A stretch of 59,532 nucleotides of DNA from IMG/VR virus record IMGVR_UViG_3300030098_005108, positions 1-59,532 of that record; one strand, given 5' to 3'. A model generated the notes under the pieces. That model was not told the DNA's origin and did not search any database. It saw only the letters and a list, made by a program, of their open reading frames with translations. Within the stretch, counting starts at the first letter, position 1. Each line of letters starts with the position of its first letter. Source of the stretch: a virus (Duplodnaviria > Caudoviricetes). The position numbers were made by a program, and so were the translations under genes. Shown here piece after piece: positions 1 through 59,532 of the stretch.

Positions 1-309
1 AATAGATTTTTCTTCTTCCAAACTGCAGATAACGACTGTATGGCTGTAGCTGTTTCTCAAATTAGAAGTATTGAGAATGATGGTGATGGTTCTGTACATG
101 TTAGTTTTGAAAACGCTGGTGCCGCTGGTGGTGTTATTGGTGTTGCAGAAATGACTGTTACTGATGGTAAAGAAGATGACGTTGTAAAAGAGATTGCTCG
201 TTTATGCGCTGAAGGTAATAATTCTGTAATAACAATTGCTGATGATATTAAATCACAATATTGTCATGCGGATATTACTGCTTTAGGTACTATTACGCCT
301 GGATCGTAA
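1..309 (+). CDS. Hypothetical (probably virion) protein, 5'-truncated by window edge
   Basis: Frame is open from position 1 (NRFFFFQTADNDC-MAVAV...), so the true start probably lies upstream; TAA at 307-309. Confidence 0.6.
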   Translation, partial: NRFFFFQTADNDCMAVAVSQIRSIENDGDGSVHVSFENAGAAGGVIGVAEMTVTDGKEDDVVKEIARLCAEGNNSVITIADDIKSQYCHADITALGTITPGS

Positions 310-324
310 TCTAATTAATTAATT

Positions 325-413
325 GGTATACCTAGAACATTTTGCTTAGCTAGGATACCTTAGTGAATAACTTGGTAGAAGGGGGGTTAAAAATAAAAAG
401 CCCCCCAAATACC
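325..413 (+). other. Two intergenic hairpins
   Basis: GGTATACCTAG/CTAGGATACC (325-359) and GGGGGG/CCCCCC (381-406) with outer GGTA/TACC. Confidence 0.5.
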
Positions 414-430
414 GTAAAAAAAATAAAAAA

Positions 431-949
431 ATGGCAATAAAATTTGATTTTAACAAAATGAGAACAGCTGTTACTGGCTGGTTAACTGGTACTGATGTAA
501 CTGGTACTGCGTTGACTGCTGGAGAGCAAGCTGTGTATGTTCCAAAACTAAAACAAGCAATGCCGCTTAAGCATGTTAGCGCTGCTACAACACTTTATGC
601 AAGTGATTCAGGTAGTGTTATAATGATTAACCAGGCTGCTGCTTATGCAATTACATTACCTAATGCTGCTGATGCGGGAGAAGGGTGGAATGCAACTTTT
701 ATTTTAGGAACTGTAGCGTCTAACGCTGTAACTATAGAAGCTACTGCTGGTGATGGTGACAATATTCATGGTCATGGTATTGACGGTGAAGATGGGGCTG
801 CACAAACAGTAACTGAAGGTACTGGGGTAGATGTTATTACTATCATATCTGGTGCTACTAAAGGTGATCGTGTAAGTTTAATATGTGATGGTGTAAGCTA
901 TTATGTATTCTCACTTGCTGCTGATAAAGCTCATATCACACTTACTTAA
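431..949 (+). CDS. Putative head/tail fibre-tip or decoration protein
   Basis: TL-ASDSG...AITLP-A...GD-V-LICDG-SYYV pattern typical of small beta-sandwich fibre domains; structural block. Confidence 0.55.
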   Translation: MAIKFDFNKMRTAVTGWLTGTDVTGTALTAGEQAVYVPKLKQAMPLKHVSAATTLYASDSGSVIMINQAAAYAITLPNAADAGEGWNATFILGTVASNAVTIEATAGDGDNIHGHGIDGEDGAAQTVTEGTGVDVITIISGATKGDRVSLICDGVSYYVFSLAADKAHITLT

Positions 950-962
950 TAGTAATTAATTT

Positions 963-998
963 AGAGTTTCGGGGGAGCTTCGGTTCCCCCAAAATTCT
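963..998 (+). terminator. Stable C(UUCG)G hairpin; terminator or processing site
   Basis: GGGGGAGC-TTCG-GTTCCCCC with an extended AT stem; no clean U-tract directly after it. Confidence 0.55.
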
Positions 999-1006
999 TA
1001 TCTTTG
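999..1006 (+). promoter_or_regulatory. Bacteroidota sigma-A -7 element TAnnTTTG
   Basis: TATCTTTG 4 nt before the ATG at 1011. Confidence 0.65.
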
Positions 1007-1010
1007 TAAA

Positions 1011-1211
1011 ATGAGAACAAAATTAGTAGTAAGAGACGGAAAGGTAGTAGAACTAAAAGAAGATGAATTGGTAGCAAAACCAAGTCCGCAAGTATTTTCA
1101 ATAGGAGGTAGATCTGGATTTAAATGGAAAAAAGAATCTGCTAACAAAACTTGGATAGAAAACGGCAATATAGTAAAAGAAAAAAAAGGAGGAAAAGTGC
1201 ACAACAAATAA
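1011..1211 (+). CDS. Small basic hypothetical protein (66 aa)
   Basis: ORF after promoter motif, co-oriented, Lys-rich. Confidence 0.65.
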   Translation: MRTKLVVRDGKVVELKEDELVAKPSPQVFSIGGRSGFKWKKESANKTWIENGNIVKEKKGGKVHNK

Positions 1212-1239
1212 CAGGGAGTATTAACTAAAAAGAAAGAAA

Positions 1240-2025
1240 ATGAAAAAACACATTGTATTAATCAAATCAAAAAAACCTGAAAAATTTAATTACTGTAAAT
1301 TTGGTAATTATAAAGACAAACAGGGAAGAAATGTAAATTTAGTAGATATTAATGATCAAATGACAGATGGCTATGAAATGTTTCAGGCTGTTGTGTCTTT
1401 AGATATTAATCAAAAACAAGACAAGAGAATTTACGAGTTTCTAAAAGACCATCCATTATTGAATGGTAAATTTATTATTGAGGATTTAAGAGCAAATGAA
1501 GAGAAGAATGCCGAAGGTGCTTTAAAAAGTGCAGAGGCAATTACTAAAGCTACAGACTTATCTATAAACGCTATGAAGGATTTAGCTATATTAATAGGTA
1601 TAGATTCTGATATAGAAGACACTATGTTAAAGGCTAAGATTATTCAATTTGCTAATAACACTCCAGATAAATTTTTATCGCTAACAAATGATATAGATCA
1701 AGAATATAGAATATTCTTAAAGAAAGCTGTAGCTAAAAATGTATTAACTAAAGTTAATGGTGTTTGGAAGCATGGCTCTATTAATATTGGATTAGCAGAT
1801 GATCAAGCAATTGTTTGGTTAAAAGAAAATGCAGATATTTATGCTTTACTTAGAAGACAATTAAGAACTGGTAAACCAGCTGTAGAAGTAGAAGAGGTTC
1901 CTGTAGTTGAAGAGGTGGCTGTTGAAGAAACAGCTCAACCACAAACTATGTCTACTAGTACTATTAGCCAACTAGAAAATGAACCTGCTAAACCTAAAGG
2001 ATGGTTTGGTAATAAGAAAAAGTAA
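1240..2025 (+). CDS. Conserved crAss-like capsid-module protein of unknown function
   Basis: 261-aa helical protein directly before the ring genes; acidic low-complexity C-terminus. Confidence 0.55.
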   Translation: MKKHIVLIKSKKPEKFNYCKFGNYKDKQGRNVNLVDINDQMTDGYEMFQAVVSLDINQKQDKRIYEFLKDHPLLNGKFIIEDLRANEEKNAEGALKSAEAITKATDLSINAMKDLAILIGIDSDIEDTMLKAKIIQFANNTPDKFLSLTNDIDQEYRIFLKKAVAKNVLTKVNGVWKHGSINIGLADDQAIVWLKENADIYALLRRQLRTGKPAVEVEEVPVVEEVAVEETAQPQTMSTSTISQLENEPAKPKGWFGNKKK

Positions 2026-2032
2026 ATAATAT

Positions 2033-2788
2033 ATGAATTTAGACGAGGCTTATGATTTAATGGATTTGCTTTTAGATAAAGCAGATCAGCCTTATTTTAC
2101 CACTGAAGAGAAAAACGATTTCTTAAGCTTAGCTATAGCTGATTTTGTTAATTTTCATTATCAAAAAATGACTGCTGATGAAGATTCAAGAAGAGCTATG
2201 GCTGCCCTGATAGACTGGAATAGTTTTAGTCTTAGCGGTACAGAAATTCTAGCGGGGACTACTTTTGCAGATAAATATGACGATTCAACATCAAATGATG
2301 ACAAAGGATTTTTTAAATATGGGTCTCAGTATATATTACCAAAAAATCATTTATATGTGTTATCTATAGCAGTAGATACTTATAATAGGGGTGATATTAT
2401 TGATTCTAGCGGGGATCCATATCCTGGGGTTACAGCAAGCGATATAGTTTATAAAAAAGGGACTAGTTTAAAAAATAAATCTACAAGAGAGTTTTATGAA
2501 GATGCATATAGTGACGATCCTTTTAATAATACTAAGGATGGAAAAAACAGGTCTTGGCAGTATATTGAAAATAGATTAACCTTTAGCAATGGGACGAGTA
2601 TATCTTATATAAATATACAGACAATAACACTGCCTACTACAGACAGGGCTTTTAGTGATGAAACTTATGATAGCTCAAGCTCTCCTGCTTCAAGAGTTTT
2701 TAACGAACATTATCAAAAACAAATAGTAGAAATAGCCGTAAGTAAAATGACAAAAGTTGATGTAGGCCTAATGACGCCACCATCATAA
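2033..2788 (+). CDS. Tail ring (head-tail connector) protein
   Basis: N-terminal LLLDK...F-TEEK-DFL-LA and C-terminal F-EH...IVEIAV helices typical of crAss ring/P22 gp4-like proteins; position. Confidence 0.65.
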   Translation: MNLDEAYDLMDLLLDKADQPYFTTEEKNDFLSLAIADFVNFHYQKMTADEDSRRAMAALIDWNSFSLSGTEILAGTTFADKYDDSTSNDDKGFFKYGSQYILPKNHLYVLSIAVDTYNRGDIIDSSGDPYPGVTASDIVYKKGTSLKNKSTREFYEDAYSDDPFNNTKDGKNRSWQYIENRLTFSNGTSISYINIQTITLPTTDRAFSDETYDSSSSPASRVFNEHYQKQIVEIAVSKMTKVDVGLMTPPS

Positions 2789-2830
2789 CGAATGATATTT
2801 GAAGAGAGTTCTTTTGCTCCCTGCTGCAAG

Positions 2831-2872
2831 AATAGGTTAAGACTAGAAATAGTTAAGGCCTATTTTTGTTTT
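2831..2872 (+). terminator. Intrinsic terminator
   Basis: AATAGGTT..GACTA-GAAA-TAGTT..GGCCTATT followed by TTTGTTTT. Confidence 0.7.
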
Positions 2873-2888
2873 ATACAGAAAATTTAAC

Positions 2889-2896
2889 TAATTTTG
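2889..2896 (+). promoter_or_regulatory. Bacteroidota -7 promoter element
   Basis: TAATTTTG after the terminator and before the ATG at 2918. Confidence 0.6.
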
Positions 2897-2917
2897 TAAC
2901 TACCTAAAATACGCCTA

Positions 2918-4009
2918 ATGATTACATTAAATGAAATAGCTTATAATATTAAAAACCTTGCGTATGGAGGTAAGAATAGCACAGAAAATAATATTAATAT
3001 TCTTCAAGTAAAACACTGGATACATTATCATAGAGCAAAACTTATTGCTGATAATATTGATAAAGGCATAACAAATAATCAGGCGCTATATCAATCTATG
3101 TCTTTAACGGCTAAAAACTCAACATCTAGTACTATTAAAAATTTTTATGATGATTGGCATGCTTATGATATGGGGTGGTCTTCATCATCTCCAACAATAT
3201 CTGGAGAGCTTTTATCAAATTACCCTAGAACGTCTTCGTCTGGCAGAGAAAAACTAAGCGGAGAGTGGCTGGCTCATTCAAGTTTATCCATAGATTCAGA
3301 CGGGAATGAACAATCATGGCAAGACGCCCAATCTAGAAGTCAATATGGAGACGAAATACACTCTTCACAAGTAAGGGGTGATTTTAGAAATTTTGGATGG
3401 CAACAATTTTGGACACCAAGACCACTTCAATTAAAAAATGATGAAGGAATTAAAAAAGTAACTTTAAACAGATATGCCCACTTTCCTGATGATCCCTTAA
3501 CTGTTGACGATGAACAGGGGGGTTCTTTTGCATCAAGAGGAATAAGAATATATCGTCAAGATCACGATTATGCTGAATATAATAAATTTACAAACACTAG
3601 TAAGCCATATTATAGCCAATATACATCAAGAATAGACAGAGACGATGGTTATGGGAATTACAATTATATATTTTTTGGAGGACTACAAGTGTCTCCTAAT
3701 TATCACGGAGGACTAAAAGATCCTGCAAATAAAAAAATGTTTTGGAAATATAGAGCGGCCGCCTCTATGATATTAGAAAATCCTACAGAAATTGATATGA
3801 TGGGCGGATTTTGGTATGAACCCGAAACAAATTGGGATGATAACACAACTCCTTATCCTATTCCTATGGAATATGTAAGCGATTTAATTCAAAGGGTTAT
3901 TCAGGTGGAAATACAAACAGAATTAAAAACAATGCCAGATGTAGTAACAGACGGTATAGATGATATAACAAAATTAAAAGCACAAGGTGGGGCACAAGCA
4001 CAAAGATAA
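2918..4009 (+). CDS. Tail ring protein
   Basis: MITLNEIAY...WI-Y-RAKLI N-terminus and ENP...D...YPIP...I C-terminal motifs of crAss ring proteins. Confidence 0.65.
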   Translation: MITLNEIAYNIKNLAYGGKNSTENNINILQVKHWIHYHRAKLIADNIDKGITNNQALYQSMSLTAKNSTSSTIKNFYDDWHAYDMGWSSSSPTISGELLSNYPRTSSSGREKLSGEWLAHSSLSIDSDGNEQSWQDAQSRSQYGDEIHSSQVRGDFRNFGWQQFWTPRPLQLKNDEGIKKVTLNRYAHFPDDPLTVDDEQGGSFASRGIRIYRQDHDYAEYNKFTNTSKPYYSQYTSRIDRDDGYGNYNYIFFGGLQVSPNYHGGLKDPANKKMFWKYRAAASMILENPTEIDMMGGFWYEPETNWDDNTTPYPIPMEYVSDLIQRVIQVEIQTELKTMPDVVTDGIDDITKLKAQGGAQAQR

Positions 4010-4421
4010 GTACATATCCATAAGGGATATTTATAAAAACATAAGAAAGGCTTTTGATAAATACTTTCTTTTTTGTAAAGAGAGAGAACGTAAAGTATAT
4101 AAAAGTATTGATTATACATTATATTATAGTATAATAAAAAGATTTTTTGAGATACTTATAAGAGATGTTGTAGAAAGAGATCGTCAAGTGTACTTGCCTA
4201 ATCAAATGGGGTATATATATTTGGACGAAAAGCCTCATAGGAGAGCGTTTCATATAAGGGTGGATAATGAAGCTACAAAAGAGACAGGAGAAACAGTTTT
4301 TTATAAAGTTCCTATTTTAGATGACTTTTATAAAAAGCTAGTTTGGGTGAGGCCAACAAAATATAGGAATTGTAAAATAATGCCTTTAAGGTATTCAAAA
4401 GAAATTATAAATAAAAATTAA
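3987..4421 (+). CDS. IHF/HU-like DNA-binding protein
   Basis: Y-SII-RFF..LI..V......LP-QMG-I pattern; basic; syntenic with the IHF-like gene of crAss tail modules; GTG start. Confidence 0.6.
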   Translation: MGHKHKDKYISIRDIYKNIRKAFDKYFLFCKERERKVYKSIDYTLYYSIIKRFFEILIRDVVERDRQVYLPNQMGYIYLDEKPHRRAFHIRVDNEATKETGETVFYKVPILDDFYKKLVWVRPTKYRNCKIMPLRYSKEIINKN

Positions 4422-4427
4422 AAAATT

Positions 4428-4892
4428 ATGGCAGATACTGATTTAAATGCGGCAACGCTGACAGTAACAATAACAGAAGCTTTGGCTGTGGGGCATGATA
4501 ATGGATCTACAGATAGTTTAGATTTTGCTCAAACATATACACATACTTTTGGTAGTATTATAAATACATCTAAAAGAATTATAAAATTAGCAAATACAAA
4601 TTTAACTGAAGTGGCTACTTTTGGTAGTGATACGGCAGATGGTGCTTTTGTAAGAGCTGACGTAAGATATATTAGAGTGACTAATTTAGACGGTACAGAT
4701 GCTTTACAAGTAGGTTTAGATGATGAGGCTTCTGATGCCGCTTACACATCTGTAGCCGCAAACAGTAGTATTATGTATACAGGAACTACGTGCGAAGGAG
4801 GTAATGGCGGTACTACTTTAGATAATGCAACAGCCTTAAAAGTAAAAGGAGTTGCTAATCATCAATTAGAAGTATTTATTGCTTCTGTATAA
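4428..4892 (+). CDS. Small beta-rich virion protein (paralogue of 41061 and 41467)
   Basis: Thr/Ala/Asp-rich; VRYIRVTNLD motif shared with 41061 (FIYVRNLD) and 41467 (FIKNVD). Confidence 0.55.
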   Translation: MADTDLNAATLTVTITEALAVGHDNGSTDSLDFAQTYTHTFGSIINTSKRIIKLANTNLTEVATFGSDTADGAFVRADVRYIRVTNLDGTDALQVGLDDEASDAAYTSVAANSSIMYTGTTCEGGNGGTTLDNATALKVKGVANHQLEVFIASV

Positions 4893-4903
4893 AATAAATA
4901 ATT

Positions 4904-6421
4904 ATGCATATACAGGTAGATAGGGTTTTTACAACTGTGGCTAGAAATTTAGGACTAAAAGATTTTTCTAGATATACAAATAATTGGATAGAGTGGTCTT
5001 ATGAGGCCGAAAAACTGATAGGCAGCAGAGATACATTTGTTCAAAAAGAAGCCACATATGATGCTTCTGGAGCTCAAGCCACAGGAACAATAACACTTTC
5101 AGCCAATCCAACATCTGGAGATTCTATCACATTAAATGGTGTAAAATTATATTTTAGAAATTCTACAGATCTTGGCGAGGCTAAGTCTCCTAATGAAATA
5201 AAAATAGGAAGCACCTTACTAGAAACATTTGATAGTGATGTTGCTCATTTTGGCTTAATGCAAAGCCTAACAGGGTTTAAACAAGTATATCAGGAAACAG
5301 GAACATATACAAATGCAGCAATATTTAGCTATCCAGAAGCATTAAATGTAGCTGATTATAGTTTAACTCAGACCACTACTGGTGATGATTTAGCAACCAA
5401 TGGAGATTTTAGTGTTACAACTGGGTGGAATAATGGAAGCAATGGATGTGTTATAGCATCAGGAGAAGCAACCGTTACTATAGATGGATCTGGTACACAC
5501 GCATATCTTCAACAAAGTATATCTTTTGTAAGTGGAACAGATTATGTGATTACCTTCAAGGCAAAAGGAAGTGCCACAAACGACATAAGAGTTCAAGATA
5601 ATGGTAGTAATACTGGTGGATTATTGGCAGCCTCTACTACAACAACTTTAACAACTAGTTTTGTAGAATATGAATATCGCTTTACAGCAAATTCAAATTC
5701 AAACACTATAATTATTTCTAGAAATACCGCTTCTCAAGTAAGTTGGAATTTTACTATTGATAATGTAGTAATAAAAGCTATTGATACTATATCTTTAAAT
5801 ATTACATCAAAAGAAATAGGGCCAAGGGGTAATGAGTATACGTTATCTTCAGATAGCGCAAACGCAAAGGTTAACGGATTAACGCTTACAGGAGGGAAGG
5901 GGATTTATAGAAACCAACAAATAACCTTGCCTGAAAATAATATTAAAGTATTAGGCGTTAGAGTTGGTACTGATGATTCTGACTATGAGCATGCTGCTAT
6001 TAAGAAAACCTCAGCTGTTCATAGAGGAAGGGTTGGTAAAACAACAGACGATTCTGAACAAAAAGCATTTAGATATTATATAAATGGTAATAGATTAAAT
6101 ATTCAACATGACAGTTTAGATGAGATTACTATTGTTTATTTAGCTTATCCTACAGATCTAAGGGGCTGGCCTAAAATTAAAGAAGGTCATGAAACAGCAG
6201 TAGCTCAATATATAATGTGGCAAATGAAATTAATAGAATTTTATAATGGCAAATTACCACAGTATATAACTAAAGAATTAGAAAAGAGATGGTACTTTTT
6301 ATGCGGAAAGGCTAGAGGAGATGATAGCATGCCTACATCTGAAGAATTAAAACAAATAGGAAATATGTGGAATACATTAGTCCCTGTTACAAATGATAGA
6401 AGCAGTTTAATAGATTTCTAG
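4904..6421 (+). CDS. Tail tubular/ring protein with inserted accessory and CBM-like domains
   Basis: Ring N-terminus (IEW-YEA-KLIG) and C-terminus (YYI-GNRL...IVYLAYPTD-RGWP-I); internal NGDF...W...IDNV carbohydrate-binding-like module; directly precedes muzzle. Confidence 0.7.
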   Translation: MHIQVDRVFTTVARNLGLKDFSRYTNNWIEWSYEAEKLIGSRDTFVQKEATYDASGAQATGTITLSANPTSGDSITLNGVKLYFRNSTDLGEAKSPNEIKIGSTLLETFDSDVAHFGLMQSLTGFKQVYQETGTYTNAAIFSYPEALNVADYSLTQTTTGDDLATNGDFSVTTGWNNGSNGCVIASGEATVTIDGSGTHAYLQQSISFVSGTDYVITFKAKGSATNDIRVQDNGSNTGGLLAASTTTTLTTSFVEYEYRFTANSNSNTIIISRNTASQVSWNFTIDNVVIKAIDTISLNITSKEIGPRGNEYTLSSDSANAKVNGLTLTGGKGIYRNQQITLPENNIKVLGVRVGTDDSDYEHAAIKKTSAVHRGRVGKTTDDSEQKAFRYYINGNRLNIQHDSLDEITIVYLAYPTDLRGWPKIKEGHETAVAQYIMWQMKLIEFYNGKLPQYITKELEKRWYFLCGKARGDDSMPTSEELKQIGNMWNTLVPVTNDRSSLIDF

Positions 6422-6422
6422 A

Positions 6423-9400
6423 ATGGCTAAAAAAAATAAAGGAAAACAAACACCTCCTCCTCAACAAGGGATTTCAAAACCAGAAAGTTTTACTCATGGA
6501 ATGGTTAGCGATCTTGACCCTCACTTTCAATTAAGTGGTAGTTATTCTGATGCTCAAAATATTAGGTTAACAAATTCAGAGGGAGATACATTTACTGTAG
6601 AAAATATAGAGGGCAATAGTTTGTTTGTTGATTTAGCAAGCTATCCTATATCTTCTCTTCCAGATCAAGGTGCCGCTACTAATTATCCAACATTTCGCGA
6701 TAGAGGCCCTGATGCGGGCAATATATCTGCAAACCCAAGATTAGATAATAGGTCTTCTATTGTAGGTCATGTTTCTTATGCAAATCAATTGCTATTGATG
6801 ATAGTTGCTAGATCCGAATATGATAGAAATTTTAAATTAAGCTCTTCGGATGTACTTGATATTTTAGAAAAAGACAGAACTATATTTTTAATGGTTGATT
6901 TTGACCATGAGTTTAAAATTAAAAAAGTTACAGATTTAAGGGTTTGTTATAATACTTCAGGGTATCAATATCCAGATTTAAACATGGATTTAGACACTCC
7001 TGTGAGAATAGAAAATATTGTTGAAAACGATAGTATTTCCAGAATATATTGGACAGATAATAAAAATCCATTAAGAACATTAAATATAAAGCAACCAGAA
7101 CTGCATAGACTAGAAGTAAGCTCTTTAAATATAACCCCTTTAATGTCTCCGTCTCAGGCTGTTTTAAGCGCAACACTATCTGGCTCGCTTCCTGTAGGTG
7201 TTTATCAATATACATATAAATATATATCTGAAAATGGAGGGGAGTCTACATTTGGCCCTTTAAGTAATATGTATCATGTTTCAGATCAGTCTTTTGGAAG
7301 CTCTACTTCATATGCTGGAGGCCCTAAAGGCAATTTAGGAACACAAGGATTCCAAATAGATGTTAAAGATATAGATGATAGATTTAGTCATGTAGAATTA
7401 TATTCATTGTTTTATGATGAAAGAAATAGCCCCCCAAGAGTTTCTGTTGTTTCAAGAAATCAAGTAGCAGGAGCAACCTCTACATTTCAACATATTAGTT
7501 GGAATAATGAAGTAGAGAATGGGTTAGAGGAGGTATTAATAGAATCAAATACATTTGATGTTTGTAAAGACATAGCAATAAAAGATAATATTTTATTTGC
7601 AGCAAATCTAAGGCAAAAAAGAAATTTTATTTCAGAAAAAGAATGGAATGTAAAAGTTTTAAGATGGAGAATTAGAGAGGCGAGTGGTGGATTATTGGAT
7701 GCTATGCTTACTACAAGTGATCCTGAAATAAAACACTATCAATTAGATGCTAATAATGACCCAGTACCAATTAATTCTGGAGCTTATGATTATGATACAA
7801 AAGATGATAATGATCATCGCTGTGGATACGGTGAAGTATTAGGAGATCCAAATGGAATGTTTCCAGCTATAGCCCCTCGTGAGTTTTTAAATTGGGATGG
7901 AAATCTTAACGTTCCATTGTGGACAACAGCAATATCAAACCAAAGAACAGCAAATGGAGGCTCTTCAACTTATTCCACTCATTGGACTTATAAATATCTT
8001 TCAGACAGAATGACAGTAGGAGCTGAAAGCTTTAATTATGTTACTAATGGCCTAGGGGGTTGTCGTGTTTCTTTTGGTGTAGAGGAAAAAATTGCAGACA
8101 TATCACAAAACGCATGGAACTCTCCTTTTGTTTCTTCAACCTCTAAGGGAGAAGAATTAATAACTGAATTTTATACAACAAACGATACAGGGCCTTATAA
8201 TGTTTCAGGATCAGAAGCCCAGCCCTCAGGAAACACCACGTTTAAAACATCTATGTCTTTAGGGGGGTCAAAAGATCCTCATTTATCTGGAAATACAAGA
8301 GGGTATCAAAGAGGAGAGATTTATAGATTTGGAGTTCAAATATATGATTTAAATGGAGCTCCAGGAAATGTATTGTGGATTGGAGATATAGAAACTCCTC
8401 ACCAGTATGATGTGATGAGAATGATTAATATAAAAAATAAATCACATTATGATTCAAATTACAGATACACTCCTTTTAGACCAACACATTATACGTCAGG
8501 AAGTGTTCAAAGTTTAACAGAAACCACTAATATTTTATCTCATCATAAAATAAGTGACCACAGACTTTCTTTTGTATATGGACATACTGTTCCTCCTGTA
8601 GATGTAGAGTGGTTTTCTGGGAGGCTATCGTCTACTTATAAAAACTTAGATGCATATGTACGAGATAATGGCTCTCAGAGAACTTTTTTGCCTAATAATG
8701 GAAGTGATAGAACACAAACTCTTGATGGGGCTAAGGGCTTGGCAAGAGCTGTGCCTGGATATACAAATTCTAATGGTGAATCTAATGGAGGGCCCTCTGT
8801 AGGTCCACATGATGACACCCATTATTTATTTGATTTATATGTTTCTTTTGAATTTATAATTCCTGATGAGGTTTGTAAAAAAATATCTGGATTTAGAGTA
8901 GTGAGATCTGAGAGAACAGAAGAGGATAGAAGAATTATACAGCAAGGATTATTAAATCAAACAGCTCAATATGGCCATGCAAAATTAGGTCAAAAATACG
9001 GATATTCTACTGCTAGATTTTCACAAAAAGATAATGAAGCATTTGGAGACGATCCAGTTTTTGTTAACGAATGGAATGATGGAGAATCATCAAGCGATCC
9101 AGATCCTACTCTGCCAGAACAGCCAGAATATAATGTTTATTTAAATGGATATTTAGGCTTAGCTGAAAACTCTTATATGGCTTTTTGGAATGATGGAGTT
9201 TCAAATGGAAAGGTAACTACAGGCGGCTCTAGCGATTCAGATGGAAAAGTGTTTTGGTGGCCAGAAAGAGAAGACAAGAAAAAGCATTTAACTGGAGGAG
9301 CTGGTTATCCTAGAGGTATAGGACCTAATGCTGGTTCTTATGGTGGGCCAGGAACTTACGGAGAGCATTTTAGACATTGTGGATATTTTGGCAGTTATGA

Positions 9401-12400
9401 TAAAATGAATCTACTGAAGGCAGATGGCTCTGAGGGAGAATATAATGACCTTAGGGCTCGTAATGAAATTAGTGGAACCGTTTTTACTTTAGATTCTCCT
9501 GATAGCGCATTTGGAATTAGACCTTATACTTATAGAGAAGGGGACATGCTAAGAATAGATGATATTTTAAAATTAACTGACGAGTTTAGATATAGAAACG
9601 ATCCAGGCGGAACAAACCCTAATCATTATTATACTAATTGTAGAGACAACGACAAGGCCTCTAGCGGGTGGTCGCACAATGATTGGGTCGGATTAAGTGG
9701 GAGCGAAGAATGGAAGCCAAAAGATACACAGCATCCTTTAGATATCTGTATGTCCTTTGCCACAAGAAAGGATATAGATAAAGATTATAGTGTTCTTATA
9801 GGAAAATATTATTCATATGATCCGTACTTTGCTATAGGAATGGAAACAGATGGAGGAGCATTTATTGGTCCAAACAAAGGAAGAGATGGCAATACTAGGC
9901 CTAAAAATAATTACGGATGGCAATTACCAATATCTAATTCTAAAGAAATATCAGACGGAGAAGTAATTCCAAATGCTTTTTTTAAAATATCTAAAAGAGT
10001 TAAAGAAGGTCGTGTTTCTGGATTTTCTAATAATACTTTGGGGTTTGTAGGAAAAACTCAATTTGCGGGTAATTCAAATACACCAAAAACCTGGTACAAT
10101 ACTTATGCTGCTGTATTTGAGTCTCTTCCTAATAAAAAAGGAAAGTCAGCAACTGATGGACAGCGATCAGAGGTAGCAGAAGAAGATTATACTTACGACA
10201 CAGTATCTACTTTACAGATGGGGTTAAGAAGTATTTTAATTGAGATTGACAATAGATGTTCTGAAGTTAGAAAAAAAGGCCCCAATCCTGAAGATACCTT
10301 TTTTGAGATTAGACCCGAAAGATCATACACCTCTTGGTTTGCACCTATGAATGTTTCTGCTTTATATGAGCATGGTCATTGGCTTGGGAAAATGCCTGAT
10401 AATACTCATTCTACATCAAGTCCAAATTCATGGAACCAACTTCCTTATGTATCAAGCTGGCTTTCCTCAAAAGGCACTTTAACTAATCAGTCAATAGGAA
10501 CTGAAGAGCATGATGGGGATGGGGATCATACAACATATCAAAAAGGTAAAGATCTAGTTCCTTTTAAGTATTTATGCTCTATTGTTAGAAATATAACCCC
10601 TTATGGCGGTTACAACAAAGGATCTATAGAAAAAACAAGATATATACCATGTGGAAACTTTCATCCTGTAGGAGATTCTACTGGAAGTAGACAAGGGCAT
10701 ATTTCGCAAGTATTCGGGGGAGATACATTTGTTAACTTATATTCTCATCAAAAAACATCAGCCCCTTATATGAAAAAATCTGCTATTAGATATCAGTTGT
10801 TTCCTGTAGAGTCTTATGTGAATACAGATATGAGAAGCGGATTAACTTTAAATGCTGGAGATACTGTAATAGGAAAAGATATGAATACAGAGCCATATAG
10901 TAATGACTGGCTGTACAATAGCATTTATTCTCAAGAAAACAATATAAAGTCTGCATTAATGGTAAATGAAGATACTTTTGACGAAAGTTTAAATTTACCT
11001 TATGAAATTGCCTATTCTAATACAAAAATATTAGGACAAAAATCAGATGCTTTTAGACAGTTTCCTATTAATCAATTCCACGATATGGAAGGATTGTATG
11101 GAGAGATTAATAGAATTGTAAACTTTAAAAATGAAATATATGTATTGCAGGATTCTGCTTTTGCAAAATTACTTGTAAATCCATTATCTATGTTGAGTGA
11201 TGATGCTGGTACATCACTATTTACTGGTACTGGAGAAACTGTAGAAAATCATATTTATATATCAACTAAGTATGGGTCAAGACATAGATTCAGTGTGGCA
11301 ATGAGCGAAAAGTCTCTGTATTTTGTTGATAGTAATTTTGGTAGATTGTTTAAATATGATACAGAAAAGCTTATATCACTTGGAGATGCTTTAGGCCAAA
11401 GAAATTATTTGAAATATATAATAAAAGAATGGGAACAAAGAGCATATAGAGAATGTCCTTCTTCTAGCGGTGGTGGCGCTAGCGCTTTAGGTAATCATGA
11501 TAGCGCTCCAATAGCTCACGGAACTAATTACGGAAGATTAGATAGTTTAGAAAAACCAACTGGTAGTAGAAATTATTTTTCTGATAACCCATTAAACTTT
11601 TTAGGAATAACATCTATATACGATTATAAAAATAAAGAATTATTAATTACATTTCATAATTCTGCGTGGGGCAATAAAGACGACAAAAGACAAACCTTTG
11701 CAAGAACAGAAGATAATCATTCAATGGGCAGCACGACTAATGGAGAGCCCGTAGGTATTTCAGAAACATTAGTTTATAGTGAAGCAATTAATGCCTTTAC
11801 TTCTAAATATAGTGTTGCTCCTCCGCAATGGTTAGCTGGAGGGCAGGGCTCATTTATACTTTCTCCAGAGAACGAAATAAATGTAAATTCTATAGCTAAT
11901 TTTAATGGCAAAACAGGTTTGTTTAGCACTTATAGCTACCTTCCTTATAATATTTGGGGTAGTTATGATGGTGATTTTTATAGAAACAGAAGATGTAATC
12001 CATTAAGATTATGGATATGGGATAAGCATAAAGAAAAAAAGAAAACACATTTCTTTGGTAAAAAAGATGATATTATTGAGCCGCAAACCACAATATCTTC
12101 TGTGGGTCAAACAATAGGTGGAGATCCAGTTGAGCCAAACATAAAAGCAGATATAGTAAAATACCGTGGAACAAAAGATGTTGCTGATGAAAGTTATATT
12201 GTAAAGGTTATTAATTCTGAAGCGGCTAACAGCAAGGTCTTTGATAATGCTAAAATTGTAATGACCCCTAAACATGTAGATTTTAGTTTCATAGATTACA
12301 CTACAGATATTTCACACGATACAATTAAAACTAAATCTATTATACCAGATCAAGACCGTATTTATAGATCTGATTTATTAGACGAAACAGAACAGCTTGT

Positions 12401-13352
12401 GATTAATAGAAGATGGGATTTTGACGGCACTATGCATAGTTGGTATTTTGTTGATGGTAGTTCAAGTTCATATCCAACCCCTATATTAAATACAGGTTTA
12501 GAAGAAGTAGTTACATCTGTACAGCATAATTTTGGATCAGGGGTTGATGGTAAATATTTCTTTTTTAATGAAACTAATATGTCAAATTTACTTGGTAATA
12601 CAACCTGGCATAATACTGTGGTAAATATGATACAAATTCGTAATGGGGTTGAAATATGGTCAGGAGATGTAAGATTATGGGATTCAACTCATGCTAATTC
12701 TGTGCCAACATCAGGCACTGGTAATTCTCATGGTAGAAGAGAGGGCGGCTCTGCTTCTGGGCAATGGCAGGTAGGCGATATTGTTAGAACATCTATGTCT
12801 GGTTCAACCATAACTTTAGAATATGCAGGAGACGGCAAATTTAGAAGTCCTAAAAAAGGAGAACAAATTAATCTACCTGGTAAGTTTAATAATATAATTA
12901 GAATGAGAGTTAAAAGAACTCTTGATGGAGGTGGCTGGGAAGGGAAAATATTCTGGAGGGGTTATGATCCTATAAGAAAAGCAAATGGTGATTGGGTAAG
13001 ACTAGGGGAAAATCAAAGTAGAAGTCAACAAGTATCTGAACCAGAAGGAATAGATAATGATTTTGTAATTATAGAATGGGACATGAGTCCTACTACAGAC
13101 TGGAATGATTGTATAATAGAACAGATTAGAATAGATTTGTCTGAGAGCACCTCTACATTTGAAATTGATTGGATAGAAATAGGAGGTTTAAAAGCAGACA
13201 AATATATAGACGGAGTACTAAGAGTTCCGTTAAGAACAGAGAAAAGTAGACGTAGAACAAGAGGAACGTACGCAAAAATAAAATATAGTGCAAAAACCAC
13301 AGAAAAATTTAATATCTTTGCAATACTTGCAAAGTATAGAAAAACATACTAA
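6423..13352 (+). CDS. Muzzle / tail stabilisation protein (P22 gp10-like), 2309 aa
   Basis: F--GM-SD-DP...Y-DA-NIR start; IYWTD--NP-R-LNI, RGE-YRFG, FGGDTF, YGS-H-FS and R-RG-Y C-terminal motifs typical of crAss Tstab/muzzle. Confidence 0.8.
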   Translation: MAKKNKGKQTPPPQQGISKPESFTHGMVSDLDPHFQLSGSYSDAQNIRLTNSEGDTFTVENIEGNSLFVDLASYPISSLPDQGAATNYPTFRDRGPDAGNISANPRLDNRSSIVGHVSYANQLLLMIVARSEYDRNFKLSSSDVLDILEKDRTIFLMVDFDHEFKIKKVTDLRVCYNTSGYQYPDLNMDLDTPVRIENIVENDSISRIYWTDNKNPLRTLNIKQPELHRLEVSSLNITPLMSPSQAVLSATLSGSLPVGVYQYTYKYISENGGESTFGPLSNMYHVSDQSFGSSTSYAGGPKGNLGTQGFQIDVKDIDDRFSHVELYSLFYDERNSPPRVSVVSRNQVAGATSTFQHISWNNEVENGLEEVLIESNTFDVCKDIAIKDNILFAANLRQKRNFISEKEWNVKVLRWRIREASGGLLDAMLTTSDPEIKHYQLDANNDPVPINSGAYDYDTKDDNDHRCGYGEVLGDPNGMFPAIAPREFLNWDGNLNVPLWTTAISNQRTANGGSSTYSTHWTYKYLSDRMTVGAESFNYVTNGLGGCRVSFGVEEKIADISQNAWNSPFVSSTSKGEELITEFYTTNDTGPYNVSGSEAQPSGNTTFKTSMSLGGSKDPHLSGNTRGYQRGEIYRFGVQIYDLNGAPGNVLWIGDIETPHQYDVMRMINIKNKSHYDSNYRYTPFRPTHYTSGSVQSLTETTNILSHHKISDHRLSFVYGHTVPPVDVEWFSGRLSSTYKNLDAYVRDNGSQRTFLPNNGSDRTQTLDGAKGLARAVPGYTNSNGESNGGPSVGPHDDTHYLFDLYVSFEFIIPDEVCKKISGFRVVRSERTEEDRRIIQQGLLNQTAQYGHAKLGQKYGYSTARFSQKDNEAFGDDPVFVNEWNDGESSSDPDPTLPEQPEYNVYLNGYLGLAENSYMAFWNDGVSNGKVTTGGSSDSDGKVFWWPEREDKKKHLTGGAGYPRGIGPNAGSYGGPGTYGEHFRHCGYFGSYDKMNLLKADGSEGEYNDLRARNEISGTVFTLDSPDSAFGIRPYTYREGDMLRIDDILKLTDEFRYRNDPGGTNPNHYYTNCRDNDKASSGWSHNDWVGLSGSEEWKPKDTQHPLDICMSFATRKDIDKDYSVLIGKYYSYDPYFAIGMETDGGAFIGPNKGRDGNTRPKNNYGWQLPISNSKEISDGEVIPNAFFKISKRVKEGRVSGFSNNTLGFVGKTQFAGNSNTPKTWYNTYAAVFESLPNKKGKSATDGQRSEVAEEDYTYDTVSTLQMGLRSILIEIDNRCSEVRKKGPNPEDTFFEIRPERSYTSWFAPMNVSALYEHGHWLGKMPDNTHSTSSPNSWNQLPYVSSWLSSKGTLTNQSIGTEEHDGDGDHTTYQKGKDLVPFKYLCSIVRNITPYGGYNKGSIEKTRYIPCGNFHPVGDSTGSRQGHISQVFGGDTFVNLYSHQKTSAPYMKKSAIRYQLFPVESYVNTDMRSGLTLNAGDTVIGKDMNTEPYSNDWLYNSIYSQENNIKSALMVNEDTFDESLNLPYEIAYSNTKILGQKSDAFRQFPINQFHDMEGLYGEINRIVNFKNEIYVLQDSAFAKLLVNPLSMLSDDAGTSLFTGTGETVENHIYISTKYGSRHRFSVAMSEKSLYFVDSNFGRLFKYDTEKLISLGDALGQRNYLKYIIKEWEQRAYRECPSSSGGGASALGNHDSAPIAHGTNYGRLDSLEKPTGSRNYFSDNPLNFLGITSIYDYKNKELLITFHNSAWGNKDDKRQTFARTEDNHSMGSTTNGEPVGISETLVYSEAINAFTSKYSVAPPQWLAGGQGSFILSPENEINVNSIANFNGKTGLFSTYSYLPYNIWGSYDGDFYRNRRCNPLRLWIWDKHKEKKKTHFFGKKDDIIEPQTTISSVGQTIGGDPVEPNIKADIVKYRGTKDVADESYIVKVINSEAANSKVFDNAKIVMTPKHVDFSFIDYTTDISHDTIKTKSIIPDQDRIYRSDLLDETEQLVINRRWDFDGTMHSWYFVDGSSSSYPTPILNTGLEEVVTSVQHNFGSGVDGKYFFFNETNMSNLLGNTTWHNTVVNMIQIRNGVEIWSGDVRLWDSTHANSVPTSGTGNSHGRREGGSASGQWQVGDIVRTSMSGSTITLEYAGDGKFRSPKKGEQINLPGKFNNIIRMRVKRTLDGGGWEGKIFWRGYDPIRKANGDWVRLGENQSRSQQVSEPEGIDNDFVIIEWDMSPTTDWNDCIIEQIRIDLSESTSTFEIDWIEIGGLKADKYIDGVLRVPLRTEKSRRRTRGTYAKIKYSAKTTEKFNIFAILAKYRKTY

Positions 13353-13362
13353 TAAATAGACT

Positions 13363-14562
13363 ATGAGTTATTCAGACATAATAGGAGCTACAAGATTATA
13401 TGGTGATTTATTAAATACTAATTTTGCTAATACTGCTAATAATTTAAGCAATGTTAAAATGGATTACGCTCCTGTTAATCCTTATTCATCTGGGGCTTAT
13501 ACACCAAGATCATCTAGAAATATTTATACAGGAGAAGGACGAGTTACACCAAATCCTGTTGCTGAAGCTAGTAATTTAGGTCTTAGTAAAATTGAAAAAG
13601 CAGGTCTTGGAGTAACACAAGGATTACAATATGCTGGTATAGCAAAATCATTATCTCCATATTTACAAAAAGCAGGAACAAGTTTAGGGGCTAAAGGAAC
13701 AATGGGTAGTTTAGCTCCTGCCGCTTTATTATATGGTGCAACAAGAAATCAAAATCCTTATGATTGGACAAGAGGAGAAAGTCTAGGAACTATCGGAAGC
13801 ACAATGTTGGCGGCTAAATCATTAGCTCCAATGCTTGGGTTAACTGCTGCTGCCGCTCCCGCTACTGTTGCTGCCGCACCTTTGTTAACACCTTTAACTA
13901 GTAGTATTGGCGCTGGTTCTGGCGCAAGTATATTAGGAATGCATCCAGGTCTTGCTTTAGGGGCTCTACTTTTAGGAGGAATGTTTTCTAAAAAAGGTAA
14001 GAAAGCTGCTAAAAAAAGAAGAATGGAGGTTAAGAAAAATATTGAAGAGCATCAGGAAGGAATTTATACCGATAGAGAAGCAGCCGTAAGAGAAGGCAGA
14101 GAAGATATGCAGTCTGCATTAACAAAACAAATGTACGACCAAAGACAGGGCAGATATGATAATCAGTATGGAGGGAATTATAGAGGATATAGTATGGATG
14201 AAGGCGGTAAGATGGATATAGTTGCTGAATTTACAGGAAACGAATTAATTGTAAATGATCAGAATATGGTAGAGCAAGGACTAGCTAGCGGAAATTATGC
14301 AATGGCTGCCACCCCTATTAGAAAAGCAATGAAGAATAAACAATTAACCCCAGGGCCTGAAACACATCAAGGCAATCCAATGCCTGTAGACTCTGAGGGC
14401 AATATATACGCGGGTGGAGGCGCGTTACCCTTTAAGGCTAATAAAGGTGCTGGTATATATGATCATGCTACAGATCAGTTTAAGTCAAATATGACTGATA
14501 AAGAAATAGCAATGGTTGCTAAAAAGAATATAAAAAAGTGGGAATCTAACGGAATGGCATAA
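13363..14562 (+). CDS. Ejected cargo protein with hydrophobic, membrane-inserting segments
   Basis: Gly/Ala-rich hydrophobic helices followed by a basic coiled coil; AEFTGNE...GP-THQG motif resembles crAss cargo proteins; follows muzzle. Confidence 0.6.
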   Translation: MSYSDIIGATRLYGDLLNTNFANTANNLSNVKMDYAPVNPYSSGAYTPRSSRNIYTGEGRVTPNPVAEASNLGLSKIEKAGLGVTQGLQYAGIAKSLSPYLQKAGTSLGAKGTMGSLAPAALLYGATRNQNPYDWTRGESLGTIGSTMLAAKSLAPMLGLTAAAAPATVAAAPLLTPLTSSIGAGSGASILGMHPGLALGALLLGGMFSKKGKKAAKKRRMEVKKNIEEHQEGIYTDREAAVREGREDMQSALTKQMYDQRQGRYDNQYGGNYRGYSMDEGGKMDIVAEFTGNELIVNDQNMVEQGLASGNYAMAATPIRKAMKNKQLTPGPETHQGNPMPVDSEGNIYAGGGALPFKANKGAGIYDHATDQFKSNMTDKEIAMVAKKNIKKWESNGMA

Positions 14563-16520
14563 TGGCACTACCAGGAAAAAATAAAATATCTATAAAAGAG
14601 GTTTATAATTATTTAATGACTAAACCTAAAATGACCAAGAATAAAGCCTTGGGAATTATTGCTAATATACAATCTGAATCACTTTTTTATTCCGATGCTG
14701 TTCAAATGGGAGACATGAAAGATGAAAATAGGGGTATAGGTCTTTTTCAACACACGTATAAAACAAGAAAAAAGGCGTTTTTAGAATCCGTGCCAGATTG
14801 GAAAACAAACTGGAAGGGGCAAATAGATTTTGCATTAGCAGAACAAGAAGCTCAAAATTATCTTAATAGTAGTTATAAAGATGAAGGTGCTGCTACTAAA
14901 GCTTTTATGAAAGAATTTGAAAGACCCAAAGATCAATCTTCAGAAGCAATACAAAAAAGAATAAATAATTTAAATATAATTAGTTTTGATGATGAGGAAA
15001 ATATTATAGTTTCTCAAAAAGCTAAAACTGATGAAGAAATAGAACAAGAAAAAGAACAAAAGGGGTATTATCCTCTTTCTGGAGAAGAGTCAATAGAAGA
15101 GTCAACATTAATACCTGAGATTAAAATAGAAGGAGAATCTAAAAGCACAAGTAAAAAGAAATATAGAAAAGATATTTTAGACAGAATATCTGGTAGAGAT
15201 GAATACTTAAAATACTTAGAAGACAATCAAGACGCTTTTAAAGAATTAAATAGTATAGAGAAAAATTTAAAGTCTTTTAGTAAAGGAACAAGAGAATATA
15301 ACGATCTTATTAATAGAAAGGCCGTACTAGAAAAAGAGCTTAATAAAAAAGAAAATGCACTTAAAGAAGATTTATATAAAAAAGAGTTAAATAATTATGT
15401 AAATAGAGAAAATAATGCAAGGGCTCAACTATCTAAATTGCAGAATGAAGCTAAGGCGTATGTAAATGCTGGAGAAGACGTGCCAGCAGATATAACAAGG
15501 GAAATAGAAGCGTCTAGAAAAGACATACTAGAGTCAGGCAATAGAGTAAAATTATTAACAAAACAAGGCTGGAGAGACTATGATATTAGCCCAGTACAAC
15601 AAGGGTATAATCAAAACATTTTACTTCCTGATGGCTCTATTGACATAGAGAAAAGTAAAACTACACCTGTTTTGCCTGACCCTTTGGGTGATGACAAGGG
15701 TGATGATATTGTTTATAATGTGGTTGACGAAAAGACCGATCAATCACAGATAGTAGAAACTCCAGCAGCGGAAGACACCACTGTTGCTGAAACAACTACA
15801 GAAGATCCTGTTACCACAGAAGATCCTGTTGCTACAGAAGAAGCGCCCTCTTTAACAAGGGCTCAAAAATTTGGACAAGCTGGAAGCGCTTTACTAAAAG
15901 GAGCTGGTGCCGTTTTAGATTCTATTGGTGGCCCTGGAGCTATTATCTCGTATATAATGGGTAAGAAAGGCTTAAAAGCCGCTATGAAAGAAATTCAACC
16001 TCAAGCCAGTGCTGAATTATCTCCAGCGTTTATGCAGCATTTAAGACAAACTAGAGAGTTAGCTAAAAAAGGATTTCATCCAGATCAAGCTAAAAAATTT
16101 AGAAAAGAATTAGATAAGTCTTATCAAATAGGATTAGAGAATGCAGTTAGAGGTTCTGGAGGTCAGAGAGCTAAATTCTTAGCGCAATCAGGCGTATTAG
16201 ACGCACAGCGCTCTTCCGCACTATTAGATTATGCAGCAAGAGATGAAGAGTTACAAGCCAAGAATCAAGAGAAATATGAAAAGATGATGCTCTTTAAAGA
16301 AAACTTTGACATACAGAGAACAGAAAAAGAAAGAGCTGAAGATATGGAAAGACAGATTGCTGACAAGAAAGCAGCAGCTGGATTTACATCAGCAGCATTT
16401 ACAAATTTATTATCAGGGTTTGGTAGAAGCTCTTTAGTTCCTAATCCAGCGCCTGGAACAACACAATTATATGATAGTATATCAAACTGGGGAAAAACAG
16501 AACAAACAACACAAGAATAA
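14562..16520 (+). CDS. Ejected cargo protein with N-terminal phage tail lysozyme domain
   Basis: ALGIIANIQSES...GIGLFQHT..RK...QIDFAL-E...AATKAFMKEFERP matches the phage tail lysozyme family; coiled-coil remainder. Confidence 0.8.
   Translation: MALPGKNKISIKEVYNYLMTKPKMTKNKALGIIANIQSESLFYSDAVQMGDMKDENRGIGLFQHTYKTRKKAFLESVPDWKTNWKGQIDFALAEQEAQNYLNSSYKDEGAATKAFMKEFERPKDQSSEAIQKRINNLNIISFDDEENIIVSQKAKTDEEIEQEKEQKGYYPLSGEESIEESTLIPEIKIEGESKSTSKKKYRKDILDRISGRDEYLKYLEDNQDAFKELNSIEKNLKSFSKGTREYNDLINRKAVLEKELNKKENALKEDLYKKELNNYVNRENNARAQLSKLQNEAKAYVNAGEDVPADITREIEASRKDILESGNRVKLLTKQGWRDYDISPVQQGYNQNILLPDGSIDIEKSKTTPVLPDPLGDDKGDDIVYNVVDEKTDQSQIVETPAAEDTTVAETTTEDPVTTEDPVATEEAPSLTRAQKFGQAGSALLKGAGAVLDSIGGPGAIISYIMGKKGLKAAMKEIQPQASAELSPAFMQHLRQTRELAKKGFHPDQAKKFRKELDKSYQIGLENAVRGSGGQRAKFLAQSGVLDAQRSSALLDYAARDEELQAKNQEKYEKMMLFKENFDIQRTEKERAEDMERQIADKKAAAGFTSAAFTNLLSGFGRSSLVPNPAPGTTQLYDSISNWGKTEQTTQE
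15798..15830 (+). repeat. In-frame 18-bp-period direct repeat (TEDPV x2)
   Basis: ACAGAAGATCCTGTT at 15798 and 15816 in an acidic linker. Confidence 0.8.
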
Positions 16521-16523
16521 AAT

Positions 16524-18581
16524 ATGGCAGTAGACTACGGATTTTTTGAAGCGTTAACAGGGCCTATGCAAGCCGCAGGGCAGATACAAGCACAGCGCGA
16601 CCAAAGAAAAATGCAAGAGTTTCAAATGATGCAACAGCAGCGTCAAATGGAGCTTCAGCAATTAGAAAAACAAAAAGGGATACAAGACATGCTTGCTAGA
16701 TCACAAGAGGCAGCTAAGATGGACTTGTATACTAAAAACAATTTTCATAGACAAAAAGATATAGATGATTTTAGAAACTGGCATAATACTATGTCAGGAT
16801 GGGGAGACATACAAGAGGTGTTAAGACAACACGGATCTGTAGATAATGCAAGACTATATGGTAATTTAGATTATTTACTAGAAGAGTATAAAGCCAAGTT
16901 AAAAGATAATCCTGTATCAAGAAGAGTTAATAAAAATAAGGCAAGTTTAGAGTTGTATCATTCTTATGCTTTAGATAAAGACGGAAACGATAAATTTTTA
17001 ACTGAAGGAAGTAAAGAGAGATATAGACAATACAAAAAAGGAACAACAGATAATTTTATATTTTACGGAGGTAGACGAGATTATTTAAATGAATCAAAAA
17101 AACCTCGTAACACATCAGATGCTATAGATTTAGATGATGTATTGTATGATAATTATCATGCAGTATATGCTGATATGATAAATGATGCAAATGCAGAGCC
17201 TGGAACGCAATATACAGACGATCAAATGAAGGCATGGCTTGCGGGAGAGCTCAAGGTAACATCATCAGGAGGTACAGATTATTTTAATGGCCAGGCTATG
17301 TTTGGGGAAAAAGAAATTGACACTAACTTTGGTAGTGAGTTAAAAAGAATGACTAAAGAAACTAATAAAACTGGTATAGTTACTGGAAAACAATTCTTTG
17401 ATAATTTAAATTTAAAAGACGGAGAAACATTCCATAAATTATTTAATAAAACTGGTCTAGATAAAGCATGGAATAGATTTGGTGGTTATGACGGAACAAA
17501 ACAAACAAAAAGCTACGTAGGTACTAAAGCTATTTTCGGAAAAGGTAGGCAGGTTGCTTCAGGAGGGCAGGTGCTAATTGATAAAAATATAGAAGATAAA
17601 ATATCAGAAGTTTTATTTGGTAAATATCAAGATTCTGATATACCTAAATATGTATCTAAAAAACGTAAAATATATGATGTTGGAATGGTGGGTGTTTACG
17701 ATTCAAGAGGACACAAAATAACCTCTCAGGATACATCAGATATTATGCCAGGAGAGACAGGATTTGAAGATTGGGTAGGAGAAGATGAAAAGATGGACCT
17801 TAAGCTTAATGGATATTTTGTTGCTTTAAGGGGTTCGGGCGCAGACGGAAAATCTATTTTACTCACTGACGTTACAAACAAAGAAGATAGAGCAAAATTA
17901 GCAAAAGAATATAAAGACGTGGCGTTTCAGCCTGTTATTGTAGCAGAAATGGAAGACTTTGATTTATTGTCACATAATGATGTTTATTATAAAGAACTAG
18001 ACTTAGGAGATGCTAATGTATTGATGGCCTTAAACGAACAAATAAATCCAGAAAAATTAAACGAAGTGTTAGGGCAGTCGGCTACATATGAGGAGGAAAT
18101 GGCAAGAAATAAAATGATTGCCAAAAGACAAATGGCTTCTAACGCTAAATTACAAAGGCAGTTAAACCTACCAAATCCTGAGTCTGTTGAAGAGATAGTG
18201 TCTGGTTACGATCAAAGTTTAACAGTTGGGTTAGGATTATCTAGAGTTCCTGCAGTTAAAATTCAGCAAGCAGTTCCTATGATAATGTCAGATTTATATG
18301 TAGATTCGCAACAAAAAAGAAATTATCCATATGATTTTAATCCACAAGAAAAAGATCCTGCTAAAAAAATGATAGCGCAAACCCCAGGACAATATATGGC
18401 TTATAGCGCTAAAATGCTACAAGAAGGATTGATTAGCGGTAATCCCGCATATGAGGCTATGTTATCAGCAATAAAAACAGGGACATATGATGAATATAGT
18501 CAAAAGTTATATGATGAAAAATCTTATACTAATAGCAGAAAAATTACAAAAGGCATAATACAATATCAAAGAGGAAGATAA
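16524..18581 (+). CDS. Putative ejected cargo protein
   Basis: 685 aa with Gln-rich N-terminal coiled coil; lies between lysozyme cargo and RNAP polyprotein; TAATG-coupled to the next gene. Confidence 0.55.
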   Translation: MAVDYGFFEALTGPMQAAGQIQAQRDQRKMQEFQMMQQQRQMELQQLEKQKGIQDMLARSQEAAKMDLYTKNNFHRQKDIDDFRNWHNTMSGWGDIQEVLRQHGSVDNARLYGNLDYLLEEYKAKLKDNPVSRRVNKNKASLELYHSYALDKDGNDKFLTEGSKERYRQYKKGTTDNFIFYGGRRDYLNESKKPRNTSDAIDLDDVLYDNYHAVYADMINDANAEPGTQYTDDQMKAWLAGELKVTSSGGTDYFNGQAMFGEKEIDTNFGSELKRMTKETNKTGIVTGKQFFDNLNLKDGETFHKLFNKTGLDKAWNRFGGYDGTKQTKSYVGTKAIFGKGRQVASGGQVLIDKNIEDKISEVLFGKYQDSDIPKYVSKKRKIYDVGMVGVYDSRGHKITSQDTSDIMPGETGFEDWVGEDEKMDLKLNGYFVALRGSGADGKSILLTDVTNKEDRAKLAKEYKDVAFQPVIVAEMEDFDLLSHNDVYYKELDLGDANVLMALNEQINPEKLNEVLGQSATYEEEMARNKMIAKRQMASNAKLQRQLNLPNPESVEEIVSGYDQSLTVGLGLSRVPAVKIQQAVPMIMSDLYVDSQQKRNYPYDFNPQEKDPAKKMIAQTPGQYMAYSAKMLQEGLISGNPAYEAMLSAIKTGTYDEYSQKLYDEKSYTNSRKITKGIIQYQRGR

Positions 18582-21500
18582 TGGCAGATAATGATTACAC
18601 TTCAGGTCTTAATGATATATTAGGAAATTTATCTAAACCTACACCAATACCACAATCACCAGAACAAGATATTAAAAATCTTTATGAAGGAGAAATGCAA
18701 AGCACCCCATCAGGATTAGGTGGTTTAATAGAAAATTCAATACAATCAAATACTATAAATGATATTGCTTTTGATCAATACGCTCAAGGCGTGGCTGCAG
18801 GTCAAATGGGAGATGCAATGTATGCTGGTTTAGATGCAGAAAGATATGGTCCTGCGCCTCAACAACAAATAACAGATCCTAATGCAATGATAGGCTCTAC
18901 TGGACAAAGAGTTGCTAGAGGATTAAAAGCTGGTTGGGGTGATTTAGTTTCAGGAACAGGAGACACTATAGATTGGATTTCTGCCGCTATAAAACCAGGA
19001 GAAGGAGATTTAACAACAAGTGTTGGCTCTTATTTAAAAAAGGTGGGCACGGAGTATCAAAACGAAAATGCCTTAATATTAGCTGAAGACTTACAAGAGA
19101 TAGAGTGGCACGATATGTTTGATGGAGAATTTTGGTCTTCTAAAATGTCAAGACTTGTTCCTTATGCTTTATCTTTTATTTTACCTTCTGGAGTTGGGGC
19201 GGTCGGAGCAACAAGAATGTTAGGTCGCTTTGGCCCTACAATGCTTAAGTCTATGAAAGAAAGCGGTAAATTTGGTAGAATGAGTAGAGGGGGTGGAAAA
19301 GGAATAGGAGGAGTTGACATATCAAAAGCTGGAAGGGCAGGATTTAAAGGGCAGGCAGGAAGTGGAGTTCTAGGTCAAATAGGAATAGATCTAGGAAAAC
19401 AAGGTTATAAGCCGACTAAACTTCTTAGAAATACTACTGCATTTATAGGCGCTGGTACAGCAGGAAACCTTGCTGAAGGAGCTTATTTGTCAGGAGAGGC
19501 GTATCAAGAAATGATAAATGAAGTTGATGAAAATGGACAGCCAATGTTTACTCCTCAAGAAGCCGCTCATCACGCTGCTGGAGTTATGGTTGATAATGCC
19601 GCATGGATAGGTGTTGATGCAATGCAATATGCCCTTTTATTTGGGGGACTAGGAAGAGGTGTAATGGGCAGGCTTTTAAAAAGTACCGTAACTAAAAAAC
19701 CATTTGGGGAAAATATGAAAGCTCTTACAGGAATGCTTGCAAGAAGAGCTGCTGACACTCCAGTTGCAGCAACATATCTAAGTGCTGAAGCTCTTACAGA
19801 GGGATTTCAAGAGGTTTTTCAAGAATGGGCTAAATATGCAGAAATACAAGAGGCTAAAGGTGAGGACTGGGACTCATGGACAACATGGATGAAAGAAGCC
19901 CCTCTTGGAGAAAATGCCATGTTAAGAGATGTATTTTGGTCTTCTTTTGGTTTGGGGGCGGTAATGGGTGGAGCAAGAGGGTATTATGACGCCTATGCGG
20001 AAAGAAAAAAGAAACTGGATGATAAGATAGATGGATGGAACAATATAATTGAATTAGCCAAAGAAGGAGAGCGTAATCCGAGAATATATCAAAAAAAATA
20101 TGGAGAAGCTATAGACAATTCATTGGCTGATACTGTTTGGGACTATTATGGAGACGGCTCTGTTGCTATGGCGATGATAGATAATTATGTGAAAGACAAG
20201 CTAATGACAGAAGAATTAGCAGAAGAAAGAAAATCTCTCATAGAAAATATGGAGAAAATGTATGAAAAACATACAATAAATAGCGGATTAACAGAGGCTG
20301 GAGCAAAGCAGGCGTTTCGTGTAGAGGTGGTTTTGTCTGATTTAAATAGACAGGAAAGTGCATTAAAAGAAAGATATCAGGGATGGATAAAACAGCAAAA
20401 AGAAATATTTAAAAATGATAAAGACAAATTAAATAAAATATTAGAACAGGGAGAAATAGAGTTTAAGGGAGAATATAGAGCTCCAGTAGAAGACGAAGTG
20501 TCTTTAGAAACTATAAGATTCCAAAAAGATCAATTTAACCAAAGATTAGAAGATATATATGCAAGAAGATTAGATCAGGCTCCTGTGGCTAAATCTACTG
20601 GAAAAAGAGATGCTAGATTTAAAAAGGAGGGGTTAGATCAAGAGAAATATGAAAAATGGACACAGGAGGGAGAAAAACAAAAACAAGAAAGAGAAAAAGC
20701 AGAAGCAGAAGCTAAAGCTAAAGAAAAGACTGGTATATTTGAAACAGTTAAAGATTTAGGAGGTAAAGCCGTAGAAGGTGTTAAAAGTTTATTTGGTAAA
20801 GCAAAAGAAAGTCAAGCGTGGAAAGATGTAGCCGAAGCGACAAAAGGTATAGCAACAAAATCTTGGGCAGCCATGGGGGAGGCTTTAAAAAAGGGTGCAG
20901 AAAAAAGAACTGAATCTATGGCCAGAAGAATGGTTATAGAAGAAGGAAAAAAAAGAGTCAACAGAACAAATTATTCAAAAGCAATTGAAGAGATAAAAAA
21001 TGGCAAAATAAATTCTGCCAAGCAAATATTAAAGCAAGGTGTAATTGTAGACAAAAATGATATAGAAAACATTAAAGATCTTTATAATGTAGATGATGCT
21101 GGGGCAAACGCTATAATAAATAAAATATTAGATAATGATATAAAAAATATAGAGGCAAAACTAAAGGAAAACCCAAACTTAACAGGAGAAGAGCTTAAAG
21201 AATTAATTATAAAAGAGATGACTTCTGAAAAAGGAAAAGAAGCCATTAGTTCTATTCTTAATAAAGTAAAAGAAAGGTTTAAAAAGAAAGATACAAAAAA
21301 GACAGAAGAAGAAACAATTGATGTAGAATATGAAGATGTCACCGAAAAAACATTAACTGAAAAAGAATATTTAGAAAAATTAAAAAAAGATAGAAAAAAA
21401 GATGGCAGTATAGTTACAATTTTAGATGAGAATAGCTTTAAAACTGAAATTTTTAAAAAAGGTAAGCTTATAAAAAAAGAGAATATTGATGACATAAAAG

Positions 21501-24500
21501 TTGGTGATGCTATAATGAATAAACAAGGCACTTCTTTTGTGGTAATTGAAATCAAAGAAGATCCCACGGTTATGGGAGGTAAAATATTTAAGTCTCGCCA
21601 AGCCCTAATGACTCAAGAGCTGAAGATGAAACAGGGAATTTATCTTGCAGAAAGGGTGTCTGAAAAAATAACAAGTAAAAAGTCTCAAGCAGACGTAAAA
21701 AAAAAAGACCAACCAAGGGTAGTTCCTAAAACAGAGCAATATCAAAAAACAGAAGCAAGTTTAGAAAAAGGTGCTCGTCAGATAAAAAAAGCTGATATAC
21801 AAAAAGGCACAGGTCCTAATTACTTTATAAAAACTCCAGAAGGAGAAACTATTCAATATAGAGATTTTGACAATATTTCTGATAAATATGTGTTAGATGA
21901 AGGCGCTAATGTTGAATTGCGTTTAAGAAAACCAATTAAAGGTCAAGAAGGCGTTGTTGAAGTAGATGGCAAATTATATTTTCAATTTGATAATCTTTTA
22001 TATGAAACTGAAATAGAAGTTGTTATAAACGGTGAAGTTGTGGGTAAGGTGGCTCAACGAGATTATAAAGCCAAAGAGCCTACAAAAAAAGCCAAGAAAA
22101 AAGATACACGTAAGATAGATCAGCTAATAGGTGCTGTAAAAGAATCTAAAGAAAAAATTAAAAAGTATTTTACTAGAGCTCAAAAAGATATTCCTGATTA
22201 TAATCCAGAATCTTTAACTATAGATCCTTTGTATCGTCATGGTACTGGTATAGAGGCGAGAACAATAGTTGAGGATATAGTGCAAAAAAGATTTCCTGGA
22301 TCAAAAGGTTTTGTGGCGTATACAGCACTAACAGATGATTTTGGTCAAGAGGCATCTTCTTTGGCTATTGGCTCTACTATATTTATAAATGAAAACTCAG
22401 TAAAGCAATCAGATATAATTCACGAAGCTGGGCATATCTATTATAATTTAATGGGAGACACGCCATTAATGAAAAAAATTAAAAAGCTTTTACCTAAATC
22501 AGAGTTATATCAAAAAACTAAAAAAGACTATCCAGAACTTACTTTAATGAAGTTTAAAGATCTTAATATGACATTAGGTCTTATCTATAGAGAGATATTT
22601 AAAAATACAAACAAAGAATATGATTCTTTTCCAGATTTAGTTGATATTGCAAATAATATTGCTGCTGCTGAAAAAGCAGGAGATAGCGCTAGAGTTAATG
22701 ATTTATTTGTATCTCTTAGAACTCAGTTAAAAATTAATGGAGGTAAAGATGTAAGGGTGGATAGACAAAAACACTTGCTTGAAGAAACATTCACAAGAAC
22801 ATTAGAGTCATTCTCATACGGCACTGTAGATGCTGTTGTAAAGGGTTCTGCTGCTCAAAAGCAACTAGAAAAAGATTTAATACAATTCTATAAAGAAACT
22901 AAAAAATTAGCCACAGAAGAAGAGGCTAGAAAACTACTAGATCTTAGTGTAGACAATATAGCTTCGTTAGATTTAGAAGCCGCAATGAAGCATATACTAT
23001 TAGATTTTAATTCTGCCGATAGAACTGTGCCGTATATAATGAATTCTGCATACGGTCCCATTAATAAAGCTAATAAAAAAATATTAAGAAATACTGCTTC
23101 TTATTCAGCGGTATCTTTTTATATATCAGAAAATATACAGCTTGAAGATAACGAGCAAATTGTTAAAAATGTAATGCAGTTAATAGCTGACGACTCTGCA
23201 TTAACATTAGACAATAAAGATGTAAAAGATTTAGAACAATATATACATTCTATAATTATACAATTAAAAGATAATAAGAATCTTAAAGAGGCAGATAGGA
23301 TATTAGACGAGAGATTATCTGGAATTGGATTAGGAGGAAAACACAAAGAAGGAGAAAATGTAAAAGAAGCTTCTGAAGAGACTGATAGAGATAAAGAAAA
23401 GCTAAGAGTACTTCCTACAACTACAACTAATTTTATCAAAAAGATAGTAGAGTATTACAATAGAGATAAGGATGAAAAAAGCATGATAAGCAGCAAAAAG
23501 ATATTGTCTGCTATAATGTCTTTAGCAAAAGAAACAAAAAACAATCCTTATTCTTTTATTATTGAGATGAGAAAATCTTTGAATCCTAATATACAGAATA
23601 TGGTCATGACTATGGATCAAATTTATTCTCAGGTGGAAGGATTAACTAATCCCAAAAGATATACTAACGCTAAACTTGTAGAGTTGAAGGGGCCTATAGA
23701 AGGAATTAATATAGAGGTATTAGCTCATAATGTATTAAGCATAGGCGATAATGGGCAGAGAGCTTGGTATAGAAATTTGTCTACTAACATGACTATAGAA
23801 AAAAAGGTGTTAGATAGTATACTTAAAGGCCTAGAGGATAACACTCAAAAAGAAAAAGATATTGCAGAGGTATATAATAATTTATTTGACGATACAAACT
23901 ATCTGCAATCAATTAAAGATAAAAAGAAAGTATATAGAAGAAATGATATTATTGCAAGAAACAATTCTGCTGAAAAAATATTAAATATATTATTTGATTT
24001 AGAAAACGGAGAGTTTATAAATAAAGATGTTTTATTGAACAATCAGATAATGTTCAACGGAAAAAAGCAATTTATTCATAATATATTATTTGATCATACT
24101 ATACAAAAACAATTTACAACCGACAAAGGAAAGACTATAAAATTAAAAAAACCCAATATAATATTAAAGAATAAAGATATTTTTACAGTTTTTGATACAA
24201 GAAACGATCAGAAAAAATTCACCCATAAAGGGGTAAATGATTATCAAGCAAAAGGAGTTTTTCGTGATAAGCAAATAGAAATAAGGAATATAGTGACTCA
24301 AGGCCTAGTTATGTCTAGAGCAGAGAACTATATAACTATGATAGACAATGTAGAGCAAGATGGTGTTAGCGTTTTAAATAAAGATAATGGATTTTGGAGT
24401 AGAACAAAAAATGTTTTTGAAGTTGCTAATAGCGGTGTAAAGTTTGGTGAAAAAGATTTAATAAATCCAGAACATAATATTTTTGTAGCAATGGCTCAAC

Positions 24501-27500
24501 TGCAAGGGAAAGAAGAGGGTAAGAATTATTTAAATCCTTTTAATATTACTGTTCATTCTGGAATGATGAGATACTTTGAAAAAGACACTCATGGATTAAA
24601 AAATAAAGAAGGCCTCGCTAGAAAAGCAAATGATGTAAATCCTAACGAATTAACGGTGGGAGACTTCTTTATGTTTTTATCAAGATACAATGAAGGCAAA
24701 AGAAATAATGAAAAAACAATTTACTACGATCAGCCTATTGCTGTATTTGCCGATAAAAGCAGAAGGTATTATATACAAAGTATAATAGCTCATGATGCTA
24801 AAAGCAGAAAAGCTTTATTATCTAGAATAGCAAAAAATCCTGCTTATAAAAATAAAGATAAAAATAAATATAAGCTTGGCGATGAAGTGTTCCCTTATAA
24901 AATTAAGAATAATAGACTAGTAGGAGAAGACATGAATACTCTAATAAAAAATTGGAGAGATTATATGCAAAAAAATAGAGAATTATTTTTAAATAATAAA
25001 GATCTTAAAAAAGTTTTAGACTCTAAAAGGCAACCCACTAATGAGGTATTAGAAGCCTTTCTAACTTCTTATATAGCTAACAAGTTTATGGCTCAACAAT
25101 TATTTGTACATGATCATAGACAGTCTGATAATGAAATAGATTATATCAAGCGTGCTGCTGGTGCAATTGCTGGGCATACAAATTTTGACAGAAATACTTC
25201 TGTAGAATTTTTTGTAACTAATGATTATTATGTAGCAAAAGATGATAAAACTATTTTTACAGAAGAAGGGGCAAAGGTAGAATTTGGAGAAAATTGGAAG
25301 AAAGAGGTTGCTGTTGAAAATGATGCAATGGGATATGTACTTCCAAAACAAGCTGAATTAATAAGAGCTAAATATGGTGACTCTCAAAAAGTAGGAAGTG
25401 TATTTAAATTTGTATATCATTATACTGAGTTAGACGGCCCATTAAAAGACAGAACTACTTATATGAAGTTTGCTGTACACACTTTAACTAAAGAGATGGA
25501 GGATTCAAGCCCTTATTTAAAAAATCTTGGAGAGGCGTTAAGAGAAAGAACTAAAAATGTTAGAAAAGCATCAAAAGAAAATGGGAAGGGTGTTGGTAAT
25601 TTAATAATAGGAGCCTCTAAATCAGCAGCCAAATTATATGCAGGAGAACAAAGATTTATTCATGATATAACTTCTATAGATAATATGGAGGAAATGTTTG
25701 ATAAGCAAGACGAAATATATAAAGACGCTGAAGGATATAGAGGATTGTCTGGAGAAGGATTTGGTATACAGTTGGAACTTGACAAACAAACAGACGAAAG
25801 ATTCTTCCCTTCACAGTTATTTTATAATTTATTAAATAATATAACCGAAGAAAATAGAGAGAGCGTAGCAAGAATGCTTCAACTTAGAGAAAAAGTAATG
25901 AAGGCTAATAACGAAAAAAGAAATTCTTCCATTATAGAGGTAGGTGAAAATAAAAATATCTTTAAGGAAAGAGATTCTTTTAAGTCATCTGTTACAGCAG
26001 ATATATATGATATATTAGTAGAAAGCTCCTATGATAATTTACATCCTATGTATCCCTATTTAAATGCCCCACATAACGCTGTTGCTACAGGACGTATCAC
26101 TCATAAAGGAACTAAGATGTATACTAAAGGATCTATAGGTTATCAGTCCTCTAGTATAGGAATGGGGCTAAGATCATACCAAAAAGGATTATATAAAGGT
26201 CAAGCAAATGAATATATAAAAAATGAAGATATAGTAGTGTCTGAAGCTATAGTTCCTGGATACCTAAAAGATGACGGTGTTAAGGTGGGAGATCTGTTTA
26301 TCGGAACAAGAGTCCCTGCTCATGGTAAAGTAAGTAGTTCTGTTTTTATAGTAAAAGGTTTTCACAAACAAGTTGAAGGATCTCCTAATTCTAATGTAAC
26401 TATACCAGCATGGGTGAGTAAATTTTGGGGAGCTGATTTAGATGGAGATTCTATACATATGAATTTTAGATGGACTAATGAGGAGGTAGCCAAGCGAGAA
26501 TGGAAAAAAGATTCAAATGAATTTTTTGATAGATATGTGGCCTTAGTTAGTCAAAAAGAAAAAGAAAAAGAAATAAAAGCTGATATTGATTTTGTTGGTC
26601 CTGCTAAGAACGCTATTGAATTAAGAGATAAAATTTATGGGGTTCCAAAAACATCTAAAGAGTCTCAATTAACCCCAGAGGGTGACGGTAAAATGTTTGA
26701 AGATAACGTTCCAGCTAAACATTTAGTAGGTAGAATAGCCGCTCTAATGAGAACTTTTAATGTATTCTCTAATAGTCAAGATAGATTACCTGTAAAAATA
26801 TCTATTAAAAATAAAGAAGGGGTGGTAGAGCACGATAAGTTTTTTGATAATCCTTCTTTAGAAAACAATATAGGTAATTGGTATGGTGTAGCGCAATTAC
26901 TTAATATAGCATTAGATAATGCAAAATATCAATATGCTAGTCAATTAGGGATGAATCAAGAAAGTATATTCTCTTATGTTCTTTTAAGAAGATTAGGCTA
27001 TTCTTTAAATGATTTAACCCTTATGTTTAATGCGCCTTTCGTTAAAAAATATTTAGAATATAAAAGAGCTAAAAGCAAAAACTATATATCTAAAGATAGC
27101 GACATAATGGAAATGTTTGCAGATAAGAATAGCGAATTCAAAAAGAATGATTTTGCTGATTTTATGGAGGAGAATCAAATGATACCAGATATTAAATCTA
27201 TAATTAAAAATGAAAGAGTAGACATAGATATAAATAATATTACAAATAAAGACCAACAACAGAAAATTATAGAATTAATATATATATTGGATAATTATGA
27301 TAGTGTTTTAGTTAGTCCGTTTTCAAAAGCCTTTACTGTTCACCAAACTATTGAAAAAAATCCTTTAGAACTTAATAAAATACATAGCGCTATAGAAACG
27401 ATAATTAATAATACTATAAACGGACAGAGAAATACAATTTTAGGATGGGGAGGTGAGTATTTAAATTATGAATTAGAAAACAATACAATAAATAATCCAA

Positions 27501-30500
27501 TAGTAACACATGGGGTTGGGCTATTTAAAACTATGTTGGATAGGGCGGAACAAACCGATATAAGATATAGCCCTTATATTAGAAGAATATTAGAGGGTAA
27601 ATCTAAAGAAGTATTGAATAATTTAGGAGAATCTAAATCAGAAGTTATTAATCAGGTAATTGCAAATAATATAAGAAAGCAGTCTGGCTTAATAAATCGT
27701 GTTGTAAAAAAACCGATGTTAATTAAAGAGTTTAAAGAATTAAAAGAAAATACAAGAGAGAATTATTTTCTAGATAGTATAATACAGATTTCTGAAGACG
27801 AAAAAAATATTGTAATTAATAGGCAAACAATAACAGACTTTACTTCTTATAAAACTATTCAGCAAGCAAAAGATGCCTTTGCTGATCTATCTGAAACGTC
27901 ACAAGATTTAATTTTTGAGATAGAGTATCTTTTTAATTTATTTGGATATAAAGGAGGTGCTGGACAAGCCTCATCATTCGTTCCTTTCTTTGATGATAAA
28001 TATGTTGAAAGAATTAATGATGGCATGAACAAGGTTATTGAGCATAATAAAACAGCTTTTGCTGAACTTAATAATGAGGGTGTTTCACAAGAACTGCTTG
28101 ATGCTATTGAAGATGTACAAAAAAGAAAAGCAGGTCTTGACAGTTTAAGCGCTAAGAAAGAAAGAGATATAGCGTCTAAAGACAATAACAATATATATCC
28201 AAATCCTATAAAAAAACCTAAAAAGGTTATTACGGCTGACACATCTTACAATAATGATCATTTAGGAGGTGGAGTAGAATTTATGTCTTTTCCAAAGTGG
28301 GCTGCTGATAAAGGTATTGATATATCTAAAATAGAAGAAGACTCTAATACATTTAGAATACTTACGCAAAATTATAGTAAATATAAAGACCATTTAAGAT
28401 TAGTTAGAGAATTTGAAGCCACGCTAGAGAAAAAACCCTTAAGTAAATATACTATGGAGGGATTATATGATGAAGCGAGGAAGTTTAGAAAAATGGATAA
28501 TTCTGCCACTAAAGGCATAGCTTATACAATAGAAAAAGAAATAGGACAAAGAGCATTTCAAGAACAAGCTAAATATTTAAGAGACGTAGGGGCTAGTAAA
28601 GGATATGAATATAATATTCCTGGAGTAGACGGTGTAGCTCAAGATGATTTAACTAATTTTCAAGCATGGTTAGGCTCTAATAATATGACGTCTAAAAGGC
28701 CTGAGATACAGTATTTAATTAATGAAGCTCAAAAAGAATACAGAAAATATATGCGAAGCTTTAAAGAGCATAAAAATTTAATAGAAGAAAAAAATAATGC
28801 TTTAAAGAGATCAAAATTAAAAGGCCTTAGTATATTAGAAAGAGTAAGAAAAGGATTTGATTCTAATGCTCGTTATCAATATATATATGGCAATATAGCT
28901 ACTGTAGAAAATGGTAATGTTAGGTTATTTACTCCAGAAGAAATAGTAGAAAATGGAGTGGAATTAACGAGGCAAGAAGAAGAATACTATGCCACATATA
29001 AAGCTGTTGCTGAGATATTATTAGGATCAGAAGGCGGTGAGACTATAGTTCCTGGAATGCAAATGGGTACTTCTGAGAGTATGGCAAGAAGCGGCTTATT
29101 TGGTCTTTACAGCTCATCTATTGATTCTTATGACTATAATAGGGTTAAGGTTTATGGAATAGATGCAAATGGCGACAGAGCCTTAAAAACGTTTTATGAA
29201 TGGAAGTATGATGTTTATAAAGGAAGAACAGGAAAGCTTAAATTAAAATCTGGTAGAGAAATATTTGAATTAGACAAACTTAGAAGAAAAGCTAAAGAAC
29301 TTAAGGCTAAAGGTAAGCATGAAGATAATAGTAGGATTATACTGTCTGATGTAGAATATGATGCATTAGTAAATAATGGAGCAATGCTTAAGAGAATGAT
29401 TGGTTATGATAAAGTAAGCGATATTGATGCTGAGTTAATACAAGAATACGAAAGAAGAAAAGGGGTTAGAGCCCAAAACATTTCTTATGATATTAATACT
29501 ACATTATTAGAATTTACTAGAAGCCATATATTCCAACACGGTGAAGGCTTATATAAGCTGGAAGATGGACGGCCTGTAGAAAGAGAAGATCGTTTTACTG
29601 GTATGGGTAAAGTCGCAATACTTACAGATTCTATTATAGGATTTAATAAAAACTTAGATAATAAAAATGCTGTTAGATATTTAACAGGATGGTGGAAAGA
29701 AGGATTTTTAGAGAAGAAACAGCAAGTTGGTATATTTGGTAAGACAGGAGACAAGGTTATTGATACCTTTGTTAGACTAACATCTTTACGATTGCTTGGA
29801 TTTAATATGAGCATTGGTATTGGTAATACGCTTGCTGGTAAATATCAAGAATTACGTAAGCGTGGAGGAAAACAATTTATAAAAGGAGAAGCCAGGTACT
29901 GGAAAAATCTTTTTAGCTCAAGAGATATATTAAAAAAATATAGAATTATTGAATATAGTTTTGATGAATTTATGCACCTTTCTGAAAGAAAAGGAACTTG
30001 GGGCAAAATAGAAAGATGGTCTTATATGTTTATGGATGGCACAGAAAGCTATATTCAAGGTGCTGCTTTCTTGGGAGAATTAACAGATGAAGAATTTAGA
30101 ACAGGCGAGATATCAGAAGAAAGAGTAATGCATATTAATCATAAAATATCTACATTACACGGAGAAGGATATACTGCTTTAGACGCTAGTTTACTTTCTA
30201 TGTATTCTTATGGTAGAGCTTTATTACAGTTTAAGAAATGGTTTATTACTTTAATAGGAGATAGATTTAAAGCTGAAGACATAGATAGATTTGGAGATGT
30301 TAATATAGGTAGTTATAGAGCAAGCTCTGAATTTATAACAGATTTATTTAGAAAATATTTTGCTGGAGGAATAACTAAAAAAGAAATAATAGATATATAT
30401 AATAATTCTAGCGAAAAGAGAAAAAGAGAAATGCGTAATCATGTTGCTGGAATAGGTATAGGGGTTACGTTATTATCTTTAATTGCTATAATGGAAGATG

Positions 30501-30826
30501 ATGATGAGCCAGATACTAAAACTCTTAGAACGCTTAAAAAACTTTCTCATGATGTATTTATTACAACCGACCTAAGAAGGTTTGTAAATTACACTGCGGT
30601 TCCATCATCTTTTAGTACATTTAAGAATGCTAATAAAATGATCTATGAGGCCGTGAGAGACGATAAGGTTAAGCGTACTGGACCTTATGGTAAAGCGGGA
30701 TCATCACAAGCAATTAAAACTATGAGGTATGAAGTCTCTCCATTTGCAGAGGCTAAAAAAGATTTAGCTAATCTATTATATGAGGGTCCTTCTGAGAAAA
30801 AGGAAACTAGTTCTTTAATTAGATAA
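18581..30826 (+). CDS. Virion RNA polymerase polyprotein (two-barrel RNAP + zincin domain), 4081 aa
   Basis: GTRVP (26303-26317) followed by WGADLDGD (DLDGD at 26435-26449) mirrors beta-prime R-P...ADFDGD; HEAGH at 22421-22435; hydrophobic Gly-rich N-terminal region. Confidence 0.85.
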   Translation: MADNDYTSGLNDILGNLSKPTPIPQSPEQDIKNLYEGEMQSTPSGLGGLIENSIQSNTINDIAFDQYAQGVAAGQMGDAMYAGLDAERYGPAPQQQITDPNAMIGSTGQRVARGLKAGWGDLVSGTGDTIDWISAAIKPGEGDLTTSVGSYLKKVGTEYQNENALILAEDLQEIEWHDMFDGEFWSSKMSRLVPYALSFILPSGVGAVGATRMLGRFGPTMLKSMKESGKFGRMSRGGGKGIGGVDISKAGRAGFKGQAGSGVLGQIGIDLGKQGYKPTKLLRNTTAFIGAGTAGNLAEGAYLSGEAYQEMINEVDENGQPMFTPQEAAHHAAGVMVDNAAWIGVDAMQYALLFGGLGRGVMGRLLKSTVTKKPFGENMKALTGMLARRAADTPVAATYLSAEALTEGFQEVFQEWAKYAEIQEAKGEDWDSWTTWMKEAPLGENAMLRDVFWSSFGLGAVMGGARGYYDAYAERKKKLDDKIDGWNNIIELAKEGERNPRIYQKKYGEAIDNSLADTVWDYYGDGSVAMAMIDNYVKDKLMTEELAEERKSLIENMEKMYEKHTINSGLTEAGAKQAFRVEVVLSDLNRQESALKERYQGWIKQQKEIFKNDKDKLNKILEQGEIEFKGEYRAPVEDEVSLETIRFQKDQFNQRLEDIYARRLDQAPVAKSTGKRDARFKKEGLDQEKYEKWTQEGEKQKQEREKAEAEAKAKEKTGIFETVKDLGGKAVEGVKSLFGKAKESQAWKDVAEATKGIATKSWAAMGEALKKGAEKRTESMARRMVIEEGKKRVNRTNYSKAIEEIKNGKINSAKQILKQGVIVDKNDIENIKDLYNVDDAGANAIINKILDNDIKNIEAKLKENPNLTGEELKELIIKEMTSEKGKEAISSILNKVKERFKKKDTKKTEEETIDVEYEDVTEKTLTEKEYLEKLKKDRKKDGSIVTILDENSFKTEIFKKGKLIKKENIDDIKVGDAIMNKQGTSFVVIEIKEDPTVMGGKIFKSRQALMTQELKMKQGIYLAERVSEKITSKKSQADVKKKDQPRVVPKTEQYQKTEASLEKGARQIKKADIQKGTGPNYFIKTPEGETIQYRDFDNISDKYVLDEGANVELRLRKPIKGQEGVVEVDGKLYFQFDNLLYETEIEVVINGEVVGKVAQRDYKAKEPTKKAKKKDTRKIDQLIGAVKESKEKIKKYFTRAQKDIPDYNPESLTIDPLYRHGTGIEARTIVEDIVQKRFPGSKGFVAYTALTDDFGQEASSLAIGSTIFINENSVKQSDIIHEAGHIYYNLMGDTPLMKKIKKLLPKSELYQKTKKDYPELTLMKFKDLNMTLGLIYREIFKNTNKEYDSFPDLVDIANNIAAAEKAGDSARVNDLFVSLRTQLKINGGKDVRVDRQKHLLEETFTRTLESFSYGTVDAVVKGSAAQKQLEKDLIQFYKETKKLATEEEARKLLDLSVDNIASLDLEAAMKHILLDFNSADRTVPYIMNSAYGPINKANKKILRNTASYSAVSFYISENIQLEDNEQIVKNVMQLIADDSALTLDNKDVKDLEQYIHSIIIQLKDNKNLKEADRILDERLSGIGLGGKHKEGENVKEASEETDRDKEKLRVLPTTTTNFIKKIVEYYNRDKDEKSMISSKKILSAIMSLAKETKNNPYSFIIEMRKSLNPNIQNMVMTMDQIYSQVEGLTNPKRYTNAKLVELKGPIEGINIEVLAHNVLSIGDNGQRAWYRNLSTNMTIEKKVLDSILKGLEDNTQKEKDIAEVYNNLFDDTNYLQSIKDKKKVYRRNDIIARNNSAEKILNILFDLENGEFINKDVLLNNQIMFNGKKQFIHNILFDHTIQKQFTTDKGKTIKLKKPNIILKNKDIFTVFDTRNDQKKFTHKGVNDYQAKGVFRDKQIEIRNIVTQGLVMSRAENYITMIDNVEQDGVSVLNKDNGFWSRTKNVFEVANSGVKFGEKDLINPEHNIFVAMAQLQGKEEGKNYLNPFNITVHSGMMRYFEKDTHGLKNKEGLARKANDVNPNELTVGDFFMFLSRYNEGKRNNEKTIYYDQPIAVFADKSRRYYIQSIIAHDAKSRKALLSRIAKNPAYKNKDKNKYKLGDEVFPYKIKNNRLVGEDMNTLIKNWRDYMQKNRELFLNNKDLKKVLDSKRQPTNEVLEAFLTSYIANKFMAQQLFVHDHRQSDNEIDYIKRAAGAIAGHTNFDRNTSVEFFVTNDYYVAKDDKTIFTEEGAKVEFGENWKKEVAVENDAMGYVLPKQAELIRAKYGDSQKVGSVFKFVYHYTELDGPLKDRTTYMKFAVHTLTKEMEDSSPYLKNLGEALRERTKNVRKASKENGKGVGNLIIGASKSAAKLYAGEQRFIHDITSIDNMEEMFDKQDEIYKDAEGYRGLSGEGFGIQLELDKQTDERFFPSQLFYNLLNNITEENRESVARMLQLREKVMKANNEKRNSSIIEVGENKNIFKERDSFKSSVTADIYDILVESSYDNLHPMYPYLNAPHNAVATGRITHKGTKMYTKGSIGYQSSSIGMGLRSYQKGLYKGQANEYIKNEDIVVSEAIVPGYLKDDGVKVGDLFIGTRVPAHGKVSSSVFIVKGFHKQVEGSPNSNVTIPAWVSKFWGADLDGDSIHMNFRWTNEEVAKREWKKDSNEFFDRYVALVSQKEKEKEIKADIDFVGPAKNAIELRDKIYGVPKTSKESQLTPEGDGKMFEDNVPAKHLVGRIAALMRTFNVFSNSQDRLPVKISIKNKEGVVEHDKFFDNPSLENNIGNWYGVAQLLNIALDNAKYQYASQLGMNQESIFSYVLLRRLGYSLNDLTLMFNAPFVKKYLEYKRAKSKNYISKDSDIMEMFADKNSEFKKNDFADFMEENQMIPDIKSIIKNERVDIDINNITNKDQQQKIIELIYILDNYDSVLVSPFSKAFTVHQTIEKNPLELNKIHSAIETIINNTINGQRNTILGWGGEYLNYELENNTINNPIVTHGVGLFKTMLDRAEQTDIRYSPYIRRILEGKSKEVLNNLGESKSEVINQVIANNIRKQSGLINRVVKKPMLIKEFKELKENTRENYFLDSIIQISEDEKNIVINRQTITDFTSYKTIQQAKDAFADLSETSQDLIFEIEYLFNLFGYKGGAGQASSFVPFFDDKYVERINDGMNKVIEHNKTAFAELNNEGVSQELLDAIEDVQKRKAGLDSLSAKKERDIASKDNNNIYPNPIKKPKKVITADTSYNNDHLGGGVEFMSFPKWAADKGIDISKIEEDSNTFRILTQNYSKYKDHLRLVREFEATLEKKPLSKYTMEGLYDEARKFRKMDNSATKGIAYTIEKEIGQRAFQEQAKYLRDVGASKGYEYNIPGVDGVAQDDLTNFQAWLGSNNMTSKRPEIQYLINEAQKEYRKYMRSFKEHKNLIEEKNNALKRSKLKGLSILERVRKGFDSNARYQYIYGNIATVENGNVRLFTPEEIVENGVELTRQEEEYYATYKAVAEILLGSEGGETIVPGMQMGTSESMARSGLFGLYSSSIDSYDYNRVKVYGIDANGDRALKTFYEWKYDVYKGRTGKLKLKSGREIFELDKLRRKAKELKAKGKHEDNSRIILSDVEYDALVNNGAMLKRMIGYDKVSDIDAELIQEYERRKGVRAQNISYDINTTLLEFTRSHIFQHGEGLYKLEDGRPVEREDRFTGMGKVAILTDSIIGFNKNLDNKNAVRYLTGWWKEGFLEKKQQVGIFGKTGDKVIDTFVRLTSLRLLGFNMSIGIGNTLAGKYQELRKRGGKQFIKGEARYWKNLFSSRDILKKYRIIEYSFDEFMHLSERKGTWGKIERWSYMFMDGTESYIQGAAFLGELTDEEFRTGEISEERVMHINHKISTLHGEGYTALDASLLSMYSYGRALLQFKKWFITLIGDRFKAEDIDRFGDVNIGSYRASSEFITDLFRKYFAGGITKKEIIDIYNNSSEKRKREMRNHVAGIGIGVTLLSLIAIMEDDDEPDTKTLRTLKKLSHDVFITTDLRRFVNYTAVPSSFSTFKNANKMIYEAVRDDKVKRTGPYGKAGSSQAIKTMRYEVSPFAEAKKDLANLLYEGPSEKKETSSLIR

Positions 30827-30837
30827 TTAAAATTGAT

Positions 30838-30845
30838 TATATTTG
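30838..30845 (+). promoter_or_regulatory. Bacteroidota -7 promoter element
   Basis: TATATTTG upstream of the ATG at 30860. Confidence 0.6.
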
Positions 30846-30859
30846 TAAAAATTTAAAAC

Positions 30860-31234
30860 ATGAACGTAAACGACTTATTTAAAGCATCTTTTGGTCAGTT
30901 TGGATCTGTATATTTAAATGGAGATGGGGCTAAATTAGATTTAAATGCAGCTAATGCTACTAGATTTGTTATAGCTATACAATTTATGGAAGACACTACA
31001 TTTGAGGATATACAAACTTTAGATGGTTTAGTAGGATCTATTACAGATGTAAGTGCAGAACTAGACGTAGGAGGGGCGTTTGGAGCCGTAACTAATGAGT
31101 CTACTACTTCAGATCAAGAAACAATTACAACATCGCATACATTTCCAAAGGGAATTACAATATATGGAAAATGGGATTATATAGAATTAAATGGAGGCTC
31201 TTGTGTATGTTACTTAGCCCCAGTAGGATATTAA
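30860..31234 (+). CDS. Small virion protein, paralogue 1 (possible fibre adaptor)
   Basis: Shares FGQ-GSV, AI-F--DTT and TFPKG-TI-G-W with 31258. Confidence 0.6.
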   Translation: MNVNDLFKASFGQFGSVYLNGDGAKLDLNAANATRFVIAIQFMEDTTFEDIQTLDGLVGSITDVSAELDVGGAFGAVTNESTTSDQETITTSHTFPKGITIYGKWDYIELNGGSCVCYLAPVGY

Positions 31235-31257
31235 TATTAATTTAAAATTAAAATAAA

Positions 31258-31617
31258 ATGGCAAACGTAGACGATTTAGTGAAGAAAGGTTTTGGGCAAC
31301 TAGGATCTGTATTCTCAGATGCCGATGGGGCAATTACACCTCCAACTAATAAAGTATTTGTAGCTATAACATTTTTATCAGATACTACCCTAGACTCTTC
31401 TGGAGGATTAGTTGCTGATACAAATTATAGAAGCTGTGAATTTATTGGCACAAATGCTGCTGCTCATGATGCCGCTTCAGCAACTGTAACTTCTGGTACG
31501 GGAGGTGATCAGGTAGATGTAAGTAACACTTTCCCTAAGGGTGTAACTATTTTTGGTAGATGGACATCTATCAATATAGGAACTCCAGGCAGTCTTATCG
31601 CATATATAGGAGAATAA
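31258..31617 (+). CDS. Small virion protein, paralogue 2
   Basis: Tandem duplicate of 30860 by shared motifs. Confidence 0.6.
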   Translation: MANVDDLVKKGFGQLGSVFSDADGAITPPTNKVFVAITFLSDTTLDSSGGLVADTNYRSCEFIGTNAAAHDAASATVTSGTGGDQVDVSNTFPKGVTIFGRWTSINIGTPGSLIAYIGE

Positions 31618-32615
31618 TGTTAATCTTAGGAGCTAATTTAATATCTAGCGCAGGAGTAAGCGCAAAAAAAAGTGAATTTTCACTTCTCTTTGATGGCGAT
31701 GATCAGTATATAAAAACTGGCGGGGATAGCTCAACAAAACCTGTTAACGCAGTAACAGTATCCGCTTGGGTTAATATGGATACTGCTGACGGTGGTTATG
31801 GTTGGCCAAATCCAGATGGTAATAATGATCACATGCAAGTTATTGTAGGTTGTATTGCTAGTGGTGGTTATGCGCTTGGTATACAGTATGGCGGTACTGC
31901 TAATAATCCATTAACATATGTATTTGCAAATGCAAATGTAGATGACAATGGAACTGGTTTGGCGGGTAAATATTTTACTAATACTTTTTACAACAGACAT
32001 AGTCCTTATGAACAAAAGGCTGACTCTACAGCCGCAGATTTAAACGCGTCATCTGATGCCACGGCTGATGGGCCAGCTGTTGGAGCTGCTGGTTGTACTT
32101 GGGGCGGTTATACATCTAGCGTTGGTGGTTATACACTGCACAATATAAGAAACCTAACAGGATGGAATCATCTAGCAATGACTTATGATGGAACCAATGG
32201 TATAATGAAGTTATATATTAACGGGTCATTAAAAAGAATAGCTGACACTGAAGTTGGTAGTGAAGGGACCCCTAATGAGATGAATTACCATAGTAATTCC
32301 GCTATGGAAGTAATGATTGGTGCTGACGTTGGAAGTGTTCCTTCTGGTGGTGCTGATTTTATGGATGGACTAATAGATGATGTAGCTATATGGGATGCAG
32401 CTATAGATGCTGATGGAATAGCAGAAATTTATAATAATGGGGCTGCAGGAACTAATTTAACTAGTGCTGTTGGAGATTACGATAATCAAGATGACTTGCA
32501 AGGGTGGTGGAAAATAGAAGAGGGAACTGGAACATCAGTGGCAGATTCATCATCAAATTCTAACACAGGAACACTAGTTAATACGCCAACATGGTCAACA
32601 AATACAGCAGGATAA
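31617..32615 (+). CDS. LamG/concanavalin A-like domain receptor-binding protein
   Basis: SLLFDG-DQY, TVSAWV, WNHLAMTYDG, LYING, GLIDDVAIW, GWWKIEEGTG; start moved to the TAATG overlap at 31617 (MLILGANL). Confidence 0.8.
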   Translation: MLILGANLISSAGVSAKKSEFSLLFDGDDQYIKTGGDSSTKPVNAVTVSAWVNMDTADGGYGWPNPDGNNDHMQVIVGCIASGGYALGIQYGGTANNPLTYVFANANVDDNGTGLAGKYFTNTFYNRHSPYEQKADSTAADLNASSDATADGPAVGAAGCTWGGYTSSVGGYTLHNIRNLTGWNHLAMTYDGTNGIMKLYINGSLKRIADTEVGSEGTPNEMNYHSNSAMEVMIGADVGSVPSGGADFMDGLIDDVAIWDAAIDADGIAEIYNNGAAGTNLTSAVGDYDNQDDLQGWWKIEEGTGTSVADSSSNSNTGTLVNTPTWSTNTAG

Positions 32616-32616
32616 T

Positions 32617-32838
32617 ATGAATTATGTAATACTAACAGCATCAGAAGTATCAAGTATAGATTTTTCTAAAGTATTAGAAGATTCTGCAAATACACTTAGA
32701 TATAACAATGACAATACAAAAACATTTGTAAAGTTTAAAGGCGATACTCCATCTTTTCTAAACGACAAAACAATTTTAAATAAAACTGAAATGTTTTCTG
32801 AACTTAAAAAAGAAGAATGGAAATCTATACAAGAATAG
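32617..32838 (+). CDS. Small protein accompanying the LamG fibre
   Basis: 73 aa, starts 1 nt after the LamG stop; IDFSKV-E-S--TLRY motif. Confidence 0.6.
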   Translation: MNYVILTASEVSSIDFSKVLEDSANTLRYNNDNTKTFVKFKGDTPSFLNDKTILNKTEMFSELKKEEWKSIQE

Positions 32839-32841
32839 CAA

Positions 32842-33006
32842 ATGGGGTTTATACAGAAATTAGCTAAAAAAAGCGATAGAGTTAAAACTAAATCAAAAGC
32901 AAAAAAAGTTAAGCCTGTATCTTGCAATTGTGAATTTAAATATAAAACAGCAAAAATCCCAAAGCTTACATGGAGATATGTTTTAACTTTAAAAAATTGG
33001 AAATAA
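32842..33006 (+). CDS. Small basic protein (54 aa; not in ORF track)
   Basis: MGFIQKLAKKSDRVKTK...CNC...WK; fills the gap between flanking genes. Confidence 0.5.
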   Translation: MGFIQKLAKKSDRVKTKSKAKKVKPVSCNCEFKYKTAKIPKLTWRYVLTLKNWK

Positions 33007-33007
33007 A

Positions 33008-34069
33008 ATGTTAGGATTGGGATCTTCTTTAAATAAAGGCGAAACCCCTAGTGGATTTGGTCCAGATCAATTTGTAATGAAAATTACAACAAATATGGGT
33101 GGTGACTATCCTTACGATGGCGTTAGTAACAATAGCGATTCAACTTCAATGAAATTTTATATGCCAAGAGTGGGTACAAGTACTAACAAAGGTCATATAG
33201 ATATTGATTGGGGAGACGGAAATACTGATACAGATGTTGTGGATACGATTACTCATGATTATGGTACGGCTGGTACATATACTATAATAATTACACCTGG
33301 AAGTTCGTATGTTAGAGGAACAGCAGCGGGTAATGTGGAGTTTCCTCCTTTAAATAGATGGCTTTTTGGAGGAGAATTTGATTGTAGAAAAGTAATAGAA
33401 ATATTAAATTGGGGTTGTTTTGGTAATAATAGCTCTTCTGTTTTTAATGGCTGCTCAAATATGACATGCTCGGCAACTGATGAGCCCTGGGACTTTACAT
33501 ATACAAATCGTAAACCTACAAACATGTCAGTTTACTTTAGGAATTGCTATTCATTTAATGGCACTATGTCTAATTGGGCAACATATACATCAACTGCAAA
33601 TAGACTTGACAGTTTCTTTTTTGGGTGCACTAGTTTTAATCAGCCCTTAACTGGATGGGACACTTCTAATGTTACTAGACTAAACCAAATGTTTCAAGCT
33701 GCAACAATTTTTAATCAATCATTGAGTCATTTTGATACTAGCAGCGTGACAACTATAAATAAAATGTTTAATGATAACACAGCTTTTGATCAAGATCTTG
33801 GGGGTTGGGATATAAGTAATGTAACTGATTTTGTTAACTTTATGAATAGCGGAGGGCAATCATGGTCTGCGACTAATTATAATGCAACTTTAATAGGCTG
33901 GGCAGCCCAAACGGTATCACAAAATGAATCTATCAGTTTTGGCGCTGCAGATACTTTAGATGGAGATGTTGGTGCGGTAAGTAACAGTAGCAATGGTGAG
34001 GATGCTAAAAACTCTTTAATAGCTGATGATGGTTGGACGATAACTGATGGTGATGGAACTGAAACATAA
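33008..34069 (+). CDS. PKD-like + DUF285/BspA-type repeat receptor-binding protein
   Basis: IDWGDG...THDY---GTYTI (PKD-like); FNQPL-GWDTSNVT---MF repeats; MLGLGSSL N-terminus. Confidence 0.8.
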   Translation: MLGLGSSLNKGETPSGFGPDQFVMKITTNMGGDYPYDGVSNNSDSTSMKFYMPRVGTSTNKGHIDIDWGDGNTDTDVVDTITHDYGTAGTYTIIITPGSSYVRGTAAGNVEFPPLNRWLFGGEFDCRKVIEILNWGCFGNNSSSVFNGCSNMTCSATDEPWDFTYTNRKPTNMSVYFRNCYSFNGTMSNWATYTSTANRLDSFFFGCTSFNQPLTGWDTSNVTRLNQMFQAATIFNQSLSHFDTSSVTTINKMFNDNTAFDQDLGGWDISNVTDFVNFMNSGGQSWSATNYNATLIGWAAQTVSQNESISFGAADTLDGDVGAVSNSSNGEDAKNSLIADDGWTITDGDGTET

Positions 34070-34075
34070 AATATA

Positions 34076-34282
34076 ATGGGAAAATATAGAAAATTATCTA
34101 AACCTGAAGTAGAGACTTATGCTATTATATGGGATGATAATAGGCAAAATATAACAGGATATGCTGAAATTCAAACAAACCAGTCTTTACATTCATTAAA
34201 AACAGAAATAGATTATTATACAGATTATCATGAATGGAAAAATATATTGTCAAATAACGGGATAAATGTAGATGATGAATAA
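34076..34282 (+). CDS. Small protein accompanying the BspA-type fibre
   Basis: 68-aa co-oriented ORF. Confidence 0.55.
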   Translation: MGKYRKLSKPEVETYAIIWDDNRQNITGYAEIQTNQSLHSLKTEIDYYTDYHEWKNILSNNGINVDDE

Positions 34283-34297
34283 ATTAAATTTAATTAA

Positions 34298-35425
34298 ATG
34301 AAAAATATACTATATATAATATTTCTTTTTTTAGCATCTTGCACAATTCCAAAAAAATGTTGTGCTCAAATTAATTATTTAAATTATTTAAAAGATGTTG
34401 ATTTAGAGGAAAATTTAAAAAAACATTTAAAGTTTTCTACAGTTTATGGGGCTATTAATGGAGGGACCTCTGTGTCAGATGTTAAAAATTTCTCTATTAC
34501 TTCTGGGCAGTTACAAGAAGAAATAATAAAAACGCCTTATGATTATTCTTTTACTGTTGGAATAAGAAAAATAGCTAGATTTGGATATGAGAATAAGGCG
34601 CAAACTTTTTACGATGGAACTGAATCTAATTATACGGACGCGGCAACTGTAGGTAAGGTACAAGGATTTGAATATTTATTTGAAGTAGATTACGCAAGAC
34701 AACAAGGCGTGGACTTTATAGATCAACATCACTTTATTAGATACAGTTCCGATGATGACTGTAATGGTCCTTTATGTGTAGATCATTTTGCGGCTAAAGT
34801 AGAATATGTAAAAGATGGTTTTGCCGATGTAGAATATTTTGAATTATCAGAAAGATATAGAATGAAAAGGAATGCTAATTTAGCATTCAGTATAGGCCTT
34901 GCTCATAGATTAGCAGAGCCTTATGGCTATAATCCACTAGAAGAATGGATCTTGGATAATGGAAGTATACATTACACTTACTTAGCAATACAAGAGGGTT
35001 ACAGTATTGATGTTGAAAAGAGTGAGTATAAAGATCCAAGTGGAGCTATAGTCGCAACTAATCCAGAAGTCTGGAAAGAAGTAGTAATTCCCCAAGTCAT
35101 ATCTGACTATACTATTAAGAAAAGAGATCAATTATCCAAACAAATACAACATTCTGTTATAATAGGATTTGACTACTATAAATATACAAAGAGTAAATGG
35201 CTGCATGCTTGGGGTAATATACTTCCTTATCATTATAATGATGGTAGCGAATTTTCATATCACAACTTTAACAATGGAAAACAATGGTACGATTATTCAG
35301 GAGGATTAATTTATGGAATAAAAGTAAACAGAAGCTTAGGGTATTTTGTAGAAGCAAAATATAATAAGTATTGGAACAGAGAGTGGTATGATTTTAAACT
35401 TGGCGTAAATTACGTCATATTTTAG
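34298..35425 (+). CDS. Putative outer-membrane beta-barrel protein
   Basis: Signal peptide (LASC lipobox or CCA|Q); alternating amphipathic strands; C-terminal FKLGVNYVIF resembles a BAM beta-signal. Confidence 0.65.
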   Translation: MKNILYIIFLFLASCTIPKKCCAQINYLNYLKDVDLEENLKKHLKFSTVYGAINGGTSVSDVKNFSITSGQLQEEIIKTPYDYSFTVGIRKIARFGYENKAQTFYDGTESNYTDAATVGKVQGFEYLFEVDYARQQGVDFIDQHHFIRYSSDDDCNGPLCVDHFAAKVEYVKDGFADVEYFELSERYRMKRNANLAFSIGLAHRLAEPYGYNPLEEWILDNGSIHYTYLAIQEGYSIDVEKSEYKDPSGAIVATNPEVWKEVVIPQVISDYTIKKRDQLSKQIQHSVIIGFDYYKYTKSKWLHAWGNILPYHYNDGSEFSYHNFNNGKQWYDYSGGLIYGIKVNRSLGYFVEAKYNKYWNREWYDFKLGVNYVIF

Positions 35426-35448
35426 TATTAATTTAAATAAATAAAAAA

Positions 35449-35859
35449 ATGAAAAAAATATTTTTAACAACATTAACAACTTGTTTATGCTTATTTGCAT
35501 CAGCACAATTTTCAGTAATATCTTCTATTAATATACCAGAGGAGGGAGAGGAGTTTTCTGTAAATAGCATAACAGATAATATGGGTGCTGGCTATCAAAT
35601 AAATGATAAAATAATGGCTGGTGTAGTAAAAAATGGTGAAAATTATGATGTCTTTGGAAGATATTATTTTGAAAATATATACGTATCTTTACAATCACCA
35701 ACAGAAGAGATGTCTGAAAACATGAATATAGGTGCTGGATACTCTTATAATATTTGGGATAAATTATATATAGAGCCAAACTATTCTATGCCGATGAAGG
35801 AAGATGAAAACGGAGAAAGAGAAGGAAAGTTCGTTATAGGAATAGCTTATAAACTTTAA
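35449..35859 (+). CDS. Small outer-membrane beta-barrel protein
   Basis: Signal peptide ASA|Q; GAGY strands; YIEPNY; ends FVIGIAYKL. Confidence 0.7.
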   Translation: MKKIFLTTLTTCLCLFASAQFSVISSINIPEEGEEFSVNSITDNMGAGYQINDKIMAGVVKNGENYDVFGRYYFENIYVSLQSPTEEMSENMNIGAGYSYNIWDKLYIEPNYSMPMKEDENGEREGKFVIGIAYKL

Positions 35860-35869
35860 AATAGACAAT

Positions 35870-36238
35870 ATGTATACATATAATATTGAATTACTAAGAG
35901 TTGTTGATGGAGATACTATTGACGCTAAAATAGATCTAGGGTTTGATGTTAGTGTAAAAAAAAGAGTGAGATTTATGGGGGTTAATACCCCCGAATCTCG
36001 CACTAGAGATTTAGAAGAAAAAGCTAGAGGCTTAGCTGCCAAAGATAGAGTTAAGCAATTACTAAAAGGAAGCGATACAATTCAGCTTGTATCACATGGG
36101 GTAGGTAAATATGGAAGATGTTTAGGAGAATTAAATATAGATGTAGTAGATGGTAAAAAGAATTTAACATTAGTGAGTGTAAATGAATTATTAATTAAAG
36201 AAGGCCATGCGGTAGAATATCATGGCGGTAAAAGATAA
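35870..36238 (+). CDS. Thermonuclease (SNase)-family nuclease
   Basis: RVVDGDT, VR--GVNTPE, GKYGR-L, VNELLI-EG-A motifs. Confidence 0.9.
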   Translation: MYTYNIELLRVVDGDTIDAKIDLGFDVSVKKRVRFMGVNTPESRTRDLEEKARGLAAKDRVKQLLKGSDTIQLVSHGVGKYGRCLGELNIDVVDGKKNLTLVSVNELLIKEGHAVEYHGGKR

Positions 36239-36243
36239 AATAT

Positions 36244-36414
36244 ATGAATTGGATAAATAGTTGGAAACAAGGAAATAAAAAAGAAAAATACGAAATTACT
36301 TTAAGGTTAGGAAAACTAACTTTATTTGAATTAAAAGCATGTTTATTTTGTGAAACAGGCTGTTCTAAAAAAAGAGTTAGATTAATTATATTAAATTTTG
36401 GTTTTGAGGCGTAA
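36244..36414 (+). CDS. Small hypothetical protein (56 aa; not in ORF track)
   Basis: MNWINSW...CLFCETGC...LNFGFEA; TAATG-coupled to 36414. Confidence 0.55.
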   Translation: MNWINSWKQGNKKEKYEITLRLGKLTLFELKACLFCETGCSKKRVRLIILNFGFEA

Positions 36415-36647
36415 TGACAATGAAAGACGACATAGCGCTAATGGAACATAGAATGAATTCAATGGAAGATAAATTAGATAAAATGGATGCTAAGTTAGAT
36501 ATGTTAACTGAAAAATTACTTGACCCAGATCACGGAGTAACAGCAAGAGTAAACAGAAATACGTCTTATCGTAAAATTATGAGCAAAGCTTTATGGGCTA
36601 TATATATAGTTACGATAGGCTTGGTTATTAAGATGTTTTGGGAATAA
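36414..36647 (+). CDS. Coiled-coil protein with C-terminal TM helix (XhlA-like topology)
   Basis: Heptad repeats followed by ALWAIYIVTIGLVI. Confidence 0.55.
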   Translation: MTMKDDIALMEHRMNSMEDKLDKMDAKLDMLTEKLLDPDHGVTARVNRNTSYRKIMSKALWAIYIVTIGLVIKMFWE

Positions 36648-36928
36648 TGGCAAAAGAATTAAACGAAGATACTAGTTTTAAAATAAGTTTAAAAACTTTA
36701 GCTGGAATAGCGGTTCTTATATTTACTATTGTAGGAATGTGGTTTGCATTACAAGCGGACATAGAAGAGGCTAGGCAGCTTCCTGAGCCGCCACCACAAG
36801 ATGTTACTAGAATGGAGTTTGATATGAAAGATCAGATGATACGTAATACCATTATGGAAACCAAAAAAGATGTAGAAGAGATGAAAGAGTCTCTTGAAAA
36901 AATAGAAGATAAACTATATAATAGATGA
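36647..36928 (+). CDS. Inner-membrane-anchored coiled-coil protein
   Basis: N-terminal TM helix, Pro linker, coiled coil; start moved to the TAATG overlap at 36647. Confidence 0.6.
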   Translation: MAKELNEDTSFKISLKTLAGIAVLIFTIVGMWFALQADIEEARQLPEPPPQDVTRMEFDMKDQMIRNTIMETKKDVEEMKESLEKIEDKLYNR

Positions 36929-37284
36929 AAGAAGAAATTACATGGAGGATGTATAGTATGTATTTTTTAATTATAGTTTTAATTTTACTGTGTAGCGGGG
37001 CGTTTGCTCAGATTCAAGTAACTCAATTTAATGCTGGTTGGAATTCTGCAAACGAAGTTCCTTGGGTACACAAACTTACTGAATGTAATACAATTTCTTA
37101 TGTTGACGTAAGTAAGCAGGCAGAGATGGCAAAGAAACATAAAATAGCAGTTGTTCCTACAATTATAATATTTAAAGATAATATTGAAGTGGCTAGATTT
37201 CAAGCTGATCTTAGTTTTAAAATGGTAGCAACAAGAGAAGAAGTACAAGAAGAAATAGATAATCAATTAATGAGCGATTTTTAA
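36925..37284 (+). CDS. Secreted thioredoxin-fold protein lacking CxxC
   Basis: Signal peptide AFA|Q; FNAGWN in place of F-A-WCxxC; YVDV...I-VVPTIIIFK...E-ARF cis-Pro strand. Confidence 0.7.
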   Translation: MKEEITWRMYSMYFLIIVLILLCSGAFAQIQVTQFNAGWNSANEVPWVHKLTECNTISYVDVSKQAEMAKKHKIAVVPTIIIFKDNIEVARFQADLSFKMVATREEVQEEIDNQLMSDF

Positions 37285-37285
37285 T

Positions 37286-37513
37286 ATGTGGAGTTTATTT
37301 AAAGATAAAAATGAAATAAATGAAAAGAACGTAGTTGGATTTGCGTCTTTTGTAGTTATGGTATTATTTGCTATAGCAGATCTTACAACTAGCTTTATAT
37401 TTGTAGGTGAAGAAAGCAAACTAGTAATTAACGAAGTAATATATAATTCATTCGTGTGGGTAACACTAGGGTGTTTTGGTATTAGTTCTTTTGAAAAAGT
37501 AAAAACTAAATGA
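37286..37513 (+). CDS. Small two-TM membrane protein (holin-like)
   Basis: Two hydrophobic helices and a basic C-terminus. Confidence 0.5.
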   Translation: MWSLFKDKNEINEKNVVGFASFVVMVLFAIADLTTSFIFVGEESKLVINEVIYNSFVWVTLGCFGISSFEKVKTK

Positions 37514-40143
37514 TGAAAAAATTATTATTATTGTTGTTGCTGCCTATATTTAGTTTTGGGCAAAACTGTGTTCCTACTTTAACAGTTAAAGATACCTGTT
37601 CATATGGCTATGCTAGAACATGGATAGAATGGAACTCATTAGATAGTGGTTGTGCAATACAAACCATACACAAAGGAACGCCTTACAATACATACTCTTG
37701 GGGCTGGAACAGTTCGGATACTAACTATATGTTTATTAATAATTACAGTCCTGGTGATCCATTTGCTAGCTCAGAAGGCTTTTGGGTTGTATTTGAAATG
37801 ACTGATAGCACTTTTACTGATACAGTTTTTGCAAATCAATTTACTTGTATTGAAGGGTGTATGGATCCTACTTATGATAATTACAATCCTTTAGCTAATA
37901 TACCAGATGTTTGTTTAGCAATACCTCCACCGCAAGACGATTGTTTTGATGCCACAAAAACATCTATAACAATAGAATTAACGCCAGATCAGTATGCAAG
38001 CGAAACATCTATAGATATAATAAACCAAGATGATAGCGTCTTATTTAATGTTGAAAGGCCTTTTTTTAGCAGTATTGGTACGGGTAATTTATATACAAAT
38101 ACAATATGTGTTCCTATAGATGATACTGTTAGATTCGTTATACGTGATTCATATGGTGACGGAATATGTGGATCTTGTTTCGGAGGAGTTGATGGTAGCG
38201 TTTTAGTTACAGATGAGTGTGGAGATACTATATATAGTTTAACAGCTGGAGATAATTTAAATTTTGGTGATGCAGACACTTCAGGTGTTTTTGTAATGAA
38301 AGATTGTAGCTGGATACCTGTTTTTGGTTGTCCTAATCCAGCTTATTTAGAATTTAATCCAGCTGCTGATTCTATGAATCCAGCATTATGCGTTACACCA
38401 AGGGTTGTAGGCTGTATGGATACAACTATGTTTGATTTCAATCCTTTAGCTAACGTACCGCTTATGGAAGACAGTTGTAATTATCAATTACATTTAACAG
38501 ATGGCGGTGGTGATGGATGGAATGGTGCGTATGTTGTTGTTGTTCAGTTGGGCAATATTTTTGGTCCTTATACCAATATAAGCTCTTCTGTAGAAATAAT
38601 ATCTTTAAATTTAAAATCAAACCATCCAGTTACTATTAGAGCATACAGCCAAACAAGTTCTGATGCTACATTAGACCAAGTTGGTTTTAAATTAATAAAT
38701 CCAGAAGGAAATATTATATTATCAGGAGGTACAAATCCTTGGGGCGATATGATAAGAACATTTCCAGACAACTATATAGCAATACCAAATTGTCCTACTA
38801 TATGCGATCCTTATGTTTATGGATGCATGGATGCTTTAGCTTATAATTATAATAATACGGCAAATACTAGCGATAGTAGCTGTTATTATAATCCAGGATG
38901 TACAGACCCGCAGTATTTAGAATATTATACTCAGGGCTTTTCAGCTGACTATAATGATGGCTCTTGTATAACACAAGCTGTTTGGGGCTGCACAGACCAA
39001 CATGCCTTTAATTATGATCCTGCGGCTAATTTAGATAATAGCGGGTGTATACCCGTTATACTTGGGTGTATGAATGATTTAGCTTTTAATTACAACCCTA
39101 ATGCAAATACTCCAGATACTTGTATACCTATAATTGAGGGGTGCACATCACCCATAGCTTTAAATTATGATTCTTTAGCTAATACAGATGATGGTAGCTG
39201 CATAGGCGTGACTTACGGATGTACCGATACAACAATGTGGAATTATTCTCCTAACGCGAACGTAGATGACGGATCATGTATTCCTTACATATATGGATGT
39301 ACAGACCCTACAATGTGGAATTATAATTCTAGCGCAAATACAGACAATGGTAATTGCATAGCATTTATTTATGGGTGTATGGATACAATAGCGTTTAATT
39401 ACGATCCATTAGCAAATACAGACAACGGAACTTGTATTCCTATTATATTAGGATGTACAAATCCTATTGCCTTAAATTATTGTGATTCTTGTAATACAGA
39501 TGATTTTAGTTGTATATTACCAATCTATGGTTGTACTGATAGCACAATGTTTAATTATAATCCCTTAGCAAATGTTGACAATAATTCTTGTATTCCTTTT
39601 ATTTATGGCTGCACTGATCCTAGTATGCTTAACTACGACCCACAAGCAAACACTGAAGATTTCAGTTGCATTGCTTATATCTATGGTTGTATGGATAGTA
39701 CTGCTCTTAACTATGATTCACTGGCTAATACTGACAATGGTTCGTGTATTACTATTATTCAAGGATGTATGGATGTCAATGCGTGGAACTACAACCCAGA
39801 AGCAAATATGAATTTTGGTCATGATTCTTTAGGGTGTCTATATGCTGCTAATTGTACTGCGACAGAGCCTGGAGAGCCTTTCTTTTTAAATGATCATTGT
39901 TATGCTTGGGTTATATCTGTAGATGAATATTGTTGTGATAATGAATGGGACACAATATGTCAATTAACATATGATTATTGTGCGGGTACTTATACGGGCC
40001 CTTTATTAGCTAGAACTATAGAAAACGGTAAGCTATTAATGGTTACAGATTTACTAGGAAGAAAAACAAAAGAAGAAAAAAATAAATTACTTCTTTATAT
40101 TTATGACGATGGTAGAATAGAGAAAAAAATAAAAATAGAATAA
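37510..40143 (+). CDS. Secreted Cys-repeat protein with T9SS-like C-terminal domain
   Basis: Signal peptide SFG|Q; DSYGDG and DGGGDGWNG beta-sandwich motifs; 16 GCxD/N...NY-P-AN-DDGSC repeats; C-terminal TDLLGR...YIYDDG-IEKKI. Confidence 0.75.
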   Translation: MMKKLLLLLLLPIFSFGQNCVPTLTVKDTCSYGYARTWIEWNSLDSGCAIQTIHKGTPYNTYSWGWNSSDTNYMFINNYSPGDPFASSEGFWVVFEMTDSTFTDTVFANQFTCIEGCMDPTYDNYNPLANIPDVCLAIPPPQDDCFDATKTSITIELTPDQYASETSIDIINQDDSVLFNVERPFFSSIGTGNLYTNTICVPIDDTVRFVIRDSYGDGICGSCFGGVDGSVLVTDECGDTIYSLTAGDNLNFGDADTSGVFVMKDCSWIPVFGCPNPAYLEFNPAADSMNPALCVTPRVVGCMDTTMFDFNPLANVPLMEDSCNYQLHLTDGGGDGWNGAYVVVVQLGNIFGPYTNISSSVEIISLNLKSNHPVTIRAYSQTSSDATLDQVGFKLINPEGNIILSGGTNPWGDMIRTFPDNYIAIPNCPTICDPYVYGCMDALAYNYNNTANTSDSSCYYNPGCTDPQYLEYYTQGFSADYNDGSCITQAVWGCTDQHAFNYDPAANLDNSGCIPVILGCMNDLAFNYNPNANTPDTCIPIIEGCTSPIALNYDSLANTDDGSCIGVTYGCTDTTMWNYSPNANVDDGSCIPYIYGCTDPTMWNYNSSANTDNGNCIAFIYGCMDTIAFNYDPLANTDNGTCIPIILGCTNPIALNYCDSCNTDDFSCILPIYGCTDSTMFNYNPLANVDNNSCIPFIYGCTDPSMLNYDPQANTEDFSCIAYIYGCMDSTALNYDSLANTDNGSCITIIQGCMDVNAWNYNPEANMNFGHDSLGCLYAANCTATEPGEPFFLNDHCYAWVISVDEYCCDNEWDTICQLTYDYCAGTYTGPLLARTIENGKLLMVTDLLGRKTKEEKNKLLLYIYDDGRIEKKIKIE
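38821..39837 (+). repeat. Tandem array of 13 approximately 26-aa disulfide repeats
   Basis: GC(T/M)(D/N/S)xxAxNY(D/N)xxANxDxGSC repeated in the translation of 37510..40143. Confidence 0.85.
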
Positions 40144-40151
40144 TAAAAATT

Positions 40152-40382
40152 ATGAGTATATTAACGACTATAGACGGAGTGCCTTTATTTTCAACTTCAA
40201 CAGAAGCTTTAGCTTGGGGTGCTCAAAGAGGATTGTCTGGGTATCATACGCATTCCTATCAAGGACAAACAGGTTATATGGGAGGCTTAACGCATGGCGC
40301 TTCTAATAATACAAGTAATAATAATTCGTCAAATCCAAGGTCTTCAAGTGGAGGTAATGGTTCTGGCGGAGCATCATATTAA
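40152..40382 (+). CDS. Small His-motif protein with Ser/Gly/Asn tail
   Basis: LFST-TEA...GYHTH...YMGG-TH; resembles DUF3721-like motifs but lacks the Cys residues. Confidence 0.5.
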   Translation: MSILTTIDGVPLFSTSTEALAWGAQRGLSGYHTHSYQGQTGYMGGLTHGASNNTSNNNSSNPRSSSGGNGSGGASY

Positions 40383-40393
40383 AATTTAAAATT

Positions 40394-40780
40394 ATGTTAG
40401 GACAAATATTTTCTAGTGGAGCTTCTGATCTTATTAAAGGAGTCGGTGGAGTAATAGATAATTTACACACCTCTAAAGAAGAAAAACTTGAGGCAGAAAG
40501 AAAGATAAAAGAATTGGTTGCTAATTATCAAATAGAAATGGAGAAAAACATTACTAGTAGATGGGAGGCAGATTTAAAATCAGACTCTTGGCTTAGTAAA
40601 AATGTAAGACCATTAGTGCTAATATTTTTAATAATATGCACTATGTTATTAATATTTATAGATGCAGGAGCATTAAATTTTGAAGTTAAATCTTCTTGGG
40701 TGGACTTATTACAATTAGTATTAATAACGGTAATTGGGGCTTATTTTGGAGGAAGATCTTTAGAAAAAGTTAAAAAATAA
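40394..40780 (+). CDS. Holin (3TM / GTA-holin-like)
   Basis: TSKEEK, RWEAD--SDSWL-KNVRP, YFGGRS-EK motifs; TM helices. Confidence 0.8.
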   Translation: MLGQIFSSGASDLIKGVGGVIDNLHTSKEEKLEAERKIKELVANYQIEMEKNITSRWEADLKSDSWLSKNVRPLVLIFLIICTMLLIFIDAGALNFEVKSSWVDLLQLVLITVIGAYFGGRSLEKVKK

Positions 40781-41047
40781 ATGGAAGATATAGGAGAAAA
40801 TGCTGAAAAACTATTATATGAATCAATGGTAAACTCCTATATGATTATAACAAATAAATTATCTTTTGATGAGCTGTTGGATTACAATGGGTGCTCCTTA
40901 CCCTTTAATCCTAAAAAAAATATAAATAACAAGGTTATTGACAAAATAATTGATTATTTTTGTACATTGGAAGAATATGAAAAGTGTGGAGAGCTTAAAA
41001 AGTTAAAAGAATCAAAAAAATATAAGAAAAATTTCATAAATTTGTAA
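40781..41047 (+). CDS. Hypothetical protein with UVR-like motif
   Basis: YF---EEYEKC-EL motif. Confidence 0.55.
   Translation: MEDIGENAEKLLYESMVNSYMIITNKLSFDELLDYNGCSLPFNPKKNINNKVIDKIIDYFCTLEEYEKCGELKKLKESKKYKKNFINL
41037..41044 (+). promoter_or_regulatory. Bacteroidota -7 promoter element
   Basis: TAAATTTG upstream of the ATG at 41061. Confidence 0.55.
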
Positions 41048-41060
41048 AAAATAAAAAATA

Positions 41061-41450
41061 ATGGCAAAAAATTATACATTAAACTATAGCTTAAACATGA
41101 GTGCGGCTTCAGCGTCAGGCTATTCTCAATCACAATCAGGTTCTGCCACTTTAAATATTACAGGTGTTGATCAAATAGCAACAGGAAGAATAGATGTCGC
41201 GCATGACGGAGACTCAACAGTAATGGCTGCTCCAGGACATGGAAGATTTATATATGTAAGAAATTTAGATGACACAAATTTTGTAAAAATATACGATGGA
41301 GCATCTTCAGCTGCTGACTTAATAGGTATATTAGAGCCAGGTCATTTTTTAATGACGGTAATAAGAGGCACAGGAACTACAGTTGCAAAAGCAGACACAG
41401 CTACAGTAACTATAGAGTATGCAGCAATAGAAATAGATTCAAACGCTTAA
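41061..41450 (+). CDS. Small beta-rich virion protein
   Basis: FIYVRNLD...ILEPG; paralogue of 41467 and 4428. Confidence 0.6.
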   Translation: MAKNYTLNYSLNMSAASASGYSQSQSGSATLNITGVDQIATGRIDVAHDGDSTVMAAPGHGRFIYVRNLDDTNFVKIYDGASSAADLIGILEPGHFLMTVIRGTGTTVAKADTATVTIEYAAIEIDSNA

Positions 41451-41466
41451 AATAAAATAAAATAAT

Positions 41467-41895
41467 ATGGCAACACAATCATTATCGGTAACAGTTTCAG
41501 GATCTTTAACATTAACAGATTCAGAAGGAAATCAAGTATGTTCATTTACTCCTTCTTTTACTACAGATAGCACAACTGTAGACTCAGCGTTGATATCTAC
41601 AGGAGAAATATTAACTAACGGTACTTCAGATACTACAATAAATTTAGCAAGTCACAATAAAGACATGATATTTACATTCATTAAAAATGTAGATACAGAT
41701 TATCCAGTAGCTGTAAAGCCAGACGGTGATGTTATAGCGAATTTAAAACCAGGAGAGTGTATGTTTTCTCCAATTCATATAGATGGGGCTGGAGACGATT
41801 CTGCTAATTTAGATCTAGCAGCAACGACTGCAGCACAAAAAGTTCAATACTTAATTTGTGATGGTCCTGATACTGGAATAGCATCAGATGACTAA
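41467..41895 (+). CDS. Small beta-rich virion protein
   Basis: FIKNVD...NLKPGE; paralogue of 41061. Confidence 0.6.
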   Translation: MATQSLSVTVSGSLTLTDSEGNQVCSFTPSFTTDSTTVDSALISTGEILTNGTSDTTINLASHNKDMIFTFIKNVDTDYPVAVKPDGDVIANLKPGECMFSPIHIDGAGDDSANLDLAATTAAQKVQYLICDGPDTGIASDD

Positions 41896-41912
41896 TAATT
41901 AAAAAAATGTAA

Positions 41913-42392
41913 ATGAAACTTAAAGTATTAAGATTTAGTAGCCAGGAGGATAGTACTTCTGGCTTACTTTTTTTAGAAGGAGACCTAGGCCTAGAATTCT
42001 TATGTTATACATTAGAGGATGAGCATAGGGAAGATAAAATAATGGGAGAGACTAGAGTGCCTGCGGGTACTTATCAAATTAAATTAAGAACCGAAGGGGG
42101 ATTTCATGAAAGATACAAAAAGAAGTATGGTAGTATGCATAAAGGCATGCTACATGTCACTAATGTGCCTAATTTTAAATGGATTCTTATACATACTGGT
42201 AATACTGATGAGCATACTGCTGGATGTTTACTTGTGGGGGACTCGCAAGAAAATAACAATATCAGCAAAAATGGCTTCGTTGGCAAATCAGTTAATGCGT
42301 ACAAAAGAATATATCCAGATATTTCTAAAGCATTAATTAAAGGAGAAGAAGTGACTATTGAATATATAGATTTTGACAGTGTTCCTGAATAA
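41913..42392 (+). CDS. DUF5675-family protein (L,D-transpeptidase-like fold, putative endolysin)
   Basis: CYTLED, ETRVPAGTY, ILIH-GNT---T-GCLLVG. Confidence 0.8.
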   Translation: MKLKVLRFSSQEDSTSGLLFLEGDLGLEFLCYTLEDEHREDKIMGETRVPAGTYQIKLRTEGGFHERYKKKYGSMHKGMLHVTNVPNFKWILIHTGNTDEHTAGCLLVGDSQENNNISKNGFVGKSVNAYKRIYPDISKALIKGEEVTIEYIDFDSVPE

Positions 42393-42397
42393 TAATT

Positions 42398-43315
42398 ATG
42401 AAATGGATCGGGCAACATATATGGGATTTTGTATCTAGATTTCGTAATGATGTATATTTAGAATCTACAGAAGAAGGGAAACCTACTCTAACTATAGAAT
42501 CAACTAATACTGCTCTTGAGGCTGCTGGTGAATTAAAATTTGTTAAAAACGCGGCTGATGTTGCAGATCGTGAATTTTTAGGAACAATAGGTTTTTATGG
42601 TGACAACAGCGCTAATGAAACTATAAACTATTCGCAAATTCGTACAATAGCATTCTCAACAACTGATGGCCAAGAAGCTGGCAGGCTATATCTTAATGTA
42701 GCTCAATATGACGGAACTATGACCACTGGATTATATGTTAATGGAGATACAGATGTTGATGATAACGTAGATGTGGTAATAGCAAATGGGGTTGGGTCTA
42801 CAACTACTATTAGTGGTATTTTAAATGCTAGAGATATTATTTCAACGGCTAATTATCATACAACAACATTTGAAAACCGAATGTCAGCTGATGGCGCTTT
42901 AGCAACTGCGTATGGAAAAATTTTAAAATATTCACCAGGAGCGAGTGAAACACTTAATGGTTCGGAAATATATTTTTTACATACAGATGGCACTTGGGAT
43001 CAAGCTGATGCAGATGCTGTTGCCACTGGAGCTTCTCAATTATTAGGAGTTGGATTAGGAGGCAATTCTCAAAGTGCAGGCGTATTAACAGAAGGTTATA
43101 TCAGAATAGCTTCTACAGAAATATTAAACGTTCCTGGTTCTGGAGCTGTTGATGGATTACCTCTTTATGTCTCAACTACAGCAGGTCATTTTGATTTTAC
43201 AGCTCCGTCTGGATCTGGAGATTTTGTAAGAATTGTCGGTTATGCTATTGATGATCATGGTGGTGATGTTTTAGTTTATTTTAATCCAGATAAAACTTGG
43301 GTGGAAATATCGTAA
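42398..43315 (+). CDS. Fibre-like virion protein
   Basis: G-I-F-G...GRL beta-repeats; C-terminal DADA..LLGV..EG-I..G-PLYVSTTAG..APSGSGDFVRIVGY domain. Confidence 0.65.
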   Translation: MKWIGQHIWDFVSRFRNDVYLESTEEGKPTLTIESTNTALEAAGELKFVKNAADVADREFLGTIGFYGDNSANETINYSQIRTIAFSTTDGQEAGRLYLNVAQYDGTMTTGLYVNGDTDVDDNVDVVIANGVGSTTTISGILNARDIISTANYHTTTFENRMSADGALATAYGKILKYSPGASETLNGSEIYFLHTDGTWDQADADAVATGASQLLGVGLGGNSQSAGVLTEGYIRIASTEILNVPGSGAVDGLPLYVSTTAGHFDFTAPSGSGDFVRIVGYAIDDHGGDVLVYFNPDKTWVEIS

Positions 43316-43878
43316 TGGCATATAAAGACGAAATATTAACATTAGCATCTGACAAAATTTATTATACAGATGAATTTGAAACAAGGCTTGAAGTAATGAT
43401 GGATTGGGAGGATAGTATAATGAAAGCATCTGCAGATTATATTTGTGAAAACGGAGGGGATATATTAGAAATAGGATTTGGAATGGGAATATCAGCTGAT
43501 TATATTCAGGCTAACTCCATAACATCACATACTATAGTGGAGAATCACCCGCAAATAATAGAAAAAGCAAAAGCTTGGGCTGTTGGAAAGCCTAATGTAA
43601 CTATAATAGAGGGAGATTGGTATGAAATAAAAGATTCTTTATCTACTTATAATGGGGTTTTTTATGATACTTGGGGAGACGATAATGCAGATCGTTTTAA
43701 AAACACATTAACAACATTAGTAAAGCCTGGAGCTAAAACTAGTTGGTGGAATAATTATACTAATTCAGATGATGTATTTTTTACTGAAGGGACAATATAT
43801 GAATCTATTTCTGTTAACCCTCCTAGCAATATATATTTTAATTCTAACACATATTATTTACCTAAAAAAGAGTTTTAA
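43315..43878 (+). CDS. RMT2/guanidinoacetate N-methyltransferase-like SAM-dependent methyltransferase
   Basis: VMMDWE--IM, ILEIGFGMGISA, HTIVE-HP, G-W, GVFYDT; start moved to the TAATG overlap at 43315. Confidence 0.8.
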   Translation: MAYKDEILTLASDKIYYTDEFETRLEVMMDWEDSIMKASADYICENGGDILEIGFGMGISADYIQANSITSHTIVENHPQIIEKAKAWAVGKPNVTIIEGDWYEIKDSLSTYNGVFYDTWGDDNADRFKNTLTTLVKPGAKTSWWNNYTNSDDVFFTEGTIYESISVNPPSNIYFNSNTYYLPKKEF

Positions 43879-44606
43879 TGCCAAATTTATATGTATCAGC
43901 ACCATTAAGAGATGGATTTATTAACAGCGGTAATCAGTCAACCTGGGCCGCAGCTAGAGATCATGCTGGTAACGCTCTATCTGATAATTCTTCTGCAACT
44001 AGTAATCTTGTAGGCGCTAGAAGATTTCCCTCTAGAGGAGGAGGGAATCTTTTTCAAGTTTCACGTGCATTTTATCATTTTAATACAGCTGGTATAACTA
44101 GCATATCTAGTGCTACTATTAAAATATATGGTTATGGTAGTTCTACTAGTGGTAGCTGTATAGCTGTAAAAAGTACTGCTTTTGGAGGTGACGGAAATAG
44201 TGATTTAGTAGTTGGAGATTTTGATGCTATAGTTGGATATCAAACTGCAAGCGATTTAAGTGGATCTGTAACAGAATATTCTTCACCTATAGAATCAGGT
44301 GAGTGGGACAATACCACCTATAACGACCTTACAGGAACATCAGATTTAGTAAATGATATGAGGGCTAATGATGATGTTATAATCTGTCTAATGGATTATA
44401 ATAATGATTATAAAAATGAGGCTTCTACTGACAATTTATATATTGGGGCCTATTCCACAGAATGGGGAGGAACTTCTAAAGATCCATATATAGAATACGC
44501 ATTAGCAACAGGATATGGAAATAAAGTTTTAGGAGTAGATGATTCAAATATCGCAAAGGTATATGGAGTAGCTACAGCTGATATAGAAAAAGTAATAGGG
44601 GTTTAA
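43878..44606 (+). CDS. Virion beta-sandwich protein with C-terminal KVxGV repeats
   Basis: SRAFYHFNT...ISSATIKIYG...DPYIEY; ends KVLGV..KVYGV..KVIGV. Confidence 0.6.
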   Translation: MPNLYVSAPLRDGFINSGNQSTWAAARDHAGNALSDNSSATSNLVGARRFPSRGGGNLFQVSRAFYHFNTAGITSISSATIKIYGYGSSTSGSCIAVKSTAFGGDGNSDLVVGDFDAIVGYQTASDLSGSVTEYSSPIESGEWDNTTYNDLTGTSDLVNDMRANDDVIICLMDYNNDYKNEASTDNLYIGAYSTEWGGTSKDPYIEYALATGYGNKVLGVDDSNIAKVYGVATADIEKVIGV

Positions 44607-44620
44607 TAAAATAAAATAAT

Positions 44621-45244
44621 ATGCCGATAATTAAAGATAAATATAAAGGAAAAGGATCGCAAACTAGATCTAAATTTTTAACAAGATCAAAAGACAAGGC
44701 TATATCTGAATCTGTACCAGTAGGAATTAGTACAGAACAAAAAAGAGAATTATTAAAAGAATCTTATAGATCTGCTCCAGAAAATAAAAATCAAACAACT
44801 CTTAAAGCTACTGTTGCTACTACTACACAAGCAGGCGTTGTCAGTCAAGCATCTTCTACTGAAGAGCAAACAAAAGAAAGTAATATAAATAGTTTTAACT
44901 TTAAAGAAACTAATACTGTAAAGTCATTATTTACTTTAAACGAAGGAAACACATTAAATAATATGATTATACACAATTACAATAGTGGTGGCGCAGCATC
45001 TACAATTGGAGTTCATTGGAGCTCTGGAGATCAAACAAATATTTCTTTTACAGTATCAAGTGGCGTAATAACAGCAACAACAGGAGCTACATCTACTTGT
45101 TTGTTTTCGGGACAAATACCTTATTTAGCATCTATTGATTTAGGAAGCATTTTAAATACAGTATTTAAAAATGTAAATAAAGATATATATTTTTATGTTG
45201 TTTCGTCATTAGTTGGGCCTAGCGTAACATATAGCATTTCTTAA
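44621..45244 (+). CDS. Hypothetical protein
   Basis: 207 aa; basic disordered N-terminus and beta-rich C-terminus. Confidence 0.55.
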   Translation: MPIIKDKYKGKGSQTRSKFLTRSKDKAISESVPVGISTEQKRELLKESYRSAPENKNQTTLKATVATTTQAGVVSQASSTEEQTKESNINSFNFKETNTVKSLFTLNEGNTLNNMIIHNYNSGGAASTIGVHWSSGDQTNISFTVSSGVITATTGATSTCLFSGQIPYLASIDLGSILNTVFKNVNKDIYFYVVSSLVGPSVTYSIS

Positions 45245-45495
45245 TGCAGGGGTCTTACGGAAGATATATTGTTCCTATATGGCTTTCAAATTGGACATTT
45301 AAGGATCAAAAAAATAAAATATATAAATTAGAAAATCATATAGTAAAAGGGTATAATAAAGGCTCTATATTTACTGATAAAGTCATTGTTGACAAAGCTG
45401 TTAACAAATTAATTGGAAGACGTTCAAAGAAAAAGCTTGTTCCCGTAAATTTAACACTCATAAGTCAGCACGGTTATGGTGTTGAAGAAAACTAA
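45244..45495 (+). CDS. Hypothetical protein
   Basis: 83 aa; TAATG-coupled. Confidence 0.55.
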   Translation: MQGSYGRYIVPIWLSNWTFKDQKNKIYKLENHIVKGYNKGSIFTDKVIVDKAVNKLIGRRSKKKLVPVNLTLISQHGYGVEEN

Positions 45496-45505
45496 AAAAA
45501 GAACA

Positions 45506-46789
45506 ATGTCTTTAAACGATGAAATTAGAGAGTATTTATTAAGAAATCCTCATTTAATGCGTAGTAAATACGCAGACACAGCCAAAAAATTTGGCACAAA
45601 TTACGAGCAAATAAGAAATATTGCCCGAATATTAAGAAAAAATAATCCTGATACAGAGCCTAAAGAAAAGGAAATTATTAATTTTCAGGAAACAAAAACC
45701 AATGCTATATTAACAGCAGAAAATTGCACTAGAGTAAAATCTTTAGAAGACTTATTATCAGCTTGCCAAGTAGATCTTAATGAGTGGGATGTAGACAAGT
45801 ATGATATAGGTACATATGAAGTTACTGGATTTGATAACGATAGAAATCCTGTTACTGTTACTATGTTTAGAACAAAAGCCTGGTTAAAAAGAATTAGACC
45901 TGAGCTTGATATTAAAAAGATAAAAGCGGAGCTTATAGAAGATTTACGTAATTTATCTCCAAAGGTTGCAAAAATCAAAAGAGACAGGCCTGAAGATAGA
46001 ACTAATTTACATTTATTAGAAATATCTGCATTTGACTTACATTTAGGTAAAATCGGCATAAAAGGAGACGAATATAGTATGGAAATAGCCGAAGAACGTC
46101 TTTTAAGCGCCATAGAGCACTTGTTATATAGAGCCCAGGGGTATTACATAGATAAGATACTTTTTATCGTAGGACAAGATTTATTAAATTCTGATGGCGA
46201 TTGGCCTATACCTTCTACAACTAGAGGTACTCCACAATTTAATAGCAATTATCATATAGATATGTATAGATATGCTCGTAAGCTTATGATAAAAGCTATT
46301 GATATATTGTCTGAAGTTGCCGATGTACATGTTATGGTAATACCAGGGAATCACGATAGAGAATCTGTTATGCATTTAGGAGATACCTTAGAATTATATT
46401 ACGAAAATAATAAGAATGTTAAAGTAGATAATAGTGATTGTTTAATGAAAGCTATTCCCTATGGAAATAACTTAATTATTTCTGATCACGGTGATGGTCC
46501 TAAAACCAATGATTTGCCTGGCATTATAGCTCAGAGATTTAAAAATTTATGGAGCGATACTGTTTACGTAGAAGTGCATAGGGGTCATTATCATACTAAT
46601 AAAGCCATGAAGTTACAGGCCATAGAAGAGTTGAACGGTATAACTGTTAGAAACTTATCATCTATGTCTGCAACTGATTATTGGCATGATAGTAAAGGGT
46701 TTATTGGAAATATAAAGAAAGCTCAAGCTTTTATATATAGTAGACAAAACGGATTACAAGGCATACTTAACTATAATGTCTCTGTTTAA
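45506..46789 (+). CDS. Calcineurin-like metallophosphoesterase with N-terminal HTH-like segment
   Basis: DLH-G, GQD, PGNHD, HGD and GHYH motifs; the ATG at 45506 avoids overlap with the upstream gene. Confidence 0.85.
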   Translation: MSLNDEIREYLLRNPHLMRSKYADTAKKFGTNYEQIRNIARILRKNNPDTEPKEKEIINFQETKTNAILTAENCTRVKSLEDLLSACQVDLNEWDVDKYDIGTYEVTGFDNDRNPVTVTMFRTKAWLKRIRPELDIKKIKAELIEDLRNLSPKVAKIKRDRPEDRTNLHLLEISAFDLHLGKIGIKGDEYSMEIAEERLLSAIEHLLYRAQGYYIDKILFIVGQDLLNSDGDWPIPSTTRGTPQFNSNYHIDMYRYARKLMIKAIDILSEVADVHVMVIPGNHDRESVMHLGDTLELYYENNKNVKVDNSDCLMKAIPYGNNLIISDHGDGPKTNDLPGIIAQRFKNLWSDTVYVEVHRGHYHTNKAMKLQAIEELNGITVRNLSSMSATDYWHDSKGFIGNIKKAQAFIYSRQNGLQGILNYNVSV

Positions 46790-46839
46790 GTTTTTTTATA
46801 TGCCTATCTACTCTTTTCATCCATTTAGATAGTCTACGT

Positions 46840-47058
46840 CTATATTTTTCCCACTGCCTGATTTCGTCTTGCTTTGTCATTTTCTAAAATTTTAATTAAA
46901 CCATTTTGAGTATGTAAAGGTTTTGAATTTTTTAAACTTCTGTATTCTTCAGGATTAAAAATTAATTTTACTTCTTTAATTAAATCACCATCCCATTTAA
47001 CGATCCATCTGCTTGAATGATGCATTTTATTTCTTTTTAGGTGTGTTAAGTAGTTCAT
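46840..47058 (-). CDS. Hypothetical protein
   Basis: 72-aa ORF in the tightly packed minus block. Confidence 0.55.
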   Translation of the reverse strand: MNYLTHLKRNKMHHSSRWIVKWDGDLIKEVKLIFNPEEYRSLKNSKPLHTQNGLIKILENDKARRNQAVGKI

Positions 47059-47198
47059 AATTTAAATTTTTTATGGGTATTTCCCGTTATTAAACATAAA
47101 TAATCTTTTTTTGTAGTAAAAACTCTTCTTCTACATTTAGAATTATGAAATCCTAGTTTATGCAATAAGTATTTTATTTTCTTTTTTAATTTGGCCAT
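47055..47198 (-). CDS. Small basic protein (47 aa; not in ORF track)
   Basis: MAKLKKKIKYLLHKLGFH...; ATGA overlap with the next gene. Confidence 0.5.
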   Translation of the reverse strand: MAKLKKKIKYLLHKLGFHNSKCRRRVFTTKKDYLCLITGNTHKKFKL

Positions 47199-47213
47199 AT
47201 TGTAATTAAATTA

Positions 47214-47420
47214 TTAGTAAGCTTCATAATCATCATCTACATACTTATTTCTCCATTTGTCTATTTCTTCAAAGTATAAGTCTCTGAATTTATCAACCTC
47301 TTCTTGTAGGGCTTTATTTTCTCTTGCTGTAACAATTAAACAAGCAATAGTTCCTATTATAAAACCAGCTATTGAGCTGATTGCAATAAGTATTAAATCT
47401 GCAAACTCATTATTTTCCAT
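47214..47420 (-). CDS. Small membrane protein
   Basis: N-terminal TM helix plus coiled coil. Confidence 0.55.
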   Translation of the reverse strand: MENNEFADLILIAISSIAGFIIGTIACLIVTARENKALQEEVDKFRDLYFEEIDKWRNKYVDDDYEAY

Positions 47421-47567
47421 AGTAAGTATTTTAAATTGATCTTCCTATTATTATTCCCATTATTAAAATGGTTAATGATATGTAGGCCATTGTTATAAAA
47501 ATCATTGAATGTTTTTTTTGCTTTTTTCTATTCATACCAAACTCCATATATTTTTATTTTATTTACC

Positions 47568-47780
47568 TCACACATTAGCTTTCTTTTTTTTATTGGTTTT
47601 TCTTGTAGCGATGCTTTGCTTTTGTATTTCGGATTTGAACTGTTTAATTTTCTCTTTTTCGGCATATTCTTTTAGGTTTTCAATTATTTTATTATTATCA
47701 TTTTCAATAATTTTCTTATATATACTTATAAATAAATAAATTGTTATAATAAAGACTAATATAAGTATTATTTTGTACAT
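47568..47780 (-). CDS. Small membrane-anchored basic protein
   Basis: N-terminal hydrophobic helix. Confidence 0.5.
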   Translation of the reverse strand: MYKIILILVFIITIYLFISIYKKIIENDNNKIIENLKEYAEKEKIKQFKSEIQKQSIATRKTNKKKKANV

Positions 47781-48046
47781 TTTCCTAATTTTTCCAGTTC
47801 AAATTCTAAATGAGCTATTGCTTTTTTAATGCAATCTATTGGTGATTTGTGTTTACGGTTTGCGCGCAAGAGATATGTGACTGCGGTCCCGCAATTATAA
47901 GAAAGATCAAAATCTTCTACGACCTTACGGGCCTCATACTTATGATATTTACCTATATAATATGAAGGTATTCTTTTGTCTCCTGTGGTGTCGGCAACAT
48001 ATCCATTTCTGCCTACCTCCCAATAATGCTCATTGTGTTCTTCCAT
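47768..48046 (-). CDS. DUF3310-family protein
   Basis: PSYY...YE...LSYN-G-AV-YLLRA-RK...I-KA--HL--E. Confidence 0.75.
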   Translation of the reverse strand: MEEHNEHYWEVGRNGYVADTTGDKRIPSYYIGKYHKYEARKVVEDFDLSYNCGTAVTYLLRANRKHKSPIDCIKKAIAHLEFELEKLGKCTK

Positions 48047-48438
48047 TAGTCTAATTTAGTTTTAAAGTGGTCAATTATTTTATTCATTTGTCTTTTATAG
48101 AATAAATCAAATTCTACATATTCCATTTCACCTGTATCACCATTCATGGTTTTAGGCTGTGTTTTTTCCCATAGTTTATAAAGAACCCCTCTCATTCTTT
48201 GACTAGGAGTTTTCTCGCTAAACTCTGAATTTGCTGTGGCTTTTTCTACAGCATCTATCTGGTCTTGATTAATATGGTTTGCCGATATTAATACATAACC
48301 AGGCTTTTTGATTAATCCAAATAGATTAACCATAGTTTCGTGTGCTAGCTCAGGAGTACCTACATAGATACGTAGGCTCCCGTCTGCTAAGGTACTAACT
48401 TTATCAATACCTCCTTCAAATACTACTGAATTTTTCAT
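48046..48438 (-). CDS. Conserved phage protein (possibly NinB-like)
   Basis: DGSLRI...KTPSQRMRGVLY-LW...FY...II-H-K; next to the exonuclease. Confidence 0.55.
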   Translation of the reverse strand: MKNSVVFEGGIDKVSTLADGSLRIYVGTPELAHETMVNLFGLIKKPGYVLISANHINQDQIDAVEKATANSEFSEKTPSQRMRGVLYKLWEKTQPKTMNGDTGEMEYVEFDLFYKRQMNKIIDHFKTKLD

Positions 48439-49244
48439 AATATATCTTCGTTCATTATATGTATAGTTCTTTCTGATTTCTTATCAAGATAATCAAATCC
48501 TTGGCTAGGCCAATAATCATTATCAAGACAATATTTATATATTTCTAGATCGGTATTATACAAGTCTCTACCCATATCTATAAGGTTATCTCCTAATTGT
48601 ATTATATTAATACTAAATGGAGGATTTTTCTCTATAGCTACAATATAGAACTCGTAAGCCTTTACAGCATCCATATAGAATGCAGCCTGCTTATAGTACT
48701 TAAACTTCCTTACAGAGCTTGCAAATCCATTATAAGAGCTGTCTTGTGTAGTTTTTAAGTCTACTATAATGTTAGCGTCTTTATTATAAACATCAAGCAT
48801 TCCTCTACATTTTACATTCCAAAATTCATTTTCCCAAGCTATAATATGTTCTTTAAGACCATTAGTAAGCAACGTTTTAGCATCAGAATCTCTCATTATT
48901 TTTTGAGTCATTTGCTCTATAAGTTCATATTCTTGCTCAGAAATAACAGTTTTAAACATGTTGTTGTTTGTAAATTCTGCATAATCTTCTTTTCCCTGTT
49001 TAGTTCTTTTATCAAATTTAGGAGATACAACATAATGTTTGTTAAACTCTTCTGGTTGTAATACATTCATATGTAATGCCGATCCAAACTTCATGGCTGG
49101 TGTAGACGGTTGCGGATTGTCCATCATAAACCTAAAATATTCTGGTGATTTGCCAGTAAGATTATTCAGCATACTGTTAGATACATATTCTGTGTCTTGA
49201 TAGTAGCTGTCGTGCGTAAGATTGTGATTCTTTATTAATTTCAT
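48435..49244 (-). CDS. RecE/exonuclease VIII-like PD-(D/E)xK nuclease (DUF3799-like)
   Basis: VSNSML, FGSALH--VLQP, RG-LD, IVDLKTT, Y--QAAFY, AIEK-PP. Confidence 0.85.
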   Translation of the reverse strand: MKLIKNHNLTHDSYYQDTEYVSNSMLNNLTGKSPEYFRFMMDNPQPSTPAMKFGSALHMNVLQPEEFNKHYVVSPKFDKRTKQGKEDYAEFTNNNMFKTVISEQEYELIEQMTQKIMRDSDAKTLLTNGLKEHIIAWENEFWNVKCRGMLDVYNKDANIIVDLKTTQDSSYNGFASSVRKFKYYKQAAFYMDAVKAYEFYIVAIEKNPPFSINIIQLGDNLIDMGRDLYNTDLEIYKYCLDNDYWPSQGFDYLDKKSERTIHIMNEDIL

Positions 49245-49261
49245 TTGTTTGATTTATGAGA

Positions 49262-49322
49262 CATTAAGACCCTACCGAAGTAGGGCCCCAATGCAATCAA
49301 AACAAAAACCATGTGAACATGG
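49262..49322 (-). promoter_or_regulatory. Structured 5' leader of the exonuclease operon
   Basis: CCATG/CATGG hairpin (49309-49322) and GGCCCTAC-TTCG-GTAGGGTC hairpin (49268-49287). Confidence 0.5.
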
Positions 49323-49336
49323 ACAAGAAAGTTCTA

Positions 49337-49344
49337 CAAAAGTA
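49337..49344 (-). promoter_or_regulatory. Bacteroidota -7 promoter element
   Basis: TACTTTTG on the minus strand. Confidence 0.55.
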
Positions 49345-49349
49345 GTAAA

Positions 49350-49703
49350 TTATTCCTTTGCTCCCGAATCTTTCTCTTGTTTGTTTTGACCTTTCTTTTC
49401 TTTCTTTTCTTTGTTTTTGATATCTTCTTCTAATTGCTTGTCTAATTCTTGCATTCTTTTAAGAATATTTTCTGACTCTGGTATTTGAGAACAGTAGTCT
49501 CTTAAACTATCTCTAAACGCATCAATTTCTTTCTTTTCAAATTTTTCATTAGCTTCATAATCTTTATGAACCCAAGTAAGTAAAGCCACTTCGTGTGATC
49601 TTAATGCTTCTGACATTGCTTTTAATGTGTCTGAAATAGGAATATCTACTTTGTAGCTTTTGCCCATAATCTTTACTTTTTCTTTCTTCTTTCTTAGTGT
49701 CAT
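49350..49703 (-). CDS. Hypothetical protein
   Basis: 117-aa charged helical ORF. Confidence 0.6.
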   Translation of the reverse strand: MTLRKKKEKVKIMGKSYKVDIPISDTLKAMSEALRSHEVALLTWVHKDYEANEKFEKKEIDAFRDSLRDYCSQIPESENILKRMQELDKQLEEDIKNKEKKEKKGQNKQEKDSGAKE

Positions 49704-49709
49704 ATATTT

Positions 49710-49961
49710 TTATTTAAATTTATTTTCTTGATAATATTTTCTGTGGTATTCCTTTCTATTAGCCAAATATATTTTATTTTTTTGATCTCTCTTTCCATAT
49801 CTTTCTGTAAATATTTTATTTATAGTTGTTGATGTTACGTTAAGATCTATAGCGGCTTGCTTTATAGACACCCCCTTGCTTCTAATATAAGTTAATATAT
49901 TATCTTTTTTTCTTTCGGTTAAATCATGAAACTTAGTTGGCTTTTTTTTCGTTTTTATCAT
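49710..49961 (-). CDS. HTH DNA-binding protein
   Basis: GVSIKQAAIDLNVTSTTINKI helix-turn-helix pattern. Confidence 0.65.
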   Translation of the reverse strand: MIKTKKKPTKFHDLTERKKDNILTYIRSKGVSIKQAAIDLNVTSTTINKIFTERYGKRDQKNKIYLANRKEYHRKYYQENKFK

Positions 49962-50323
49962 AATACTTTGATTTTTACTCCTGAATTTTCTTTATCGTAT
50001 TCATATTCTCCAAAGCTAGGTATTACACAATCACAATTATCATCATCTATATAATTGTATGTTACCATTAAGTCTTGAACAGTTTGACAAGGATTTATAT
50101 AATCAAACTTTCTTCTGCTATTTCGTATAAATGTAAATTTTATTTTGTATGGCATTTCCTTGTCCTTTATTAGTTCTATAAACTTTTCTTTGTTGTTAAT
50201 CCAGTCTTGTTTTGTTTTTTTTATATAATTCATCACTGTTTTAGAATGAATTAAATATTTACCTGTCCATCGCTTTCCGTTCTTACTAGATGGGACATTT
50301 CCTGCTATGAAAATTTCGTCCAT
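49958..50323 (-). CDS. RusA-like Holliday junction resolvase
   Basis: G-VPS-KN, RRKFD-IN...QDLM...I-DD. Confidence 0.75.
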   Translation of the reverse strand: MDEIFIAGNVPSSKNGKRWTGKYLIHSKTVMNYIKKTKQDWINNKEKFIELIKDKEMPYKIKFTFIRNSRRKFDYINPCQTVQDLMVTYNYIDDDNCDCVIPSFGEYEYDKENSGVKIKVL

Positions 50324-50327
50324 CTTG

Positions 50328-50335
50328 CAAAGATA
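50328..50335 (-). promoter_or_regulatory. Bacteroidota -7 promoter element
   Basis: TATCTTTG 4 nt before the ATG at 50323. Confidence 0.65.
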
Positions 50336-50345
50336 ATAATAAATT

Positions 50346-50422
50346 TGAGAGTTTCACCCTTGGAATTTTCAGATACCCCCCAATAGGTACTGCTCCATCC
50401 TAGGAATCTGTTATCTCTCTCA
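50346..50422 (-). other. Structured intergenic element
   Basis: Outer TGAGAG/CTCTCA and inner CAGAT/ATCTG stems in a GC-richer island. Confidence 0.4.
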
Positions 50423-50433
50423 TTTATATATCT

Positions 50434-51012
50434 TTAGAACGGCATATCTTCATCGTCTGCAGTATTTTGAGCTACAGAATTGGCTTTAGACCATTCAGAA
50501 TGCTTTCTACTAAATTCAGCCATATCTTCATCGCTTAGAGTTTGGTTCATATCATTGTTGTATGTACACTTTCCTCCTGACTTTGCTGACCATCTGTATT
50601 TAGTTGCTGTTCTAATAACAGGCTCTTCATTATCTTTATTTATACCAATATATTCTTCTGATATAAATGTAACCATTAATGACTTTCCAATAGCGTCATT
50701 CATAGCGCTACTATCATCGCTAAAATCTCTTACTCCCGCGTTAATAAGAAAATCTTTAATTTGTTTAGTTTTCCATTCTTTTGTAGAAGGTTTGTCTGTT
50801 TCTTTAACAGCCCAAAATCTACATCTACCCACCTTTCCATTGCTTGTAACAGCATATTGTATAAATGGTGAGCCTTTGTAGTCCTCTAAGTTGTCTGAGG
50901 TTGTTAAAGCTGTAATTTTACATTCGTGAGCTCCAGGTGTAATGTATTCTACTTTTTCTCCTTTAGCTCTTGTTGTTGTTGTTGTGTTTAAATTAAACGG
51001 TAATGCACTCAT
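50434..51012 (-). CDS. Single-stranded DNA-binding protein (DUF669-like)
   Basis: PG-H---I N-terminal motif; acidic DDEDMPF tail; next to the annealase. Confidence 0.7.
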   Translation of the reverse strand: MSALPFNLNTTTTTRAKGEKVEYITPGAHECKITALTTSDNLEDYKGSPFIQYAVTSNGKVGRCRFWAVKETDKPSTKEWKTKQIKDFLINAGVRDFSDDSSAMNDAIGKSLMVTFISEEYIGINKDNEEPVIRTATKYRWSAKSGGKCTYNNDMNQTLSDEDMAEFSRKHSEWSKANSVAQNTADDEDMPF

Positions 51013-51015
51013 TTT

Positions 51016-51240
51016 TTATTTATTTAAAATTTCTAATATTTTATATAACTTTTCTTTTGCTTCAATTACTTGAAGTTTTAGATCTAAATTGTACTCTTTT
51101 ACTCTTTCAAATTCTTGACGTAAAGAGTTTAACTCATTATTATAAGTTTGTTTCCATTCTTGTGGCTTATGATAATGTGTTTCTACAAGATCTGCATTTT
51201 CTTGTTCGTTTTCCATTATTTGTTGTTTTTGATTTTCCAA
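51016..51240 (-). CDS. Coiled-coil hypothetical protein
   Basis: 74 aa with heptad pattern. Confidence 0.55.
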   Translation of the reverse strand: MENQKQQIMENEQENADLVETHYHKPQEWKQTYNNELNSLRQEFERVKEYNLDLKLQVIEAKEKLYKILEILNK

Positions 51241-51698
51241 TTAATATACTTAGTTAATGTATCTCCATCAAAGATAATTTTGTCTTTTTCAGGAGCATAC
51301 GGATAGTCTTTACCTTTCCATTGTTTTGTTTGTAAAGTTTGTATTGGTAGTCTATACAAGAATCTACCTATACCCCATGATACACACGCACGTTTAAATG
51401 CATCTGAGACATGACCTTTATCTTTTTCTACATTAGATTCTGATCCTGTGTCTGATTTCCACACCCACATTCCTTGTATATTTTCGTAACTATTTGTAAC
51501 AAATATTCCTACTTTACAAAATAATAATCCATTCTCTTCATAAAATATACTTTGCCAGTTTTCTGGACCACATACTTCATCTAATAAGTCTTGACAATCT
51601 CTAGCGTCTATATACGCTACACAGGTTGTTTTTCCATACTTGGTGGACTGCACCCTCCACTTATATGGTAATTCTTTTTTTAAATCGTTTAAATTCAT
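51216..51698 (-). CDS. Rad52/Sak-like single-strand annealing protein
   Basis: WRVQS...AYIDAR---D-LDEV-G--NW, WVWK-D-G, KG--SDAFKRA-V-WGIGRFLY. Confidence 0.85.
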   Translation of the reverse strand: MNLNDLKKELPYKWRVQSTKYGKTTCVAYIDARDCQDLLDEVCGPENWQSIFYEENGLLFCKVGIFVTNSYENIQGMWVWKSDTGSESNVEKDKGHVSDAFKRACVSWGIGRFLYRLPIQTLQTKQWKGKDYPYAPEKDKIIFDGDTLTKYINWKIKNNK

Positions 51699-51934
51699 TC
51701 TGATGTTTCTTTTTGTTTTGATTTTTTCATTTTCTTGACTGCTGCTGCAGCTACTACAAATTTTACAAATCTTCTTATCATAACAGGCCTACCTTTAAGC
51801 AATAAAGTAACAGCTAATTCTTTAAATGTTAAAAGCAATACTTGTCTAACAAGTTTTTTGTCAATTCCTAAATCGTAAGCAATCTCACTTATAATTGATT
51901 TTACTTTAGATATGCCCCTTTTTTTCTTGTCCAT
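51695..51934 (-). CDS. HU/IHF-like DNA-binding protein
   Basis: IISEIA--LGI-KK-V--V......L-KG-PV-I--F-KF. Confidence 0.7.
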   Translation of the reverse strand: MDKKKRGISKVKSIISEIAYDLGIDKKLVRQVLLLTFKELAVTLLLKGRPVMIRRFVKFVVAAAAVKKMKKSKQKETSE

Positions 51935-51940
51935 TTAGGG

Positions 51941-51948
51941 CAAATATA
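51941..51948 (-). promoter_or_regulatory. Bacteroidota -7 promoter element
   Basis: TATATTTG 6 nt before the ATG at 51934. Confidence 0.6.
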
Positions 51949-51953
51949 CAATT

Positions 51954-52115
51954 TTAATCTGTATCACCAAGTATTTGAACAGCTAAATACATTGGCAGTA
52001 CAATAATTCCTGCTAAAATTAAGGAAAATAAGATAGGCCCTAATATAAAAACTACTGTTCCTATTACTATTGTGGCCATTATAGGGTATTTACCTATTAT
52101 ACTAAACTTCTTCAT
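51954..52115 (-). CDS. Small hydrophobic membrane protein (53 aa; not in ORF track)
   Basis: MKKFSIIGKYPIMATIVIGTVVFILGPILFSLILAGIIVLPMYLAVQILGDTD; overlaps the dnaB stop. Confidence 0.55.
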   Translation of the reverse strand: MKKFSIIGKYPIMATIVIGTVVFILGPILFSLILAGIIVLPMYLAVQILGDTD

Positions 52116-53391
52116 AATCTATAAATTTTGTTATTTCACTTTTAAAGCTTAAGGTGACTTCACCAACACCTATATTTCTACCTTTAGCAAATATAATATT
52201 GGCGGTTCCTTTGCTTTCTTTTCCATTATCATTAAATTCTATTCCATAATATTCAGGGCGATATATAAGCATCACTACATCCGCTGCTTGTTCTATCTCT
52301 CCTGACTCTCTAAGATCTGACAATGTTGGTTTACTGTTATTGCGCATACCCACACCCCTATTGAGCTGGCTTAATGCCACTACAGTGATATTCAATTCTT
52401 TAGCTAAGTTTTTTAATGTTCTAGCAACTTTACTAACTTCTTGCTCTCTACTTCCAGCTTTATTTTTAGAACTAACTAGCTGTAAATAATCTATCATAAC
52501 AAGCTTAACGCCTTTATTTTTTACATATTCTTTTATTCTGTGAACTAAATACCCTAAAGATGTTATATTGCCCTCATCTATATGTAATGGTATTTTCTCT
52601 ATATTACCTATAGCTTCGTGTATTTTAGTTAACTCTTCATTGTTTAATGTTCCATTAGTAATATATCTATTGCTTATTTCAGATTCCATAGAGGCAAGCC
52701 TTCTAAGCAGCTGCAAGGAGCTCATTTCGTAAGAAAATATAACTGTTGATGTATCTGTATATTTTGCAGCATTATAGGCAAGAGCAAGCGCAAAGCTTGT
52801 CTTACCCATAGATGATGCGCCTCCTACTATGATGAGATCTGTTTCTTGCCAGCCTCCTGTAAATCTGTCTATAGCTTGAAATCCAGAGGCTATACCTAAC
52901 AGCCCGTCAGTATTCATTCTTTTTTCTATATCTTCTAGAAAATTTTTAATTTGTAAATTAATATCTCCTAATACTTCTGGTTTTCCTATTTGTAATTTAG
53001 ACATTTCAGAACTTAACTTGCCCACAATAAGCTCTAGCTCATCTTGATTGCTAAGTTGATTATGAACATCATGAACTATTCCTGTTAGAGTTCTTTTTTG
53101 AAATTCTTCTGTCAAAACTCCTATGCAGGTTATGGCTTCCATAAAGTCAAAAGCCCTTTCAGTCATTTCTGAAAGAGTTAAGGCTACATTATCTCCTTTT
53201 ATAAGTTTTGATACGCTTAATATGTCTATAGTTTTATTTTTACTTTTTAAATCTATAATAGCGTGATATGTAGATTTATTAAATTCTTGTTCAAATAAAT
53301 TTTCGTGGATTAATTGCGAATATTTATCTATTAATTCTGGCTTAACTATAAGTTTTCCTAGTAATGTTTGTTCTATTTCGTAATTATCCAT
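52102..53391 (-). CDS. dnaB: Replicative DNA helicase DnaB
   Basis: GGASSMGKT Walker A, FSYEM, IDYLQL, LSQLNR, SDLRESGEIEQAAD, KGRN. Confidence 0.95.
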   Translation of the reverse strand: MDNYEIEQTLLGKLIVKPELIDKYSQLIHENLFEQEFNKSTYHAIIDLKSKNKTIDILSVSKLIKGDNVALTLSEMTERAFDFMEAITCIGVLTEEFQKRTLTGIVHDVHNQLSNQDELELIVGKLSSEMSKLQIGKPEVLGDINLQIKNFLEDIEKRMNTDGLLGIASGFQAIDRFTGGWQETDLIIVGGASSMGKTSFALALAYNAAKYTDTSTVIFSYEMSSLQLLRRLASMESEISNRYITNGTLNNEELTKIHEAIGNIEKIPLHIDEGNITSLGYLVHRIKEYVKNKGVKLVMIDYLQLVSSKNKAGSREQEVSKVARTLKNLAKELNITVVALSQLNRGVGMRNNSKPTLSDLRESGEIEQAADVVMLIYRPEYYGIEFNDNGKESKGTANIIFAKGRNIGVGEVTLSFKSEITKFIDYEEV

Positions 53392-53409
53392 AATTTTTAT
53401 TTAAGCTAA

Positions 53410-53417
53410 CAAATATA
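53410..53417 (-). promoter_or_regulatory. Bacteroidota -7 promoter element
   Basis: TATATTTG upstream of dnaB. Confidence 0.6.
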
Positions 53418-53420
53418 TAA

Positions 53421-53672
53421 CTATTCTCCATACTTACGCCTAGCGTCTGCTCTTTCTTCAAGATAATTTTCTCGCATTCTAGCGTCATATTCTCTAGAAT
53501 CCTCTAGAGTATCAGTCCAATTGCCACATTGATTACAAATATATCCTGTGGCTTCTGTATGTTCTTTACACGCTGGACATATATCTGAGTTTGCATACAT
53601 TTCTACTGTGCAACAATCTGATATCCAGCTGTCTTCATAGCTGCTTCCGCAACAATTAGTAACTTCATTCAT
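53421..53672 (-). CDS. Cys-rich putative zinc-binding protein
   Basis: CC...CC...CPACKEH...CNQC. Confidence 0.65.
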   Translation of the reverse strand: MNEVTNCCGSSYEDSWISDCCTVEMYANSDICPACKEHTEATGYICNQCGNWTDTLEDSREYDARMRENYLEERADARRKYGE

Positions 53673-53830
53673 TTTATTATTATTTCATGTTTGGTTAGCA
53701 TCCATTGACAATTAGAGGGGCGGTGGCCCATATTTTTTAATAAATCATCTACTTCAACATCTGTAATTCTATTTTCTATTGTATAAATATATGTTATATC
53801 TTTATAAAAATCTAATACTATTAATTTCAT
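53669..53830 (-). CDS. Small hypothetical protein (53 aa; not in ORF track)
   Basis: MKLIVLDFY...GHRPSNCQWM...; ATGA overlap with the next gene. Confidence 0.55.
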   Translation of the reverse strand: MKLIVLDFYKDITYIYTIENRITDVEVDDLLKNMGHRPSNCQWMLTKHEIIIK

Positions 53831-53858
53831 AATTTATTTTTTGATTATTATTAAGTAG

Positions 53859-53880
53859 AAAAAGGGGGCCTTAGCCCCCT
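53859..53880 (-). terminator. Terminator-like hairpin
   Basis: AGGGGGC-TAAG-GCCCCCT followed by TTTT. Confidence 0.7.
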
Positions 53881-53888
53881 CGCTTCTA

Positions 53889-54746
53889 TTAGTATGCTTT
53901 CAAAAACTTAAAAGCTTTTTCATTCATTTTTCCACAAGCGCCTGTTAATATAGATTCTTGTTGTCCATACTCTCTATTAGGAGATGACTTTTCATGTGTA
54001 GTATATTTTGTTACACCATTAAATACACCCCATTTAGTATGTGATATTCTGTTAGTTTCCATATATATACAGGCACTAAGGTCACGTACCATGTTTGCTT
54101 TTCTAGTAGATATTGGCAACTTATCTGTATTAGCCAAATAATCAACCAAGTCATTTACTAAAGATGGTGTAGCTGACTGATTGCTAAACATTTGCAAATC
54201 AGCAATTTTATTTTCTTGATCTACAAAATTTAATATACTAGGCAGTTGTTTAACCTTATCTTGTATAGATTTTGTATGTTTATATCCAGAAAATGCATTA
54301 CCTGATAGCCATGCAAATTGATTTTGACAGAATACTACTTTATTCATAAAACCAAATTTTAATGATGTAGTACCATCATGGCCATTTATAGCATATATAT
54401 ATTGTTCGGTTTCTTGATCACCTATGTTAATAATATTATTTGGTTTTTTCATTTGAACAACTACTTTTCTGCCGCCATTAAATGGTATTGCTTTTACAAT
54501 CTCTAAATCATTTTCACCAGCAATCTCTTGCATAGTTTCTATAATTGTATGATTTTGTGTAGGCTCGTAACTATCTGATACTGTAGTGAATACTTCACCC
54601 GTATCTTCTCTTACTATACCATAGTATGGCGTATGATGTAATCCATTGTTTGCTTCAGGCGTACATTTACCCGCATACATTAATGGTTTTTTAATTACAT
54701 TCCAGTTAAGGTCATTTTGTTCTAAAATTTGTTGTGTATTAAGCAT
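53889..54746 (-). CDS. DUF932-family protein
   Basis: LNW-V, VREDT, Y-P-QN, GG, NGHDG, V-CQN, H, T-WG-FNGVT-Y-TH. Confidence 0.8.
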   Translation of the reverse strand: MLNTQQILEQNDLNWNVIKKPLMYAGKCTPEANNGLHHTPYYGIVREDTGEVFTTVSDSYEPTQNHTIIETMQEIAGENDLEIVKAIPFNGGRKVVVQMKKPNNIINIGDQETEQYIYAINGHDGTTSLKFGFMNKVVFCQNQFAWLSGNAFSGYKHTKSIQDKVKQLPSILNFVDQENKIADLQMFSNQSATPSLVNDLVDYLANTDKLPISTRKANMVRDLSACIYMETNRISHTKWGVFNGVTKYTTHEKSSPNREYGQQESILTGACGKMNEKAFKFLKAY

Positions 54747-55194
54747 AGTCTAATTCTAATTTAGTTAATAATTCTTCTGGAGTACCATTAAATATAACTT
54801 TTTCTGCCCATACATCATAAGCACGAATATAGATACTTCCTTTTCCTTTTGTGTAAATAGTATAAGTAAATTCTTCACCACAATCTTTAGAATCAGGATG
54901 ATGTATGTATATATTGCCTGGACTATCTTTAAAGTGTGCAATTAATTGTGCAGCAAGACACCCCATTCCATTAGCAACTCTTATTTTATCATCTCTTAAT
55001 CCTAAGCCATTAACAATTTTAAAGTCTTCTAAGAAATGAGCTAAATCGTGTCCATGTCCAGACATATAGCCATCATACTGACGATACATACAAAGTATGT
55101 TTTCTGTTGTTTTATGTACTTCATTATTATTTTCTTCATCGGCTACTGCAGTTTCCCATGATTCTTCTATATAAGTTAAACTTCTTGTTCCCAT
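54739..55194 (-). CDS. Conserved phage protein
   Basis: MGTRSLT...YRQYDGY-SGHG...NGMGCLAAQL. Confidence 0.65.
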   Translation of the reverse strand: MGTRSLTYIEESWETAVADEENNNEVHKTTENILCMYRQYDGYMSGHGHDLAHFLEDFKIVNGLGLRDDKIRVANGMGCLAAQLIAHFKDSPGNIYIHHPDSKDCGEEFTYTIYTKGKGSIYIRAYDVWAEKVIFNGTPEELLTKLELDYA

Positions 55195-55205
55195 AATTAT
55201 TTATT

Positions 55206-55415
55206 TTATTTTGTTAATTCTGATATTTCCCAATCTTCATTACTAATTTCCATTTGTTCTAATTCTTTTTCGGCTACTAAATCCCATATACCTTGATCGC
55301 CTTCAAGTATTTTATTATTAATTATATCCATATGTTTTCTACCGTCATCTGGAAATTTTAATGTAATATATGTGGTATATGTTCTATTTATTACCACTTG
55401 ATATTCTTTATGCAT
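55206..55415 (-). CDS. Hypothetical protein
   Basis: 69-aa ORF in packed early block. Confidence 0.55.
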   Translation of the reverse strand: MHKEYQVVINRTYTTYITLKFPDDGRKHMDIINNKILEGDQGIWDLVAEKELEQMEISNEDWEISELTK

Positions 55416-55498
55416 TGTCTTTTATTAATTTAGTTAATAATTTTACTAATTTTTCCATAGCTACAGCTACTCGTTTTATATCATTGTGTAATTCTTTT

Positions 55499-55813
55499 TC
55501 AGCTTTTGTCATAATATTCTTTTTTTTGCACTGGCGTCATTTTCTTTTTACTTTTACTAGCAACTACAAGTTTAGTATTACTATATTTTAATAGATATAT
55601 CATTTCTTTACACAATTCTTTTAGTTCATAATAAATTTTTTCTTGATCAGGGCTGTCATAAGTTATAGCTATTTCATAAGAAAGATCCCAAAATCCTTCA
55701 TCGTGGCTTTCATCTCCATAATCCATATCAAACCAGCCTGATTCATATTTTTGTACTATATCTAGGTTTTTTAATATTTCAGCACGTAAATTATATTTTT
55801 TCACTATATTCAT
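55499..55813 (-). CDS. Hypothetical protein
   Basis: 104-aa ORF. Confidence 0.5.
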   Translation of the reverse strand: MNIVKKYNLRAEILKNLDIVQKYESGWFDMDYGDESHDEGFWDLSYEIAITYDSPDQEKIYYELKELCKEMIYLLKYSNTKLVVASKSKKKMTPVQKKEYYDKS

Positions 55814-56051
55814 AATAATAATTTTTAATTCTTTCTATTATATCTCTACCATTTTGTGTATGAAAACCATAGCTATGTGTATATAACACAGGTATTGGTT
55901 TGTTTTCTACTAATAAATGAAACAAGTCCCACTCATTGTTATAGTCCATATCTTGTTGTGTTTGATTTATAGCTTCTGCCATAGCATAAGCATTATGTTT
56001 ACATACACCATATTCATTAGTTAAGTAATTAGTTATTTCTGTTGCCGTCAT
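55791..56051 (-). CDS. Hypothetical protein
   Basis: 86 aa; ATGA overlap with the upstream gene. Confidence 0.55.
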   Translation of the reverse strand: MTATEITNYLTNEYGVCKHNAYAMAEAINQTQQDMDYNNEWDLFHLLVENKPIPVLYTHSYGFHTQNGRDIIERIKNYYYEYSEKI

Positions 56052-56311
56052 AAGTCTAATTTTATTTGATTTTTACTAGGTTGCCATTGATAATAATAAA
56101 GAGTATATGTTTTATCTCTACCAAATTTATCTGGAAACATTTGTTCTCCAAGTAATGGGGTGTCTTGATCTATTATCATTTTCTTATCGCTATATCTAAC
56201 AAGTATTTTTTCATTAGTATACTTATAGGGCAGGGCAACAAGATCAAACCCAGAGTGTCTAGGATTAACCTTGTAGCCCGCTATAAGTTTCTTTAAGAGA
56301 TATGACTTCAT
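56048..56311 (-). CDS. Hypothetical protein
   Basis: 87 aa; FPDKFGR---Y-LYYY-W motif. Confidence 0.55.
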   Translation of the reverse strand: MKSYLLKKLIAGYKVNPRHSGFDLVALPYKYTNEKILVRYSDKKMIIDQDTPLLGEQMFPDKFGRDKTYTLYYYQWQPSKNQIKLDL

Positions 56312-56568
56312 ATCACTGGTATTGTGCCTAGCTCTTCAAAAGAAGTAAGCATAGCGCCACCGTCATTACCTTCATCATCCATTTGAGGGGTTATAATAGA
56401 CCCGTCTTCTAAATGTATTGTTATAGGGCGTTTATGCCACATAAAATCTTTTAGCATATCTTGAGGCAAATATTCCACTTTAACTATTTTTTTACCAATT
56501 AAATATTTAGCCGCTAAATCTGTCCAGTATTGTTCTACTGATTTTCCATCAATTGTTATTTCAGTCAT
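56308..56568 (-). CDS. Conserved phage protein
   Basis: L-GKKIV-VEY...P-MDDEGNDGG. Confidence 0.6.
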   Translation of the reverse strand: MTEITIDGKSVEQYWTDLAAKYLIGKKIVKVEYLPQDMLKDFMWHKRPITIHLEDGSIITPQMDDEGNDGGAMLTSFEELGTIPVI

Positions 56569-56813
56569 TTTATTTTACTTTTATATGTTCTTGTATTCTT
56601 TTGATTATCAACGTGTTGTACGGTTTTTAATGTCCATAATGCTGTTTCTTTTTTAACAGTATTATAACATTCTTGTATCAACTCTTCTCTTTGCTTTTCA
56701 ATAGATCTTGTAGGATCTACTGTAATACTTTGACCATAATTAATTTTAATAGCTTCAAAATTACCTATATTAATAGTTTTGCTAACATTAAATGATATTG
56801 TATTAGTTTCCAT
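56565..56813 (-). CDS. Hypothetical protein
   Basis: SKTINIGNFE-IKI motif. Confidence 0.6.
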   Translation of the reverse strand: METNTISFNVSKTINIGNFEAIKINYGQSITVDPTRSIEKQREELIQECYNTVKKETALWTLKTVQHVDNQKNTRTYKSKIK

Positions 56814-56815
56814 AA

Positions 56816-57064
56816 TTATTTATTTATAAAACTTTTGCTACGATTATACATTTCTTCTGTTTTTTTTCTTAAATATTTTACATCAAGAAAATAATTGTAT
56901 TTACCTAAGAATTTGTCATCAAATTTACTTAGAGTGTCTTTTAATTTATTTATAGTTTTAGGAACTTCTCTTTTAAGTTTAGATTGTTTTAAGCTATCAC
57001 TTATATATTCTTTCCATTCACCATATGATTTTGTAAGGTTTTCTCCTATTTTATTTACTTTCAT
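56816..57064 (-). CDS. Basic hypothetical protein
   Basis: 82-aa ORF. Confidence 0.5.
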   Translation of the reverse strand: MKVNKIGENLTKSYGEWKEYISDSLKQSKLKREVPKTINKLKDTLSKFDDKFLGKYNYFLDVKYLRKKTEEMYNRSKSFINK

Positions 57065-57075
57065 TTTATTTAATT

Positions 57076-57300
57076 TTAATCAGTTGTACATACAATATCG
57101 TATCCCCATTCTTTTAAAGAATTGATGTCAGTTTCTAAATGGTTTATTAAAAATGATATAAACTCCTCAACATCATATATTCTTTTTTCAGGCATATTTT
57201 TATCTATATAATAACTTATATCGTAATTAAGGAATGTGTTTTCTTTTTCACAAATTTCCTCATCTACTCTAATTTTAAGTGTTATTTCTTTTTCTATCAT
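57076..57300 (-). CDS. Hypothetical protein
   Basis: 74 aa; ATGA overlap. Confidence 0.5.
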   Translation of the reverse strand: MIEKEITLKIRVDEEICEKENTFLNYDISYYIDKNMPEKRIYDVEEFISFLINHLETDINSLKEWGYDIVCTTD

Positions 57301-57845
57301 TTTATTTTAATTTTAGCAGGCTTAATATCAGCCACATTCATAGTTATTGTTTCTGTTTCTTCTTCACATATAAGGCATTTAGCTTCTCCATGGAAATCAT
57401 CTTCGTCAAATGATACTTCTCCTTCACAGCATTCTGATGCTTGATCTAAGTCCCAATGATTATCTTCAAATACTCTTTCGTGTTGAGCGAATAATTTACC
57501 GCCAAAGCACATACCTGGCTCTTCGTATTCTAATGTAAAGCATAAATCAGGAAAGTTTTTCATAATATTTTCTATCCAATCTATAGGAGGGCTCCAAGCT
57601 GTTTCAAATGATACAGCAAAGTAATCTATATCATTGTGATTTATACAGGCTTCACAAGCGTCCCATTTGGTTCCCCAATTTTCTATGCTCCAATTGTACC
57701 AATCTTTACGATCACCACGTGGCAGAGTACCTTCAAATGAAAACTCATCATTTTCTTTAATATTTATTGTTGATTTTTCTACGAATTCTCGTAGTTGTAT
57801 TTCATCACCTGATACTTCTAAGTGATTCCAGCACCAATTTGGCAT
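57297..57845 (-). CDS. DUF1281/YubB ferredoxin-like domain protein
   Basis: MPNWC-N-L...WY-W---NWGTKW...F-TAWSPP...YEEPG. Confidence 0.8.
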   Translation of the reverse strand: MPNWCWNHLEVSGDEIQLREFVEKSTINIKENDEFSFEGTLPRGDRKDWYNWSIENWGTKWDACEACINHNDIDYFAVSFETAWSPPIDWIENIMKNFPDLCFTLEYEEPGMCFGGKLFAQHERVFEDNHWDLDQASECCEGEVSFDEDDFHGEAKCLICEEETETITMNVADIKPAKIKIK

Positions 57846-57866
57846 AATTATTTGTTTTTAGTTAAT

Positions 57867-58025
57867 AAAAAAAAGAAAGAGGGAGGCTGTCCCATTTGTT
57901 AATTGTAAATTAATTTTTCAATATTAATATTCAATTTATTGTTGTTTGTCAATATTACAGCCCATAATCTTTACAAAGTATAACCGCTGAGTTAATAATT
58001 AATAATGATTATAACCCTCTTTCTT
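57867..58025 (-). ncRNA. Candidate multi-stem ncRNA / leader
   Basis: 11-bp closing stem AAGAAAGAGGG/CCCTCTTTCTT; inner stems ATAATC/GATTAT and GGCTGT/ACAGCC; 3' T-run. Confidence 0.45.
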
Positions 58026-58036
58026 AGCCTATTTGT

Positions 58037-58110
58037 AAAAAGGAAGGGAGTAGTAATAACCGCTACGCGTTAGTTATCATTCCGTGGCCACACGCACCTA
58101 CTCCCAACCT
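58037..58110 (-). ncRNA. Candidate three-way-junction ncRNA
   Basis: GGGAGTAG/CTACTCCC closing stem; CGTG/CACG and ATAAC..CGC/GCG.GTTAT hairpins; 3' T-run. Confidence 0.45.
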
Positions 58111-58163
58111 GTTTAAGTATAGTAATCAGCTACCATATGCGTGGTTCGTGATTTACACCTATA

Positions 58164-58547
58164 TTATATTTGAGATGCTAACTCTCTAATCTGTTGAGGA
58201 TTAAGCTTGTTAGCTATTGTATTTGTTTTGAATCTGTTTCTATGCTTAGTAAAAGCATTAACTATTTTATAATATCTTTTAATAAACTTTCTTCTAGCTG
58301 ATTTGTAGTCATTATTACTCCAGCTAACTCTTTTCATAAGTTCATTATATGTGGGCAATACTCTAGTATCTCCATTGAGATATGTTATTGTAAGTTTTGC
58401 TTTGTTAACGTGCTTGATTATCCAATCAGCATTGTTTTTTCTAAATGATTGATGCGCAATATCATATTGTGATATCTTTCTTTTATCAAGTAGTTTTTTT
58501 AAATCCCTCATATATTCTGATGAGATTTCATAGATTTCTTTTTTCAT
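58164..58547 (-). CDS. Basic hypothetical protein
   Basis: 127-aa ORF. Confidence 0.6.
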   Translation of the reverse strand: MKKEIYEISSEYMRDLKKLLDKRKISQYDIAHQSFRKNNADWIIKHVNKAKLTITYLNGDTRVLPTYNELMKRVSWSNNDYKSARRKFIKRYYKIVNAFTKHRNRFKTNTIANKLNPQQIRELASQI

Positions 58548-58580
58548 AGTAAAAGTATTTAGTTAGTTATAAATAAGTAG

Positions 58581-58606
58581 AAAAAAAAGAGCCACAAGGG
58601 CTCTCT
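58581..58606 (-). terminator. Terminator-like hairpin
   Basis: AGAGCC-CTTGT-GGCTCT followed by T7. Confidence 0.7.
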
Positions 58607-58867
58607 TTATTTCTTATTTTTATACTCGTCCATTACTACTGGCTCGTCAGGAGATGGAGTCATAGCAGTAAAGATGGAGAACAATACTCCTGCAATAACA
58701 GCAGTGGCTAGTCCACTAAATGTTCCTATAAATAATAGAGGAAGTAATAGTGTAAATAATATATCCCAGAATGTCTGAGTTTTTACTAGTCTCCGTCTGC
58801 CTAAGGCTTTATATACTATGATATAATAACCTATGGCAGCGAAGAATGCTATTCCTAGAATACTCAT
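58607..58867 (-). CDS. Small multi-pass membrane protein
   Basis: Three hydrophobic segments; TAATG-coupled to the upstream gene. Confidence 0.65.
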   Translation of the reverse strand: MSILGIAFFAAIGYYIIVYKALGRRRLVKTQTFWDILFTLLLPLLFIGTFSGLATAVIAGVLFSIFTAMTPSPDEPVVMDEYKNKK

Positions 58868-59235
58868 TAGAACGGCAAGTCAGCTTTCTTACTTGCTTTC
58901 TTTCTAGTTTTCTTTGTAGGAGTTTCTACTATTTCTCTCTCCTCAACGCTAGGTTTAAGCACTTGTGCTAACGCATCTAGAGCTTTGTCTGCATTTTTAG
59001 GAGTGTAATCATTAAGAATAGGTGTATGAGATAGTTTGTTGTCTCCTACATTCTTGTTAGGAATTAACTTTAGGTTAACCCATTGATTACCATTAGAATC
59101 TGTATTCATATTGTCTTTAACAAATGAGCAGAAGTCTGCTACATTGATAGATACATTAAGAATTTTAGTTCCTGAATTAAATGTATGCTCTCTAACGAAC
59201 ATACCTTTTGCTAACGTGTTTTTGTTTTCTGACAT
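58867..59235 (-). CDS. Small SSB-like protein with DLPF tail
   Basis: LNVSI...WVNL...SHT-ILND pattern; C-terminal ADLPF. Confidence 0.55.
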   Translation of the reverse strand: MSENKNTLAKGMFVREHTFNSGTKILNVSINVADFCSFVKDNMNTDSNGNQWVNLKLIPNKNVGDNKLSHTPILNDYTPKNADKALDALAQVLKPSVEEREIVETPTKKTRKKASKKADLPF

Positions 59236-59264
59236 TTTAAATTGTTTTAATTAATACTTGGTTA

Positions 59265-59392
59265 GTTATTGTTAAGTTGAAAAAAAGATATAACCGTTGC
59301 CTCTATCTCTGGTCGGTTAACTACTAAGCACTCTAGAATACTGTTCGTGATTGTTATAAGTTATATCTTATGTTATTGTTAAGTTGAAAAAA
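59265..59392 (-). repeat. 21-bp direct repeat flanking a structured segment
   Basis: GTTATTGTTAAGTTGAAAAAA at 59265 and 59372. Confidence 0.85.
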
Positions 59393-59412
59393 GGGGCTGT
59401 GCTAAGCCCCTC
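59387..59412 (-). terminator. Terminator-like hairpin
   Basis: AGGGGCT-TAGCAC-AGCCCCT followed by T5. Confidence 0.7.
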
Positions 59413-59486
59413 TATGATAGAATGCTGATAACAAGTAGGTTACGACAATTATTATGGATAGCACGCAGCGCATTCTATAAAGTTTG

Positions 59487-59494
59487 CAAATATA
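59487..59494 (-). promoter_or_regulatory. Bacteroidota -7 promoter element heading the minus-strand block
   Basis: TATATTTG on the minus strand. Confidence 0.6.
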
Positions 59495-59532
59495 ATAAAA
59501 AGTATTATAATATTTCTTTTCTTATATTTTGT

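Follow-up and report, generated by a model that had tools for sequence, protein, structure and literature searches.

A conserved gene trio, encoding a predicted outer-membrane barrel, a small membrane protein and a thioredoxin fold lacking CxxC, beside the lysis genes of marine crAss-like phages

What might a phage do with late genes whose products seem addressed to the envelope of its host? The question is raised by positions 34298-40143 of a 59,532-nucleotide viral sequence (IMG/VR record IMGVR_UViG_3300030098_005108; the whole stretch is called the window below), where a sequence-only reading had proposed one dedicated envelope system. The phage is an uncultured marine crAss-like phage. It encodes a crAss muzzle protein (PF25731, E 1e-134), so that its host probably belongs to the Bacteroidota, an assignment to which the T9SS tails on four orthologues of protein I (see below) also point.

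Gene content and origin of the region

The genes of the region lie on one strand and are tightly spaced or overlapping (Table 1). The open reading frames were found at the coordinates first assigned to them, except that the start of F was moved from TTG 36638 to ATG 36647, the start found in 51 aligned homologues. In the window the DUF5675 gene occupies the slot held by Peptidase_M15_3 in relatives such as L003 (loci are designated by L numbers).

Table 1. Genes of the region and of its downstream flank in the window
Gene	Coordinates	Strand	Description
A	34298..35425	+	375-aa protein with signal peptide, predicted to form an outer-membrane beta-barrel of 12 strands; belongs to the core trio
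B	35449..35859	+	Small exported protein, possibly a small outer-membrane barrel; accessory
C	35870..36238	+	Staphylococcal-nuclease-like endonuclease without signal peptide; accessory, position mobile
D	36244..36414	+	56-aa protein; accessory
E	36414..36647	+	77-aa protein, N-terminal helical part and C-terminal hydrophobic tail; accessory
F	36647..36928	+	93-aa bitopic inner-membrane protein (predicted); core member
G	36925..37284	+	Exported thioredoxin-fold protein (predicted) without CxxC; core member
H	37286..37513	+	75-aa small membrane protein; accessory, adjoins I
I	37510..40143	+	Exported 877-aa Cys-repeat protein; frequent fourth member
J	40152..40382	+	76-aa protein between I and holin; accessory
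holin	40394..40780	+	phrog_3427 holin, E 2e-29; PF11351, E 2.6e-4, under cutoff; outside 34298-40143
DUF5675 protein	41913..42392	+	Candidate endolysin, PF18925, E 5.6e-29; context

A scan of the 74 non-overlapping genes of the window for a simple h-region plus a [small]-x-[small]↓Q site flagged exactly four, A, B, G and I. All four are inside 34298-40143 and none of the remaining 70 genes was flagged, in agreement with the four Q-rule signal peptides first noticed. The Gln site was retained in 86 of 88 homologues of A, 18/19 of B, 75/77 of G and 51/55 of I, and these signal peptides are probably cleaved there. A carries in addition a lipobox-like L-A-S-C motif, found in 48 of its 88 homologues, and could be a lipoprotein instead of being cleaved at CCA↓Q.

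Could the region not be phage DNA at all, but an insert from the host or a product of chimeric assembly? Two Flavobacteriaceae MAG contigs do carry a distant copy of A-F-G, with bacterial genes and two Flavo-1 RNAs next to it, and several further copies were found in MAG bins. However, dozens of independent viral contigs repeat the same gene order, the GC content of the region agrees with that of the rest of the window, and the A profile was found in only 1/401 family-level, 1/401 phylum-level and 2/101 genus-level genomes searched. In four runs belonging to two studies, exact contigs span the junctions from the upstream gene to A and within A-B-C, D-E-F, H-I and I-J-holin. An artefactual origin is thus largely refuted, and we regard it as hardly credible.

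A conserved unit smaller than the region

A was used to fetch 80 viral contigs; F was present in 74 of them and G in 71, and F, where present, adjoined G on its upstream side without exception. In most loci lacking F or G the sequence stops no more than about 1.5 kb from A (L012, L044, L065, L077, L081); F is cut and G absent in L008, L033 and L061, and L054 has room for both downstream of A and carries neither. The backbone genes are common to just 0-25 of the 80 contigs. From one backbone to another, A, F and G retain 65-72% identity, and the A-F(-G) order is kept in L088, L090, L092 and L093, where the identity of A falls to 30-33%. The I cluster was detected in 55 of 93 sources, I standing either last, as in A-F-G-I, or ahead of A, as in F-G-I-A; L088 carries A-F-G without any I-like gene. 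In most loci the trio is placed after the giant virion protein.

The other genes are accessory inserts, present in 15-28 of the 80 loci at shifting positions. B (19 loci; site ASA↓Q) lies in several loci on the opposite strand, in a different genome region. It had no Pfam match, matched NCBIfam NF049866 weakly (E 0.002) and led to an ESM-Atlas cluster with OMP_b-brl in 19% of its members, so that a small barrel is a lead only. C (24 loci) matched PF00565 well above cutoff (E 2.4e-10, 41 bits against 21) and phrog_452 (E 1.3e-37), confirming the nuclease assignment. D (28 loci) matched no Pfam or PHROG family, and J (17 loci) no Pfam family. E (15 loci, directly 5' of F whenever present) gave weak matches only, for example phrog_937 (E 0.025), and H (18 loci) adjoins I. 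Three small transmembrane or coiled-coil proteins had been described; the window-gene scan flagged F and H as transmembrane, whereas the C-terminal hydrophobic stretch of E, visible by eye, fell below its threshold. The real unit is therefore A, F and G, usually with I, and not one ten-gene system: the recurrence of genes in other phages is borne out for A-F-G on dozens of viral contigs, and does not extend to B, the SNase, D, E, H and J as parts of a dedicated system.

Predicted structures of the conserved proteins

The AF2 model of A, whose confidence is moderate only (mean pLDDT 65), contains 12 long strands, and all Foldseek top matches were outer-membrane barrels. The best VIA matches were likewise 12-stranded barrels: Tsx (Z 16.5, rmsd 3.6, 200 aligned), KdgM (Z 15.0) and NanC (Z 14.8), together with the autotransporter translocators EstA (Z 15.1) and NalP (Z 14.2). 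A is thus predicted to be a 12-stranded outer-membrane barrel, and of the two barrel-like proteins first reported it is the one borne out, the barrel of B being a lead only. Its likeness to Tsx, KdgM, NanC, autotransporter translocators and OMPLA concerns the overall barrel (Z 12-16.5 over 170-230 aligned residues). In sequence A is only 5-12% identical to them, lies outside their families and has some 75 additional residues (208-282) that include helices. A C-terminal Phe is present in 68/88 homologues. A has 3209 homologue clusters, and it matched nothing in Pfam, PHROG or NCBIfam. Phage outer-membrane barrels such as lambda Lom, the cyanophage Phage_OMP (PF24653) and the OMPs of huge phages resemble A in combining a signal peptide with a beta-barrel and in their late position near tail genes, and Atlas features place A, as a lead only, among OMP families including PF24653. 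A, however, belongs by HMM to none of these families, has 12 strands where they have 8 or 6, is, apart from the loci listed above, always accompanied by F and G, and is carried by phages of about 50-90 kb, not by huge phages.

F consists of a conserved 16-aa N-terminus, a transmembrane segment (17-35), a Pro-rich linker and a helix of about 40 aa, with a mean column identity of 72% over 51 sequences; it matched phrog_1009 (E 4e-4). The G model was more confident (pLDDT 80), and 50 of the 50 Foldseek matches listed were thioredoxin-family or thioredoxin-fold proteins. In a 58-sequence alignment G retains the cis-Pro loop (V-P-T) of the family. Unlike thioredoxins, it has Asn in place of both active-site cysteines (W-N-x-x-N for CxxC), ends in an invariant M-S-D-F and is predicted to be exported, and it scores just below the PF00085 cutoff (22.8 against 23.5 bits). 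The proposal of a thioredoxin fold devoid of CxxC agrees with this model.

The Cys-repeat character of I was also upheld: behind the site SFG↓Q a repeat of about 26 aa occurs at least 13 times (13 units by regex), and the protein has 52 Cys. The N-terminal part is hypervariable, with a MAM domain in two of nine homologues scanned and other types elsewhere, whereas a short C-terminal tail of about 45 aa with strand-like segments is common to 48 homologues. In four positional orthologues (L007, L051, L053, L068) the place of this tail is taken by a type A T9SS CTD (PF18962/TIGR04183). The proposal that I is a T9SS cargo holds for these orthologues; the window's own I had no Pfam (E <=0.1) or NCBIfam (E <=1) match and hence no CTD detectable by HMM, and when the short tail was compared with the CTD by profile, hhalign found nothing significant (probability 4% over 17 columns). 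A phage-encoded T9SS cargo is known from 'Cryophage' (PMC7468147), and Porphyromonas phages encode Q-rule proteins (PMC10367356). As there, a Bacteroidota phage is predicted to export proteins with Gln at +1 through Sec, a sorting domain of type A is found on four I orthologues, and variants differ in their cargo. In contrast to those phages, the window's I has the shorter conserved tail, and I proteins are of Cys-repeat or MAM type rather than glycoside hydrolases and are tied to the trio.

Possible roles of the trio

The best explanation, which we put forward tentatively, is that A-F-G serves a lysis-linked step at the outer membrane. The module lies at the end of the structural genes, just before holin and endolysin. 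After the endolysin has removed the wall, the trio would replace spanins at the final, outer-membrane stage of lysis. We infer that A resides in the outer membrane, that F is anchored N-in in the inner membrane with its linker and helix in the periplasm, that G is a periplasmic adaptor or chaperone which has lost its redox cysteines, and that the three are in contact; I would be a variable surface or secreted protein. Among 33 loci with at least 5 kb of downstream sequence, 31, from four backbone classes, had a holin-family, Peptidase_M15_3 or DUF5675 gene within 5 kb downstream of the module, although the loci are mutually related and the counts not independent. Of the two exceptions, L084 carries a gene with PG_binding_1 and Amidase_2 directly behind G, and in L088 Peptidase_M15_3 directly precedes A; an endolysin therefore touches the trio in two divergent loci. 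Since A is the only open reading frame with a lipobox-like signal on the coding strand of the window, the window holds no canonical o-spanin or u-spanin. The topology of F, an N-terminal transmembrane segment followed by a periplasmic helix, is i-spanin-like and favours the lysis role. As in the two-component lambda Rz/Rz1, the gene for a small protein, N-in in the inner membrane and helical on the periplasmic side, lies next to that of an outer-membrane-targeted partner, with overlapping frames and near holin and endolysin. About 15% of phages are reported to lack spanins, one of them using a cationic peptide for outer-membrane disruption (10.1101/515445).

Several observations weigh against lysis. 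A, F and G have no homology to any lysis protein, and the predicted periplasmic part of F, about 58 aa, is much shorter than in known i-spanins and would be short for spanning the periplasm. In Rz/Rz1 the outer-membrane partner is a small lipoprotein; here it would be A, a barrel of 350 aa, and barely more than half of the A homologues have a lipobox-like motif. The signal peptide of G has no Cys, and a thioredoxin fold is the third obligate member. Spanins are usually very diverse, in contrast to the high conservation of A, F and G across backbones. Lysis cassettes commonly stand beside the last structural genes, which makes adjacency weak evidence. The holin family also occurs without the trio: when loci were selected through the holin, 10 had 4 kb or more of sequence upstream, and 8 of these, including three GroEL-type phages, lack A, F and G in the locus. 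We know of nothing in known spanin systems like a 350-aa barrel or a thioredoxin fold. The spanin systems presented in PMC6139136 likewise show no such likeness, and Bacteroidetes phages are described as using unimolecular spanins (PMC12596118). The proposed non-canonical replacement of spanins thus fits the position beside lysis genes and the single lipobox frame, and as a function is only a candidate.

A somewhat unlikely alternative is receptor masking or superinfection exclusion, in which A (with B, possibly a small barrel), F, G and the variable I would change or cover receptors of the infected cell, so that further phages, or progeny on debris, fail to adsorb or inject. A hypervariable N-terminal part on a conserved tail is typical of arms-race surface proteins, the four I orthologues with a CTD are bona fide T9SS cargo bound for the cell surface, contigs often break in the I region just 5' of the holin (70 of 80 holin loci had less than 4 kb upstream), and the placement after the giant virion protein would suit this role. 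Exclusion genes, however, are usually sporadic and fast-evolving, whereas A-F-G is an obligate, slowly evolving trio that occurs in L088 without I. It is not obvious why a blocker in the outer membrane should need a partner in the inner membrane and a thioredoxin fold in the periplasm, and a place beside the lysis genes is late for exclusion. In favour of exclusion, phage-encoded outer-membrane barrels are now reported in large numbers, and the lambda protein Lom reportedly binds LamB and prevents superinfection (bioRxiv 10.64898/2026.10.24.761521).

It is unlikely that the trio is a device of the phage's own for exporting or anchoring I, with A as translocator or anchor, G as periplasmic chaperone and F as inner-membrane tether, displaying I on the infected cell and complementing or replacing the host T9SS. 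The frequent company of I, the 48 short tails standing where four orthologues have a canonical CTD, and the match of A to EstA and NalP would suit such a device. Against it, A-F-G also stands beside those four orthologues with a host-type tail and, in L088, beside no I at all, the short tail does not resemble the CTD in profile comparison, and no Pfam match ties the sequence to PorV, PorP/SprF or TPS transporters. That A is a specific porin like Tsx, KdgM or NanC, raising nucleoside or sugar import during infection, is very unlikely: Tsx is its best structural match, ahead of KdgM and NanC, and cyanophage OMP-like genes have been described in phosphate-acquisition contexts, but a fold match by itself is no proof of function, A has no sequence similarity to those families, and obligate partners and a late position beside lysis genes are unexpected for a porin.

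For outer-membrane proteins, T9SS cargo and Q-rule proteins encoded by phages there are precedents; the A-F-G trio seems undescribed. With lysis as the preferred reading, the module may represent an undescribed way for these marine crAss-like phages to break or remodel the envelope of their hosts.

Phage identity and integrity of the region

The window, a 59.5-kb IMG/VR record with an estimated completeness of 88%, encodes a crAss-virus muzzle protein and was therefore assigned to a marine crAss-like phage, this protein being the hallmark on which the assignment rests. Its host is expected among the Bacteroidota. It may be recorded that the phage genome is small, only ~60-70 kb. From base 1 to ~46.8 kb, every gene lies on the plus strand in close packing. 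The features relevant here are listed in the table. A scan of the window for promoters and terminators gave no more sites than shuffled sequence. No Rfam family was found in the window, and no tRNA genes in the window or in contigs L092, L093 and L097.

Features of the window around the ten ORFs A to J
Feature	Position	Strand	Description
Muzzle protein	6423-13352	+	2309 aa; PF25731, 451 bits, E 1e-134
4081-aa protein	18581-30826		Neighbour of muzzle protein; no Pfam match
Laminin_G_3 (LamG) protein	31560-32615		Directly upstream of A, with the following gene
DUF285 repeat protein	33008-34069		Directly upstream of A
A	34298-35425	+	Exported, predicted outer-membrane barrel, 375 aa
B	35449-35859	+	Small exported protein
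C	35870-36238	+	SNase
D	36244-36414	+	Accessory
E	36414-36647	+	Accessory
F	36647-36928	+	Core trio; ATG at 36647 is the true start
G	36925-37284	+	Core trio; overlaps F
H	37286-37513	+	Accessory
I	37510-40143	+	Cys-repeat protein
J	40152-40382	+	Between I and holin
Holin	40394-40780	+	phrog_3427, E 2e-29
Two small paralogous proteins	41061-41450; 41467-41895		Between holin and DUF5675 gene
DUF5675 gene	41913-42392	+	Candidate endolysin
High-depth segments	34600-35400; 35800-36200; 36600-37400; 39400-39800; 40200-41000		A, SNase, F-G, I tail and holin cores

The sequence-only reading had itself raised the possibility that the region is a chimeric host insert or a misassembly. This explanation is now extremely improbable. 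The GC content of the region is like that of the remaining window, and exactly matching contigs, taken from four runs in two studies (one of these runs may be the source sample), bridge the junctions from the upstream gene to A, A-B-C, D-E-F, H-I and I-J-holin. The same gene order recurs on many independent contigs. Some parts of the window lack a single long exact contig; they coincide with the high-depth shared segments and carry no evidential weight. Over the conserved module cores, contig depth summed in four marine runs was 10-40x that of the strain-specific backbone, indicating that these genes are common to many co-occurring genotypes.

Homologues of A form 3209 clusters in a 90%-identity collection, all metagenomic and on contigs of at most ~90 kb, and 470 viral-contig matches were confirmed; these marine crAss-like phages are thus common. 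Searches of genomes around one Flavobacteriaceae MAG detected the A profile rarely, in 1 of 401 at family level, 1 of 401 at phylum level and 2 of 101 at genus level, from which we conclude that the A family is essentially phage-borne. The two positive Flavobacteriaceae MAGs (contigs L092 and L093) carry distant A-F-G genes, next to which are two Flavo-1 RNAs and genes that by eye resemble fabH and htpG; the positions noted on L092 are 5336-5413, 8676-8751 and 9764-11658. Upstream there is ~1.2 kb of non-coding DNA that is ~95% identical between the two MAGs. These copies hint that the host is one of the Flavobacteriaceae, or they may be what is left of an integrated element.

Among GenBank phages, no match was obtained by megablast with the whole region or by tblastn with A or F. 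G matched only thioredoxins of Brevibacillus phages (E 6e-3), and I matched through its repeats only, to a 'virion structural protein' of Synechococcus phage S-CAM3 (27% identity) and a marine virus SAG. A DnaB search against cultured phages and databases gave no close relative.

Genes that travel together

The proteins of the window were compared by tblastn with the best 80 loci found via A. A was present in 80, F in 74, G in 71 and I in 65, the count for I including repeat-driven matches. The remaining genes were far less frequent (D 28, holin 25, SNase 24, B 19, H 18, J 17, E 15); the 4081-aa protein was seen in 14 loci and three structural proteins of 399, 652 and 685 aa in none. Loci without F or G mostly end ~1.5 kb or less from A (L012, L044, L065, L077, L081), and three others have a cut F and no G (L008, L033, L061); L054 has space for both genes downstream of A and showed neither. 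Clustering of 1313 ORFs from 92 loci and the window (93 sources) likewise placed A in 89 sources, F in 79, G in 77 and I in 55. G always comes directly after F, while A stands either before this pair (A-F-G-...-I) or after I (F-G-I-A). Even in MAG contigs where A is only 30-33% identical (L088, L090, L092, L093), F comes directly after A, and G after F where the contig continues. A metagenome contig variant in which F begins straight after the end of A, with B to E missing, agrees with these loci, its short flanks making it weak evidence.

This co-occurrence and order indicate that A-F-G, in most cases accompanied by I, forms the conserved unit, and that the accessory genes B, C, D, E, H and J are inserts. 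The genes described from the sequence do recur in other phages, but the proposal of one dedicated system is too wide.

Further genes were observed around this unit. A cluster of small proteins represented by L022 11401-11640 (17 loci, one backbone class) lies between G and I and scored 24.4 bits as a PAP2 phosphatase, below the cutoff of 27.2; the same backbone class encodes a DUF6321 protein (L022 7276-7635). The family of small paralogues that follows the holin occurs in 1-3 copies in 38 sources, and the DUF285 protein of the window has a counterpart in 0 of the 80 related loci. Among 80 viral contigs selected via the holin (L098-L177), 70 begin less than 4 kb upstream of it, in or near the variable Cys-repeat gene, which suggests that this gene forms a hypervariable island at which assemblies break.

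Export signals and predicted folds

Gln at position +1 after signal-peptide cleavage is the Bacteroidetes 'Q-rule'. A heuristic scan of 74 non-overlapping genes of the window required a positively charged N-terminus, then a hydrophobic core free of charges, then a [small]-x-[small]|Gln site. It flagged A, B, G and I and none of the other 70 genes. Homologues retain the Gln site in 86 of 88 cases for A, 18/19 for B, 75/77 for G and 51/55 for I, in agreement with the four Gln-exposing signal peptides originally described. The Q-rule was noted earlier for Porphyromonas phage proteins (PMC10367356). Assembly in the cytoplasm is hard to reconcile with conserved Sec signals and Gln sites, and A, G and I were accordingly dropped as ordinary virion parts. 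A lipobox-like motif was also seen in 48 of the 88 A homologues, so that A is possibly lipidated in some.

Modelled from an alignment of 51 homologues (pLDDT only 65), A has 12 long strands and a part-helical insert at residues 208-282. With its signal peptide, its closed antiparallel barrel and a C-terminal Phe in 68 of 88 homologues (Arg, Lys or Asn in 20), it has the predicted features of an outer-membrane beta-barrel. Foldseek matched the model with outer-membrane barrels only, and in a structural search against representatives the top ranks were 12-stranded barrels: Tsx (Z 16.5, rmsd 3.6 over 200 residues), EstA (Z 15.1), KdgM (Z 15.0), NanC (Z 14.8), NalP (Z 14.2) and OMPLA (Z 12.1). No PorV or PorP/SprF fold was among the matches listed, which does not exclude these families. 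Despite this resemblance in fold, A belongs to none of the sequence families: no match was found in Pfam, NCBIfam or PHROG, where it falls outside the HMMs of Tsx, KdgM, OMP_b-brl, Phage_OMP PF24653, PorP/SprF and FadL/PorV. Ten distant homologues gave no OMP family either, just four unrelated matches (E 0.03-0.09). Against PDB sequences, the best E value of the A profile was not under 0.4, and neither the F profile nor the I sequence gave anything meaningful. The barrel likeness of B is limited to an Atlas lead and a weak match to NF049866 (E 0.002, far below the family cutoff), with no Pfam match. Of the two beta-barrel-like proteins first proposed, A is therefore borne out by its model and B is a lead.

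F has a predicted transmembrane segment (17-35) followed by a Pro-rich linker and a ~40-aa helix, which may form a coiled coil; its probable periplasmic part would comprise only ~58 aa. The model of G (pLDDT 80) adopts a predicted thioredoxin fold: all 50 of the 50 Foldseek matches listed were thioredoxin-family or thioredoxin-fold proteins (TM by target mostly 0.5-0.68). G shares with thioredoxins the fold and the cis-Pro loop (V-P-T, invariant or nearly so), but the CxxC redox site is absent in 58 sequences and replaced by W-N-x-x-N, with both Asn invariant; the C-terminal M-S-D-F is invariant in the same alignment. The CxxC-less thioredoxin fold recognised from the sequence is thus supported. 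A search for fusions that lengthen G gave a single 340-aa protein, on a 1.9-kb contig and matching AAA-type Pfam families, which was taken for a miscalled or chimeric gene. A complex prediction for F (36-93) and G (29-119), run without controls, scored 0.01 and counts neither for nor against binding.

The SNase (C) scored 41.3 bits against PF00565, above the gathering score of 21, and matched phrog_452 (E 1.3e-37); it has no signal peptide. I is, as initially reported, an 877-aa Cys-repeat protein. It contains 52 Cys, and a regular expression matched 13 repeat units, of which 11 form a 26-residue tandem run. Common to I-like proteins are a signal peptide, an N-terminal part that varies (with a MAM domain in 2 of 9 homologues scanned), the Cys repeats and a conserved tail. 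[quoted passage not shown] I of the window carries the Sec signal of T9SS cargo (heuristic SFG|Q site) but matched neither model (Pfam E up to 0.1, NCBIfam E up to 1), and hhalign of the short tail with the four canonical domains gave a probability of 4%, not significant. The suggestion that I is a T9SS cargo thus stands for four orthologues and lacks a detectable sorting domain in the window itself. One phage-encoded T9SS cargo has been reported, at that time called unique (PMC7468147).

Position beside the lysis genes and possible functions

In most loci, the module comes directly after a giant ORF of 2,200-4,100 aa that ends the structural genes. A holin of the window family, a Peptidase_M15_3 gene or a DUF5675 gene lies less than 5 kb downstream in 31 of the 33 loci with enough sequence, across four backbone classes. 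L084, an exception, has a PG_binding_1 + Amidase_2 gene directly after G, and in L088 Peptidase_M15_3 directly precedes A. The DUF5675 gene of the window occupies the slot held by Peptidase_M15_3 in relatives (L003 18058-18510; L088 9462-9917), a non-orthologous swap which suggests that DUF5675 is a candidate endolysin. The holin family (84-91% identical) also occurs in other phage types, and of the 10 loci selected via the holin that extend at least 4 kb upstream of it, 8 have no A, F or G, which argues against a strict link between holin and trio. Three such loci (L116, L135, L164; holin 84-90% identical) belong to a phage type with GroEL/GroES-like genes and carry a lipoprotein and Gln-site proteins of their own on the other strand.

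An i-spanin has an N-terminal transmembrane segment and a bulk periplasmic helical coiled coil, and an o-spanin is a small outer-membrane lipoprotein whose gene is adjacent to, overlaps or lies within that of its partner. F may resemble the former in its predicted transmembrane segment and helix, but its presumed periplasmic part is much shorter. On the coding strand of the window, A was the only ORF with a lipobox, leaving the window without a canonical o-spanin or u-spanin. A itself is too large and barrel-like for an o-spanin, with the motif in little more than half of its homologues. G, whose signal peptide ends at a Gln site and has no conserved Cys, was dropped as an o-spanin for want of a lipobox Cys.

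What ties A-F-G to outer-membrane disruption is solely its position beside the holin and candidate endolysin genes. We tentatively favour a lysis-linked outer-membrane function, at somewhat short of an even chance, in which F would be an inner-membrane anchor, A would reside in the outer membrane, G would be a periplasmic adaptor or chaperone, and all three would act after cell-wall degradation. The folds, export signals, synteny and position come from the data, and the subcellular locations, any contact among the three proteins and the role itself are inferred from them. It is rather unlikely that the module serves receptor masking or superinfection exclusion, for which Lom-LamB and the outer-membrane proteins that huge phages encode in large numbers offer precedents (bioRxiv 10.64898/2026.10.24.761521). 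A private export or display device for I appears improbable. A Tsx-like uptake channel is very improbable; the top structural rank of Tsx speaks for it and the position of A outside the Tsx HMM against it. The many invariant polar residues of A, together with the matches to OMPLA and to LpxR, leave room for an enzymatic barrel within the remaining probability for some other role.

None of the ingredients is new: outer-membrane proteins and T9SS cargo encoded by phages, Q-rule proteins, and lysis without spanins all have precedents. The obligate trio of a barrel, a bitopic protein and a Cys-less thioredoxin was absent from the GenBank phages searched, and no description of it was found in the literature searched, supplementary files aside, which is not proof of absence. 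Whether a lysis-linked A-F-G would be a new class of outer-membrane disruption for Bacteroidota phages, a barrel-based trans-envelope device replacing spanins and disruptins, is doubtful but worth stating. Such a device would comprise an anchor in the inner membrane, a pseudo-thioredoxin adaptor and a 12-stranded barrel, perhaps enzymatic or lipid-perturbing, and would serve an abundant group of marine crAss-like phages.

How Bacteroidota phages breach the outer membrane is poorly understood, and the conserved exported trio offers something definite to study. As a lysis device, it would be a third solution besides spanins and the disruptin. Were it instead to mask receptors, or to display a variable protein via the T9SS, lytic marine phages would be seen to rebuild the surface of their host. 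In either case the three proteins are small and well conserved, and Flavobacterium johnsoniae is a host in which to express and test them.
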